Shown here: piece by piece, positions 1 through 64,000 of the stretch | Layout: each line of letters starts with the position of its first letter | How positions within the stretch are numbered: the first letter of the stretch is position 1 | Source: Lama guanicoe | Taxonomy: Eukaryota | Length of the DNA: 64,000 bases | Direction: 5' to 3' | Assembly (NCBI GenBank): GCA_013239625.1 | Contig: MU053754.1 | Coordinates: forward strand, 1,221,966-1,285,965 | Made by a program: the position numbers and the translations under genes | Notes under the pieces: generated by a model | Database searches by the model: none | The model's input: only the letters and a program-made list of their open reading frames with translations | What the model was told of the DNA's origin: nothing

Positions 1-125
1 GTACAAGGGGTACCGGCCTGAGGGTTAGCACTGGGGTTCTGGTCCCCATCCTACGACAAATGGTGGTGAAAGGTAAGAGGGCTAAGGACACTGCAGAGGT
101 GGGGGTGCAGCCCAATTCACACTGT

Positions 126-868
126 ATTTTGCTTCCAAGTTGGTTTAAAATCTTGTGTTAATTTCTGGTGAACAGCACAGTGATTCAGTTATATATATAT
201 ATTCCTTTTCATATGCTTTCCATTACAGGTTATTACAAGATATTGAATATAGTTCACTGTGCTATACAGTAGGTCCTTGTTGTTTATCTATTTTATATAT
301 AGTAGTTTATATTTGCTAATCCCAAACTCCCAGTTTATCCTTTCCCATCTCCTTTCCCCCCTGGTAACCATAAATTTGTTTTCTATGTCTGTGAATCTGT
401 TTCTATTTTGTAGTAAGTTCATGTATGTCTTTTTTTTTTTTGAGATTCCACATATGAGTAATATCATATGATATTTTTCTTTCTCTTTCTGGTTTTCTTC
501 ACTTAGAGTGGATCTCCAGGTCCATCCATGTTACTGCAAATGGTATTATTTTATTTTTTTATGGCTGAGTAATTTATATACAACTTCTTTATCCAGTCAC
601 CTGTTGATGGACATTTAGGTTGTTTCCATGTCTTGGCTATTGTAAACAGTGCTGCTGTGAACACTGGGGGTGCATGTATCTTTTCCAATTAGAGTTTCTT
701 CCCAGATATATGCCTAGGAGTGGGATTGCTGGATCATATGGTAAGTCTATTTTTAGATTTTTGAGGAATCTCCATACTGTTTTCCACAACAGCTGTACCA
801 AACTCCATTCCCACCAGCAGTGTAGGAGGGCTCCCCTTTTTCCACACCCTCTCCAGCACTTATCGTGT
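126..868 (-). mobile_element. LINE-1 3' fragment, cetartiodactyl/camelid-type
   Basis: Typical L1 3'UTR/ORF2-end text (cacagtgattcagttatata, tgtgctatacagtaggtcc, atatgcctaggagtgggattgctggatcatatgg). Confidence 0.9.
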
Positions 869-879
869 GTGGGCTTGGA

Positions 880-1157
880 CAGAGCTGCAAATCCTTGGCC
901 TTCCCTGACGTGCCACTATATCTCTCCAATCTCTGCCTCTGCTGTTACACGCATCCTCCCCGCCTCCCCCTGTGTCTCTGTGTCCAGATGTCCCTCTTCA
1001 GTTAACGCCTGACATTGGATCAGGGTCCACCCTAATGACCTCATCCTAACACAATTTTATCTGCAAAGACTTTGTTTTTAAATAAGACCACAGGCATAGG
1101 TACTGGGGGTTAGGACTTCAGCATACCTTTTTGGGAGATACAGTTCAACCCATAACA
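880..1157 (-). mobile_element. MLT1B/MLT1C-like MaLR LTR fragment
   Basis: ccaccctaatgacctcatc...ggtactgggggttaggacttcagcatacc...gttcaacccataaca matches the recalled MLT1 5' end, reversed. Confidence 0.8.
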
Positions 1158-1179
1158 CCATGCATTGCATTGTTCTAAC

Positions 1180-1226
1180 TAAAGTGTCTGTGAATATTTC
1201 TTCTCTACTATCTTCCCCTGGAAGTC
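1180..1226 (-). pseudogene. Small candidate exon (GLPGEDSREEIFTDTL)
   Basis: Very strong acceptor ccctgtttttcttgttttcataacag|; the donor tta|gttaga is weak. Confidence 0.4.
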
Positions 1227-1928
1227 CTGTTATGAAAACAAGAAAAACAGGGACACACAGTCAGCCAAATACTGACTGTCTGTAGCACTTTGCACATGAT
1301 TTTATTAGCATCTATCTGATTGTAACAATTTGACTGTATCTGTTCCCACCTCTGACTTGGAAGTGAGATTTTTTCAAGACATACGTTAATAAATAAACAT
1401 GTGTCATTTATTAAATAACACATATTAGACATAGGTCTTATTCCAACTTCAAGCTTAATGCCTGTCACATACACAGAGATCTCAGGAGGTGTCTGTTAAG
1501 TGAGAGAAAGACACAGAAGAGGAGAAGGGAAGGCAAGACAGGTGGAATGGAGTGATTCTGCGTTTTTGTGTTCAATCTTTAGCTTTAACCAGGTTAACTG
1601 CCTTCCCCTCTAACCTTTCCTAATGGCCTCCACTGATTCCTCTCTAGCCTCACAAGGACTGAAACTCATCATCAGACACTAAGTCAAGAAGGGAGTGATA
1701 AAGACTAACAGTTTAGATATTAATCTAAGACAAGACAAGAACGCTGGGGGATTCTTCAGGCCCCGTGATTCTGTGGAGTGCTAATAAAGATTGCTGTGGT
1801 GGGAGTTTTCTGGGCTTTTTCCGTGGTCAGGAATGCTCCTTCCTTGAGAACAGCATTAGGTGTTACCCCTAAAGTACTGTAGGTTAGTATCAATTACCCC
1901 AAGTAGCTTATCTCAAAACTGTCCTCAC

Positions 1929-1958
1929 CTACAGTGAAGGGTTCTGTTTGGACGTCCT
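1929..1958 (-). pseudogene. 30-nt candidate phase 1-1 exon (xDVQTEPFTV)
   Basis: Acceptor tgattggttacag| (moderate), donor tag|gtgagg (strong). Confidence 0.4.
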
Positions 1959-1975
1959 CTGTAACCAATCACATG

Positions 1976-2350
1976 CTGTGTTAGTTTCTACTGCTGCCTA
2001 ACAAGCGGCGCACTAATCAGCAGCCTACAACCACCGTTAGGACCTCACAGATTTCCCCTGTGCCTGCAATCAGGGCGTCAACTCGGGCTGGGGACTCAGC
2101 TGAGGCTGCACTGGGGAAAGATCGCCTTCTAAGCTCTCATGGTCATCGTTGGCGGAACTCAGTTCCCAAGACAGGGTCTGAGTCCCATGTAAATGCAATC
2201 ATTGAAGTGACTTCCCTTCAAACTTGCCATAGTCCATAGGTTAAATGCAAGTTATAGGTCTCACTCACTCTCACGGGGAGGAGATCCCACAAGGATGTCA
2301 GTGCCAGAAGCAGAGATCACCAGGGTTACCTCAATGATCTGTTCACTACA
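1976..2350 (-). mobile_element. MLT1F-like MaLR LTR
   Basis: tgttagtttctactgctgcctaacaa...gttggcggaactcagttcc...ggggaggagat...cactaca. Confidence 0.65.
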
Positions 2351-3001
2351 CTTTCCAGCCAAGGCTAGATTCCTCATGAAAACTTGAATGGCACAGGCTT
2401 TTAGGGGTAGAGAATTTCAAGGATAACACAGTGAATGCTGGTAAACATCTATACTGATCAATGGCTAGCTTAACTCAGACTGAGGTTACACCCTCTCCAT
2501 GTGTCTATTCATCAAATATTTATTAAACACATCTGAGCAAAATAAAGTGAATCTGTACAACTTACACTAAAAAAGGGACTTTCATTTCCAGAGAACATTC
2601 TTGGCACAAAACAGGTATATATTCTGGATAAACACGTTTACCACCACGTACACAATAACGAATGCACAGGCACTAAAGTGAGGGAAACAGTTGGAGGTCA
2701 CATACGACAGGAATGCATGCCCCCGACGGGGTGAGGAAAGCTGGAGGCAGGGGTCCCTGGGAGCCATTGCTGCTTCCTGTTGACCTGGAGCCACATCCTC
2801 AGACCCAGGGAACTGGCTGAGCTGGGGGTGGGGGGATAGGTTCTGAGACTCCTACATAACCCTGAGTCTCTAAGGGCAGGAACCACAGGGAGCAAATGGG
2901 AGAGAAAATGCTCTGAGACGGGTGATAACCTGGCTTTAGATGGACTGCAGAAAAGCAGGAAACCGTTTCCAAAAATTCCTCAACCCAAAGTCCTCACTTA
3001 C

Positions 3002-3037
3002 ATGCTTCCAGACTTGTAGGCACGGAGCAAGTGAAGC
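3002..3037 (-). pseudogene. 36-nt symmetric exon
   Basis: Acceptor ttggggtttctag|, donor cat|gtaagt. Phase-1 reading (G)FTCSVPTSLEA continues the previous exon. Confidence 0.55.
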
Positions 3038-3129
3038 CTAGAAACCCCAAGCCAAGATTTTTATCAAAAGTACCCTGTGTTTCTGACTCTCTACCTGCAT
3101 TACAGAAGTACATGTGGAAAATCCTGGCA

Positions 3130-3640
3130 TACCGATCTCTGATAATTCTTAGGTGCATTGTGTCTGAGTACTAAATGACAACCTTTGTGGCTGACGCATA
3201 GAAATGGGAGTTTCTGTATCTTGATCTTATGTTTGACAACCTGCTAAAGTGTCTTATTCATTCTGAGACTTTCTTAGATTCTTTAGTGTTTTCTGCAGAA
3301 TTAATCATAGTTTCAAATACTGGGAGTTATTCTTTCTTTCCAATTTTTAGGTTCTATTTATTTTCCTTTTATTTTGTGCTCACTAGGGCTGCTAGTATAA
3401 TGTGATACAGAAATGACAGCAGGCTGATTACAGAGAATTTTCTGGAGGATAATCTGGGCTGAGACCAAAATAATGACTTGATTCCAGGCACGTGAAATCA
3501 GAGGGACCAATGCTCCATAAAACGAAACAGCAAGTGCAAAGGCCCTGAGGTGGGGACATGCCTGATGTGTTTGAGCAGTGGAAGAAAGATTACTGGGCTG
3601 AATGCAGAGGTCAGACAGGAGAGCTGTCAAAAATGAACTG
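3130..3640. mobile_element. Old L1M fragment (~3130-3420) followed by an L2 fragment (~3440-3640)
   Basis: Degenerate L1 ORF2 antisense text; caagtgcaaaggccctgaggtggggacatgcctgatgtgtttgag is an L2 motif. Confidence 0.6.
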
Positions 3641-4101
3641 TTGTCCATTAACTCTGGGAAACTATGTTGCATTTGCAATGCCGCAGGCAAGTGGGTACTT
3701 ATTACATGGTTTCAGTTTGTTATGTTGCTCAAAATACCACTACTGCTGGGGACAACTGGTACTAGGCGACCCTGGGTTCTGCTGGCCCAGGGTCAACATG
3801 ATGAGGTTAGCTAAGTTTGTCTTGATAACCCATCTCTTTCACTTTCTACTCCCTATTTGTCTCTGCATCACCCTGCAAAGCGCTCCATTCTCTTCATGCT
3901 GGGCTCCTCACTTGGGCCAGTCCCACTTAGATAACAGCACCACCCAAAGATTAACCCACTCCTATCCAAACAGAGCTCAGTGGCAAATCACTGCTTTGCA
4001 TGGTGATCAGAAATATAGCACACCTGTGGATGAAAATGACAACCTCCCTAGGTATTTGTTCTTAAACGAGAACTATCAGATAGAAATGTCTCAGCTATAT
4101 A

Positions 4102-4462
4102 CAGCCAGCTCTCTGGATCCACAGGTCCTACACTCAAGGATTCAACCAACTGTGGATCAAAAATGTTAAAAGAAAAAAAAATTCCAGAAAGTTCCAAAAA
4201 GGAAAACTTGAATTTGCCATGTGCTAGTAACTATTTACATAGTATTTAAGTTGTATTTACTGTTTACACAGTATTTGCATTCTATTAGGTATTATAAGTA
4301 ACCTAGAGATGATTAAAGTATGTGGGAAAAGTATATGAGAGGATTGTGTAGGTTAAATGCAAACCCTAAGCCATTTTATATTATGGATTTGAGCATCCTT
4401 TGATTTTGGTGTTGCCTGGGGCCCTGAAACTAATCCTGCCCTTGGATACTGAGGAATGACTG
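4102..4462 (+). mobile_element. Tigger3a-like (TcMar-Tigger) non-autonomous DNA transposon
   Basis: ggattcaaccaactgtggatcaaaaat...aaagttccaaaaaggaaaacttgaatttgcc...taggtattataagtaacctagagatgatt...ggatactgaggaatgactg. Confidence 0.85.
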
Positions 4463-4866
4463 TCACAGGTCTAGTTTTGATAGCGCCAACAGAGACAGGT
4501 TTTCTTCCCCCTGGTATGACTTAGATATCCTAGGTGAACAGAAATCCATGAGGCTGTTCACTGGTGCTAGTTAGGAAGAGGCAGAGAATTGTAGCTCACG
4601 ACAAGGAGCTCTGTTTCTCAGTAGCATTCATCATATTCTTTTGGACTTGGCATTAAGTGCTGATCAATCTATGTGTTTTCTCTGTAATTTTTCTCTGCTT
4701 CCTACACTAGATGTCACTGTGCAGCTCATTACTAAATAGCCTAAGGAAACTCTTCACAGAGAAATGGAAACTATAAACGACCCTGAGGGATGCCTAACAT
4801 GGCAGCGCTCTGCTCAGCCGGATGGCATTCAGCAAGGAGACGGCGCGTATCCTGTACGTGACTTAC

Positions 4867-4936
4867 CATTAGTGAAACTCAGAGAAGACTTATCAACAAC
4901 TTACACTTTTTTCCTGTCTTTTCCCCATTTGCATAC
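4867..4936 (-). pseudogene. 70-nt phase 0-1 exon with one in-frame TAA (alternative donor gives a 32-nt exon, 4905-4936)
   Basis: Acceptor ttctcactttgttgacag|, donor atg|gtaagt. Reads VCKWGKDRKKV*VVDKSSLSFTN with TAA at 4903-4901. Confidence 0.6.
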
Positions 4937-5966
4937 CTGTCAACAAAGTGAGAACTGAGGAAATGCAAATCGCCTACTCATGAAATTTAATGATGGCACA
5001 TACGCTCTATTCTATAATGCTGCAAAAATACACCACTCCCCTGATGTTTAAAGAAACATTCCTCTGGAAGAGAGAGGAGCAGGAACAGAGAAGGACCCAA
5101 CTCCATGTCCTTTGCTTTCTGGCCTCGTGCTTCTGTTGTATCATAGACCTTAAATTCAGAAGTGTGTTGAATGTTTTCAAAACGTAGGGACCAACTGTCC
5201 TGGTTTGCCTGGGACTGAGGGGTTTTAAAACCAAGATGAGTCGGTCAGTCTACTAACGCTGGACACCATGGAGATTCATTTCTTTGCATCATCACAAACG
5301 CACTGCCCCCATCTGAGGATTCCTCTGCACACACACAAAGAACCTTGAGTTCTTACACTAAGAAACCAAGCACAAGACAAGCAACATAACTCAGAGTATA
5401 TAGCTTTTTAAATTCCGTCAGAATGATGAGTTTAAGCTGCTGGTTGGCACGCATAAGGGGAAAAAAAAAGCCTTCCAGAAACAGAACTATTTGGCCATGC
5501 TCAAAGTTTTAACAAAAGTGACTACAGAAGTGGAATGATTTGAACCATCTCTAAAGAGTGCACAGTAAGAAATTTCCAGGCTAAGGTAAATATGCTGCCA
5601 TCCTGGCAAAAAGGATGTTCCTATGCTAGTTAAGAGGACTAAGTTTTTCTAAGGAAATATAAAGAACTAATGAGATGCATGGATCTAAGGTGACAATTCT
5701 ACAGCGTACGATGCAATTAGAGACACTGATGCAAAGGCATAGTTTTAACGCAGATCTAAATTAGTATCTAAAATAAGATTAGATCATCTTCCTCCAATGA
5801 AGTGCAAGTCAACACACTGTTCTATTATTGTATCAGGAGATGCTGATGATGATGACGGCGACACATACCTCTAATTCCTCCTTTAATCTTCACAACTGCC
5901 TACAAGGAATATGTCCTTATCTGCATTTCATAGACAAGGAATCTTGAGCACATACCTGCTCAACTC

Positions 5967-6064
5967 TGCACAGTCACAGTGATGGAATCAGATCCTGAAT
6001 CTAGCTCTTTCTGATTGCACAGTCACAGTGATGGAATCAGATCCTGAATCTAGCTCTTTCTGAT
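5967..6064 (+). repeat. Perfect 49-bp tandem duplication inside a MIR remnant
   Basis: tgcacagtcacagtgatggaatcagatcctgaatctagctctttctgat twice (5967-6015, 6016-6064). Confidence 0.95.
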
Positions 6065-6286
6065 GCAGGAAATAGGGCATTTCACCAGCTTTCTTTATTG
6101 TGTCTGGGTACCCACCAGGGCATCCTGCATCCAGAGCGAGGTCCTGCTCAGGATCCCCCTCCTGAGGAAGCCGTTTACCTGCATTCACTGTGAGTACCTG
6201 GAGGGACACCCCAGTTTAGGGAACACAACCTTCATTTTTCATCTGAAAGTTCTTTCATCTCAAGAGTTTGTTTAAAAAATTAGTTG

Positions 6287-6592
6287 ACACATGTAAATCA
6301 ACGATGTGAGAATACTCCCTCAGACCGTACACAAAAATAAATTCAAAATGGCTTAAAGATTTAAATATAAGACATGACACCATAAAACTCCTAGAAGAGA
6401 ACAAGGCAAAATGTTCTCTGACATAAATCACAACTATCTGTGCTTAGGTCAGTCTCTCAAGGCAAAAGAAGTCAAAGCAAAAATAAACAAACGGGACCTA
6501 ATTAAATTTATAAGCTTTTGCACAGCTAAGGAAACCATAGACAAAACAAAAAGACAACCTACAGACTGGGGGAAAATGTTTGCAAATGACAT
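6287..6592 (+). mobile_element. Internal LINE-1 ORF2 fragment without 3'UTR or polyA
   Basis: Encodes L1 ORF2-like KAKINKRDLIKFISFCTAKETIDKTKRQPTDWGKMFAN; both ends abrupt. Confidence 0.9.
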
Positions 6593-6769
6593 CAGTAACT
6601 GGTGTGTCCCCCAAACAACTTCCTTGCTAACGAAAGCAGATTCAGGAATTTTAGACAGTCTCATACTTCTGAAAAATATGTTTTCAAAGATTCTACGTTG
6701 CCCTGTGAACCCACCTACATAATCTCCTCTGAAAGTGCTCTGTTGGCACCATGGAGGAAGGGAGCTTAC

Positions 6770-6937
6770 ATCATCCATGGACTCTAGTCTGGAGAGGGTA
6801 ACTCTGAGGTTAGTGTTTTTCTTAAAGATGTTTCGAAGGTTCGCAGAGAACATTTCCTTCAGAGTTACTTCCAGTCTCCCACTTTCCAACTGTCACACTG
6901 TTACAGCAGATGAGTTAAAAGCCGACTGCCCACTGGT
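6770..6937 (-). pseudogene. 168-nt phase 0-0 exon with one in-frame TGA
   Basis: Acceptor tgttcctctgtgctgctcctcag|, donor gat|gtaagc. 56 codons; the single TGA at 6895-6893 is compatible with CGA>TGA CpG decay. Confidence 0.65.
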
Positions 6938-7461
6938 CTGAGGAGCAGCACAGAGGAACACTTCTGCTCCCACTCACCGCTGGGCCACTCAGAGCTGCAG
7001 AGTCAGCTGAGATGTCATCCAACATCGGGCAGGTATGTTTCAGCTCCCGCACCAGGAGCCACACCTCCATAACAAAACACCTGTGATGCGTCCAAGATCA
7101 GCTCAGCTCTTGGCCAGTATTTCTCAGTCGACACACTACCAATCGCAATCAAAGCAGTTCTTTCTAAGTGACGGGAGAGATCAGACTGAGAAGGTAACAG
7201 GTTTCAGAAGTAGAAATGGATAGACAAGTCTTGGAAGTCTTCCTTTGTCCAAGGAGGAGAGGCAGACCCCCTTCTTGGAGAAGACTGAGCTTTCCTGTGG
7301 GACTATGAGTATCTCAACAGGCCATTTGGATATGTAAAGAGAAAGCCTCATCGTATTCTCCAAAGGCAAAGCTCAGAGTTACAAGGAGTTAAGCAATCCT
7401 GTGTGTTAACACAGGCAGCTTTCAGCAATGGGAGCAGAGCTGCGGTTGCAGAGGTAATGTA

Positions 7462-7882
7462 TCTTCCTCGACTTACAATGGGGCTGTGTCCCCTTCGCAG
7501 CTGAGCCCAGCCAACCTTAAATGTGCTCAGAACACTTAGTCTAGCCTGCAGTTGGACAAAATCATCCAACAAAAAGTCTGTATTACACTGAAGTGTTGAA
7601 CATCTCAGGTAATTTACTGGACACTGTGCTGAAAGTGAAAAACAGAACATCTGTGTGGGTGTGGGATAGCTGTCCACCCTTGTGACCAGGCGGCTGCTGG
7701 GGCGGTGAGGGGGATGGGGCAGTGAGGAGGATGGGGAACGGCAGCTCACGACCACTGCCCAGCATCACCAGAGGGCACCATACCCCATATCACCAGCCCA
7801 GGAAAGCATCAGAATTCAAAATTCGAAGTACACAATCTACTGAATGTGTATAGCTTTCGTGTCATCATAGGCCGAGACCATC
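7462..7882 (+). mobile_element. Tigger5/MER47-like DNA transposon (duplicate at 10802-11222)
   Basis: cctcgacttacaatgggg...ccttaaatgtgctcagaacactta...aattcaaaattcgaagtac...ctactgaatg. Confidence 0.85.
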
Positions 7883-8165
7883 CATCTTGTAAGACTGATC
7901 AGGGGAATAAAGGATTTCCTGCCCTCTCTGGGGAAGACTGGAATGGGATCCTGAACTCCTCGTGGGGGCAGAAATCTGGGCCCTGGAAATGGCAGCAGGC
8001 TGGGAAATGGAGAGAGAGAAAGGAGAGGCAGCTGGATTTGGGGAGCCTGGATGCATGAACCATGATAAATGCACCAGTTTCCGGCACTGTACTTCTCTCC
8101 GGCCAGCCTGACACCTTCAGTGCTAGCTCATCCAGGACACGGATGAGGCTATGAGGATGTGAACC

Positions 8166-8478
8166 CAGGTGCAGGTATTGGCGTAGGCACAGGTGCAGAC
8201 GTGCACGCAGATGCAGACGTACACACACATGTGGATGTCCGCGGTGTAGGTGAGGGCACAGATATATGGATAGAGAGGTAGATATGGAGCTGTACTTACA
8301 GATGTAGCTACGACTTTAGCTTTAGGTGCGGGGAAAGATGTAGATATAGTTGAAAAGTTACAGTCATAGCCATAGACACAGAAAAGAAAAAGACAGCTTG
8401 AGAAATAGACGTGGCTGTAGAAGTAGCTGGAGGTGGAGATGTACAAAGAAACAGGTGGGGACGTAACTAAAGACATGG
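8166..8478. repeat. Degenerate period-6 simple repeat (GTAGAT/GCAGAC-like; duplicate at 11506-11818)
   Basis: Runs such as gcaggt gtaggc acaggt gcagac gcagat gtagat atggag gtagct. Confidence 0.7.
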
Positions 8479-8495
8479 AGCATCAGGGCTCATAC

Positions 8496-8715
8496 TCCTG
8501 GGTTCTTCGCACTGACAATCACCAACACACCGAAGTCGAACACCCAGAGCTGTCCCTGAACCTCCGGGGATATCTCAAGCACCGTCATACCCGGCCCCTG
8601 ACCCACATAAATTAGGCAGTGAGGAAGGCCAAGAGGAGCATCATGGTCTGCCCGGCACCTGCCTGCTTCATCGGCGCACATGGTCTCGTTTTCATAGATA
8701 TGAAATAAGTATTTA
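8496..8715 (-). pseudogene. Exon carrying the start codon and signal peptide (copy 1)
   Basis: Acceptor ttgtgctttacag|, donor gga|gtatga, Kozak cagaccATGA at 8644. ATG to donor is 149 nt, one short of phase 0. Restoring 1 nt gives MMLLLAFLxCLIYVGQG, a signal-peptide-like start. CpG-richer than its flanks. Confidence 0.6.
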
Positions 8716-9423
8716 CTGTAAAGCACAACATATGCCTCAAATTAGACTCTGTGGTCTCCGATCTACCAGCTCTAATTAGTCATGATCGTCATTAGGTGAG
8801 AAAAGTGTCTCCTGTACGAACTTTCCAAGAATATTTAAACATAAGTCATTTAAAAGCATGTTAAAAATCAGGTACCCATGACAACTAGCTACCATACTGC
8901 AATATCTTTGTTTATACAGTGCCCGGGCGAAGAGTTTTATCATTATCTTAGTGTATTAAATAATTTCATAATGATCTGTCACGTTCACTCTGCATTCACT
9001 TCAAAAGCTAATTTTAAATTTTTTGAGTATATATGTTTTAAACAATTAAGGCTAACATCACTTTATAAAATATAAACCATGGCTACATGTTTATTTTACA
9101 CCTTCTGTTGTCAGAGTAAATAGAGTTAGAAAAATATTCAAGCTAGTGTCTATTTTAAATTCTAGAAAATCCAGATAATTCAAATTTCCAGTATATAGTG
9201 TAAAATCCTTTCTTAATGATTTTATGCTTAAAAATTGGTCATGTGGACACTTAAATATCGTAAATTCTACTGTACTGTCCTATGCTCTCCCAACTAATTC
9301 CAACAAAATTAAATGGGACACAATTTGTATTTTAAAAGGTAGGTACTCTATCAAAAAATTGAAATTCCTCCACCATTTTCTTTAGTGGTCTGCAGACAAG
9401 CCTTCCTTCTCTCGAGGACACAC

Positions 9424-9573
9424 CTGTACCCTCAGATTTGGGTCCTCCAGGGAAGGAAGCAGTGCGAGTGCTGGGTCTGAGCCCGGGGTCAAGGTGTAGC
9501 TGAGAGATGTCAATGACGGAGATGAAACGACAGTAATGACACAGAACACCAGAGCAGTAAGGCTGAAGGCTCT
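9424..9573 (-). other. Candidate upstream (5'UTR or coding) exon; duplicate at 12764-12913
   Basis: Acceptor ttttatttctgtag|, donor cag|gtgtgt; 150 nt, two frames open; lies 0.7 kb upstream of the signal-peptide exon. Confidence 0.35.
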
Positions 9574-11835
9574 CTACAGAAATAAAACCCCATACCTGAG
9601 GTGAAGTCAGTGCAAAAGGGAGACCAGAGGTGGAATCTGGATTGATTTATCAAGTGCAAAATGGAATGAGGACATGGATTTGGAACTGCAGATAAACTCC
9701 AGGTGCAGATACCCAAGGGCAAGATCGGCCTATAGAGCAGGACAAATAGGACAGACGCTTGTTTGGTGATGAAATAATCACATAAGTAGTGCCCACGTCA
9801 CAGGACTTCTCCAAAAGATCACAGCTTTGGAATATCAGAAATGGAGTTAAAGCTGTACTAACAGGTAGTAAATCTTCTTGAGGACTTATCTTTAAGGAAA
9901 TACAGAAAAACCTTGAGCACAGAGATTCTGCTCAGAATATTATTTATAATGGTAAAAAATGAGAAACAACCTAAACATAGAAAATAAAGGTATGGCTAAG
10001 TAAAGTACGGTTCCTCCGTTTGACAGGAAAGCACATAGAAAATAAATCAGCAACAATAATAAAAGCTAAGACAATAGGCGTGGTTCAGGGAAAACGCCTC
10101 AAACGTTAAGTAAAATGGCTTATATTAAGGTAATCTTTCAGATCTAGGCCCATCCTTTTGTTTACAGAGCCCAGATATCTTTAATAAGACAGGCTACCAG
10201 GGTACCAGTCCCTGGAGTTTTCGTAAAACTTTCTGGAAGATTTCTCAGGCTCTTCATATCAGTGACACAGGATTTTCAACCTGGCCACACGAGTGAGCCC
10301 TGCAGCGCTTTTTTCCAACCATGGGCTTACTCTGAGTTTCAGTGCATTACCCTTAGATTCAAGAGCAAATCAAAAAAGGATGGAATAATGTTACTCAGAA
10401 ACAGGGGTCTGGAAGTGGTTTCTACGTGTGTCTCATCCTCAGGCTCCATCCTTGAGACCTTGTTTCGTCCTGTTCCCGCCCCCTGCCGAGAACGCAGTCT
10501 ACCTTGGTTTGCCACCTCCTTCTCATTAGCTTTCTCAGGACCTGTTTGGTCTTTGAGCTACAGCCTCCTGGGAGTCACAAATACTGATTTCACTAAATTC
10601 ATTCATTTATTTCAAAAATAAGTATCTATTGTGTTCTGCACCTCCAAGCATTATGTGAACCACACACACACACACACACACATAGCCTCATCGTATTCTC
10701 CAAAGGCAAAGCTCAGAGTTACAAGGAGTTAAGCAATCCTGTGTGTTAACACAGGCAGCTTTCAGCAATGGGAGCAGAGCTGCGGTTGCAGAGGTAATGT
10801 ATCTTCCTCGACTTACAATGGGGCTGTGTCCCCTTCGCAGCTGAGCCCAGCCAACCTTAAATGTGCTCAGAACACTTAGTCTAGCCTGCAGTTGGACAAA
10901 ATCATCCAACAAAAAGTCTGTATTACACTGAAGTGTTCAACATCTCAGGTAATTTACTGGACACTGTGCTGAAAGTGAAAAACAGAACATCTGTGTGGGT
11001 GTGGGATAGCTGTCCACCCTTGTGACCAGGCGGCTGCTGGGGCGGTGAGGGGGATGGGGCAGTGAGGAGGATGGGGAACGGCAGCTCACGACCACTGCCC
11101 AGCATCACCAGAGGGCACCATACCCCATATCACCAGCCCAGGAAAGCATCAGAATTCAAAATTCGAAGTACACAATCTACTGAATGTGTATAGCTTTCGT
11201 GTCATCATAGGCCGAGACCATCCATCTTGTAAGACTGATCAGGGGAATAAAGGATTTCCTGCCCTCTCTGGGGAAGACTGGAATGGGATCCTGAACTCCT
11301 CGTGGGGGCAGAAATCTGGGCCCTGGAAATGGCAGCAGGCTGGGAAATGGAGAGAGAGAAAGGAGAGGCAGCTGGATTTGGGGAGCCTGGATGCATGAAC
11401 CATGATAAATGCACCAGTTTCCGGCACTGTACTTCTCTCCGGCCAGCCTGACACCTTCAGTGCTAGCTCATCCAGGACACGGATGAGGCTATGAGGATGT
11501 GAACCCAGGTGCAGGTATTGGCGTAGGCACAGGTGCAGACGTGCACGCAGATGCAGACGTACACACACATGTGGATGTCCGCGGTGTAGGTGAGGGCACA
11601 GATATATGGATAGAGAGGTAGATATGGAGCTGTACTTACAGATGTAGCTACGACTTTAGCTTTAGGTGCGGGGAAAGATGTAGATATAGTTGAAAAGTTA
11701 CAGTCATAGCCATAGACACAGAAAAGAAAAAGACAGCTTGAGAAATAGACGTGGCTGTAGAAGTAGCTGGAGGTGGAGATGTACAAAGAAACAGGTGGGG
11801 ACGTAACTAAAGACATGGAGCATCAGGGCTCATAC

Positions 11836-12055
11836 TCCTGGGTTCTTCGCACTGACAATCACCAACACACCGAAGTCGAACACCCAGAGCTGTCCCTGAA
11901 CCTCCGGGGATATCTCAAGCACCGTCATACCCGGCCCCTGACCCACATAAATTAGGCAGTGAGGAAGGCCAAGAGGAGCATCATGGTCTGCCCGGCACCT
12001 GCCTGCTTCATCGGCGCACATGGTCTCGTTTTCATAGATATGAAATAAGTATTTA
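11836..12055 (-). pseudogene. Duplicate of the signal-peptide exon (copy 2, inside the tandem duplication)
   Basis: Same sequence as 8496-8715 at offset +3340, including the apparent 1-nt frameshift. Confidence 0.55.
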
Positions 12056-14159
12056 CTGTAAAGCACAACATATGCCTCAAATTAGACTCTGTGGTCTCCG
12101 ATCTACCAGCTCTAATTAGTCATGATCGTCATTAGGTGAGAAAAGTGTCTCCTGTACGAACTTTCCAAGAATATTTAAACATAAGTCATTTAAAAGCATG
12201 TTAAAAATCAGGTACCCATGACAACTAGCTACCATACTGCAATATCTTTGTTTATACAGTGCCCGGGCGAAGAGTTTTATCATTATCTTAGTGTATTAAA
12301 TAATTTCATAATGATCTGTCACGTTCACTCTGCATTCACTTCAAAAGCTAATTTTAAATTTTTTGAGTATATATGTTTTAAACAATTAAGGCTAACATCA
12401 CTTTATAAAATATAAACCATGGCTACATGTTTATTTTACACCTTCTGTTGTCAGAGTAAATAGAGTTAGAAAAATATTCAAGCTAGTGTCTATTTTAAAT
12501 TCTAGAAAATCCAGATAATTCTAATTTCCAGTATATAGTGTAAAATCCTTTCTTAATGATTTTATGCTTAAAAATTGGTCATGTGGACACTTAAATATCG
12601 TAAATTCTACTGTACTGTCCTATGCTCTCCCAACTAATTCCAACAAAATTAAATGGGACACAATTTGTATTTTAAAAGGTAGGTACTCTATCAAAAAATT
12701 GAAATTCCTCCACCATTTTCTTTAGTGGTCTGCAGACAAGCCTTCCTTCTCTCGAGGACACACCTATACCCTCAGATTTGGGTCCTCCAGGGAAGGAAGC
12801 AGTGCGAGTGCTGGGTCTGAGCCCGGGGTCAAGGTGTAGCTGAGAGATGTCAATGACGGAGATGAAACGACAGTAATGACACAGAACACCAGAGCAGTAA
12901 GGCTGAAGGCTCTCTACAGAAATAAAACCCCATACCTGAGGTGAAGTCAGTGCAAAAGGGAGACCAGAGGTGGAATCTGGATTGATTTATCAAGTGCAAA
13001 ATGGAATGAGGACATGGATTTGGAACTGCAGATAAACTCCAGGTGCAGATACCCAAGGGCAAGATCGGCCTATAGAGCAGGACAAATAGGACAGACGCTT
13101 GTTTGGTGATGAAATAATCACATAAGTAGTGCCCACGTCACAGGACTTCTCCAAAAGATCACAGCTTTGGAATATCAGAAATGGAGTTAAAGCTGTACTA
13201 ACAGGTAGTAAATCTTCTTGAGGACTTATCTTTAAGGAAATACAGAAAAACCTTGAGCACAGAGATTCTGCTCAGAATATTATTTATAATGGTAAAAAAT
13301 GAGAAACAACCTAAACATAGAAAATAAAGGTATGGCTAAGTAAAGTACGGTTCCTCCGTTTGACAGGAAAGCACATAGAAAATAAATCAGCAACAATAAT
13401 AAAAGCTAAGACAATAGGCGTGGTTCAGGGAAAACGCCTCAAACGTTAAGTAAAATGGCTTATATTAAGGTAATCTTTCAGATCTAGGCCCATCCTTTTG
13501 TTTACAGAGCCCAGATATCTTTAATAAGACAGGCTACCAGGGTACCAGTCCCTGGAGTTTTCGTAAAACTTTCTGGAAGATTTCTCAGGCTCTTCATATC
13601 AGTGACACAGGATTTTCAACCTGGCCACACGAGTGAGCCCTGCAGCGCTTTTTTCCAACCATGGGCTTACTCTGAGTTTCAGTGCATTACCCTTAGATTC
13701 AAGAGCAAATCAAAAAAGGATGGAATAATGTTACTCAGAAACAGGGGTCTGAAAGTGGTTTCTACGTGTGTCTCATCCTCAGGCTCCATTCTTGAGACCT
13801 TGTTTCGTCCTGTTCCCGCCCCCTGCCGAGAACGCAGTCTACCTTGGTTTGCCACCTCCTTCTCATTAGCTTTCTCAGGACCTGTTTGGTCTTTGAGCCA
13901 CAGCCTCCTGGGAGTCACAAATACTGATTTCACTAAATTCATTCATTTATTTCAAAAATAAGTATCTATTGTGTTCTGCACCTCCAAGCATTATGTGAAC
14001 CACACACACACACACACACACACATATGTCATCCAGGGCAGCTGCCACGTCATCAGGGATACAGGCATGGAACACACGAATGACTGCACAGTCACGATTA
14101 AGACAACGGCCACTGAAGAAATAGACAGGGACCCTGGAGACGATTTCAGAGCTGGCGCT

Positions 14160-14600
14160 GGTTAAGCAGAGCTCTCAGAGAAACAGATCCCAAGGCAAAG
14201 GTTCTGCCACAGGTGGTTTATTTGGAGGGACTGGGACTCTGGCTAGGGGGAGGACAGGTGGGACAGGGAAGGAAAGGCAGCCCACGGAAGAGATGCTGTT
14301 AAGCTAGCTCTCACGGCTAGTGACTGGACCTTAACCCATCAGCAAAATGTGGAGAGTGGTGCAAGAAGCCACTTCTGGCATTATCTCACCCCAGGAGTGA
14401 GGCAGCTGGGGTATTATACTGCATAACAACTTGCATCTGTCATCTGGGGAAGATGCTTCCCGGGGGAGTGTTAACTCCCCGGTGCCTTGGGGCCCACAGC
14501 ACACACAGGCAGGTCAGCCTTCCATGGTCCTGGAAGTTACAGGCACAGGGAGATGGCTAGGGTCCCTGAGATTTGAGTCATGTGTGGACAGCATCTGCTA
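14160..14600 (-). mobile_element. LTR16-family ERVL LTR
   Basis: tggtttatttggaggg...acagggaaggaaaggcagcc...gcagctggggtattata...gttaactccccgg resembles recalled LTR16, reversed. Confidence 0.7.
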
Positions 14601-16649
14601 CTGGTCATAATCTCATTGTATGAGGACTGTACTGACAAAAAACAACTTAAGCTGGAGGAAAGTCTTAACAGAAATAGATCTGAGTACATATAACCAGGGC
14701 TGCTTCTTCAGAAGAACAGAGATGTCAGTGCAGCCAGAATACACAGCAGAGCAATTGGCACAAGTAATGTGCTTCAGGACCTCCAAATCCATATGGAGAG
14801 TGAGGATGGGGCAGGGGGTATGGCCAGGGCACAGCTGTGGATGACAGCACTGAGCTCCCTTCATGTAAACGAGGCTGAAGAAGTCCTGCCAGTTGGCCAC
14901 TGCAGATACGTCTGACACAGCATCCTGCCCCAGCTAACAGCACTTCACTAATCCCAGGACTAAATAACACACGGCATGACCACAGGGCACAGTATGAGGC
15001 TGCCCACCTCCAGCACGCACAGAGCCCTCATTTATTACCCTTAGGTTCCCTGGCAAGCTCGCCTCGGTCCACACGCATCCCTGAACTCAGCACTGTGGAG
15101 CCACATCAGACAGATGCTTCCAAGACGTCTCTGTCATTCAAGACCAAAGGTTTTGGCTCCAGCTGTAGGCTCTATTTTGTCTCATCAGGGATCCAAGACT
15201 GCAGTGGATTTCCAAGCATATTTTAAAATTTTCAGACACTCCCAAACTGCATTTATGAGAACAGTAAACCTTAAAACAATTCTAACTTTTAAAAGATTAG
15301 TATCAAAACAGAGACCAGTTACTCAGAAAATGTGTGAAGCACTGATTCTCTGATCTATATCACAAACATGCTTCCATATCCATACACAGTATCTGTGGAT
15401 TTCAACACATTACATGCCTACATCTCATTTTCTTCTTCTGTAAAGTTCCATCTAATAGGATTATAAAAGATTAAATGAGTTAATTGCTCAGCAACAGTGC
15501 TTGGCAAAGAGAAAACAGCCTATAAATGTTAGTTGGTATTGCCATTGTTAATTTATAAAAGATGACTGTATAATTTTATGGTCCAGACCTGGAGCCTTTT
15601 ACTAGCAAAAGTGGAAGCTGGTACTCATTACACCAGGACTGCAGGCATAAAGCTGGACCGTTCCAGGAAAGGCGGGATATGCGGTCTCCACAGACACAGT
15701 CAACATGCTGTGGGTGTAAGCAGTTCTCACCATCATCTCAGCTGAAATCAGCTATGCCTCACGGTCAGAAGGCTGACTCCCGATTTACACAGTTGTATCA
15801 GTGACCCTTGTGGGGCTGGCAGTAGCTAGAAAACAATGCAAGACAGTTGAGAACACTGTTCCATAAGAACCCTAAACCTCTCCTCCAGTACCAGTTCCTT
15901 TGTTGAAGATGCACGGTTGAGCAAAACAGAGTGTTTTGCAATTAAACATCTTTTCTGCAAAAATGCCTCCTCTCCACATAGACGAATATTGAAAGGCTAT
16001 TACTTGTCCAACCACCAACCATTCCAAAGTATCTCAATGGCATGAGTTTGTTGAACAGCAGAGGTATGGAGACTGACCAGGTTAGGGTGCAGTAGAGAAA
16101 GCCTGATAGCATTAATAAAATCATGCATTGACGGAGGAAGCCCTATCTTACAGGTTTCCCCTTAAATGTATCAAACAAAGACTCTGAGCTTTCACAAAAT
16201 GTTCTAATTCCTGACCCTTTTCTAAACGCCCTTGATGTTGAAGAAGAATTTCAAAGTCTTTGAATAGGTTTCCTGACCATCTGCTTCGAAAGCGTGCGTG
16301 TGATCTCTCGTCACTTCTGTGTCTGATATCTGTCCTCTGTGTCTTGACCCAACCTCCAAGCTGATCCTCTTGCTACACATTATCAGCAAACAACTGCAGG
16401 ACATGAAAAATCCTGTAGTGGTGGTAAAAGCCAGATGCCGTGGGAGCAAAGATGTCGGGCTCTGGTCTGCTGTGAAATGCAACCCCTTCTCAGATCCCCT
16501 TCCCCTGGCTGTGCCTTTGGGCACACATCAGCCTCTCTTGGGTGGACCCCAGGAGCAGAATTGCTGGGATGTGGGGGAGACACTCACCACTCCCCAAGCT
16601 GTCTGCAAACTGCTCACCCACACTGGCCTTGCCCACACCACACTGTCCG

Positions 16650-17820
16650 GTTCAGAAATTTTCTCACTCTGAATGATGTAGAAATGTATCTCATTTTGAT
16701 TTCAATTTGCATTTTCCTAAATACTATCTATCTTGAGCATCTTTTCAAGTTCTTATCACTATTCCACATGATTGTTGTTACTGCTAATTTACGTACTTTG
16801 ATGAATTTTCCATTCAAGGTCTTTAACCATTTTCCCTTTGATCTCTTTGTCATTTTTCCAGTTGATGTGCTGGCTTTTCATATCCTGACCAATAATCCCT
16901 TGGTGTGCTGTAGACACATGACAGAGATAATCAGACAGAGACAGAGGTAAGACAGAGAGGGAGGGAGTGTGGCGGGCTGGGGATGGATCCTGTGCAGACA
17001 GCAGACATCTTCATCTACTGTGCCCTGTACCTTTAATGTTAAAAATTTATGGTGACATGTTATGTAAACATTTTAGATTTTGATAAAAATATATTTATCT
17101 CTCTTTTGTTAGTGAGTTTGGTTTTTGCATGTGGCTTAAAAATTTTGCTTTTCACCCTAAAATTATAAAGATATCAAACAGTTTCATTCAAATATTTTCA
17201 AAGCTTCACTTTTCATCTTTAGGTCTTAACCTGTCTCCATCTAAGCTGAGACAGATACCTCATTTTTAAATTTTTTCCTAGAAGGAAAGACAGTTGTCAC
17301 CACAGTTTCCTGAATTCAAATACATGAAAGGGTATATATTTGTGGGTCAGTTTCTAGACCCCAAATCCATGATTTCAGCTCTCTGCAAAAATCTTGACTT
17401 TAAATTATGAAGGAACCCCTTATTTTGTCCTTATTTTTTTGAATTTTCACTATCATTTTGGTTATTCTGGGAAGACTGCTATTATTCGTGTATTTATGCA
17501 TACTTGCCAAATAACAACCAAACAAAACGAACTTACTGGGATTTTTATTGAATGCTCTTTGCACTTATTCACCTCCTTCTGGAGAATCAATATCAGTGTT
17601 ATAAAATCTATCCATTAAATAACTTACATTCATTCTGTTTCCTGGGTCTCTCTACATTGTTTAGCACTCTTGTCATTTTTCTCTACGCAGAATTCATAGC
17701 TCTTTTGTCTGGTAAATTCCGAGGTACGTTATAGGCCCTGTCATCACCGTGGATGAGATCGTTTTCCTCTCACTTGTACTAATCTGGGTAGTTCTGGCGC
17801 AGCAGAACGCCAGTGCTTTC
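16650..17820 (-). mobile_element. Old L1M fragments (partly duplicated at 19412-20290)
   Basis: tatctcattttgatttcaatttgcattttcct...ttgagcatcttttca...tactgggatttttattgaa, L1 ORF2 antisense text. Confidence 0.7.
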
Positions 17821-17830
17821 CCTCTGCAGG

Positions 17831-18955
17831 ACTGAATAAAAGTGCATAACTAAGAACTGTCAGGTAGAATTTTATTCAGCATGTTTAGCTGCGGGTTTTA
17901 TTCAAGACCCTTCTTGGAGGCACTGAATTTTAAAAGGCCTGAGTCAACCCACAGACACGTAAAATGACACACTACACAACGTATCTGAGAGGTTAAAACA
18001 AGCACACAGGTGCTGAGCCCAAGCAGAGTTGAGAAAAGGAACAAACTGGTTGATCTCGTTAGCAAAACCCACGTGGAACAGGTACTTCATCTCGGAATTT
18101 GAACTGAAATACATAGTGAAGTTTGGGCATCCATTTAAGAAGCTCTGGAATAAGTAAATACTTCACAATTTCCCCCTATTTTAAGGCCAATTACAACCTA
18201 ACAATATATATTTTTTAAACCTGGAAAATGGCCCTTAACTTTCTGATTCTTACACATCATAGTCAACTCACTTTAAGTGACATGTGTACATGTCTTTGCA
18301 TAAACCTATGAAAAACACCATTTTGAATGCAACTATGGGGATTGAAGCCTATTGCTTAGGACCTGAATTCTGGCTGTGCTTGGGTATGTGCACATGAGAC
18401 TGTGCTCAAGGGAGGGTGTGCACACAAACCAAGAGAATCTTTCAGTGTCTAGTGTTTTCAGCCACAGCTCCCTGTGATCTGGTCCCTGGAGCCACAGCTC
18501 AGGAAGCCCCCAGTCTGGTGAGGGGAATTTGTGGGAAGTGGGCTCCTGGAGTGAGTCCCCACAGAGACAGGCCGGAGGCCCACACGCCTTTGCTGAGAAG
18601 CCTTCTGTCAAAGAGAGTTCAGCGGACCACGAGGTGGAGGAGAGAGAGGGGTGGAGGACAGGCTACAGAGGGTGCAGATGAGGGGATGCTGCCCAGTCTG
18701 GTCCAGGGCACACCTGCTTGAGTGTTTGGTTCACTTAGTGACAGGAGGGACAGATTGTGACCTTGGCAGTTGTTTCATGGTTGAATGGGGAGTCAACAGG
18801 CAATGTTCACACTATTGGCCACAGTATCAGCATTTAAGCTCTGTTCTGCCACTCAGTATTGTTTTGTTTGTTTGTTTTAACTGCCTGAACTTCTACTTAG
18901 AAAATGTTCCTCAGTTTTCTCTCTGTGTACCTACAGCACTTTCCCTTAAATTAAC
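17831..18955 (+). repeat. Inverted repeat arm A (second copy, arm B, at 20301-21333)
   Basis: Reverse complement of 31795-32944; ORF 18651..18968(+) and ORF 31800..32114(-) give near-identical peptides. Confidence 0.95.
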
Positions 18956-18989
18956 AAATGCATCATAACCAACTCTGCAATTTCTTCAG

Positions 18990-19375
18990 TTTTATTTTTT
19001 GGTGATCTCCTCTTTAGCAACCTTCTAGTGTCGACTAATCCAGAATTCAATCATCAGCTCCCTTTTCTGTTTCTAAGTTCTCTTGCCACAAATTTACCTC
19101 CAATGGTTTAAATATCACCTAAATAATGCTATTCAAACTTGTGCCTCCAAATCTGGAATGTTGGCCTGATGTCTAGATTGATTATCCAACTGCCTATTTA
19201 ACATCTTCACTTGAAAGCCCAAAAATGTACACTTACTCTAGTTTTTCCCTATTTCTATAAATATCATCATTATCCATCTTTCCAGTTGCTCAAGCAACTC
19301 ACAAGCCGTCCTCGATCTAGCCTTTTACTTCCCACCCCATCTGTCTGGGAGTCCTATACTTTCTACCTCTAATGA
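18990..19375 (+). mobile_element. L2 fragment (duplicate at ~21368-21753)
   Basis: atggtttaaatatcaccta...tatccaactgcctatttaacatcttcacttg...ccagttgctcaagc. Confidence 0.7.
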
Positions 19376-21879
19376 AGGATTTTCCACCTGCCACTCAGCA
19401 TGTGAGCTTTTCAGAGGTAAGACAGAGAGGGAGGGAGTGTGGCGGGCTGGGGATGGATCCTGTGCAGACAGCAGACATCTTCATCTACTGTGCCCTGTAC
19501 CTTTAATGTTAAAAATTTATGGTGACATGTTATGTAAACATTTTAGATTTTGATAAAAATATATTTATCTCTCTTTTGTTAGTGAGTTTGGTTTTTGCAT
19601 GTGGCTTAAAAATTTTGCTTTTCACCCTAAAATTATAAAGACATCAAACAGTTTTATTCAAATATTTTCAAAGCTTCACTTTTCATCTTTAGGTCTTAAC
19701 CTGTCTCCATCTAAGCTGAGACAGATACCTCATTTTTAAATTTTTTCCTAGAAGGAAAGACAGTTGTCACCACAGTTTCCTGAATTCAAATACATGAAAG
19801 GGTATATATTTGTGGGTCAGTTTCTAGACCCCAAATCCATGATTTCAGCTCTCTGCAAAAATCTTGACTTTAAATTATGAAGGAACCCCTTATTTTGTCC
19901 TTATTTTTTTGAATTTTCACTATCATTTTGGTTATTCTGGGAAGACTGCTATTATTCGTGTATTTATGCATACTTGCCAAATAACAACCAAACAAAACGA
20001 ACTTACTGGGATTTTTATTGAATGCTCTTTGCACTTATTCACCTCCTTCTGGAGAATCAATATCAGTGTTATAAAATCTATCCATTAAATAACTTACATT
20101 CATTCTGTTTCCTGGGTCTCTCTACATTGTTTAGCACTCTTGTCATTTTTCTCTACGCAGAATTCATAGCTCTTTTGTCTGGTAAATTCCGAGGTACGTT
20201 ATAGGCCCTGTCATCACCGTGGATGAGATCGTTTTCCTCTCACTTGTACTAATCTGGGTAGTTCTGGCGCAGCAGAACGCCAGTGCTTTCCCTCTGCAGG
20301 ACTGAATAAAAGTGCATAACTAAGAACTGTCAGGTAGAATTTTATTCAGCATGTTTAGCTGCGGGTTTTATTCAAGACCCTTCTTGGAGGCGCTGAATTT
20401 TAAAAGGCCTGAGTCAACCCACAGACAGGTAAAATGACACACTACACGACGTATCTGAGAGGTTAAAACAAGCACACAGGTGCTGAGCCCAAGCAGAGTT
20501 GAGAAAAGGAACAAACTGGTTGATCTCGTTAGCAAAACCCACGTGGAACAGGTACTTCATCTCGGAATTTGAACTGAAATACATAGTGAAGTTTGGGCAT
20601 CCATTTAAGAAGCTCTGGAATAAGTAAATACTTCACAATTTCCCCCTATTTTAAGGCCAATTACAACCTAACAATATATATTTTTTAAACCTGGAAAATG
20701 GCCCTTAACTTTCTGATTCTTACACATCATAGTCAACTCACTTTAAGTGACATGTGTACATGTCTTTGCATAAACCTATGAAAAACACCATTTTGAATGC
20801 AACTATGGGGATTGAAGCCTATTGCTTAGGACCTGAATTCTGGCTGTGCTTGGGTATGTGCACATGAGACTGTGCTCAAGGGAGGGTGTGCACACAAACC
20901 AAGAGAATCTTTCAGTGTCTAGTGTTTTCAGCCACAGCTCCCTGTGATCTGGTCCCTGGAGCCACAGCTCAGGAAGCCCCCAGTCTGGTGAGGGGAATTT
21001 GTGGGAAGTGGGCTCCTGGAGTGAGTCCCCACAGAGACAGGCGGGAGGCCCACACGCCTTTGCTGAGAAGCCTTCTGTCAAAGAGAGGTCAGCGGACCAC
21101 AAGGTGGAGGAGAGAGAGGGGTGGAGGACAGGCTACAGAGGGTGCAGACGAGGGGATGCTGTCCAGTCTGGTCCACGGCACACCTGCTTGATATTGGCCA
21201 CGTATCAGCATTTAAGCTCTGTTCTGCCACTCAGTATTGTTTTGTTTGTTTGTTTTAACTGCCTGAACTTCTACTTAGAAAATGTTCCTCAGTTTTCTCT
21301 CTGTGTACCTACAGCACTTTCCCTTAAATTAACAAATGCATCATAACCAACTCTGCAATTTCTTCAGTTTTATTTTTTGGTGATCTCCTCTTTAGCAACC
21401 TTCTAGTGTCGACTAATCCAGAATTCAATCATCAGCTCCCTTTTCTGTTTCTAAGTTCTCTTGCCACAAATTTACCTCCAATGGTTTAAATATCACCTAA
21501 ATAATGCTATTCAAACTTGTGCCTCCAAATCTGGAATGTTGGCCTGATGTCTAGATTGATTATCCAACTGCCTATTTAACATCTTCACTTGAAAGCCCAA
21601 AAATGTACACTTACTCTAGTTTTTCCCTATTTCTATAAATATCATCATTATCCATCTTTCCAGTTGCTCAAGCAACTCACAAGCCGTCCTCGATGTAGCC
21701 TTTTACTTCCCACCCCATCTGTCTGGGAGTCCTATACTTTCTACCTCTAATGAAGGATTTTCCACCTGCCACTCAGCATGTGAGCTTTTCCTTGGGTGTC
21801 CTCACACATAAACATACCCATATAAACACACAGGACATTATGTAGTATTTATGATTTCACATGTAGAAATGTGTGGGTT

Positions 21880-22857
21880 GTGTGTGCACTAGTCGTCTAC
21901 TGTTATATAACAAATACCACAAAACTCAGGGATGAAGGCAACAAACACTGACTGCCTCACAGATTCTGTGCAAGGTTGTGACCACAGTGGGATCTGCTTC
22001 CAGCCTCCCTCAGGTGGTGGTTTGCAGGGTTCAGCTCCTCCCTGGCTGTTGAGCCAAGGATGCCCCTATTTCCTTACTCCACAGGGCAGCCCACAATATG
22101 GCAACTTGCTTCACCAGAGCAAGCTAGCAAGGGGAGCCAAAACCAAGAGAAAGAGCATGGACGCTAGACAGATGTCACAGTCCTTCACACCTTAATCGTG
22201 AAGTGACATTCGTCACTCCTGCTCTATCCTATTTGTTAGCAGTAAGTTCTGTCCACTAGATGTGGACAACACTCAAGGGGAAGGGGTTACAAGGGGACAC
22301 AAATACTGATCTAAAAGACCATCATGTGCCCCTCAGCTTGATTAAATGGAGGCCGACTTCTTCCTGACTCTAGGCCCCTGACCTCCCTTTTCTTAGAGCA
22401 GTCCCTTTAGAAAACTGAAATTGCAAATTCCTTCTCTGGTCCTTAAAGATGTTCACTTTCTTCTAGCCTCTGGCCAGTTTCACAACCCAGGAAAGTCTTT
22501 CTGGAGTGCTTGGGAGCCTCCATATGAAATGGAATCCTCAGGGAAGACAGAGCCCCTATCTCCCAGTCTCTGTAGGAGGGCAGGAGCCTAACTGCTACCA
22601 CTCAGCAAAGGCAGACGGCCTCATCACATCGAGCAAGCTCCCCCCAACATCCTCTAGTCCTTTTCAGTGAGCTCACTCCAGGACTTAAAATCTCTCTCAT
22701 GTTGTTTCAGTGGAGTTGAATTCAGTCTCTCTCCCCTATCGCAATAGTCTTAAATAAGTTCTTCCCTGCCACTTAAAAAAAATGTCTGGTGCAATTTTTC
22801 CTTTAAAACAGGAGGAGATAGGGATCACAAGAGGGCAATTTTGAAGGTGCTTACCAT
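21880..22857 (-). mobile_element. MLT1F-like LTR interrupted by a MER34-like LTR
   Basis: tactgttatataacaaataccacaaaactc...cactcaaggggaaggggttac...aatac; the MLT1 text resumes as ggagg...ggatca after 22810. Confidence 0.7.
22307..22810 (+). mobile_element. MER34-like ERV1 solo LTR
   Basis: tg...cttcttcctgactctaggcccctgacctcccttttcttagagc...ggagttgaattcagtctctctcccctatcgcaatagtcttaaataa...aaca. Confidence 0.75.
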
Positions 22858-25391
22858 TGCCTGTGTGTGTGTGTGTGTCTGTATCTTTAGAAACTGGATA
22901 GGAAGCCTGCATGTAGATCACCCAAAATAGCATTTCAGTTCCTTGTAACTGATACAGTGAGGTATATCTACATATTAAAGAAACACATTTGGTGTTTGGA
23001 AGTGGGGGTGGCACATCCTAGTGGACACAAACACAGTCTTTATATCCTTCACAGGATCAATGCTGTTTTAATGACCCGGGTCTTGACGACCTATAGAATC
23101 ATCAAGAAAAACCCCATTTGGTCCAACCAGGACAGCGTCTCTGAGCAATACTCACTCCCAAGGGGCAAGAGATTAATTTCCCACTGTAACTAGTAATCTG
23201 TGCCCCATTAGACCTAGGACTGTTCCTGGCCCCCATCATTAATGCTCACCAAATGAAAACAAACACAATTTAGGAAAAATGAACAAACCTCCACTGCCTT
23301 CATTGAGAACTCACTTTCCTGCAGCCAGACTTGACATTAACATCTTAATAGCTCTGATAGAATCACTTAGGAGTCTGGCTTCGTGTAAATAGAAAAAATG
23401 TTAATGAGGAGAAAATGTGGGTGATTAATAAATGTGATTGAAATGAAATGACCTTTACTTATTCACTGAATAATTAAAGTAATCAAGGGAGACCCAGCTG
23501 TGATGAAAAAGTCAGAGAATAGACCAAAATACAATTAATAAAAAAACACAACATTCAATATGGTTTGCAGAGGACAGAGGCCTTTTAAAAATTGCTTTTT
23601 AAGTGAAATAGAGTTTTTTCCAGACTGGAGAATGCTTTCATTCAGGAGAGCATCAGCAATGTAACAGCACAGGACTGGACACACAATCCCTATAAAATAA
23701 AAAAGGAACATGCAAAGATCTGTCCTCTGAGTCCTTAGGTATCCTTTGAATTTCAAGTAGGCATTTCCAGTGGCGTTTGATATCGATCAGAAAACAGTGG
23801 TTCAAAGGCACCAGATGACTTCAAGTTCCTCTGTTGTTACTCTCAGGGAAGAAGAGGACGAGGAATGAATTATCCCTAAAAAGGCTGAGTCCTTTCTTTT
23901 GGCAGCAAAACAAGCAGCCCTGTCCAAGAAGCTTGGCAGGAAATAAATCCACATTTGTGGGTCACTGATAAAACTGCCCTCTACTGGAAGTGGCCGGGGA
24001 CATTTGGGCACTACTGCCTTGATCCACTGCTAATACATGTAGTGCAAACCACTGTCGTCACCAAACTTCCTTTGCCACTGCTTTCATCAAAAAACATCAA
24101 CTGCCTAACCTCTAAGCTTTCTTCTCTAAGCTGCATGTTACCTGAGGGCAAAAACTGATTTCATTTCACAGCCCCACACACCATCTGCACCCAGGCACTC
24201 AATACGTGCTTTACAAACGAACCCAATACATCACCGAAGCAGAGATCTAAAAAAAAAAAAAAAGTTATGACTTAGTGAGCTCATCACTTTCATCCAGTAC
24301 ACATTAATTCAGGTGACAGCACTGGAATCCTGCATCAGTATTTCTCCCTGGTACTCTTGTGCTTATTGTGAAAGAGTTGTGAATGTATTAAGTTCGCAGC
24401 TACTATGGGACAGTGCCGCCTGTCGCCCCAAAGTCCTCTTTACCATGCTGAAATGAAGACAGGAGAGTCAGGCCAGCAGAAGTGTCATGTGGAGGACGGA
24501 CAGGTTAGGTGCAGAGAAGAAGGCTGCTTCCCCAGACTCTCCAGAGGACCCTTCTGAAAAGAAACCACCATTCTAGTTTTACTTGTCTCACTGTGGCTTA
24601 TCTTTCTCCTTCTTTTAAAAAAAATATCTTGTTCCTTTGGGGGTGCTTTCCCACTTGTATCTGCTCACATTTTGCTTCTCCCTTCTATTCAGATATTAGC
24701 TGTTTTCTCTCTCCCAGTTTTCTTCAATTTGCTGGCTGCTTTTTCTGGATTTTTATCCTTCTTTTTATAGACCTCCCTCCTCCTGCTTCATTCTCTTCTT
24801 TCAAGTCCTCTTTTCCTTCCTATATCTAACATGTCGACTTGAATTTATCACAGTTATTTAAATACTTGAGTGACGTCCACAGAGCAGTCGTCAGCGGCCA
24901 GCAGTGGAACTGGGAATCCACGAGCAGCAGCCTCAATCCTGAGTGACACCCTGCTGTGCCAAACACAAAGGAAGGCTCTGCTTATTTTTGTGAAGAAAGA
25001 CTGAGCAGCTGCAGGCAAGACACACGGTTAGGGCAAACTGGGCACGGGCTGGAAACGAAATAGTAGAAAAACATCACCCTGCCAATGCCTGCAAAGTTCT
25101 AATTTGACGCACTGAGTACTCAAGTAATAAATTACAAGACATTCAAGTTGAATTGGAGCCTCTAATTCTAAGTCCTAAGAACCTTCCTTCCCTGGTGTGG
25201 ACCTCCAGGCCAGCACTGGTTAGCGCTGAACGTGACGTCACTATTTTCCAAGTCGATTCTTGTGCACATCAAAAGCTTATCTACCTCCATCCCACAGAGG
25301 CCAGGCATGTATGTTTGTTTATGGATGGGTCACAGGTGGCAGACTGAACAGGACTGAGTTCAAAGGTGATTCAAAACCTTCAGTTTAAAAT

Positions 25392-25883
25392 TGTGATGGT
25401 TAATTTTATGTATCAACTTGACTAGGCCACAGAGTGCCCAAATACTTGGTCAAACATGATTCTGGGTGTATGTGTGAGGGTGTTTTGGGATGAAGTTAAC
25501 ACACTGGTAGACTGAGGAAAGCAGACTGTCCCCCATAATATGGGTGGGTCTCAACCAGTCAGCCAAAGACCTGAACAGAACAAAAAGGCTGACCCTCCCC
25601 CAAGTAAGAATTTTTGCAGCCTGACAGCTTCTGAATTAGGACATCAATTTTTCTCCTGCCTTCGGACTTGAATTGAAACATTGACTCTTCCTGGGCCTCG
25701 GGCTTTGGGACTCAGACTAGAACTAAACTATCTGCGGCCCTGAGCCTCCAGCTTGCTGACACCCTGTGCAAATCTTGGGACTTGCCGCTTTCCACAACTG
25801 CACGAGCCAATTCCTTATAATCAATCTTTCTGAATGTATACACATCCTATGGGTTCTGTTTCTCTGGAGAATCCTGAGTAATA
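25392..25883 (+). mobile_element. MLT2 (MLT2D-like) ERVL solo LTR
   Basis: tgtgatggttaattttatgtatcaacttgact...ggttctgtttctctggagaatcctgagtaata. Confidence 0.9.
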
Positions 25884-26368
25884 TGAAGGTCTTGCCACTG
25901 TAAGAAACCTTAGAGTCGTGTATCAGAGCATCACATTCTCCCACGTAAGGCAAACCAAGAGCAGAAAGACTAAGGAACTGATGAGAGGTGAACAACAAGT
26001 TAGAGCAGTTGGTTGGTAACTGTTTCTCCTCAGGCCTCACGCGGGCCCTAGGGCAGTCACAGGTTTGCTTGTGATGCCGGGCAGATTTGATCCAGTTCTT
26101 CAGCTCTGGGACGTCAGAGGTGCGACAGCAAGTGGAACATCCAGAAGAAGAGGCGACGACTCTCCCCACATTAGGACGTTCGCTCCACCCCAGCAAAGAC
26201 GAGCCAGAAAGTTTCTCCGAGTACCCTCACTGCTAACTTAACTTCCCCAACCCCCAAGAGGTACACCTGTCTCTGGCTTGCTTTGTCAGTTTAATGATGC
26301 TGGAAGTGTCATATTTGCAAGGGACACAGGAGGATATTGAGATGAAACCATCAGAAGCACATTGCGGG

Positions 26369-26879
26369 TGTGATAGGCAAAGTGGCCCCCCAAACATGGC
26401 TGCTTCCTAATTCCCGGAATCTGTGAATATGTCACTTACATGGCAAAATGGACACGGAAGATGCGACTTAGGTGAGGGTCTGCGACTGAGAGAGCATCCT
26501 GGATTACCCCAGTGGGCCCTGTACAATCTCAAGTGTCCTTACGACAGGGAGGCAGGGGGCTCAGAGTGGGAGAAGGAGGCGTGGGGATGGAAGCAGAGGT
26601 CTGAGAAAGGGAAACCTGGCGATGTCATACCACTGGCTTGGCCGATTGAGGAAAGGACCACAAACCAAGGAGTGCAGGTGGCCTCTAACACCTGGAAAAG
26701 GCAAGAAAAGATTCTCCCCAGAGCCTCCAGAACACATGCAGCCTCTCAAAACCTTGATTTTAGCCCAGGATGACCCACTCTGGACGCTGACCTCTAGAAC
26801 CATAAGATAATACATTTGTGTCGTTTTAGGTTATGAAGTTTGAGTATTAGTTTGTCAAAGCAGCAACAGGAAACTACAA
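26369..26879 (+). mobile_element. MLT1D MaLR solo LTR
   Basis: tgtgataggca...tgtgaatatgtcacttacatggcaaaa...ggaaaaggcaagaaaagattctccccagagcctccagaa...gcagcaacaggaaact. Confidence 0.9.
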
Positions 26880-28328
26880 TAGTGGAGCTTGTAAAAAATC
26901 AGTGCATGGGGCCAGTTCTCAAGGACTCTAACTCACATTTTCTTGCATCAGTCAAACTTCATGTTCCATGAGTTTTGTCCACCGCTGGAGGTCCAGTCAA
27001 GCTGAATCGCCTTATCCCGCCAAGGAGCCTACAGTCTGAAGGGAAGACAGTCTTTTCAACATGAAGCACATCTCCTTCCTGGTGAAGAAGCTTAACAACC
27101 ATCCACTAAGAGTATTTTGACAGACTCTTGGTGACCCATAAACCTTTACTAAAAAGCCCCAAAACTCCGTGTATTTTGCTTACTCAGGTCAGCTTTCCTA
27201 AAGGAATATTTTGGCAGTGAATCCTTGAATTTTTCTTGCAGCCTTCCACAGTTCTTCCACACACTTGCCTCCCGAGAAGCGTGTTGTTATTTTGACTTCA
27301 TCCACAGCCCCAAACCTAACAGCTGCGAGGTATGGGTTGGTGAGCCGTCTGGCAAGGCCAGCTGGTCGGCTATATTCTGGGACATCACCCTGTCGCCCTA
27401 AAAGTTCACGAGGATCAGCGTTGAGGATGAAATACTGCAGAAGCCAGTGATGATGCCTGCAGTCCAGCTAAGTCTCTAGGTGCAACTGAATTTCTAGATC
27501 TGCAGAGTGGTCCACAGTCTGACACCCTGTGTGGATGCCTTTGTATCTGCTGGCCTTTTCCCCATAGAGCAAGCAGCCAGCCTCCTATGTTTCTTCTGAA
27601 GCTCTGCCCTCTCCCCTGCTGTTCCAGAACGTGCTAAGTGAGGAAGACAAGGCAGTGACCACCATGTCGATTAAACTCTGTTCCTGATTTTCTGCCTTTC
27701 TCGGCAACCCCATCCTTTGCCACGTGACTGTAGTTTCTCCCATCACTGGTGAGTGCGCTTCCCTGCTGTACTGATGCTGAACTTGACAGACAGGAGCTGG
27801 AGACTTAAGATTAGGATGCCACTCATTATTCACATGTAGGGACAACTCCAGCTTCCAATTTCCTTGTCAGTATTTCAGACCACTTGACAGCCACTGTGAT
27901 CTGATTTGGGGCTCAGAATATAGAAGCATAGTACTTTGACGGCTTTTTACAGATTTTTAACCTTTTATTCTCCACCCTAAGAGGCAAACAAGTGAGCTGA
28001 TTTTTTTTAAATCTCTGTAAAATATTTTAAGGTGTTTTCCATGCAGAGACAAGTAAGCCAAGAAGGGGACTAACTCTAAAATATGCACATTTCTCTGAAA
28101 CTTGGATATAATTTTTACTTGCAAAAGGACACTCAAAATATAAATGGAAAGTATTCGATATAAAGATCTCAGCTTTTTCAGAATCGTGATTTTAATTGCT
28201 AAGATAAATGTTGAGGCTGATTTAGCATCAGAATCATAATTGACCATAGGTTTTCTCTTGTTTTTAAAACCGTTGCTGCAATACCAAATACAGTTTCAAG
28301 ACTGAAGTGAAGTTTCCCCATAAGAGTT

Positions 28329-28745
28329 TGTTATGGGTTGAACTGTGTCTCTCCAAAAGATGTTGAAGCACTAACCCCCAGTACCCACGAATGTGACCTG
28401 ACTTGGAAACAGGGGTTTTCGTATGATTAAGACGAAGTCATTGGGGTGGGCCTTAATTCACTGTGACTGGTATCCTCACACAAGGGGAAGTCTGAACGCA
28501 GAGACAGACGTGGAGACAAGGCAGACAACGTGAAGACATAGGGAGAATTCCGCCAGCAAGCCAAGACAGAGCTGAGGCTCCCAGAAACTAGGAGAAACTG
28601 TCCCCAGCAGCCCTCAGAAGAAACCAACCCTGCCGACACCTTGATCTGGAACTTCCAGCCCCCAGAACCATATGTCAACAATTTCTGTGGTGTCAGACAC
28701 CCACTTTGTGGTATACTGTTAGAGCAGCCCTAGGAGACAGATACA
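28329..28745 (+). mobile_element. MLT1B MaLR solo LTR
   Basis: tgttatgggttgaactgtgtc...aaccaaccctgccgacaccttgatct...gcagccctagga...ataca. Confidence 0.9.
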
Positions 28746-29377
28746 GGTATCACATTTGCTTTGGTTCCTCTGATGTATTACAGAGAAGAAGCTATCAGTT
28801 ACAATATTCAGGTGAAAACCAGTCTAAGAATTACCCACAAAAATATTTCCAGACCCTATTCTTCCAAGCATTGTGTTACTAAATAAACACCAACCCCAGT
28901 GCCCTGCCTGGGGTTCCTGAGCCATCAAACTTACTGCAGTAAATAGTCTCCTTGTTTTTCACGCTAAATTCTTCATGGAGTATGAAATGGGCTCCAAATG
29001 TTCCAAGACTCAACGTCCACAAAAATCGTCAGTATTGAAAAATAAGACAAGACTCAGTACAAGCTATTTCTATTTTTTCTGGCTCTTAAAATTATTAGTT
29101 TGTCAAAGATTCAAGACAGAACCTAAACCAAACAAATGGATCCTTTCAACATTACTAGAATATCAGCTTAGACGGCTTTATTTTCACTGATGGTGGAAAT
29201 AATTTTAGGTCATTGGGCTGACTTTCTTCAGGAGCCAACACTTTATCTCCCGCCTTCCTGCATTTATTTTGCAACTTCAGGAAGCATTGCTCTTTTTCAT
29301 CGGTGTTGTCCCTTCCTACCTTGTCAAAGCCTGCCCTCAGCATTTCCCCTGTAATCCTTCACACCATACTGTAAACC

Positions 29378-29594
29378 AGCAGAAGGCAACGTGTTAAGCC
29401 ACTCAGGACCAGCCTGCACCTGCTCTTATGAATGAAATTTGACTGTAACATAGCCAAAGTGCATCCACACGGGCTACTTTGATCTCCCTCCGCAAAGCAA
29501 TGTGGAGTAGTGACAACAGAGTGTATCTATGTGACCCGCAAGGCTCAAAATATTTCCTATCTGGTCCTTTGCAGGAAAAGTTTGCCAATTCTTG
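29378..29594. mobile_element. MER58A-like hAT-Charlie MITE
   Basis: aaaatatttcctatctggtcctttgcaggaaaagtttgccaattcttg terminus. Confidence 0.8.
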
Positions 29595-31184
29595 TTTTAA
29601 GGCTTCTCTCTAAATAAAAGCAAGAAGAAACAACACAATCCCCACATAATGTTTACATTATATCTGAAATCTTCCAAACACAGGAGAGCAAACAGCATCC
29701 ATTGTGTGGGATGTAAACAGCCACAGATTTCACATCAAATAAACCATGAACCTACTATAACTTTGAGTCCAACAAAAGCAATGAGAAATGGGATTGGAGG
29801 CCGCATTTCAGGAACCAAGTGTGTATCTGGGGTGATTTAAATAACTGTGTGTTCACATGCAAGTATCTGTACAAGTTTCTTGGTGTTCATTTCTGTTCTC
29901 ATCATCTGCCCTCTTGGTTTCAGGACACGCAGAATATTGACTTATTCCCAGATCTTGAACTTGAAGAGATATATTTTATTAAATACGAACTAATGTTTCA
30001 TTTTCAAAGTTAGTACTTGACTGGTTTGGTTGCACACCATGTGTCAGTTTCCTGCGTCATACCCCAAAATTGCTATTGTTTGCTAAGGAACAGTCTGTTC
30101 GCTGGCACCCCTGAAGGCAAACCTACAAACGAAGGGTTATAAACAGCTGGATCAAGCCAGGTCTCCAATTAGTCTTCCTCTACCCTCAACTCCAACAGCT
30201 GTTCCCACCTTTGGTTCCATCAATGGTTCCATGGATGATGGAAATACAATGTCTATTACATAACCCAAACGAAATGCTATTACTGCTTTTCCCACGTCCA
30301 TGATTGCCCTTGACAGTTCACCAGCTGATTATCGCTGATTATCCTCCTGAGTTATGCACCTGCCACTCCTGCTCCTTACCTTTTTGTTGCTTTTTAGCAC
30401 TGTGACTGCAAAGGGAAACAAAGTTTAAAGGAAGTCAACCAACAGTATCTCTACTGTATTTCTGGAGAAGTCTTGGAGTCTCTGAGTAATCAAGGTTATA
30501 ATTCCCAATCACTTTCTCAGAAACGTGTGGGATTTGGGGCATACAACATTCTCAGTGGGAAGTGTAAAAATTTTTATCAGTGAGTAGGAAACAACTTGGC
30601 TTAGATCCTGGGACTCCTAGGTTTGCTTGGTCTCAGTAGCTTGACGTTTTAAAACACATGCACCAAACAAAATACAAAATGCCTAGATTAACACACATAT
30701 TTTCTCAGGTTGGAATGCAGCCAATTGCAATTTGTTCATTCATTCAACAAATATTGATTGTGTACCTATTATGTGCCCAGGGCTGTTCCAAGTTCTCAGA
30801 GTACAGTTGCCAACAGCAAAGCAAAATATCACTGCCCAAGATAAACTTCCATTCTAATGAGCTAGTCTGTCTAATGTGGATAATCATGATAAAAGGGAAA
30901 TCTTAATGATGAAGTCAGAAACATCAGATTACAGGTAGCTAAAGCTTTTTTTACAGATCTCATAGAACTGTTGGCCTGATAACTGCTACCAGTACATCTT
31001 TTTCTTGTCAGTCTCTTCCCCTCCTTTTTTTTTTTTTTAAAAAAAGCATTTTACCAATGTCTCTCCATTTTCTAAGCATTTGTTCAAATGCTTCAAATAA
31101 TTCAAAGTCATCTTGCTGTCCTAATTCCAGACTTTTCAGAACATCAGCTTCCCTAGTCACTCACCCAAGAGATACATATTGAGC

Positions 31185-31650
31185 AGTGTTTCAGTGTTTT
31201 ATTGCTGTGTAACAACCATCCCCAAACATCAAGTGGCTTAAAACAGCAATGTTCATTTATTTGGCTGGGTTAGGTAGTGATGAGTCATCTCCCTTCCCAG
31301 CAGTAGGGCAGCTCAGCAGCGCCTGGAGGATACTCTCGCTAGCAGACAAGCTGGTGCTGGCTATTTATGGGGAACTTACTAGGTGGGGCTGTGGGTTTGG
31401 GGCCTCAATTCATCTCCACGTGAGCCTCTCACTGAGGTTGTCTGGGCTTCCCCAGAACATGGTAGCTGCGTTCCAAAGAGAAGTATTTCAGAACATAGGC
31501 TGTGGAAGCTGCCAGTCTCTTAAGGCTTGGGTGTGGAGGGTGCCACAGGCCACTGCTGCTATGTCGTATTGTTCAGAGCAGTCATGGATCTACCCAGAAC
31601 CACTGGGAGGAGACCAAAAAACAAAACAAAAAACACCCTACTTCTCAAAG
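31185..31650 (-). mobile_element. Old MLT1 (J/K/L-like) LTR, with L2 pieces at ~30735-30860 and ~31670-31790
   Basis: tattgctgtgtaacaaccatccccaaac...gtggcttaaaacagcaat...aacatggtagctgcgttccaaag. Confidence 0.7.
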
Positions 31651-31794
31651 AGAGACATATCAAAGGATTTCAGTGTGCTTTTGTGTGCCAGATATTACGG
31701 AAGGCAAATGAATAAGACACAGCCCTCTGAGCTCCACAAGAAGCTCAGAGTCCAGCAGAACCACTGAGCTAACAAACAGTTTTAACACAACAGG

Positions 31795-32944
31795 TTAACT
31801 TACGGGGAAGGTGCTGTAGGTACACAGGGAGAAACTTGAACATTTTTAAAGTAGGAGCTCAGGCAGTTAAAACAAATAAAAACAAACAAACAAACAAACA
31901 AAAAAACAGTGAGTGGCAGAACACAGTGTAAATGCGGAGACTGTGGCCAATAGTGTGAACGTTGCCTGTTGACTCCCCATTCAACCATGAAACAACTGCC
32001 AAGGTCACAATCTGTCCCTCCTGTCACTAAGTGAACCAAACACTCAAGCAGGTGTGCCCTGGACCAGACTGGGCAGCATCCCCTCATCTGCACCCTCTGT
32101 AGCCTGTCCTCCACCCCTCTCTCTCCTCCACCTCGTGGTCCACTGACCTCTCTTTGACAGGAGGCTTCTCAGCAAAGGCGTGTGAGCCTCCCGCCTGTCT
32201 CTGTGGGGACTCACTCCAGAAGCCCACTTCCCACAAATCCCCCTCACCAGACTGGGGGCTTCCTGAGCTGTGGCTCCAGTGACCAGATCACATGGAGCTG
32301 TGGCTGAAAGCACTGGACACTGAAACGTTCTTAGTTTGTGTGCTCACACTCCCTCAAGCCTGTTCTCATATGCACATTCCCAAGCACAGATAGAATTCAG
32401 GTCCTGGGCAACAGGCTTCAAGCCCCATAGGTGCATTCAAAATGGTGTGTTTCATAGGTTTATGCAAAGACAGATCCATGTACACATGTCACTTAAAGTG
32501 AGTTGACTATGATGTATAAGAATCAGAAAATTAATGGCCATTTTCCAGGTCTAGAAAAAATATACTGTTAGGTTATAATTGGCCTTAAAGTAGGGGGAAA
32601 TTTTAAAATATTTACTTATTCCAGAGCTTCTTAAATGGATGCCCAAACTTCACTACATATTTCAGTTCAACCTGTATATGATTCACCTGTTTCAGGTGGC
32701 TTTTCCTAACTAAGGTCACTCACTCTGTGCCTATCTTCTACAATTCTGCATGAATGCAGCACCCGTGCACTTGTTTTCACCTCCGGGGTATGTTGTGGGA
32801 TGTGTCACTCTATGCATCGCTGGGTAGACTCAGCCCTCTTACAATTCAGGACCAATGAAAGGGACTGGAATAAAACCAGCAGCTAAACATGCTTGAGGTT
32901 GACAAATGCTACCTGATGGTTCTTTGTTTGTACTTTTGTTCACT
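31795..32944 (-). repeat. Inverted repeat arm C
   Basis: Manual reverse-complement alignment to 17831-18955: roughly 70% in the outer part, ~90% in the middle, 201/202 in the core. Confidence 0.95.
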
Positions 32945-34847
32945 CACCTCACACTTATTCAACTACTACAGACCAGACACTACATGAAAATATGTGAGGG
33001 TACACACACACACACACACACACTTATGAGTATGTATATGTCTGTCCCTAAATGTTTGTAAGGTAGATAGGGATAGAAAGTGTGTAGTCAGACAATAGAC
33101 AAAAAAGTGCCAACACAGAGACCAACCATGGAAGGCATTCTGGCCGACGAGGAATTCAAGTTGTTCTTTAAATGGTTTTTAGCACATTAGAGGAAGACAT
33201 TAGAGATGATAAAAAGCCTCTAGATATAAACCACTAATTGGGATTTGTACTATTATTTGATATCAAAACTTAATTCACTTAATTTGAGTTACGTATAGAA
33301 TAAGAATTATGAAATTATGTAAAAGTGGCTTACTTAATATTTTTATTACAAGAAACATTTCTTACACAACAAACCCCACTCACATTTGCTCATCCTCTCA
33401 TTGCATTTCCATGTCAGGATGGATATAAAGCCTCGCCATGTACTGATTTAACTGTGAACAAACAGAAGTGGCAATACCAAGTTGAATTTACGTTGTAAAG
33501 TTACTCAGCACCCAACAGTACATCCAAGATCTACCAAAATGCAAAATAAGCAGCTCTCTATTCATCGGTGAGGGACCCTCAGTCTTTTTAATGGAGCCCT
33601 ATCCACAAATACAGAGGCTCATTTAAGCCAGCGGATTGACATCCAGCTATTCTGCAATTCCTGCTCTCCAACCCGATGGGGTAGCGTGCTGACAGCCCTT
33701 GTGTTGGCTCACAACTTTAAAACAAACTGAGATGAAGGCCCTCGTGCTAAGTGCAATAACACACATTTTCAGTCATGGGAAGCCACGGGTACCCGCTGAA
33801 AACGCAGTGTACACTGTATGCAAACAGCATAAAATAACAGCCTACCTGACCGTAACATTAAGGGCTTTATAAAATAAAGTCAGATTACAGCAAAGTAAAG
33901 GTATATGTTTTTCATATTTAAAGCTTATCTTTAGTTCCATGGACTTGAAGACTGTAATCTTTTTCACAATGTATCTATAGGATGAAGCCCTGCTAAGACC
34001 TGTGTGAATAAGGCTATTTCTTGCAGAATCTAAACTCATTGAGATGCATAATAACTACTGCTTTCGGCAGGCAGTGAAAATGGCACCCAAAATTAAAGGA
34101 CAACTTTTCCATCTGCAGAATATCATACCCCATCACTTTGAATCAGGTCTACCATCAATTTAACACTCTGATAAAGCCTCGTGCCTCTGTGGTAATAAGA
34201 GGAAAGAGGTTTACAAATTTTTTAAAATACATTTTACTCTATCACAATAGACCAATTACATGTTTTGATTCGCTAGCACTGCGTTTTCATTTTGTCCATA
34301 ACAAAAATGGACCACTCCATTATCGAGATAGGTAATCAATGTTTTAAAATACAATTTATCAGAAGCATTCTGACTTCCATTCATTCTCTTCATTCATTGT
34401 GCAAAACTGTGTAATGGGCAAAAGTTGTAATTTGGAACGGAATGTTTCACTCTGTCACCCGAACAAGACAAACTAGTAGAAGCAGGTCAGGGTTGTTCTT
34501 TGAAAGAAGAAAGGACGAGACTTCCAGCTAAAGAGATCCAGTGAGACCATGTTCCAGCTCTCCCCTTCCTCAGAATCCCACCCAAAACAGCAAAATGTAA
34601 ACAATCAGGAACTTGAAATACTCATCAATGACACTAGCACAAACCACAAAGGACACAGCAAACTTGGCAAGTATTGTGAAGCCTGGGCCAAGGCAGACAG
34701 CATGACACTGGAGCTCCAAGACACCTTGGGTTTCCCCAAATTCGCTGCCAGGATCCTGAAAGGTCCAGCCTAAAGGTCTTTGATGAGAGGTCTGAGATCC
34801 CAGTTTGGTGGGGCACTGAGGGAGAAAAGGGAATGCTCCTTGCAAGC

Positions 34848-35070
34848 AGAGGTTCTCAGTGGGGGGCAACCCGCCACTCAGCCAGCGGACACCCTGCGGT
34901 AAGTGGAGACATTTTTGGGTTCACACAACTGGGGAGGTGCTGCCAGCACCCAGTTAGTTAGCCGGATGAGGCCGGGGTGCTGCTAAACATCCTACAGCCC
35001 AGGTCACCTCCCGCCCCAGCCAAGAACGATGGGCCCCAAATGTTTACAGTGCCGAGGTTGAGAAATCCTG
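34848..35070. mobile_element. MER20 hAT-Charlie MITE
   Basis: cagaggttctca...tggagacatttttgg...tgctgctaaacatcctaca...gtgccgaggttgagaaatcctg. Confidence 0.9.
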
Positions 35071-35479
35071 TTCCAGAGGCCTGACTGAGCAGCCAGAAGT
35101 GGGGGGAGGAGATGCCAGCCTGACAGGCACTTTGTGTGGTCAGCAACACAGCCTTCCAGACGTTTCTGGGAAACGCGGAGGAGGCAACAAGGGACCAGTG
35201 ACAGTGTAAGGAACACGCTCCTGAGGGCTTCGCTGGGAGCCCACCCAACCTCCCGAATTTTGCAAAGGGAGACACGCCCTCAGGGTGAAGAAATAACTGC
35301 TCTGTTAAGAGTGCGTTCAAGACCACAGATTCGGAATGGAGGCTGCTCCTCCCTCAGGGCCCGCAGGTCCCGTTCAACACGGTACAACGCGGTACAACGA
35401 TGTGAAAGGAGCGCCCTTGGTTCTTCCGCACCGGGGAGTGGGGGGATGGTGGGCACAGGAGCGAGGGAGAGAGAGAAGA

Positions 35480-36700
35480 GGCTACAAACAAGACAAGGAC
35501 ATGGATGACCAGAACGTCTATCCCCCCAAAAGAGAAAACCACAAATTTCAGACAACTATTTCTCCAGAGTCACAAGTAAACTATAGAGAATAGAGATGAG
35601 ATTATTATTAAATGAAAAAACAATAAAAGGAGATTTTCCAAAACCTAGCTAGTGGAGCCCAGGAAAGAAATGGGAAAGAAGCACCAGTAAAAACAAAACA
35701 AAACAAAACAAAACAAAACAACCAGATCAAGTGAATATAACAGAGAAAATTCAGAATCACTGATTCTAGAGTCGAGGCCATGCAACACAGCAAATTGGGA
35801 GAGAGCAAGGGTATAAAAAGCCTGAAGATGGCTGGATGTGCACATGACGGGAGCCCAGTGCAGTGTAACTGCTATTCCTACAGAAGACAAGAGAGCGATG
35901 CACTGAAAATCTATTCAGAGTTATAATAAACAACATTTTACTGTGGAATAAACACTTGATAATAAACACTTGAATAAACCCGTTGATAGGGAGGACACCA
36001 TGTCCCAAGGAATCTGCTGCGGAATCATCAGCGTGAAGACCGTGGTGAAATTCACCACCTTCCAACACAAAGGATCCCGTGGGGACGCCCGTGGGAAAAG
36101 GTCGAGTTACGGAAAAGGAGAAAGATTCAATTAATGTTAGACTTCCGGACTGCCACGCTGGGTGCCAGAAGGTCACAGGGCAGCGACTACAGAATCCTGA
36201 AGGTAAAGACAGTGTCCTCCCCAAAGTTCACGCCCAGCCATGCTGTCTTCCAATTACAATGCCATAGATGGACATTCTGCAGCATGGCAGTGCTGTAAGA
36301 ATATAGCACCCACATTCCTGTCTTCAAAACATTCCTGAGTGGCAAACTCAGGCAATAAAAGACCAATCAGAATAACTTGGGAAAAGGGGAAAAGTGATCA
36401 GAAATCTGAGACTGAGAATCAAATAATTTTAGATCCAGGAATGAAATTATGATTACAAACAGAGAAAAAAAATTAAAATAATACAAAAAAACAAAAAAAA
36501 ATCAAAGGTCATTGGGAAAGATGCAAAGAGGAAGTTGTGTTATAATAAAAAGCCTCATTTTCATAACAAGAAGGTAATGGGCAAAGTTGAAACATGTAGT
36601 TTTTTAAAAGGATTAAAAAAAAAACTTTTAACATTTTATGCTTCTATATAACTCTTCTAGGAAATGAAGTAATTTTTGAAAAAGAAATATTCATCTAACA
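35480..36700 (+). mobile_element. Degenerate L1 ORF1/HAL1-like remnant
   Basis: A-rich sense strand with ORF1-like text (ttagacttccggactgccacgctgggtgccagaagg...cagaatcctgaagg). Confidence 0.5.
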
Positions 36701-39339
36701 CTTAATAATTTCTTCACTTTTATTTCCACTTACTGTTTTTGGTTAAATTTAAGTAAAACTTAATATAATCTTTGTTATTAAAAATGACATGTGTGAGTTT
36801 AATGCCATTTTTTAAAGTACTTTCCCCCTATCTTTTAGTAACAATTTAAGGGCCTTTTAATCTGAATGTTTCTGAAGAGAGATGTCTGTTAACAATCATC
36901 AAATGTTGACCAGAGCAATTTCTGGGTGGTGGGCTTCGGTGTGATTTTTTTTTTAATTTGTACTTTTCTGCATTGGTCTATTGTTTTTGTAATAAAATAT
37001 ATCTTTTTAGAGCAAAAAAATAAGTCATTATTACCTTAACAGAAATGGTAGGATTGAGTATATGTGACTGAGCCCAGGTGACCCACAAAGCCTAAAATAT
37101 TCAGTGTCCGGCCCTTGACCGGGTAAGTCTGCCACTCGCTGCTCTAACTCCTTGTCTGCTGAAGGAACATGCCAGCCCATCCGTGCACACACTAACCAGA
37201 CAGAGAGCATGAACCAGTTCACTGTCATACAACACACCTGCTTTCTCTCGACTCACCTAAGCGATCAGTAGCAGTGTAGAGCCTTTGTTTTTATGAGTAC
37301 GGGGAGCTAGCACACACCACCAGCCTCCCTCAAGGGTGACCAAGTAATGGTCATTGATGGCTACAGCTGTCACCAACAAACCTAATTCTCCTCAGCCACC
37401 AGACAGAAAGGTTTCAAGGGCAAAGACACAGCGTCGCAATTTCATACTAAAAAGGATGTGAGAGGGACTTACTAAGTTACAAATGCTGGAGATTCTGAGT
37501 AATAGTAGAAAAAAAAGTTCAAATGTCCTCTTCTTAGGACGCCTGATCATAGCGAGGCACCATTTCATTTCCTTTCTGAGCCACAAGCCCAGACAAGGTG
37601 TGTCCAGATGGAGAGGACACTGTTTTCAGAACATTTTTTTTCCATCTCTTTGGGAAATAATCACCACTCTGAAGTATGGATGAGAAAGAACATGACATAG
37701 CAGCCTGTGTAAAGACTTCAGACTTAAAAGGAAACACATTCATACTGGGGAGCCAGAAAATGCAGAATTATGGGGCATCTCTAAAACTAATCCAGTAACA
37801 ATTCTGTCCAAAAAAGACAGCAGAGAGGAGGAAAGTTTTCTCAAGACTGCTCTTACAAATCAAAGCTAATACTATTCAAAGAATCACTTTTCCAACCAGG
37901 GCCTCTCCCCACACCTTCTGACACCACAAAGGAAAGCTCTGGCCAGTGGAGCTTGCTTGTGCAGTTTAGTGGAAAAGTCTTGATGTCTCTGAGGTTCCTT
38001 GGGAGCTACAGGACTTCCTACAGTCTGCATGGGAAACTGTCTGCCTCCCAAGTCCATCCTTCCATCCTTTCGTGAAAAAACACCCCCATCACAAGAAGTA
38101 CCTCCTTTCTCTGCTTTTGCTTAAAGGGTTAAATGTCATGTAAGCAATGTACCCTCCGGTTCCTCATTCTCAAGGAGGGAACCTCTCTCATTACTGATGG
38201 CTAGCTTCCTGCTGATTCTGTGATGTGCTCACTTGAGCCTCGTAAAGCCAGTCTTTAAAATAAAGTAAGATTCTGGACAACTTTTAGCAACGGCATAGAA
38301 ACCCAAAACATGGTAGGAGAGGTGGGGATAAAACATTGAATGATTCAGGGCAGTGCCAAGGAGTGGAAGATCTGCAATCCAGTGATAAACAGGCTTTAAA
38401 TATCATGAGTCAAAAATCTCCCATAATTCAGCAAAGTCAATGACTCCAAGTGCAAGTGCCTATCATGGCAGCCTTTCAGAACTGCTCTTCAGCACATACA
38501 TGTTTTTGTCCTAAGAGTGAAAATGAATGCACAGGAAATAATTTGATCTAGCCTCTAAATTTAATGGAATAGATTTCCATTTCAGCTTGTGACACTGGCC
38601 GTTCTTCCTTTCTTTGTGGCCAGGACAATCAAGAGAGTGTTCGGACGCTGACCAGAGAGATGACAAGAGAAACAATAACCCATCAAACAATGAGCTGACA
38701 ATCGGAGCTATTTTTCTTCCTTATGTAGAAAATAATTCTTTCCTTCCAAGAAGCAGCCTGTTAAATTTTTTTTTCAATGGGCAGCAGTATTTATTTTATA
38801 TGAAATGTATCTTCAAGCAGAGTTCACTTGTCTTGTTAGGGTATTCTTAGGTTTTGTGAGAGGTTAACCAGGGAAGAGTTTCACTAAGAAACTGACACCA
38901 ACTAGTGAAGAAGGTAGCAGATAAAATACGCATTATCAGGAAACAACTGTCACGGGGAAGCCAAAAGCATTACGCATGGATTTGGGTTCCTCTTTACAAG
39001 GTTACGGCTCTAGTTTAGGTAGTTTGTTTCCATAATGTGAACTTGGATGTGTGCGAAACAAAGGACACACTGTTGCCCTTCAGTTTCCATTATTTGGTCC
39101 ATGAAACTATGAGATCCTTGAAAGGAAAAATACTCTCATTGGTTGAAGGGATGGCAACAGTGGGACGAGCTATCGCAAGAGGCTAGGTATTATTCTAAAG
39201 TAACTACGTGCCCCTACAGGGACCTAATCATCCCTGAAATTTACCCAAAAGACCATTCCTGAAAAGGACCCTGAATCCATTCATGACTCAACAAATCTGC
39301 TCCAGAAACGTCCAGAAGCCAAAAAACATGGTGGGTGAG

Positions 39340-39790
39340 GATACAGGTCAATGAGTCAGACACATCCAGCTGTCAGTTCCAGCTGTTCTTACTACCCAGG
39401 GCTAACTTCTCTGAACGTGATCTTCCTCCTCTGTTATGTGGAAATAAGAACCGTCTACCCCCAAGGGTTGTTGTGCAAAAGGTAAAACAAACAAAAAGAC
39501 CTATTAAGGTCTAGAACATGCTAAGCATCCATGCTATGGTGGCTGTAATTACTACTGTGCTTGCTGGACTGAATCTCGTGGGGTCATAATCTAAGTAAGT
39601 GTGCCACAGTCCCTGCCAACCAAAAGCTTAGCAGGGAGCCACAGACATAAACAAGGGAGAAATACAATGTATTTGTAAGGGCTTTATAATATTTGCCCAT
39701 GGGTGGGCAGGTTAAGATGAATTATGACAATGAATGGGGAACTGAGTGGTCAGCAAAATCTTCTCTGGGAGAATGACCCTGAATTTGGAT
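39340..39790. mobile_element. MIR (~39340-39550) and L2 (~39580-39790) fragments
   Basis: taacttctctgaacgtgatcttcctcctctgttatgtggaaataag is a MIR core. Confidence 0.6.
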
Positions 39791-40099
39791 TGAAAGCTCT
39801 TCCACATCTGTGTTACCTACCAGCTTCAAAGGTAGAGAAAACAGGAGGATGAAGCCGGTATCAGGAGAGAATGAGGCTTGTCACATGGCAACCAGGAAGC
39901 TGAAAATGTTGCAATCAGTCACCTCTGCCACTCAAAGTGTGCTTCACAGACTAACAGCCTGGCACCAGCTGGTAGCTGGGGACGAACGCAGAACCTCCAG
40001 CCCTATCTCAGGAGGCCCTCCCATACCTATAAAACATGCCTGGGTTTCAGTAAGATCCCCCAGGGGATCTACACACATTTAAGCATGAGAAATGCTGAC

Positions 40100-40905
40100 T
40101 TGAGCTACCCAAGCTATAAAACACAGGGTCTGTTTGTTTCCATGTCTGTGGGAACGAGGCTCCAAAGACAGTCCCCAGATATCTCTTCCTGGATGTACAT
40201 CTGCTCCACACATCAGCAGGTGGACTTTATTTTCCTGGCCTTCATGCTGGGCTGGTCTTTGAACCAGCTTTGGCAAAAAGAATGCAGCAAAAAATGATGC
40301 TGTCTGTCAGAACCCACAGAATGTACACCACCTAAGAGGGAACCTAACGTAAACTACAGACTTTGAGTGATAATGACGTGTCAATGCAGGTTCACTGACT
40401 GCAACAAATGTCCCACTTTGGTGGGGGGTATAGATGGTGGGGAGTCCCTGCGGGAACTCTCTGTGCTTTCCAATTAATTGTGCTGTGAACCTAAAACTGT
40501 TCTGAAAAATACAGTTTATTAACTAATAATAATAATAAAATGATGCTCTGGGAATTCTAAGCCCAGGCCTAAAAGCTTCTTGTTCCTTGTATTCCAGCCA
40601 CCACGCTATGAGAAGCCCAAGCTGCATGGAAAGGCCTTGTGGAGGAGACTGGGGGCACTGCAGTGACCGCCTCAGCTGAGGTCCTGGTCAACAGCACCGC
40701 CTGGCAGCCATGCATGGGAGCCCCATCTTGGATAACACAGCATAGTCAAGACCCGAGAGGTGTGCAGCCCCAGCCAGCAGCATGGGAAGCCAAAGACCAG
40801 CTCTCTGAACCCAGCCCAGGCACAGAATCACGAGAACAACTAAACTGCTGTGCTAAGTCACTAAGGTGTGGGGATGGTTTATTATGCAACAAAATATATA
40901 GAAAC
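40100..40905 (+). mobile_element. Old MLT1 (G/H-like) LTR split by an L1MC 3' end (40302-40540) with target-site duplication
   Basis: L1MC text taaactacagactttgagtgataatgacgtgtcaatg...gtgaacctaaaactg; TSD aaaatgatgct at 40291-40301 and 40537-40547. Confidence 0.75.
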
Positions 40906-41042
40906 AGTCTGAGGGTGCATTACAGCACAGTTCCATCCCATTTATCTGGGTGACCGGATTAAAGAAATTTACAATCTCGCTTTGAAGATAAGCCTTCACT
41001 AAAAAAATATTTGGTTTGTTGAGTATTAAGAAGTGCAAATTC

Positions 41043-41239
41043 TGCACACATCACTATATTTAAAATAAACAACAAGGTCCTACTGTGTAGCACAGGGAAC
41101 TGTATTCAGTATCTTGTAATAACCTATAATGAAAAAGAATATGAAAAGGAATATATGTATGTATAACTGAATCACTGCTGTACACCGGAAACTAACAAAC
41201 ACAACACTATAAATCAAGTATTCTTCAATTTAAAAAAAA
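41043..41239 (+). mobile_element. 5'-truncated young L1 3' end with ~15-bp TSD
   Basis: aacaacaaggtcctactgtgtagcacagggaac...cttcaatttaaaaaaaa; TSD aagaagtgcaaattc (41028-41042) and aaggagtacaaattc (41238-41252). Confidence 0.9.
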
Positions 41240-41836
41240 GGAGTACAAATTCATTGTTGATAAGGTTCTCATTCAAAACAAGTCCTGATGTTATGGTGCA
41301 AAGAAGTAAAAGGGATAAATAAGGCTAAAGGGAACAAAGGAAGTCTTGGAGCATTCCTTTTTTATCCATGCAGCTCTTTTCTTAAGAAGAACATGGCATA
41401 TCTATCTAAAACGTGGGTGAAATAGAGAAAAAGATGAAGAATGCTTTTCAGCAGGTGTCTCCATTCTCCCAATGGATCAACTGAAGAAAATAACTGTTCT
41501 CTCAGGCTTTCGATGATGTTCTTTTACTAATTTAAAGTATCTATTTGCCTCTGAAATAAATGTCCAAAAGAGGAAACACATGTCATGCGTGTTCCTGGAA
41601 AATGTGCTATATGTGAATGTAAGTTTCTCATTTAAAAAAAGGCGTGATGAGGCATTCTTATTTCAACCGTGGAACTGCTGTTGCCTAATGTTTATAGAAA
41701 TGACAACAATGGTCATATTGAATTGTCCTAAGTGGTGTAACTTCAAAGAATAAAGCTTCTTAGGACATTTATTAACTATATGGCACATGGATTAACAATC
41801 AGAAATCATAATACATACTATAATGTGTTTATCCTA

Positions 41837-42134
41837 TTTTATTTTATTTTTTAATTTAAGAATTTTTATTGAAGTGTAGTCAGTTACAATGTGTCAATTT
41901 CTGGTGTACAGCATAAAATCCCTGTCATGTATATACATAGATACATTTATTTTTATATTCTTTTTCATTAAAGGTTATTACAAGGTATTATAGTTCCCTG
42001 TGCTATAGAGAAGAAATTTGTTTTTTAAAATCTATTTTTATATATAGTTGTTAATATTTGCAAATCTCAAAATTTATCCCTTCCCACCCCCTTTCTCCCA
42101 GTAACCGTAAGATTGTTTACTGTTTCACGGTAGT
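41837..42134 (-). mobile_element. 5'-truncated young L1 3' end
   Basis: tttttattgaagtgtagtcagttacaatgtgtcaatttctggtgtacagc; tatccta on both flanks. Confidence 0.88.
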
Positions 42135-43169
42135 ATCCTACAATTTTACAATCTGTCCTTTCTTCGCACCAACATAAATCACAAGACAAGGAAGCCCTTT
42201 CACCAGAGCAGAGCATGGCTACAAGCTCCGAGGACGGAAGGGGGACGCTGGGGGTTCCCAGAAGGCAGGCAAGTGGGCTCCATGCCTCCTTCCATCATGC
42301 AAAATGAGGATAAGTACCGTTAGTCCCCTCGAGGCTGAGATTAGGGTGAAATAAAGGAACCTACATCAAGTCCCCATTAAGCGTTTGTCACATCGTAAGA
42401 GTTCCACACAGGTGGAGAAATGCAGGGATGGAGGAGAAATTTTAGATTCCTCACTGCCACTACTGCAGGCTCCTTACAGGCGTCACAAATGACACTGGTT
42501 GTTTTTCTGCCTTCAAAGTGCGTCTTCCTGCCTCCTGGAACCACCACTCCGGAACACGTGGACACAGGTACTCCGCCTTCCCCACGTGCTTCAGAGGGCG
42601 TGCAAGTGCACGCGGGCACAAGTGAGACACGTTCTCTCCTCAAGAACACGTCTCCAAGCTCCTGCACTGAGCTGGGGGCCATGCTGTCTGCTCAGCCCCT
42701 TCCCACACTCTTGCCGGGCGGGGCTGTGTGTGGGGACAGCACCGAGGCCGCCTAGGGGAGCAGAGACGGACAGGGAAGCAGGGAAGTAACCGTCAGGGAT
42801 GAGGTCAGACTGCACGAGTTCTTCGGGAAGTCCATTTGTGCTCTGACGAGGGTGTTAAGCAGAGGAACCGTGCAGTCTGTGAGGAGCGGGATGCTTGTAG
42901 CTGCGGATCCGGGGCAGAAGCCAGCAGCCCAGCGAGGAGGCTTCTGCAATAACCCCGTTCAGGGAACGGGCGGGGTAGCGGGTGTTGGAAAGGCAGTTAC
43001 ATTCCAGCATAATGTATTTTAATGGTAGAGCCTACAGACTCAAATCACAGTTAGATGTGGAGTGTGAGAGAGACAGATAGACGTACAGACTGACACGAAA
43101 GCACCTGGTCTGAGCAAACGGGCCTGATTTTCATCAGCAGAGACGCTCGCCAGCTAGCATAACGCAGCT

Positions 43170-43665
43170 CACCTGCGCGCCCCCCAGAGCCGCGCGCTCC
43201 CAAGTTGCAGCCAGCACGGAATTTGCAAATACCAACCACGCTCCCGAGGGGAAACATCCATTCACCCTGGACTCATGGCCAGCAGCACTGTAGCTGGGGC
43301 CTGAAGAAAGCTTGACTCACACGCGGATTTTTCTCCCTGGTGCACGCACATGGGGACACGAGACAGCACTTCAGTGCTGGGCTGGACCATTTTAAATGGC
43401 AAAAATCACCGGGGGGGAGGCAGCAGCAGCAGCACAAAAACACAAAAAATGTGGCACTACAGAGACAACCGAAAGGACCCTCGTGTCCAGTCCGAGAGCC
43501 GACACAGGCAGGCAGAGGTCTCGCTGTTCAACGTGCACTGGGAACGTCTCCCCACATCAGTGAACGACCCTGAAAGCGGTGGCTGTATTGATCTGGGGTT
43601 AAAAACACATTTTCGCAAGGAAGGAATTCATAAATACAGACTTCATGAGGAATGCGCATCGACAG
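43170..43665 (-). mobile_element. MER82-like TcMar-Tigger element
   Basis: gacagcacttcagtgc...ccattttaaatggcaaaaatcacc...aaaaatgtggcact...gtattgatctggggttaaaaacacatttt resembles recalled MER82, reversed. Confidence 0.75.
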
Positions 43666-44984
43666 GAGTCCTAGGTGCTCAGATGTCTATTGTTAACGAC
43701 AAATGGGTGCACACGCGGAAGGAGAATGCAAGGGAGACCAGAGAGCAATCAACCAACTCACAGAGGGGGTGGTGCTCTTTGCGCCCTTGGAAGAGGACTG
43801 GCTTACCAGACCCCCCAAAACGCCTACAGCACAAGTCACACTCCTGTATGTCAAGACAGCTGGCCATGAGCCTGGGGGAAAAGAAACAGCGTGACCCAAG
43901 ACAGAAGTAACTGATGCTCAGCCCTGGGGCCAGCGAGACAAGAAGCAGAGAAAGGAGGTGGTCAGTACACACTGAAACACTCAGCTGCAGCAAATCATTC
44001 TCAGCCTGCTTAAAATTCCACTTTTTTTTTTTTTGAAAACAAAAAGGAAAAAGAAAAGAAAAAAAGTCAAATAATTTAATTTTTAAAAATTTACTGCTGG
44101 ACAACTTTTTTTAATGCAGCTCCCTTGGGCATAGAATTCCTCACTAGTGGTAGAAATCGGCCTTATTTGCACTCTGTTTTTACTTTGATCTCTTACCATA
44201 TTCATGTTTTAAGAGGTGAAAAGTCCCAGAGCTGGGTTTCAACAGTAACTAAACAAAAACGTGTAAGAATTCAAACCCCCAGAGTGATGTATTTGCACTC
44301 TGCCTGTGTGCCATAACCACAACTCTAATTCTACTTTTTTTTTTTTTGCCTAAGCATGACCATGGACTTCAAACATTATGCAGTGCAACAGAAAAACAGC
44401 TCAATGCAGCCAAAAAAAAAAAAAAACTACCAAGTTTACACAAGCAAGTGCCTGTTTTTCTTTACCGGTGTTCCGTCCAGCGTCTCCACGGTTCCTCCGT
44501 TTGTGCTTGGAATCCTCATTCTTGGCAGTGGCTTCAGACGTGGTTGACCGTGACGGCGCGAGGCCAGCCAGCCTAGCACCCCAGAGGCCACGTAGTGAAC
44601 TCTGGCCCTCGCACATGCGGAAGCGTGCTTTACCAAAGGGTGGGAGGAGCCACGGAGTAATAGGCGAGGGTCTGCCGGAAACATCAGACTTCTCCAAAAT
44701 TTTGGGAAGGAAGATTTGAATCTGCGTTCTAGGAAAGACGTTTTGGCCAGAAAAAGTGCAGTGTCTGTCACACGTGAGTGAGAGAATGGGTAGCTTCCAT
44801 TACTGGGGTGTTCGCTCTGAGTCTAATTTAGGTCCATGAGAGCAAAGTGCACCCCTACAGTAGAATCCAATTATTTCAGTGAGGGTCCAGTTGCAACATA
44901 TGATTCTGGGGGAAGTGTGAACAGAACCCTACCTCATTTTTACATAAAATGATTTTTTACCTTGTGACTCAGTATTTTTCTAAG

Positions 44985-45583
44985 AGTCCTATTAGTGTTC
45001 GATTGCTGTGTAACAAGCTCCCATAGTCTTACCAACCTAACACAACCCCCTTTTACTAGCTCACGGTTTCCCTGAATCAGGACTTCAGGGCAAAGGGGCT
45101 ATTTCCTCTGTGCTGGGTTTTACCAGGCTAAAATTAAGGTGTCAGCAGCTATATCTGCATCTAAAAGCTGGGGCTCCCCTCTCAAGCTTACTGGGTGTTG
45201 GAAGAATCCGTTTCTTGTGTCTGTGCAGCTGACGTCCTGATCTTCTTGCTGGCTGTAAGCGGGAAGTTACTCTCAGCTCCATAAGGCCACCCACAGGCCT
45301 TAGCTAGGGGGCCCCCAAGAATCCTTCTCATATTTCCAGTATCTCCGACTTCAAGAAAAGCTCGGGCCCCCTTAAGGGCTCACCTGATTAGGTCAGGCCC
45401 ACAAGGAACATCATCCTTTCAATTTACGCAAGGTCAACAGACCAGCAACTTAATCACAGGACTGATCTCCCTTCACATTCCTAGGCCCTGCCCACCCTTT
45501 AAGGTGTGAAATCATATGAGGGATGAAAACATACACGAAGGGGCAGGAATCTGGGGACCACCTGAGGATCCTGCCTCCTAGCA
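44985..45583 (-). mobile_element. MLT1E-like MaLR LTR
   Basis: attgctgtgtaacaa...aaattaaggtgtcagcag...taagggctcacctgattaggtcaggccca...ggggcaggaatctgggg. Confidence 0.85.
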
Positions 45584-46129
45584 GAGGAAGGTGTCATTAC
45601 ATCTGCACACCACATGAAGAATGAATTGTTCACATACATTATTTCAGAGTCCTGCTACAACTGTGATGATGAAATAACTGAGTAAAAAGAACAAATTCCT
45701 TATGGAGAAGTCTACATGAAACAATTATCAAAACTCTGGGGTTTTGTGATCAGTATCCTTGTCAAGGCACTATTTGGTAACATATCAAGTCAAGTTTTTA
45801 TTTTCTACAGATTAAAATAAAGGGTTTAAACCACAAAGTTGAAATAAAACATAAAATAAAGAGGGAAAGTCACAACAGTCTGTAATCTACAGAGATTCTG
45901 AGTGTCACGGACTTTGCCTGGGGTTCCCAGAAATAAGACTTCCGTCCTAAAAAGAAAAGTAGGTAACAGCAGTTAGGCAGTAGTTGTCGATCCAGATGGC
46001 TGGCTGTCCTGAAATGCTCAGTAATGTGGGGTCTGGGTGGGGAGATAGAAATGAGTATACTGTTTCACTCAGAGAGCCCTGAGCAGTAGGTACATGAAGC
46101 TGTCACTGAGCCAATAAAACGTAAAACTG

Positions 46130-46795
46130 ATCATGCAGGAACATTGCTCCAGGAAGGATAAAGAGCACAACCACTTTAGAAAACTGTCTGGCAATGTCTG
46201 TCAAAGCTGAAGGCATGCACACCCCGCCAACCACGGATTCCACTCCTAGGAGCATCTGCAGCAGGATTTGACCTGTGAACACCAGCAGGCATCACATCAA
46301 AGCACAGTCACAGCGCCAGTCTTCGTAATGGCCTCAGATGGGAAACAGCTCATCAATAGATCAACCCAACTACTGCCCAACAGCAGTGCAACAGAGGAAA
46401 AGTAAATTATTTTATATTCACACAATGTAAAGCTATAAAACAATGAATATATATAAACCGCTTCTACACAGAACAGCATGGCTGAATTCCACAGACATAA
46501 CTGTGAGCCAAAGAAGTCAGGGACCAAAGGTCCATTCTATATCATCCCAATTATATAAAATTTTAAAAGAAGCTAAGTGATAGTATTTGAAGTCAGCAGC
46601 TGGCTGACCTTTGGGGAGAAGGGGTTAGTCATTGGAAGGGTCCCCCGGGGAGCTTCTGAAATACTGATTATTTGCTACTTTTTATATGAGTTACAGACGT
46701 GTTAATTCCAGGAAAATTTCAGTGTGCTGTATAATCATGATGTGAGCACTTTTCTGTAGGTGTGTTTTACCTCAATAAAAAGTTTACTGAAAAAT
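46130..46795 (+). mobile_element. L1ME-type 3' end
   Basis: aaccactttagaaaactgtctggca...ttccactcctagg...ttttacctcaataaaaagttt. Confidence 0.8.
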
Positions 46796-47794
46796 CATTC
46801 ACGTAGGAGTAGGTTTTTGGTAATGTCAGCAGAGTGAAGTGATTCCGTGCACTTGGTTAAACTTTAAAATATACTTGAAAGCTCCCAAAAAGAGATGGAA
46901 AGTGGAGGGGAGTTTAACCTTGAACATTTGCAGCTGTAAGAGTAAGAACTGATAGATTGTGGCTTGTCGGCCTCAGATCCCCCACCCTGCACCCCCAGGG
47001 CCAGGACTGTGGACAACAGCATGAGCACACCTACAGCCTTGCTGGGAAAGGGCTCTGAGGAAGGCACCGGAGCTCAAACGGGAACTCGTGGGAGCACGAG
47101 AGCCCTTGACGGATCCAAATTCAGAACATAACCTGCCTCAATCACTGGCATTCGTACAGCTCAGCCACAAAGGCACAGGGAAACGCTGGGGAAAGACCAG
47201 AGCATCACGGAGCAAAAACATGCCAAGGCAGTGATTGTCTTAACTGAGTACACTCTCCAACCATGCACAGCCTGCGCAGCAGAAAGCCTGAAGGGTCAGA
47301 GTCCCGAACCCAAAGCCAGATGAGCAGATGGAAAGTAATCATTTGCCTAGATGCCAGGCAAGCAGAGAGAGCAAGTCCCAAATCTTCCCAAATACTCGGC
47401 TAACTGTCAGCTCCCATGGGCCCAGGGAAGAGCCACAGGCCCAGGCCGAAAAAGTAGCAGTGGAAAAAAACAAGACAGGGCCAAGATCTCAGTGAACTTG
47501 CATGACAGAGACACAGCACCTACTAGAAGAAAATGACCACCAAGACACAGCCAGTGCTGGGCCCATGGGGTTCAGAAATATTGAAATACTACAAAGGATG
47601 TTCTGTGTCTATAAGGGAACTAACTCAGAAATCAACACATACATACCAGATATCTGGGAATTAAATAACTCACTGGAAAACACAACATGTCGACAGACTT
47701 ACACGAAGCACACAGGACAGTGCCTAGACAGACTCTACGGGCCTTAAAGGCTTATCTATAAAAATAAAAAAGGTCACTAAGCAATGACGTAAGC

Positions 47795-47997
47795 CAGGGC
47801 TTGGCAAGCTTTTTCTTGAAAGGCCAGGTAGGAAATATTTTAGGCCTTGTGGGCCGTATCGCCTCGGCTGCAACCTCTCACCTCGGCTACCGTAGCACAG
47901 AAACAACTACACACAATACGCAGAAGGAATGACCATGACTGGATTCCAAAAAACTACTGATAGGAACAAGCACTGGGCCATAATCTGCTGATCTCTG
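47795..47997. mobile_element. MER58A inserted in an old L1 fragment (~46820-48145)
   Basis: cagggcttggcaagctttttcttgaaaggccaggtaggaaatattttaggc; degenerate 8-bp hAT TSD acgtaagc / atctaagc. Confidence 0.85.
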
Positions 47998-49499
47998 ATC
48001 TAAGCTTGCACAATAGGAAACTAAGAAAAGAAAAATAAGCTCAAATTAACAGGAAAAAAGAACACAGGTAATGGCAGAAATCAATAAAATATAAACCGCA
48101 AAACTAATAAAACCAGAAGCTTTTGCTCTTAGAAAATGATCAACGACTTCTCCAATGTGACCTAAAAATACTACACGGCGTCCTCCAGGCATTTTAGGAA
48201 ATTTGTACCTCTTTCCTGAGAGATGACCCTGACACGTGGTAAAGCATTAAACCAATGTCACCATTTGTGTATCCTATTTATATGGCATTTCTTTCTAGAA
48301 ATATTGTGATGCTAAGACAGACAAGAGGAAGTGCCCTTACATTACATCTGATATGCGTGTCACCCTCTTCATTTCAGCCAGTTTTCCAAAACCTATAAAC
48401 TCAATGGAATCATATTTCAACCAGTAACTGGAGAGATCGGCAAGAAATTTCCTGGTGAAAATAACACAAAATATTCCTTTCAAGTAAAAATACCAAGACA
48501 CAGAAGAGAAGGCAGGCATAAGGTTTTTAAATTGAAAGAAAACTTGCCGGAGCCCTGCATTTTGAACACGTGGTTGATGAGATCAGGCTGTTTTCATCAG
48601 TGGGCGCAGCAAGGCCCACCACTTCCCCCAAACCCGGGGATTTCCTTCCGTCTGCTGTTGCGGACACTGACGGAAAGACGAAGAAGCAATGCTTCGTGCC
48701 AAGTCATTTCATCTTGCCCAGAAAACTGCTTCAACCTCCTCTCCTTTTTCTTCCCTGCTCTATTTCCAGAAAAAGAGTGACTTTACAGGTAAGTCTTAAA
48801 GTAGGAGACTCTAGGAACAGGCCAGGCGAAAGGTAGGGGCAGAGCTATGGGTTCAGATGTCAGGAAAAGGAGAGGAATCCTGTGCAGAGGAGCTCCAGTA
48901 AATTCCAACCAGCTGTCTGCTGACTAAATATCTTCAGTTGTCAGGGTAAGTGTAATTGCTGGAGAGCTACAGTCAGACATCCCTGCAAGTCCTTTTGACA
49001 TGGATCAAATCTGTATGTAAGCAAGGATGCATTTGAGAACCACTTACTTTAAACAGTAAAATGCTGTTAACCATACAGCCACGAACAATAATCTCCATCT
49101 TCATACTGCTTTACAGTGTCCAAAGCATATCACAGATGGAGGCAGTGTACAATTATCCACAGACTACCTATGAATTTGTGGATTTTCCATACCATTGACA
49201 TTTCCCCATCTCTCTCAATTACCTTGCATCTCTCTGCTTTTTCTAGCACATGGGGACAGAGAAGAGCCCAGGCAGTCGAGCTAATCAGTAGCCCTCACCA
49301 TGGTGACACATGAGAAGGCTTAACTAATAACCTCAGTGGTGATTCTGCATTTCTGGACCACTTTTCCCATTCACGCCTCCCTCTTACTACATGGGGGGGG
49401 GAATCATTTCTAGTATATTTTCCCTGTTGATATCAGAGACACGCCAAACACGAGTATGTCCGACAATCACAGAGTCTGCACAGTTGTAGGGAATGTCAC

Positions 49500-49881
49500 T
49501 GAGGCAGTGAGACTATAACTAGGGACCCTCAGCTCTTTGATTCTGTCCCTTGTTTCTTGCAGTCAGGACTAGCTAGCCAGAGATTTATGACTTAGATAAT
49601 GTTCCATTTGCAAGCAAGACTTGATGGCTGCTTGGAATCACATTATCAAGACAAGTATCTCTGAAAATAGAAGACTGCCCCCTCTGCAGCACAGAGCCCC
49701 TTCCTCTTTTCCCTGTATAATCTCTGAGCCAAATCTGGGGAGGAGGGAGTTGGTTCTTTGGCACATGGGTCCACCTTCTCCCGAGGACTTCCAGCTTCTT
49801 TGATAAAGCTGTCTCTCCTCTTGCCCAACACTTGTCTTTTAATATTGGATTCTTGAGTGACAAGCAGGCAAACCTGTAACA
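49500..49881 (+). mobile_element. ERV1-type solo LTR, probably lineage-restricted
   Basis: TG...CA ends (tgaggcag...tgtaaca), TATA-like tgtataat, polyA-like gataaagct, U5-like tattggatt...gacaagcagg. Confidence 0.65.
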
Positions 49882-51689
49882 GCAAAAGCATATTTCTTAA
49901 AGATTCTGTGCTTTTACGTGCAAATATGTCCTCCATTTTCTCCATTTTCCCTTCAATAATGTTTGCCACCCAAGCCCCTCCTATAGAGGGGATGTAGAAT
50001 TTCACTCAGATGTTGGCAGTCATATCCACAGTAGGGAGGACTAGCCAGACTTGAACTCAGGTCAACTTGGGAAGGTCAATGAGAGAAGTGATTTTTCATG
50101 TTGTCCACTACATTTCCCAGAGATAGTTGTGTTTCCACCAGGGAAAGAGTCTTTTCCCCCCTTCTGTATGAGTGACTATCAAGGAATAGTTAGCTGACTG
50201 GAACCATGTGGCAAAGCTTGACAGAAGAGAATGAAACTGTTGAAACAGCTCAATTCAGGTGGTTGCTTCAAATGTGCATTGACCTCTGATTGCTCTGAGC
50301 TCCCTATTTCACCTTTTACTAAATTGAATGCACTTTTTAAATCGCTTATAAAGATGGAGCCTACACCACGGAGCGGTGAGGGACGCAGGGGTGAATGACA
50401 AAGCATGCAAACATCCCGTCCATGCAGGGAGCAAGCTGCCGCGAGGTGAGGCGGGGTAGAGGAAGCGCAACCGCAGCCCTGGATCCGCAGAAGACAGACG
50501 GTTCTTACATGGCCTGGGACTTGGGCGTGTGCGGGCCAGAAGCCAGGCTTCAGGGAGAGGGCAGGAGAGGCGTGTTCTAGGCAAGCACCTCAAAAGCCTG
50601 GCAGCCCCACCCCGGCCCTCCTTCCCCTTTCCGTGTAATATCTCCCCAGAGAACCAGCATGAAATAAGGAAATTCCCCATATACATGAATAAGACAAAGT
50701 CATCCACTTGGAAGCCACACAAACCTGTGGCAATAAAATAAAACAAATTAACACAGTAGATAGACTCAATTAAATCTGGATGGATTTCCTGAGGAAAGGG
50801 CCACGGAAGAAGAGCAAGGAGTGCGAGAAAAGCCAGAACACAAGTGGAGATGAAAAACGGGCACTCAGAGGCTTGGAAAGAAGTGAACGAGAAATAAAAA
50901 AATCACCGCAGAAATAAACACCATACATGAGACAGTAGCTAGGTCGCACTAAGAAACAGTCAGGGCATGACGGGAAAGACTGTGAAAGTTTATCACCTTC
51001 TCTTATTTGACGGTAGACTCTGTTCTTTTTATTTTGTCTTTGCTCCCTTACCTGATCAGCGACAGCGCTGCCTGGCCTGGGAGTCCAACACCACCGTGGG
51101 GGTCCCACTTGCAGGTCAGGGACGTGGGGGCAAGGCGGGTGTGGTCTATACATTCGCTGTGGTCAAATGGACTGTCATGGCTCCTCAAGGACCTGAGTGA
51201 CCAGCACCCAGGCCTCTCCCAGAGAAGCAGCTAAAGGCAGAGAAAGAAAGGTCTAGAGGTTCCTGAGAGCCTCGGCCCAAGGGAAACGTGTAGTGGCTAA
51301 ACCTGCTCCGAGGGTCTTGTGTGGACTCATTAGTCCAACCTGCGTGCCCGCCTTGCTGGGCGGGGGGAGCTCTAAACAGTGAGGAAGGACCCGGCCCACG
51401 CTTAGACAAGGCACAGGGTCTCGGAGTTGTCTTCGGGGCAGACGCTCGTGAAGAGACATTCCAGACGATGACAAAGACACAAATCCATGGCACTGAGAAC
51501 TTCCACTTTAGAGATTATCAACAGATGGGTAATTTTGGAAAAAAGTGGGAAAAACCAAGCAGTGAAACACCTCAGAAATACACCTTCCCTGGGAAAAATA
51601 TTCCAGGAGTAGAGCAAATCTGGAATTAGCTTCCATTTAGAATGTGTTCCAGTTTGTATTGATATTTAATTACTATTTTATTGTTATTA

Positions 51690-51935
51690 TTAAACTATTA
51701 TTATTACTACTATTATAACAATAACACTCACATAGCGTTTGTTATGTGCCAGCTACCTTTCTAAGCATTTTTACATGTATCAGAGCTCCTGTAATCCCCA
51801 AAATTAACGCTATGAGTTGGGACTACTGTTATCTGCCATGCAAATGAGGAAAAGTGGGGGAGAGAGAGATTAGAAATTGTCCCCAAGGTCACACATCTGT
51901 GATGGAGGGACAGGAGCTCCTGTTTCTCCAGATCC
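51690..51935 (-). mobile_element. MIR with an adjacent (TAT)n tract
   Basis: aacactcacatagcgtttgttatgtgccag...atgcaaatgaggaaa...ccaaggtcacac. Confidence 0.85.
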
Positions 51936-52849
51936 AAATAATGGGAGAAACACATTTTCAATGGACTGTCTGTGGAAAAGGCTCCATTTGCCAATCACAC
52001 CGTCTAAGATACAGATAATCCACACTGGGAAAGACAAAAGAGACTTCGTTAATATTAACAACCATCCATTACCACCCAGACCTGATTCAACATCAGAAAT
52101 TTCATACTGGGAGGGAAAAACAGAACAAAGCAAAAAAACATGTTGAGATGTGAATGCCTTGTAGACAGGACATAATTTTTTCCCACCACAAAAGAAGACT
52201 TTTCCTGGAAGCAAGACGTAGCATGCAATGCAAAGTAGCTCATAAGGGTATTAGAGAAATAATAATGGAAAGAAAATGCAACAAATATGTTAGCAGGAAA
52301 TAGCATTATGGTGTGAGTCCGTCAACAAATCTCCTTGGCTTTGAGTTTATTTCTCACTCGAGTCCAGCTACTCTGGAGGCCCTGTCATTCCTCAAACACA
52401 GGAAGCACAGCCCTGCTGGATGGCGTGGCCCACCCATCCCCTCTCCCCCAAATCCTGCAGGTACCTGGGGGTACAAGCTCTTTCAAGTCTGCTTAAATGT
52501 TAACAAGGCCAATCAAGATTGACTCGTGGTTTTTGTTTGAACAATTGGAGAAAGAAATGTTCACTAACTGCGGTGATGGGAATAAAAGATCAGCATGCAC
52601 TGGGAGAGGTGTTAAGGCCGCTCTGTGTTTACAGTACATGGGAGAACCAGAGAGAAGGAGAGAAACAGGGTGCAGCACGGCCTTTCAAAGCAGAAATCAC
52701 AGAGGAGAGATGTTTTTGCTCCACTTTGCTCTCCTTCCTCTCAGCTGCATTTAGCTCACCCATCTTTGTCACCCATAATCAGGCATCACGGGTTCAAAGG
52801 CTTATGGCAGCGCAGAGTGTAAAGAAACACCGGGGCAGAAATGCAGACC

Positions 52850-53030
52850 TCACTGCAGCGGGTCATTTGCTTAGTGTCAGCAAGGTGATACAGACTGCAT
52901 ATGCAAGACCAGTATGACCAGATTTTCCAGTTTTTCAAGAAAAGCTGAAAACTTTGGATTTTGTAGCATGAAATATTCTTATTTTTAAAGCTTGGAAAGC
53001 TATTCAAAAATTTTTAAACATTGCAATCTG
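52850..53030. mobile_element. hAT-Charlie fragment (MER102/MER103-like)
   Basis: ccagattttccagtttttcaagaaaagctgaaactttggattttg...atttttaaagcttgg. Confidence 0.55.
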
Positions 53031-53379
53031 AAGAAAAGATTGTCTTAAGGTTACATCCTTATATTCGAGTGAAGAACCAATTTAAAGTTTAGCTATATTA
53101 TTGCCATCATGATTTGCTGAAATTTAAGACTTAAATAATGAACTTCATTCTAAAACAACAATTCATACTATATGAAAATGTGTGGTCTTGTTGTCATGTT
53201 TGTTTTTGTTTTTGTTTTTAAGTGCTCCCCATGCTAGGCTGACAGGAGTAATGTCTTTGTTGCTAAGAGAGGTTTATTTGATTTGTGACGGTCAGTCAGG
53301 ATGGTTATGTTTTTGGTTTATTTTTAAGGTATCATCCTAACTTTAAAATTATTCTCCACTTGGGTAATCTATCTTTTCT

Positions 53380-55215
53380 GGTGAGGATGAGAGAGAAGAA
53401 AAAAAAATCCTATGATTATCCAAGGACTCACTCCAACCACGCATCTTCTCTAAAGAAAAGAAAGTCAAGCAAAAACCTGTAATGGAAGGAATGCAGACAT
53501 GATAACAGGAAGTGGAGGAATGAGTAAGACGCAAGGGTGCACAATTACACCAGCAAAGTTTACAACTCAAGTTAATGATTAATAGGGACACAGTTGGGAA
53601 GTATAATAAATGCTGTTGAAGAGGTCTTAAAATACAAGAAGCGTAATATGAAATTCCAAATGACTATGGTGGCACATGTGAAGTGACTTGTGGGGAGAAT
53701 CAAAGACAGAGAAGATGTTTTCCTGTTTCTGTGGCAGGAAGGCAGAACAATGAGGTGACCCCGGACATTAACAGAAGAACACGGGGAGAGAGGCCGTAAC
53801 AGTGGAAGGGAGGGTGGCAGCACGGGAAGGTACCAGTGTAAACAAGGCTGCACAGGATGGCTGACATTGAAATACACAGGAATCTGAGCACAACAGTAGT
53901 TTTAATACTAACATTGACACTATTTAACTAACTCATTAAACTATTAACTTACTAATTAGTAATCAAAATTACTAATAGTACTATCTGCCCATTAACAAAA
54001 ATTAATATTAACATTGCTGAAGTACTAGCCAAGAATAAACAGAAAGTGTTTGGTCGCGCCAGACATTTCATCCGGGGAAGGGAAAGAACAGACCTAATAA
54101 ATAGAGGAATAAATTTAAAGGTGAGCTGTGAGTTTATTCTATGAAACTCCACTTTTCAAATATGATGATTAAACTAATTAAATCGGGACACAATATAGCA
54201 AGATAAATTTTTTAAAATTTTTGTAACATCTGCATTAATATGGATACAAAATTTGAATCAAGCTGGCACACATGTAAAACAAGGAAAAAAGCAATCATAC
54301 TTATTAACACAAGCAAAATACCAGCAGAAATCAGAAGCGATTTTATTAACTAAAGCATTATCCCCAAGAAAGCAGTAACTTAAGGAGAGCGACTGAGTCA
54401 GTAACCATTTTTTATAAAAGGTCATTTTTTTAATGGGGATTTGATAAGGCATTGGATGAAATTCAAGGTCTTTACCCAACGAAAACTCTCTTTAAAAGAG
54501 AAATATATATGTTCATCCCTAAGATGTCAAAAATATGTATGTCTGTGTATCTCAAAACAAAAGTCAGTACCCTGCTTAATGAGGAAACATGGAGAAAAAT
54601 ACATGTTACACACAAAAGAAAAGAGACTAGTTCCCTTAATATATAAAGATTCCAAATCAATTTTAAAAAGTCAACAACTCAATTAAAGGAAATGACCAAA
54701 AGATATGAATAGGCAGATCACATAAAAGAAATTACAATGACTGATAATCATAAAATGATAGCCTAATTCTGATTCAGGAAATGCCCCTTAAAAAGAGAAC
54801 TTTATTTTCCCAAGTCCAGATTGGCAAATGTTAACGTGTAAAGCTGAGCACACAGTAGGCTAGTTTTCTGAGACAGACAGGAGGGGAGGGGAGCAAACAT
54901 CACCATGCTCCATCTCCTGTCACCACTGAGGGGACACATGTCCCCCCGCCCGTTACACAACCGGGACACTCACATATGGAGGCTGTGCAAAGGAGGGTGG
55001 GCACAGCCCACCCCGCCTGCACGCACACACAGACAGTCCTGCCTGTCCATACAGTTGTGATTTCAGAAGGACCTCGCAAGGCTGCTAACAGCTTCTGGGG
55101 AGCGTGGCTCTAGATTTCCGTGGAATGCCTTGTTTTGCTATTTTACTGTTTTAAGCATGTATGTGTGTGTGTTTTCCATAAAACATGAAAAATAAAAATG
55201 AAGTTAAAAAAGCAG
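53380..55215 (+). mobile_element. Highly degenerate old L1M fragments
   Basis: A-rich ORF2 and 3' text (aaatgaccaaaagatatgaataggcagatcaca...cagattggcaaa). Confidence 0.6.
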
Positions 55216-56499
55216 AAAATAAACATTTCTAAAGAGGAGGAGGGAAGGGGGAGCTAGAGGGTATCACGAGTCATTTCGTTCTGTTTCTGGTGTGGACCCC
55301 CCCCCCCACCGAGGAGTTCACTGGAGTAACAAGCTCTTATAAAGACCTGAGAGTCTTTTCAATTCTACACCAACGCCACCTTCACCAGAACTGTCTGGTG
55401 CCACCTGAAGGGCTCCTGCTCAGTGCCTACCTCTGACAAACACCACCTGACACCGGCGGACGCCCACTCACAGCACCGTCAACAGCCAGGATGGCAGACT
55501 CAAGCACACACACCCAACCGCCACCCCACGGAAACATCCTGCTCCAGCTATGGACAAGGCCTTTTTCTGCCTTCTGATGGCCCCTGTAAAGGAGCCAACA
55601 ACACTTTATGAGGTGAGTCTCTCATTAAATGGGACACCCACCAATCTCAAGGACCACTCTCATGGAAAAAAGCCCCTACACTTCCGACGAATTGGGTTTT
55701 GCTCCACATGGCAAATACTCTTGGTCAGAACAGACAAATCCTAAACAGAAAACTCAGGCAAATCATCCAGTGAACCATGTACTCTCCAGGAATGTCTGTT
55801 TGCTTCTCTGCTCACTGCTGACGGAATGAGGAGAGATTGGGTAACACAACTTTGAAAACAGAAATGGGTGAAGGGTCTGCTCACAGCCCACCCATGTGGC
55901 TGTCATCACTGTCCCCACCAGCCTGTCCGAATGGGACCATCACATCCGGGTTACCCGAAGGCACTGTTTGGTTTGGTTTGGTCTGGTTTCTGAGTGATCA
56001 TTTACGTTACCTCATTTACTACTGCCACTGTGCTAAATGCAGTTTGCTTTCACCTGAATGATTTAAAGCAAAAGAGGGGAAAACAAACAAGTTTCCCCTT
56101 GGTGTGACATGATGCCTTCCACCTTAGCCCTCTGGGGCTCTGCTTCCTTTCACTGCCAAGTGAGGGGTTCGGGGAAGGATTGCTACTCCCTTCCTGCAAG
56201 TTCCAGTCATCTGAGATGTGACGTGCTGTGGTTACACCTTGGGCTAAGGCTGCAGCAGCCTGTGAGGCAAAGCTGTGCAACAGGGCCTGCCGCCTTGGGT
56301 TTTTTTCCCCTTATGGTGTGGAATCAGAGGACTCCAGACAGCACTATCTGATAACCCAGCTGGCTCCGGTCCTGCCATGACTAACGGATGTGTGTGGTGA
56401 TGGTGCCAAGACACTGCATAGGTGAGGCATCCTTCAGACCAGGAAGCACATCAAAAGGGGAGTCCGTGGGATTAGACTGCCTGGTTTGGTTTTGTTTCA

Positions 56500-56978
56500 C
56501 TTTGTTTTATTGTTTCTTTATTTTACTGAAGTACAGTTGACTTGAAACGTTGTGTTAGTTTCAGGTGTACAGCATAGTGATTCAGTTATACATATAAATA
56601 CACATTTTTAAATATTCTTTTCCATTATAGGCTATTGCAAGATATGGAATACAGTTCCCTGTGCTATACAGTATGTCCTCATTGTTGATCTATTTTATAT
56701 ATAGTAGTGTGTATCTGCTAATCCCAGACTCCTGGTTTATCCTTCCCCCCAGTCTTTCCTCCCTGGTAATCATAAGTTTGTTTTCTACATCTGTGAGTCT
56801 CTTTCTGTTTTTTAAAATAAGTTCATTCGTGTCATATTTTAGATTCCACATACAAGTGATATCATATGATATTTGTCTTTCTCTTTCTGCTTAATTCACT
56901 TATTATGATAATGTCTAAGTCCATCCATGTTGCTGTAAATGGTATTGCTTCACTCTTTTTATGCTGAGTAGTATTCCA

Positions 56979-57010
<32 letters not shown>

Positions 57011-57190
57011 ATATATATACCGCATCTTCCTCATCCAGTCATCTGTCAATGGACATTTAGGTTGCTTCCATGTCGTGGCTATTGTAAAAAATGCTGCTAT
57101 GGACATTGGGGTGCACATATCTTTTCAAATTAGAATTTCCTCTAGATATATGCCCAGGAGTGGGATTGCTAGATCATAGGGTAACTATAT
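56500..57190 (-). mobile_element. Young L1 3' fragment with internal (TG)n
   Basis: tttactgaagtacagttga...caggtgtacagcatagtgattcagttata...tatgcccaggagtgggattgctagatcat. Confidence 0.92.
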
Positions 57191-57224
57191 TTATCAACTA
57201 TATTTATCAACTATATTTATCAAC
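57183..57224 (+). repeat. 13-bp unit x3 (aactatatttatc) at the L1 5'-truncation junction
   Basis: Units at 57183-57195, 57196-57208 and 57209-57221, followed by aac. Confidence 0.9.
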
Positions 57225-58886
57225 CTGTTGAAGGCAGTGTTTTAAATCACTTCCTTCCTCCCAAACAATGTAAATATCACCAGGTATAAAGTTAGCCCTA
57301 GAATTAAAGCCCCATTCGACAGCCCAGGGCAGGATTATGGGAAATCCACACTACTGTTCTTGGATTCGAAATGACTTCAGCGTGAGTTACAATGACAATT
57401 TAGAAGCCCCAGATTCTACCTCCTACTACTTGACTTAAAGATAATGAGACATAACTACTTAATCTTTCCTTCCAAGGTGCCCTCCAACACATGATAGCAC
57501 TTAGCATCAGAGCCTCTTCCTTGTCCAAATTACTCCCCAGTAAGTGTCAGTTTCTCCTTCTAAACTTACAAGAGTGCTTTCTTCGTGTTATCAAAGCAGC
57601 TTCCCTTGTAGGGCGAGCTCTCCCAGCTGAGCAGCTGATCATTTCAGAGCAGTTCTAACTGTGAGTCTATGGAGAAATTGTCCTCATTGGAATAGAAACA
57701 AAAGGAGAGTCTTGTCAGGACTTTCCCGCTATGTTTTATTCTGCTTACATTTACATAAAACCCAGTGTATAATGTGGGTAGCAAGATTCTCAAATGATTT
57801 TGAACATTCCTGACATAAGGTTAAGACAAAACATTTCTACTGAAAATTCAAACACTGAATACCAATCGGTGGGAATGCTCATGTGCAAATCTGACCTCTA
57901 AAAAGATCTTTGGTTCTGGACATCAGTGCTTATATTATATATAAGGTTTTTAATCAACCAAAACTCTCCAATTCTCCTGCTACAAGAACACATTTAAATA
58001 AACTGAAAACAATGTGTCTAAAATGTGACAGAAGTCTATTTCCTGCTACAAATAAATACATCTTTGAATTTATAGACACTCCTTTCACTGGCTAACTCCC
58101 CTATGTTAATTGAAATTATTTTTCAAATTAGATATAAGTGTAAGTGGTGTTGTTGTCCCTCCCTCAACTGGAAATATTTCATCTCCAAGGACACAAACAA
58201 AATAGCCAAGAGGTAAAATAAAGAAAGATTGCTGACTAGCTTCTATAAGGAAAAATCAACGTGTAAATCCATGTTACAAGGCAATGATTTGGCCCTAATT
58301 AATGTTAATGGTTATATAAGCAATTACATCATATTGTTAAGGACAGGATATTTCTTGCAGGCCAAGAATGAGCGGGCTTATAGAACGACTGGTGATTTTG
58401 CCATTTGGTCATCACCTTGGAGAACTGGAGAGAGCTGTCCTCAAATAAAATACGAGAGCGCAGCAAGAACATGGAGTCATCAGAAAAGTCTGGCAAGATC
58501 TACTTATTTGTCATTTCATTGGGCTCAACCCTTTCTCCACAAGTGCCTAATAACAAGGACCCCTTTACAAATAGAGAGCATCGTATTTTCCAGCAGTGAG
58601 TGTGAGGGTGGGGGCGTGGATTGAGTGGTACCCACCCTGAGAGGTGGAATATTTTACCATTGACATCGTGTAGAAGTACATGGTGTTAATAAACAGAAGT
58701 CAGATGTTTAGTCTGTGTCATCACTGCATTTAGTGCTCTGGAACTCCTGCCCATGGTGTTCAAGGCTGTCCATAACCTTCCCTGCTACAGACATTGCTTT
58801 GGTCTGGCACCTTGTAGGGACCACTCCCATTGCTAACCACCCCAGACACCATCATCCCACGGTCCTATGTCTTTGAGATGTGGTAG

Positions 58887-59045
58887 ATTTTTTCTTAAGG
58901 TGAGCACACTGAGCCTCAGAGCCACTAAATGACTTACTCAAGGATGCTAATGAGCTCACTACTGGTATTTTTTCTTAAGGTGAGCACACTGAGCCTCAGA
59001 GCCACTAAATGACTTACTCAAGGATGCTAATGAGCTCACACTGGG
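58887..59045 (+). repeat. 80-bp-period tandem duplication within a MIR remnant
   Basis: 73 identical bp (58887-58959 = 58967-59039) separated by tactggt. Confidence 0.95.
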
Positions 59046-60639
59046 ACGGCAGGGCAGTGTGTTAAATCAGCATCTACCTGTAACCACGCCAGACACTCTA
59101 GATTCTGAAAAAGCAATCTGATTGTCTATGATTGCTGATGTATTAACAGCAGAATATTTTCATTGCATGAAATAATATTCGCAACTCCAGCATTCTTTTC
59201 TGATAAAACCAAAGCCCTTTTGCTCTGTGGCCTTGAGGGCCCAACTGAAGCCTTGAGAAGAGGGTCTCAGTTGGTTCCTGGGGAACAGGGGATCCAGAGA
59301 CCACCCAGGGAATGCTGAGAGACCACACATCAGGATTCTGGGCAGTCAGTAAGTCCAAGGAGGGCTTAAGAGATACGGCAACCGAAGGGAGGCTGACCAT
59401 GGTGGGCAGCATACCCAGTGCTGGCTTCATTTATAATTTTGACTCATTTCAGTCCTATACTGGGAGGTAATTCTATTTCCAAAGACAGTGGGTCTTTATT
59501 CTCTCAGTTGAGTACTCTCTTCTGGGCATCTCCAAAGTCTCTTTGTAAAATGTGCTAACATTTCACTGCCTTTGATTTCTATGGCCAGAGTCGACCTCTC
59601 CATGCAAAGGAAAGGGAAAAATAACTTTCATGTCCAAGTTTAATGCTCATGTGTTTGATCTCATAATGACTGCCCCTTGAAAATACGAGTTTAACCTTAG
59701 GACACTGGCAAGGCCTCACATTATTAACACATGGGTTTCTCCCTAGGATTGTGAAGGAGTTCTGAGAAGCCGGAGAGAGCATGGACTTTCTCCAGGCCTT
59801 GGCCTTTTTTTCATGTCTCCACCTTTCGTTGGGACAGTGCGGACAGAAGCGCTCTTTCTGCCCAGCTTTCTGTACTCCCTGCTGCAGCTGTCCCCGCCTA
59901 AGCTAAGACAGAAGGTGCTGTGCTTTGCAGTTGAGCCAGCTGTTCAAACCGGAAGTGCATTTTCCAGGAAAGAAAGGGAGGCCACGCTCTTGGTCAACAT
60001 GCAGGATGCGTTTCCCAGCTCAAGGAGATCTTTGCAAGTCGTTCTGTTCTCTGAGGAGGGGCACAGATGTGAAAAGGAATGAGGCTGGTGTCTTTTCTGC
60101 TTCTCAGGAATTGCAGCTCTTTGGAGAGAGAAACAAATTCCCTGTAGGCTCTACATGAAGCTGCCGATGCTCTCCCGGGAAGCCCCCCAGGACACATCTG
60201 TGGAAGGTCAACCTCGCCAGGGCCTTGCAGCTCTGCCCAACTCTGTCCCGTGGAGATGTTTCTCCTGTGTCGCCTGAACCCAGTTTCTGTCACCAGATTT
60301 TTCAAGTGAACTGAATGTTGAACAACCGAGATTCTGACCTTTTTGTTTTCGTTTCATTTTGGAACACTCAGATGTGGCACACGATCATGATCTGCCTGCC
60401 TCAGGGAGCTTACTCAGAGACGAGGGGCTGGACACAAATACACGTGCGTGTTTACCCCCAAGTACATGCACCTGTTCTCGCTTGTCCACAGCCCTCTCCC
60501 CACAGAAGCACCTTCCGAGTCTACGTTAGCAGCGCGTGAGCGTGTGAAGCACCTATCACCGCTGTCAGCTACAGATGTATGTCTACAGGGTGTATTCTGT
60601 ATGTGTCTGGTGTCATTGTCCGGTGGGCACGGTTGTTTC

Positions 60640-63600
60640 CTGTGATAAATTGCACTTTGTTCCTCACCTGTTCTCACTCAACGCTGTACTGTACGGGTCT
60701 CTCTGAGGTGCCGCGGACACACACACAGCGTGGCTTCTGACCACCGGGGGACGCCCCTACGTTACGCACCTGCTACACCCGACATACAGCCCCACCTCCA
60801 GAGGCGCCTGCAGCTCCGGGCCAGCCCACACACCAGGACAAACCCTAGTGTACGTGTCCCAGCAGCCCCGCTGTGAGAATTTATTAGTGTTGTTACTCAC
60901 AGTACAAATTTGGGTGTTTTGATACCTCTTGTGATTAAACACTACATATTTTTATATTGTTTCCATATGGGTCTTTCTGTGATATCTCACTTGTCTATGT
61001 TTTTGTCCTTCTATCAAAACTGCTTTGTTTTTACCACAATAGCTTTTTCGTATTAAGCTCAGCTTAATATCGGGTAGGATGAGTCTTCCCTCTTTAGTAT
61101 TTTTTGTCATACTTTTGTCATTTTCGTGGAAATGTGTTCTTCAATAAAAATTTTACATTAGGTTCATGTTTCTAAAGTAAACCAACTAAAATACTGAATT
61201 TACAGATTAATTTGAAATGATGTCTCTGTAATTGTAAATATCTCTAAAATTGTATCATCTCAAGAAAGAAATCTCTTCACATTCAGATTACCTTCTGCGT
61301 CTTTCAAGAGAATTTCACATTTCTCTCCATACCCTTTGTGCATAAAGGTACTTGATCATTTTTATTGCTATTGTGAGTGGTTTCTTATGTTTGATTACAT
61401 ACTCAAGCTGCTGGTGTACAGAACTGCTTCCATTTTTTCTAAGTTTATCTCATTTCCAGCAACCCTGTTGAACTCTAATTATAATGCTCTATTCTGTTGT
61501 TTTCATATGTAGATAATTGCTTCATCTGCAAATGATGTAATACACGAAGCCTTGTTCCATCCAACTGGGAAAGTAAAAGAGACGAGAAGTTTCAAGATCG
61601 GACTATTTTGGTCCATGCTCTGTGACTTTGCAAAAATAGTATCTATTGTTTGTTGGTGTAGAGTTCTATCTGTAATATCTCGAGCTTACTGGTTATATCA
61701 TTCAGAGCTTTATAATGGTGCTTTCTTTGCCAGTTTAATCAAGCCATTTCTTAGAAGAATCACAAACTACAACAGTTGGTAGATCTATTTCTCCCTAAGA
61801 TATGCCAGGAATGACTTAGTATTCTTAGAGCATTGTTCCTTATACAATGTAGTATACCTCTTTGTCCGTTATGATATGTTTTGAAGCCTGTTTTGTCTTA
61901 TTTTAAGTTTGTTACCCCATCATTCATTGGTTCGTGATGGACATTCTCTTACTTTCATGTTTTCTCCATCTTTTAAGCAGGACTCTTCGGAGCAACAAAA
62001 GATGGAGTCTGATTCTGTAGCCTCCACCTTTTAACTGGTGAGAATAGAATTTCTAAATTTTTATGTTGATTTGTTTCTACGATCTTATGTCACGTGTCCA
62101 TTTGCCAAATTTTAACATAGTTTTTATTTTCCTTTTCTGCTTTCTGTTGATAGATAAATTACTTTTCCTTCTCTGGCTGATGTAAATGTAACACCTTTTA
62201 TTTTTCTTCTACTCATGATCACTCTTTATTAAGATCCATATTCACTACTGAATTCTCAAACTTATTAATAGCTAGGTCTTTCCCCAATAGGATACATGTT
62301 GAAGCAAGTTCTCCTATCTCTTTAATCTCCCCACTGTTACTCACTGTTTGGTATTGTCTAGAATTTTAGTTCCGGGTTAAAATATCGTTTGGCCTTTTCT
62401 TATCCTGGTCTTATTAGGCAACAATAAATGTACCTGACAGAGATCACCTCCCTTCTATATTTGTTACAGCCTTTTCCTGGAGTTGAGCAATTCCTCCCAG
62501 ACTATTTTCAAAGTGGATTTTTGTCCAGAAAATCTTTTGAAAATCAGCATGCCTGAAAATACTATCCCACTCTCACATTTACGCGACAATTTGGTTAGAT
62601 ACAGAGTTTTCAACGTTCAGAGTAATTCTAAAGTATTACTCTGCCTGTATTCGTCTGTTCAAGGAGTCATAACGAAATATCACAGACTGGGCGCCTTAAA
62701 CGACAGAAACTGACTTTCCTGCAGCTCTAGAAGCTAGAAGTCCCAGATCAAGGCTGCAGCCAGCTTGGTTCCTGGTGAGAGCGCCCCTCCGGGCTTGTAG
62801 GTGGCTTCCTCTGGCTGTGTCCTCACTGGCCTGTCCTTGGTGGGGATGCTCAGAGACAGAGCAAGCTCTCTGCTGTCTCCTCCTCTACGGGCATTGATGT
62901 CATCATGAGGGCTCCACTCTCATGACTGATTCCCTCTCAGATACAACCCATGGAGGGTTGGGGCTTCAAGGTAAGAAACTGAGGGGGATATAAACTTTCA
63001 GTCCAGAACACTGACGTCCCAGAGTTAGTGTCGATGTTGAAAATTACGTTGTCAGTTTGATTCTTTTGTTTTGGGAGTCTACTGGTTTCTCCTTGGATTT
63101 CTTGAATTCCCTTCCTTTTGCCATTTAAAAATTTCACTCTAATATGCACGGGTGTGTGTTTCTCTTATTTGTCATGTTGGGAACTCCCTGAGCCATTTCC
63201 ATCAAAGATCTCTGATCTTGTTACTGTTTGTTTGCTTTTTTGTGTGAATTCTCCTGATTTTTATTTTTTTATGTGTGTGTTTGTTTTTAATAATGGAGAA
63301 TTCTCTTCATTTTTTTCAAGAAGTGCGTCCTTTCTGTTTTTTTTTTTCTTTCACTTTCTGGGTCCCCTCTATTTGTTGCTAGTTATACTTCTATCCAGCA
63401 TGCTCCTGGCACTTCTAATTTTCTTTTTTGCCTCCTCTGACGTTTTATGGGAGAGTCTTGCAACTTATATTACAGCTCAACCATCTGTTCCTCAGCTGTA
63501 TTCACTCTGCAATTCAGTCCAATGCCTGTACTCTTTATTTTAACTATAATATTTTCCACACCATGTATTTCTACCTATGTGACTTATTATCATGTGCTGT

Positions 63601-63750
63601 GTATTGCTATATTCTTCCATGCTCTCACTGAGTACATTTATTATGTTTACATTCTTGGGCCATCTCTCTGTAACCTTGCTTCGTGGGTACACGGTTTTCC
63701 GCTTGCTTTCTCTTTAGAGGTTGTACTCTTTGGGTCTCTAGGTATTTCAG
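60640..63750 (-). mobile_element. Old L1M fragments interrupted by MLT1A
   Basis: T-rich L1 antisense text (tgaatttacagattaatttg, tttttattgctattgtgagtgg, tcatctgcaaatga). Confidence 0.65.
62646..63010 (-). mobile_element. MLT1A0-like MaLR solo LTR with 5-bp TSD
   Basis: tgtattcgtctg...gctagaagtcccagatcaagg...ttcagtccagaaca; flanks ctgcc / ctgac. Confidence 0.88.
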
Positions 63751-63773
63751 CGTCTGAGTGTATGTTCGTCCAG

Positions 63774-63992
63774 GACAGGGCTGTCACCTGTAGGCAATGG
63801 TGCCTCCCAGGAAACACCTGGCAATGTCAGGAGCTTTTCTGGATGTCACAACTGGGTGAGGGGGGACACTAGTGGCATCCAGTGGGTAGAGGCCAGAGAT
63901 GCTGCTAAACAGTGCAAAGAACATTTCCACCAAACCCCATAACAAACAGTTACCCATCCCGAATATCACTACTGCTGAGGCTGAGGAGCCCT
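63774..63992. mobile_element. MER20
   Basis: cacctggcaatgtcaggag...tgtcacaactggg...tagtggcatccagtgggtagaggccagagatgctgctaaaca...tgctgaggctgaggagccctg. Confidence 0.9.
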
Positions 63993-64000
63993 GAGCTCGG

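Follow-up and report, generated by a model that had tools for sequence, protein, structure and literature searches.

A candidate gene-conversion tract between the arms of an inverted repeat in a 64-kb window of Lama guanicoe

Layout of the window and its copies

The window, meaning the whole stretch of 64,000 nucleotides that was analysed (Lama guanicoe, assembly GCA_013239625.1, contig MU053754.1, positions 1,221,966 to 1,285,965 of the forward strand), is CpG-poor vertebrate DNA without N. Self-comparison finds in it four near-exact head-to-tail doubles, one of which is formed by the copies named here A and B. Each of these copies holds the left arm of an inverted repeat, whose right arm, C, lies some 13 kb from A, so that arms of 1.1 kb surround 10-13 kb of unique DNA (self-BLAST). 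The copies and arms are as follows.

16942..19411, plus strand: copy A, 2470 bp, which opens a head-to-tail double or represents one of the haplotypes of a single locus (self-BLAST, pairwise alignment, junction check)
19412..21790, plus strand: copy B, ~2378 bp, second unit or other haplotype, without 91+1 bp (self-BLAST, pairwise alignment, junction check)
17830..18955, plus strand: left arm of the inverted repeat within A, at 20300-21333 in B (self-BLAST, alignment)
31794..32945, minus strand: right arm C, putative donor, ~85% identical overall to the left arm (self-BLAST, alignment)

Copies A and B meet at a junction with 1 bp of microhomology (the base C). A reading of the window made from its letters alone, hereafter the sequence-only reading, had put their identity outside the patch described below at more than 99%, and the pairwise alignment agrees with it (8 substitutions in 2268 bp, 99.65% identity). 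In a search with word size 7 the homology of the arms goes no further than 17830-18955 and 31794-32945, and a sensitive search of the 64-kb window for a further copy of the arm had E=0.24 as its best score. Exact-pattern scans of metagenome contigs for an outgroup copy gave no match.

The arms lie in apparently non-coding DNA. Pfam gave no match at the curated cut-off for 148 open reading frames and none at E<=0.005 for 142 and 78 further ones, these being 368 frames selected among the 909 of at least 38 aa and located outside copy B, 10700-14000, and ~21800-23500, a set in which short exons may escape detection. The search with Rfam had no match in 1-21900 and 23000-64000, a crude splice-site scan returned four unconvincing candidates, and a protein search with the open frame of A that crosses the patch returned a single candidate and none at E<=0.001. 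As these searches detected neither genes nor RNA families, there is at present no functional effect to propose. Four segments (138-752, 41046-41240, 41838-42121, and 56501-57192) are mutually similar at 69-85% identity, which makes them a family of interspersed repeats; in its sequence, the frame at 637-915 looks like the end of LINE-1 ORF2. The region 42001-44000 is rich in CpG (77 CpG and 53% G+C in 2 kb, versus 13-47 CpG elsewhere) and is possibly a promoter or enhancer, with no gene identified there.

The patch shared by A and C

Within the left arm, A, B, and C can be compared column by column, and the following features were delimited by alignment.

18624..18825 at the widest, 18631-18823 at the narrowest, plus strand: putative converted tract in A, 193-202 bp
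31940..32141, minus strand: putative donor segment in C, pairing with A 18624-18825
21094..21203, plus strand: counterpart in B, apparently unconverted, differing from C by 4 substitutions over 110 aligned bases and by two gaps
18722..18812, plus strand: 91-bp segment present in A and C and absent from B, the junction in B (21191/21192) being blunt, without microhomology
18461..18623, plus strand: apparently older homogenised block beside the tract, A/C 5.5%, B/C 4.3%
18573 (G>C) and 18618 (G>T), plus strand: A-private substitutions to the left of the tract, B being equal to C at both

In the tract, A and B differ by substitutions at 18631, 18679, 18692, and 18706, by the 91-bp gap (A 18722-18812), and by a 1-bp gap (A 18823). 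Both three-way and pairwise alignments confirm what the sequence-only reading had noticed, that A equals C at all six. The earlier statements that the sole A/C mismatch is the CpG site 18804 (TG in A, CG in C), and that informative sites place the ends of the tract at 18623-18631 and 18823-18826, likewise stand. A and C thus have 1/202 mismatches in 18624-18825, including an exact run of 180 bp, outside of which all exact runs between A and C or B and C are shorter than 50 bases. The claim that A and C differ by about 6% just outside the tract holds on the left side (9/163, 5.5%) and fails on the right, where the difference is 18/127 (14%). The patch of near-identity is bounded on both sides, a paralogous donor is present in the window as the inverted arm, and the genealogy switches locally, with A grouping with C inside the tract and with B outside it.

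The six events at which A equals C are consecutive among the 73 polymorphic events of 18114-18955, an arrangement that was never obtained in 200,000 shuffles. It was obtained once in 200,000 when the two indels were merged and 13 times in 200,000 when substitutions only were used. With 10 bases between the 1-bp gap and the 91-bp junction, the two gaps may be one event, which would leave five events rather than six and would leave the right end of the tract to be defined by the A/C comparison only. The pattern is real and statistically clear. The isolated B-private sites 17958 and 17978 are far from the tract, among sites where A equals B. Sequencing error as the source of the A/B differences was rejected, at least half of them being transitions and several falling at CpG. 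Purifying selection as the source of the A/C identity was rejected as well, as 91 bp of the patch are missing from B, whose distance from C is that of the background.

Along the arm as a whole, the divergence between A and C is layered, from ~30% down to 0.5%, and a second well-matched block is found at 18114-18370 (~7%). The B/C mismatches per successive 100 columns are 22, 31, 24, 9, 4, 18, 7, 5, 3, and 15, and none of 20,000 shuffles is as uneven. Such patchiness is what repeated conversion would leave. It suggests an old inverted duplication of which the inner part went through several rounds of homogenisation, with the tract as the most recent layer; uneven constraint is the alternative.

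Timing, direction, and the 91-bp segment

The sequence-only reading had proposed that C overwrote A after A and B separated, and this is well supported. Inside the tract B is at background distance from C (4/110, versus 7/163 next door, Fisher p=1.0), and A is not (1/202 versus 9/163, p=0.006), whereas A and B differ far more in the tract than elsewhere (4/110 versus 8/2268, p=0.0016). The old local rate between B and C predicts 5-8 differences in the tract, and four are observed. Were these four changes all new and private to B, 0.4 substitutions would be predicted in ~111 bp from the A/B background, for which the probability of four or more is 7e-4. Old B/C divergence is favoured, by a likelihood ratio of 70-240, over new changes arising in B at the rate of the A/B background; the ratio shrinks if the deletion in B was mutagenic. 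At 18679 the alignment has CG in B and TG in both A and C. CpG decay usually runs from CG to TG, and the TG is probably a derived state common to A and C, a decay in C that would have been copied into A. Since the background of B agrees with the left arm to either side of the tract, we infer that C donated the sequence and A accepted it. Conversion in this direction later than the split, whatever the history of the 91 bp, is very probable.

The divergence of 0.5% between A and C in the patch calls for a recent homogenising event, whether this is placed before or after the parting of A and B. The histories of the 91-bp segment differ in when it was lost. That the conversion restored to A a segment lost earlier from the left arm is somewhat favoured. 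B/C divergence is higher to the right of the deletion (18/139) than to its left (11/261, p=0.002), as expected if an old deletion had shielded that side from earlier tracts, although it could also be an effect of the arm edge, given that the outer end of the arm is 17-30% divergent too. The tract moreover stops 10-13 bases beyond the deletion point, as expected of minimal rejoining. Against restoration, the right flank is a poor rejoining site, with just 12 matching bases followed by sequence that is 14-18% divergent, and primate non-allelic conversion yielded 455 deletions versus 132 insertions, with a bias that is stronger for long indels (PMC3280953), so that copying in 91 bp is the rarer direction. 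Alternatively, C overwrote A after the split in an ancestor that had the 91 bp, and B later lost 91+1 bp by one blunt end-joining event. This history shares the substitution evidence, spares copying across a 91-bp heterology in the direction disfavoured by the primate data (PMC3280953), and explains the right end of the tract by the fall in arm identity at 18826; the blunt deletion with a 1-bp gap 10 bases off also resembles one complex event. Yet it squeezes the deletion into the B branch since the split (~0.18% per lineage), versus a time ~10x longer since B and C last matched (~1.8% per lineage), and it does not predict the higher divergence to the right of the deletion. We regard it as unlikely, while giving it real weight.

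The remaining explanations are each improbable to a different degree. One could suppose that homogenisation of the arms came shortly before the A/B split and that all six differences are a cluster of mutations in B around the deletion. Break repair can be mutagenic, according to a review (PMC4052342), and A/B differences are raised just outside the tract as well, at 18573 and 18618. Besides the low probability of so many substitutions in B given above, however, the changes (G>A, T>C, C>T, and G>C) have no common strand or context signature, one of them must give rise to a CpG, and there are about as many of them as the old B/C background would give, which makes a cluster in B improbable. Slightly less credible still is a reciprocal exchange, in which the spacer was inverted and then re-inverted with crossovers ~200 bp apart, or a double crossover occurred, so that the patch was swapped and a C taken from the other haplotype hides the B-type patch. 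The geometry is suitable, with inverted repeats flanking a unique segment of 10-13 kb, humans provide documented examples of inverted repeats between which inversions recur (PMC3961182), and C may belong to either haplotype if A and B are alleles. But the exchange requires two crossovers between arms just 85% identical, in which exact runs were shorter than 50 bp before the event, a weak substrate for crossing over, and the assembled C has the 91 bp and the A-type bases, so that the transfer is one-way if A, B, and C are on one chromosome. Finally, the window is seemingly rich in possible assembly doubles, and the tract of A could be a chimera of assembly or polishing built from C reads. At the switch points, however, the exact match between B and C is just 7 and 2 bases, far too short for crossing in an assembly graph, mis-mapped C reads would also have placed C bases at 18580, 18604, 18623, 18826, and 18829, and A is unlike C at 18804. 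Such an artefact is very improbable.

The account that we prefer, conversion of A by C after the split with restoration of 91 bp lost earlier from the left arm, is held at slightly better than even. Its steps would be these. A break would have occurred in or near the left arm, after the A and B lineages parted, and would have been repaired with the inverted arm C as template, that is, by ectopic gene conversion and most simply by synthesis-dependent strand annealing. The broken end would have paired in the ~95%-identical block to the left of the tract (18461..18623), which is the likely landing pad for strand invasion. Some 200 bases of C would then have been copied, including the 91 bases deleted earlier from the left arm, and the end would have been rejoined 10-13 bases past the old deletion point, with B retaining the older state of the left arm. 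The two A-private substitutions at 18573 and 18618 count against this account, as they are not explained by copying the assembled C. Both are within 51 bases of the left edge of the tract, which has a probability of ~0.004-0.017 at the background rate for sites chosen post hoc, and they may be repair-linked mutations, tiny conversions of B, or chance.

Comparable systems and the status of A and B

Interlocus gene conversion has reportedly been described in human duplicates by Vollger et al. in 2023. Four of the seven features listed for an interlocus gene-conversion tract were found for A, namely the donor, the bounded patch, the change of genealogy, and the length. Human non-allelic conversion tracts have a mean of 250 bp (CI 63-1000; Harpak et al., 10.1101/135152), which the 193-202 bp of the tract fit, and gene conversion accounts for 2.7% or more of the variants in human duplications (Dumont 2015, PMC4467073). 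Human interlocus conversion resembles the tract in being a short patch of ~250 bp between paralogs of the same chromosome, which changes the genealogy locally and can segregate. The present case differs in its short (1.1 kb), old, and 85%-identical arms, in a setting where no gene was found, and in the 91-bp difference in length that may be part of the tract. This last aspect recalls the conversion-induced insertions of Assis and Kondrashov (2012, PMC3280953), where a length difference between paralogs is likewise removed in one lineage; those were polarised by an outgroup, unlike A, B, and C, and long insertions are their minority class. Inverted arms that exchange sequence around a spacer are also known from Y palindromes (Hallast et al. 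2013, PMC3723533) and from inversion polymorphisms (Aguado et al. 2014, PMC3961182). However, the arms of the Y palindrome P6 are >99.9% identical and have multi-kilobase tracts (PMC3723533), in contrast with 1.1 kb and 85% here, and the inverted repeats around the unique segment are known here from the single orientation of one assembly, in contrast with the polymorphic inversions (PMC3961182).

The process is ordinary and well described, and the tract is a fresh example of known interlocus conversion. Its value is modest: it illustrates cleanly, for teaching, a short conversion between inverted repeats that have diverged. Restoration of the 91 bp, if it took place, would supply one data point for the rarer direction of insertion.

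The three-way comparison of A, B, and C survives whether A and B are alleles or paralogs. They are probably two haplotypes of one locus that the assembler left uncollapsed, and a real tandem duplication is the less probable, though sizeable, alternative. The other three doubles of the window bear on this choice.

7344-10683 and 10684-14022: double of 3340 bp, 6 substitutions in 3339 (0.18%)
5967-6064: perfect 49-bp double in unique sequence
58887-59044: 80-bp double, the first copy carrying one more base close to its end

A count of four near-exact doubles per 64 kb is, in our judgement, high for real duplication. A CA repeat, longer in one copy than in the other, closes the 3340-bp double, which is either a real young duplication or a pair of uncollapsed haplotypes. 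The two large doubles have junctions with ~1 base of microhomology, and their divergences, 0.18% (6/3339) and 0.35% (8/2268), are not distinguishable (p=0.28; pooled 0.25%). Heterozygous SNP rates in South American camelids are 0.0018-0.0030 (PMC7331169), a range that contains the pooled value; A and B diverge at about that level, which a young real duplication would match too. False duplications stem mainly from haplotypes left uncollapsed, mostly with a gap between the copies (PMC9516828). The heterotype false duplications of Ko et al. (2022, PMC9516828) resemble A and B in being adjacent near-identical copies that differ by about the heterozygosity; there is, however, no gap between A and B, and no N in the window, which counts against the allelic reading, although a gap may have been wrongly filled. 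When words sampled from 16500-22500 were sought in 24 read runs, 20 of these held 0.70-0.80 of them and none held a share near 1.0; up to 0.91-0.92 is expected from an animal with one allele and 0.99 from one with both, and ordinary variation blurs the distinction between a single locus and a double. Near-identical head-to-tail copies in this assembly may be uncollapsed alleles, a warning that bears on its other findings of young duplication.

If A and B are alleles, the tract is a segregating polymorphism and C may come from either haplotype. As a long shot, A and B could be living alleles in which one ectopic repair event recopied the long-lost 91 bp from the 85%-identical arm, rejoined on ~12 bases, and gave rise, in the resected flank, to two G transversions on the same strand. 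Were this so, the tract would be a segregating and genotypable example of a long insertion driven by conversion, one that runs counter to the deletion bias and has repair-linked mutations next to it.

Follow-up and report, generated by a model that had tools for sequence, protein, structure and literature searches.

A small non-coding inverted repeat with nested identity strata in Lama guanicoe and its probable homogenization by gene conversion

In Drosophila gene duplicates, higher divergence at both edges of duplicated blocks has been described under a gene conversion-degeneration model (PMC2588116). Similar to that system, the inverted repeat of Lama guanicoe presented in this study combines high identity in the middle with divergent edges and close linkage of the copies; however, the Drosophila system as described there comprises genes with orthologous controls, whereas the guanaco repeat is a mammalian non-coding inverted pair that has sharp steps of identity and was compared within one genome. 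Human inversions generated by NAHR resemble it in having inverted repeats 10 to 15 kb apart and breakpoints in the part of highest identity, a likeness that carries no claim of orthology. The repeats at human NAHR inversions are reported to be >90% identical and to have a median length of 5.9 kb, with 654 bp as the smallest and 24.2 kb as the largest value (10.1101/501981). The human inversions are described as genotyped in both orientations, with repeats that are mostly longer and more identical, whereas in the guanaco 727 bp exceed 90% identity, 180 bp are perfect, and an inverted allele is not known.

The FLNA-EMD inverted repeats (HsInv0389; Caceres et al. 2007), which are recurrently inverted across mammals, are comparable in their suggested age of approximately 100 million years and in the concerted evolution of their arms, although they are described as a large palindrome on the X chromosome whose spacer contains two genes, while the guanaco arms are 1.1 kb long and accompanied by no recognizable gene. 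Primate X palindromes likewise undergo arm-to-arm conversion and have GC-rich arms (PMC8327919; PMC8981503); however, their arms are given as 8 to 140 kb long, >99% identical, and mostly gene bearing (PMC8327919), whereas the arms here are 10 to 100 times smaller and 85% identical overall. The flip/flop region of Saccharomyces chromosome XIV (PMC9731477) is also an old inverted repeat that is kept similar by continual homogenization. As described, it has 4-kb, almost identical arms, sporulation genes, and demonstrated re-inversion, whereas re-inversion of the guanaco spacer is conjectural.

The window, i.e., the whole stretch of DNA analyzed, is 64,000 nucleotides long. Self-BLASTN of the window and alignment place arm A1 at positions 17830 to 18955 of the forward strand (1,126 bp) and arm B, which is inverted relative to arm A, at positions 31794 to 32945 of the reverse strand (1,152 bp). 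The reverse complement of arm B (32945-31794) is 84.9% identical to A1 over 1160 columns (E = 0.0), and 146 of 1130 columns differ when a run of gaps is counted as one event. With 1.1 kb at 84.9%, the pair lies below the size and identity of sex-chromosome-type palindromes (arms of at least 8 kb, >99%). In an unsupervised change-point fit with 1 to 6 segments, 4 segments were the best choice by BIC (818.9 versus 876.8 for uniform divergence); uniform divergence, which the preliminary description had named beforehand as an outcome contrary to its reading, is thus rejected.

The outer stratum (17830-18098, forward strand), apparently the oldest, is 72.2% identical to positions 32671-32945 of B (76 of 273 columns differ; JC distance, 0.31), close to the value of approximately 70% previously estimated for 17831-18098, and the first fitted break falls exactly at 18098/18099, where the preliminary description had placed an abrupt jump. 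The middle stratum (18099-18623, forward strand) is 90.9% identical to B 32142-32670 (48 of 525 columns differ). The earlier estimate of 90 to 94% up to 18623 therefore holds overall but not in its smoothness, since identity dips to 69% at 18400-18439 and the sub-blocks are 93%, 82%, and 94% identical; identical runs of 47, 39, and 40 bp occur in this stratum. In the core (18624-18825, forward strand), which is probably a recent conversion tract, alignment confirms the claimed 201 of 202 matches (99.5%; 1 difference) to B 31940-32141, and the match is uninterrupted for 180 bp (18624-18803). The described drop toward 18955 corresponds to the inner tail (18826-18955, forward strand), which is 83.8% identical to B 31794-31939 (21 of 130 columns differ, with gap runs counted once).

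Neighboring strata differ from one another (Fisher P = 2.7e-11, 1.7e-6, and 1.4e-8 from outer to inner), and the longest identical run of 180 columns was reached in none of 20,000 permutations (maximum, 107; mean, 39.5). The divergence observed between A1 and B is therefore non-uniform, lowest inside and highest at both edges, which agrees with the conversion-degeneration model as described for Drosophila (PMC2588116). The inner flanks of arms A and B show no homology to each other. Past the outer edge, positions 17382-17797 align in register with 33368-32973 as a candidate older stratum, with a score above 200 of 200 shuffles under one lenient scoring scheme and above 199 of 200 under another; with stricter scoring, however, 158 of 200 shuffles reach the score, as do 152 of 500 and 182 of 500 with HOXD70, and the similarity probably reflects AT-rich composition.

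Arm A1 is contained in a head-to-tail tandem duplication on the forward strand, of which copy 1 spans positions 16942 to 19411 (2,470 bp) and copy 2 spans positions 19412 to 21790 (2,379 bp) and holds a second arm, A2 (20300-21333). The inverted A/B pair of the preliminary description thus stands, but three arms are present rather than two. Copy 2 differs from copy 1 by 12 substitutions, one 91-bp deletion, and one 1-bp deletion; A2 lacks the segment corresponding to 18722-18812 and matches B without interruption over 47 bp at most. The strata against B are also present in A2, with 195 of 266, 479 of 523, and 121 of 139 positions identical as counterparts of the 72, 91, and 84% strata, and A1 and A2 have a common inner flank (18956-19411 = 21334-21790). 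The spacer (21334-31793, no strand assigned), in which no Pfam, Rfam, or tRNA match was found, is 10,460 bp long from A2 to B; the earlier figure (21334-31794, 10.46 kb) holds when measured from A2, while the distance from A1 as assembled is 12,838 bp (12.84 kb).

Outside the core, the adjacent copies differ by 6 substitutions in 2,219 bp (0.27%). A difference of 0.2 to 0.3% is of the allelic level, and copy 2 in the region 16942-21790 may represent the other haplotype, placed in tandem during assembly, or stem from a genuine duplication of recent date. Four near-perfect head-to-tail duplicates occur in the window (49 bp, 80 bp, 2.47 kb, and 3.34 kb), and the 3.34-kb copies (7344-14023, with the junction at 10683/10684) differ by 0.18%. 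False segmental duplications, in which haplotypes are placed side by side (PMC2864568), are similar in that near-identical copies lie next to each other and differ at the level of SNPs (here by 0.27% in one pair and by 0.18% in the other, with a large indel in one of them). On the other hand, the false duplications reported there have a median identity of 98.1% and seldom exceed 99.5%, and duplications within a single contig are described as rarely false; the window contains no N. The assembly of Lama guanicoe may thus carry haplotypes as tandem duplications, which calls for caution on the part of its users.

The three arms form a distinctive site pattern in the core. A1 equals B and A2 differs at 18631, 18679, 18692, 18706, the 91-bp segment 18722-18812, and 18823, so that within 18631-18823 A1 equals B at four of four substitution sites and both indels. 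The differences between A1 and A2 are clustered (Fisher P = 7.8e-7 for an interval picked after inspection of the data): 18573-18823 contains 6 substitutions and 2 deletions, and the remaining 2.2 kb contains 6 substitutions. The pattern over 18624-18825 looks like the signature of a recent B-to-A conversion tract of approximately 200 bp, a size that fits the "few hundred base pairs" given for mammalian conversion tracts (PMC3961182). A2 matches B at 94 of 98 positions over 21094-21191, like the adjoining 94% block, which fits an unconverted allele. A2 could also be merely a divergent or error-prone copy, and its differences are clustered in the outer stratum as well (17922, 17958, and 17978). 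At 18573 and 18618, just left of the core, A2 groups with B and not with A1; a single clean tract is thus insufficient for the whole pattern.

A GC-rich, CpG-poor block (18446-18825, forward strand; 56.6% GC, 3 CpG in A1) coincides with the most homogenized part. Its GC content ranks in the top 2.6% of 380-bp windows, the other strata have 36 to 45% GC, and GC is higher in both arms where identity peaks. Raised GC in palindrome arms has been described under GC-biased conversion (PMC8981503). However, of four sites that could be polarized, two changed toward G/C, one away, and one was neutral, i.e., without GC bias, and the high GC content of the core may be ancestral. Neither an unusual single-strand fold (z = +1.03) nor a three-tier G-quadruplex motif was found in the core.

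From these observations, we infer that the arms are an ancient non-coding inverted duplication of approximately 1.1 kb under repeated non-crossover interlocus gene conversion, a reading to which we give a probability of about three in four; the strata and the A1/A2/B site pattern also support the ancient duplication, repeatedly homogenized near its center, of the preliminary description. Copies of approximately 1.1 kb of non-coding DNA would have been placed in inverted orientation approximately 10.5 kb apart. A double-strand break in one arm would occasionally be repaired from the nearby inverted arm, overwriting a few hundred bases, and each conversion would restore identity and make the next event at the same place likelier. 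The edges would leave this cycle one by one, giving nested strata. In the latest visible tract (18624-18825), B appears to have been copied into A1, and A2, with its 91-bp deletion, looks like the unconverted state. A crossover resolution would invert the spacer, and past flips are plausible. At 1.5-2.2e-9 substitutions per site per year, the outer stratum would be about 70 to 100 million years old, the middle 21 to 31, the inner 35 to 51, and the core 1 to 2 million years old, where the age of a converted stratum is the time since its last overwriting. Exact-motif scans of metagenome contigs returned no orthologous locus.

Other explanations account for parts of these data. The near-perfect core would be unsurprising if A2 were the real arm A and reads of B had entered A1 during assembly or polishing. 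The four near-perfect head-to-tail duplicates, one of which contains A1, do suggest local assembly trouble, but such an artefact is unlikely: the A1 bases at 18573, 18618, and 18804 occur in neither A2 nor B, so that A1 is not a simple mosaic, a return from B to A sequence could make use of no more than approximately 13 shared bases (18813-18825), and the older history stands regardless, since the 72, 91, and 84% strata are found in A2 too. Staggered-break inversions leave inverted duplicates, and the window is rich in old repeats, so the arms might also derive from a single such inversion or from a transposable element that inserted twice independently, with no later exchange. Both origins predict roughly uniform divergence and are refuted by the strata as a complete account; moreover, nowhere else in the window did part of an arm recur with a score clearly above shuffles. 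We therefore regard them as highly improbable; the arm sequence itself may nevertheless have come from a transposon, in which case later homogenization would still be required. Selection on a duplicated functional element, such as an enhancer or the terminal exons of a pair of non-coding transcripts that face outward, would replace conversion as the cause of the strata. Weight matrices based on the general vertebrate consensus mark putative signals in A1 that resemble splice and poly(A) sites and point outward (17876-18305, reverse strand; acceptor 18305, donor 18272, acceptor 18144, and AATAAA at 17902 and 17876), and the donor (32497), the second acceptor (32625), and one AATAAA (32869) have equivalents in B. 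The 47-bp and 39-bp identical runs span the acceptor and the donor, and the AATAAA lies in the best block of the 72% stratum, where 32 of 35 positions match (binomial P = 0.005 for a single test). However, such signals are common here (at scores >5, each kb of a strand contains approximately 6 acceptors and 4 donors), runs of 39 to 47 bp are expected at 91% identity given many starts, and the exon chain, which was defined post hoc, occurs in A1, A2, and two other places and is absent from B. Selection also cannot yield 201 of 202 matches in a segment that is partly deleted and mutated in A2. It is thus quite unlikely as the cause, although it could contribute to the 91% stratum, and the signals are only speculatively real transcript features.

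No protein similarity supports a functional element either. A Pfam scan of stop-free frames of at least 40 amino acids in 14000-19400 and 21790-35000 and at least 47 elsewhere, run mostly on the first copy alone of each large tandem duplication and blind to shorter exons, matched 1 of 619 frames. This match, HAUS6_N at 8854-9072 (E = 0.0055), is attributed to chance (16.8 bits against a cutoff of 26.4). A search for homologs of two arm-A frames, weak with two candidates each, gave none at E = 0.1, and Rfam and ARAGORN gave no hits in the whole window. In sequencing runs, 88 to 93% of 579 sampled words of 29000-34500, which contains arm B, are present in 16 of the 24 runs listed, under five organism labels; four RNA-type runs hold 11 to 13% of the words and give no evidence of transcription. 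These shares are silent on orientation because a crossover within the identical core creates no new 31-mers.

The preliminary description went from the strata to a flip-flop cassette, a step that overreaches, since non-crossover conversion alone yields strata in the Drosophila account (PMC2588116). Recurrent inversion of the 10.5-kb spacer by NAHR between the cores, with both orientations segregating now, is additional to conversion and compatible with it. The geometry is right, with inverted repeats flanking a single-copy spacer; 18099-18825 (727 columns at 93.3%) lies just above the lower end of the human NAHR range; human NAHR inversions are described as mostly recurrent; and for repeats near each other a match of <50 bp can be enough for recombination, as at alpha-globin, where the distance is 5 kb (PMC2583991). 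However, the uninterrupted identity of 180 bp (A1) or 47 bp (A2) is below the 300 to 500 bp quoted for human meiotic NAHR, a limit described as not absolute for close repeats, and 180 bp falls within the zone in which the mitotic rate is reported to drop steeply (20-fold from 232 to 134 bp). The ratio of repeat to inversion length, with which frequency in humans is reported to be chiefly correlated, is approximately 0.07, and A1 and A2 have a common inner tail and flank, so that, should they represent two haplotypes, the orientation is the same in both. Because of the short perfect match and the shared inner flank, the facts in the window lean mildly against frequent flipping, and an active cassette is possible but doubtful. 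Very unlikely is the more elaborate proposal of two segregating alleles, one armed (A1, whose core is perfect over 180 bp) and one disarmed (A2, with its 91-bp deletion). The repeat would have been recombinogenic since early placental evolution through a persistent conversion hotspot, flipping of the spacer would be confined to chromosomes with the armed allele, and each flip would connect a spacer promoter to the other one of two terminal exons and poly(A) sites that face outward. Such a system would parallel the CTRB1/CTRB2 exchange in non-coding DNA.

The arms and the spacer are not known to affect any gene. If both orientations exist, above all if they depend on A1, the locus would set a lower size limit for recurrent mammalian inversions. 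Under the conversion reading, the arms are a new, small instance of an already known repair process. In a short and legible form, they document how conversion has acted on a single site for tens of millions of years, and what is probably a pair of converted and unconverted alleles lies side by side in the window. They also provide a small test case for the minimum length at which an inverted repeat still evolves in concert.

Self-BLASTN aligned arm A1 (17830 to 18955) with the reverse complement of arm B (31794 to 32945) at 84.9% identity over 1160 columns. With every gap run counted as one event, the divergence of this inverted repeat falls into four strata: 76 of 273 columns differ in the outer stratum (17830 to 18098), 48 of 525 in the middle stratum (18099 to 18623), 1 of 202 in the core (18624 to 18825), and 21 of 130 in the inner tail (18826 to 18955). 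A change-point fit favored four segments over one (BIC 818.9 versus 876.8) and located the 18098/18099 break unaided. Adjacent strata differ in divergence with P values of 1e-6 or less, and the identical run of 180 columns exceeds that of every one of 20,000 permutations (maximum, 107). The preliminary description had claimed stepwise identity strata, and its identity figures are right, since alignment, change-point fit, and permutations agree; uniform identity along the arms, which it had named as contrary evidence, is the poorer fit. The middle stratum is patchy, with sub-blocks of 93%, 82%, and 94%. Beyond the outer arm edges, 17382 to 17797 and 33368 to 32973 share a faint in-register similarity, a possible older stratum, that is significant under lenient scoring only, and a comparison of the inner flanks revealed no relationship between them.

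The segment from 16942 to 19411 is repeated head to tail as 19412 to 21790, and the duplication thus provides a further version of arm A, A2 (20300 to 21333). The two copies have 6 differences in about 2,219 bases outside the core (0.27%). Two haplotypes can end up next to each other in an assembly (PMC2864568), and this is the somewhat likelier origin of the tandem copies. A true recent duplication is a plausible alternative, given that, according to the same source, few false copies are >99.5% identical and a duplication within one contig is seldom false. Under either reading, a single arm is represented here by two recent versions, A1 and A2. A second tandem pair (7344 to 10683 and 10684 to 14023; 3.34 kb head to tail, 6 of 3,339 bases different), which ends at a CA run of unequal length in the two copies, possibly also represents two haplotypes assembled in tandem. 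Short near-perfect tandem pairs at 5967 to 6064 (49 bp, 100%) and 58887 to 59044 (80 bp, 98%) are possibly gap-closing artefacts.

Across 18631 to 18823, A1 is identical to B at all A1/A2 differences, i.e., four substitutions, a 91-bp segment absent from A2, and a 1-bp deletion. There are 12 A1/A2 substitutions in all; 6 of them, along with both deletions, lie within 18573 to 18823, an interval picked after the fact (Fisher P = 7.8e-7). Within the core region, A2 matches B at 94 of 98 positions, resembling the adjoining 94% block. The simplest history suggested by these sequences is that a tract of ~200 bp from B would have overwritten an A2-like arm to give A1, in which one CpG-type transition would then have occurred at 18804. 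A single clean conversion event is opposed by 18573 and 18618, where A2 groups with B against A1, and by three clustered differences in the A2 outer stratum; the grouping therefore calls for private A1 mutations, micro-tracts, or another B allele as donor. An assembly chimera is an unlikely source of the near-perfect A1 core, given that some A1 bases are absent from both A2 and B and that switching back has ~13 shared bases at most.

The nested strata and the A1/A2/B pattern together support the earlier proposal of an old duplication homogenized by conversion. Conversion is described as declining toward the edges of duplicated blocks, which leaves higher divergence there (PMC2588116), mammalian tracts usually span a few hundred bases (PMC3961182), and biased conversion raises the GC content of palindrome arms (PMC8981503). 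A GC-rich, CpG-poor block (56.6% GC, top 2.6% of 380-bp windows) lies in the most identical part of the arms. The Jukes-Cantor distance of the outer stratum is 0.31, and at a substitution rate of 1.5-2.2e-9 the inverted duplication would be roughly 70 to 100 My old. The most recent overwriting would date, again roughly, to ~35 to 51 My in the inner tail, 21 to 31 My in the middle stratum, and 1 to 2 My or less in the core. The outer stratum could itself be the converted remnant of something older.

Recombination between inverted repeats inverts the intervening DNA when resolved by crossover (PMC2583991), so past flips of the spacer between the A and B arms are plausible. That both orientations segregate now is unlikely. 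The 727 columns from 18099 to 18825 (93.3% identity) barely enter the range of human NAHR inversion repeats (>90% identity, 654 bp to 24.2 kb; 10.1101/501981), and repeats close together can recombine via short matches (PMC2583991); however, the perfect match (180 bp in A1, 47 bp in A2) is below the 300 to 500 bp quoted for human meiosis (PMC2583991), the repeat/inversion ratio, the chief correlate of human inversion frequency (10.1101/501981), is ~0.07, and the same inner flank follows both A1 and A2. The geometry matches that of NAHR inversion loci, but we do not class the inverted repeat among them because its perfect match is too short and that class is defined by the observation of two orientations. 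It is far smaller than the X palindromes (PMC8327919) and the yeast flip/flop repeat (PMC9731477). Exact-motif scans of metagenome contigs for related copies returned 0 loci, and our literature search, whose text queries cannot single out a nameless locus, found no report on this one.

The window consists of non-coding mammalian sequence (43% GC; CpG observed/expected, 0.15 to 0.55 in 2-kb bins; zero N). Self-BLASTN detected several diverged copies of an interspersed repeat (138 to 752, 41046 to 41240, 41838 to 42121, and 56501 to 57192; 69 to 85% identity), which we take to be the 3' ends of cetartiodactyl-type LINE-1 elements; the frame at 6378 to 6719, without a Pfam match, resembles a LINE-1 ORF2 fragment. 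A Pfam scan of 619 window frames gave one sub-threshold match and nothing named, and Rfam and ARAGORN named nothing over the window; therefore, no gene or human ortholog is assignable to the locus. Of 579 words sampled from 29000 to 34500, 88 to 93% are present in 16 of the 24 listed sequencing runs (five organism labels, seven studies), and arm B with its flanks is thus real sequence common to close relatives. The stretch 42001 to 45000 was noted as richer in GC and CpG (52.7% GC and CpG observed/expected of 0.55 in 42001 to 44000). Exon-like segments within it on the minus strand (43807 to 43871 and 43173 to 43300), listed with others at 51052 to 51230 and 24182 to 24246, could be part of a minus-strand non-coding transcript and have no Pfam match. 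Another minus-strand pair (9424 to 9573 and 9596 to 9729), separated by 22 bases, has good splice scores and no Pfam match, and recurs at 12764 to 13069.

Outward-pointing candidate signals occupy equivalent places in A1 and B, i.e., a donor (18272/32497), an acceptor (18144/32625), and an AATAAA (17902/32869), ~70 bases beyond which the arm homology stops. The arrangement would be compatible with two divergent non-coding transcripts whose 3' ends lie in the arms, a speculative lead only. Splice- and poly(A)-like signals are frequent across the window, a signal chain defined post hoc is absent from B and present at two unrelated places in the window, and a search with two arm frames found no homologs. 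The outer arm edges, 17830 and 32948, coincide with the strongest splice-like sites nearby, on inward-reading strands (acceptor, 12.6 at A; donor, 11.1 at B), possibly by chance. If the arms were transcript 3' ends, a spacer flip would resemble the CTRB1/CTRB2 exchange (10.1101/501981); an allele-dependent, transcript-switching flip is very improbable.

For this inverted repeat, ordinary gene conversion acting on an old pair of copies in opposite orientation is the best explanation. The repeat works like closely linked duplicates under interlocus conversion and shows two of their features, uneven divergence that is highest at the edges and a tract in which one copy has the bases of its paralog. 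What it probably adds to the ordinary conversion case is a pair of arms, A1 and A2, of which one is converted and the other is unconverted.
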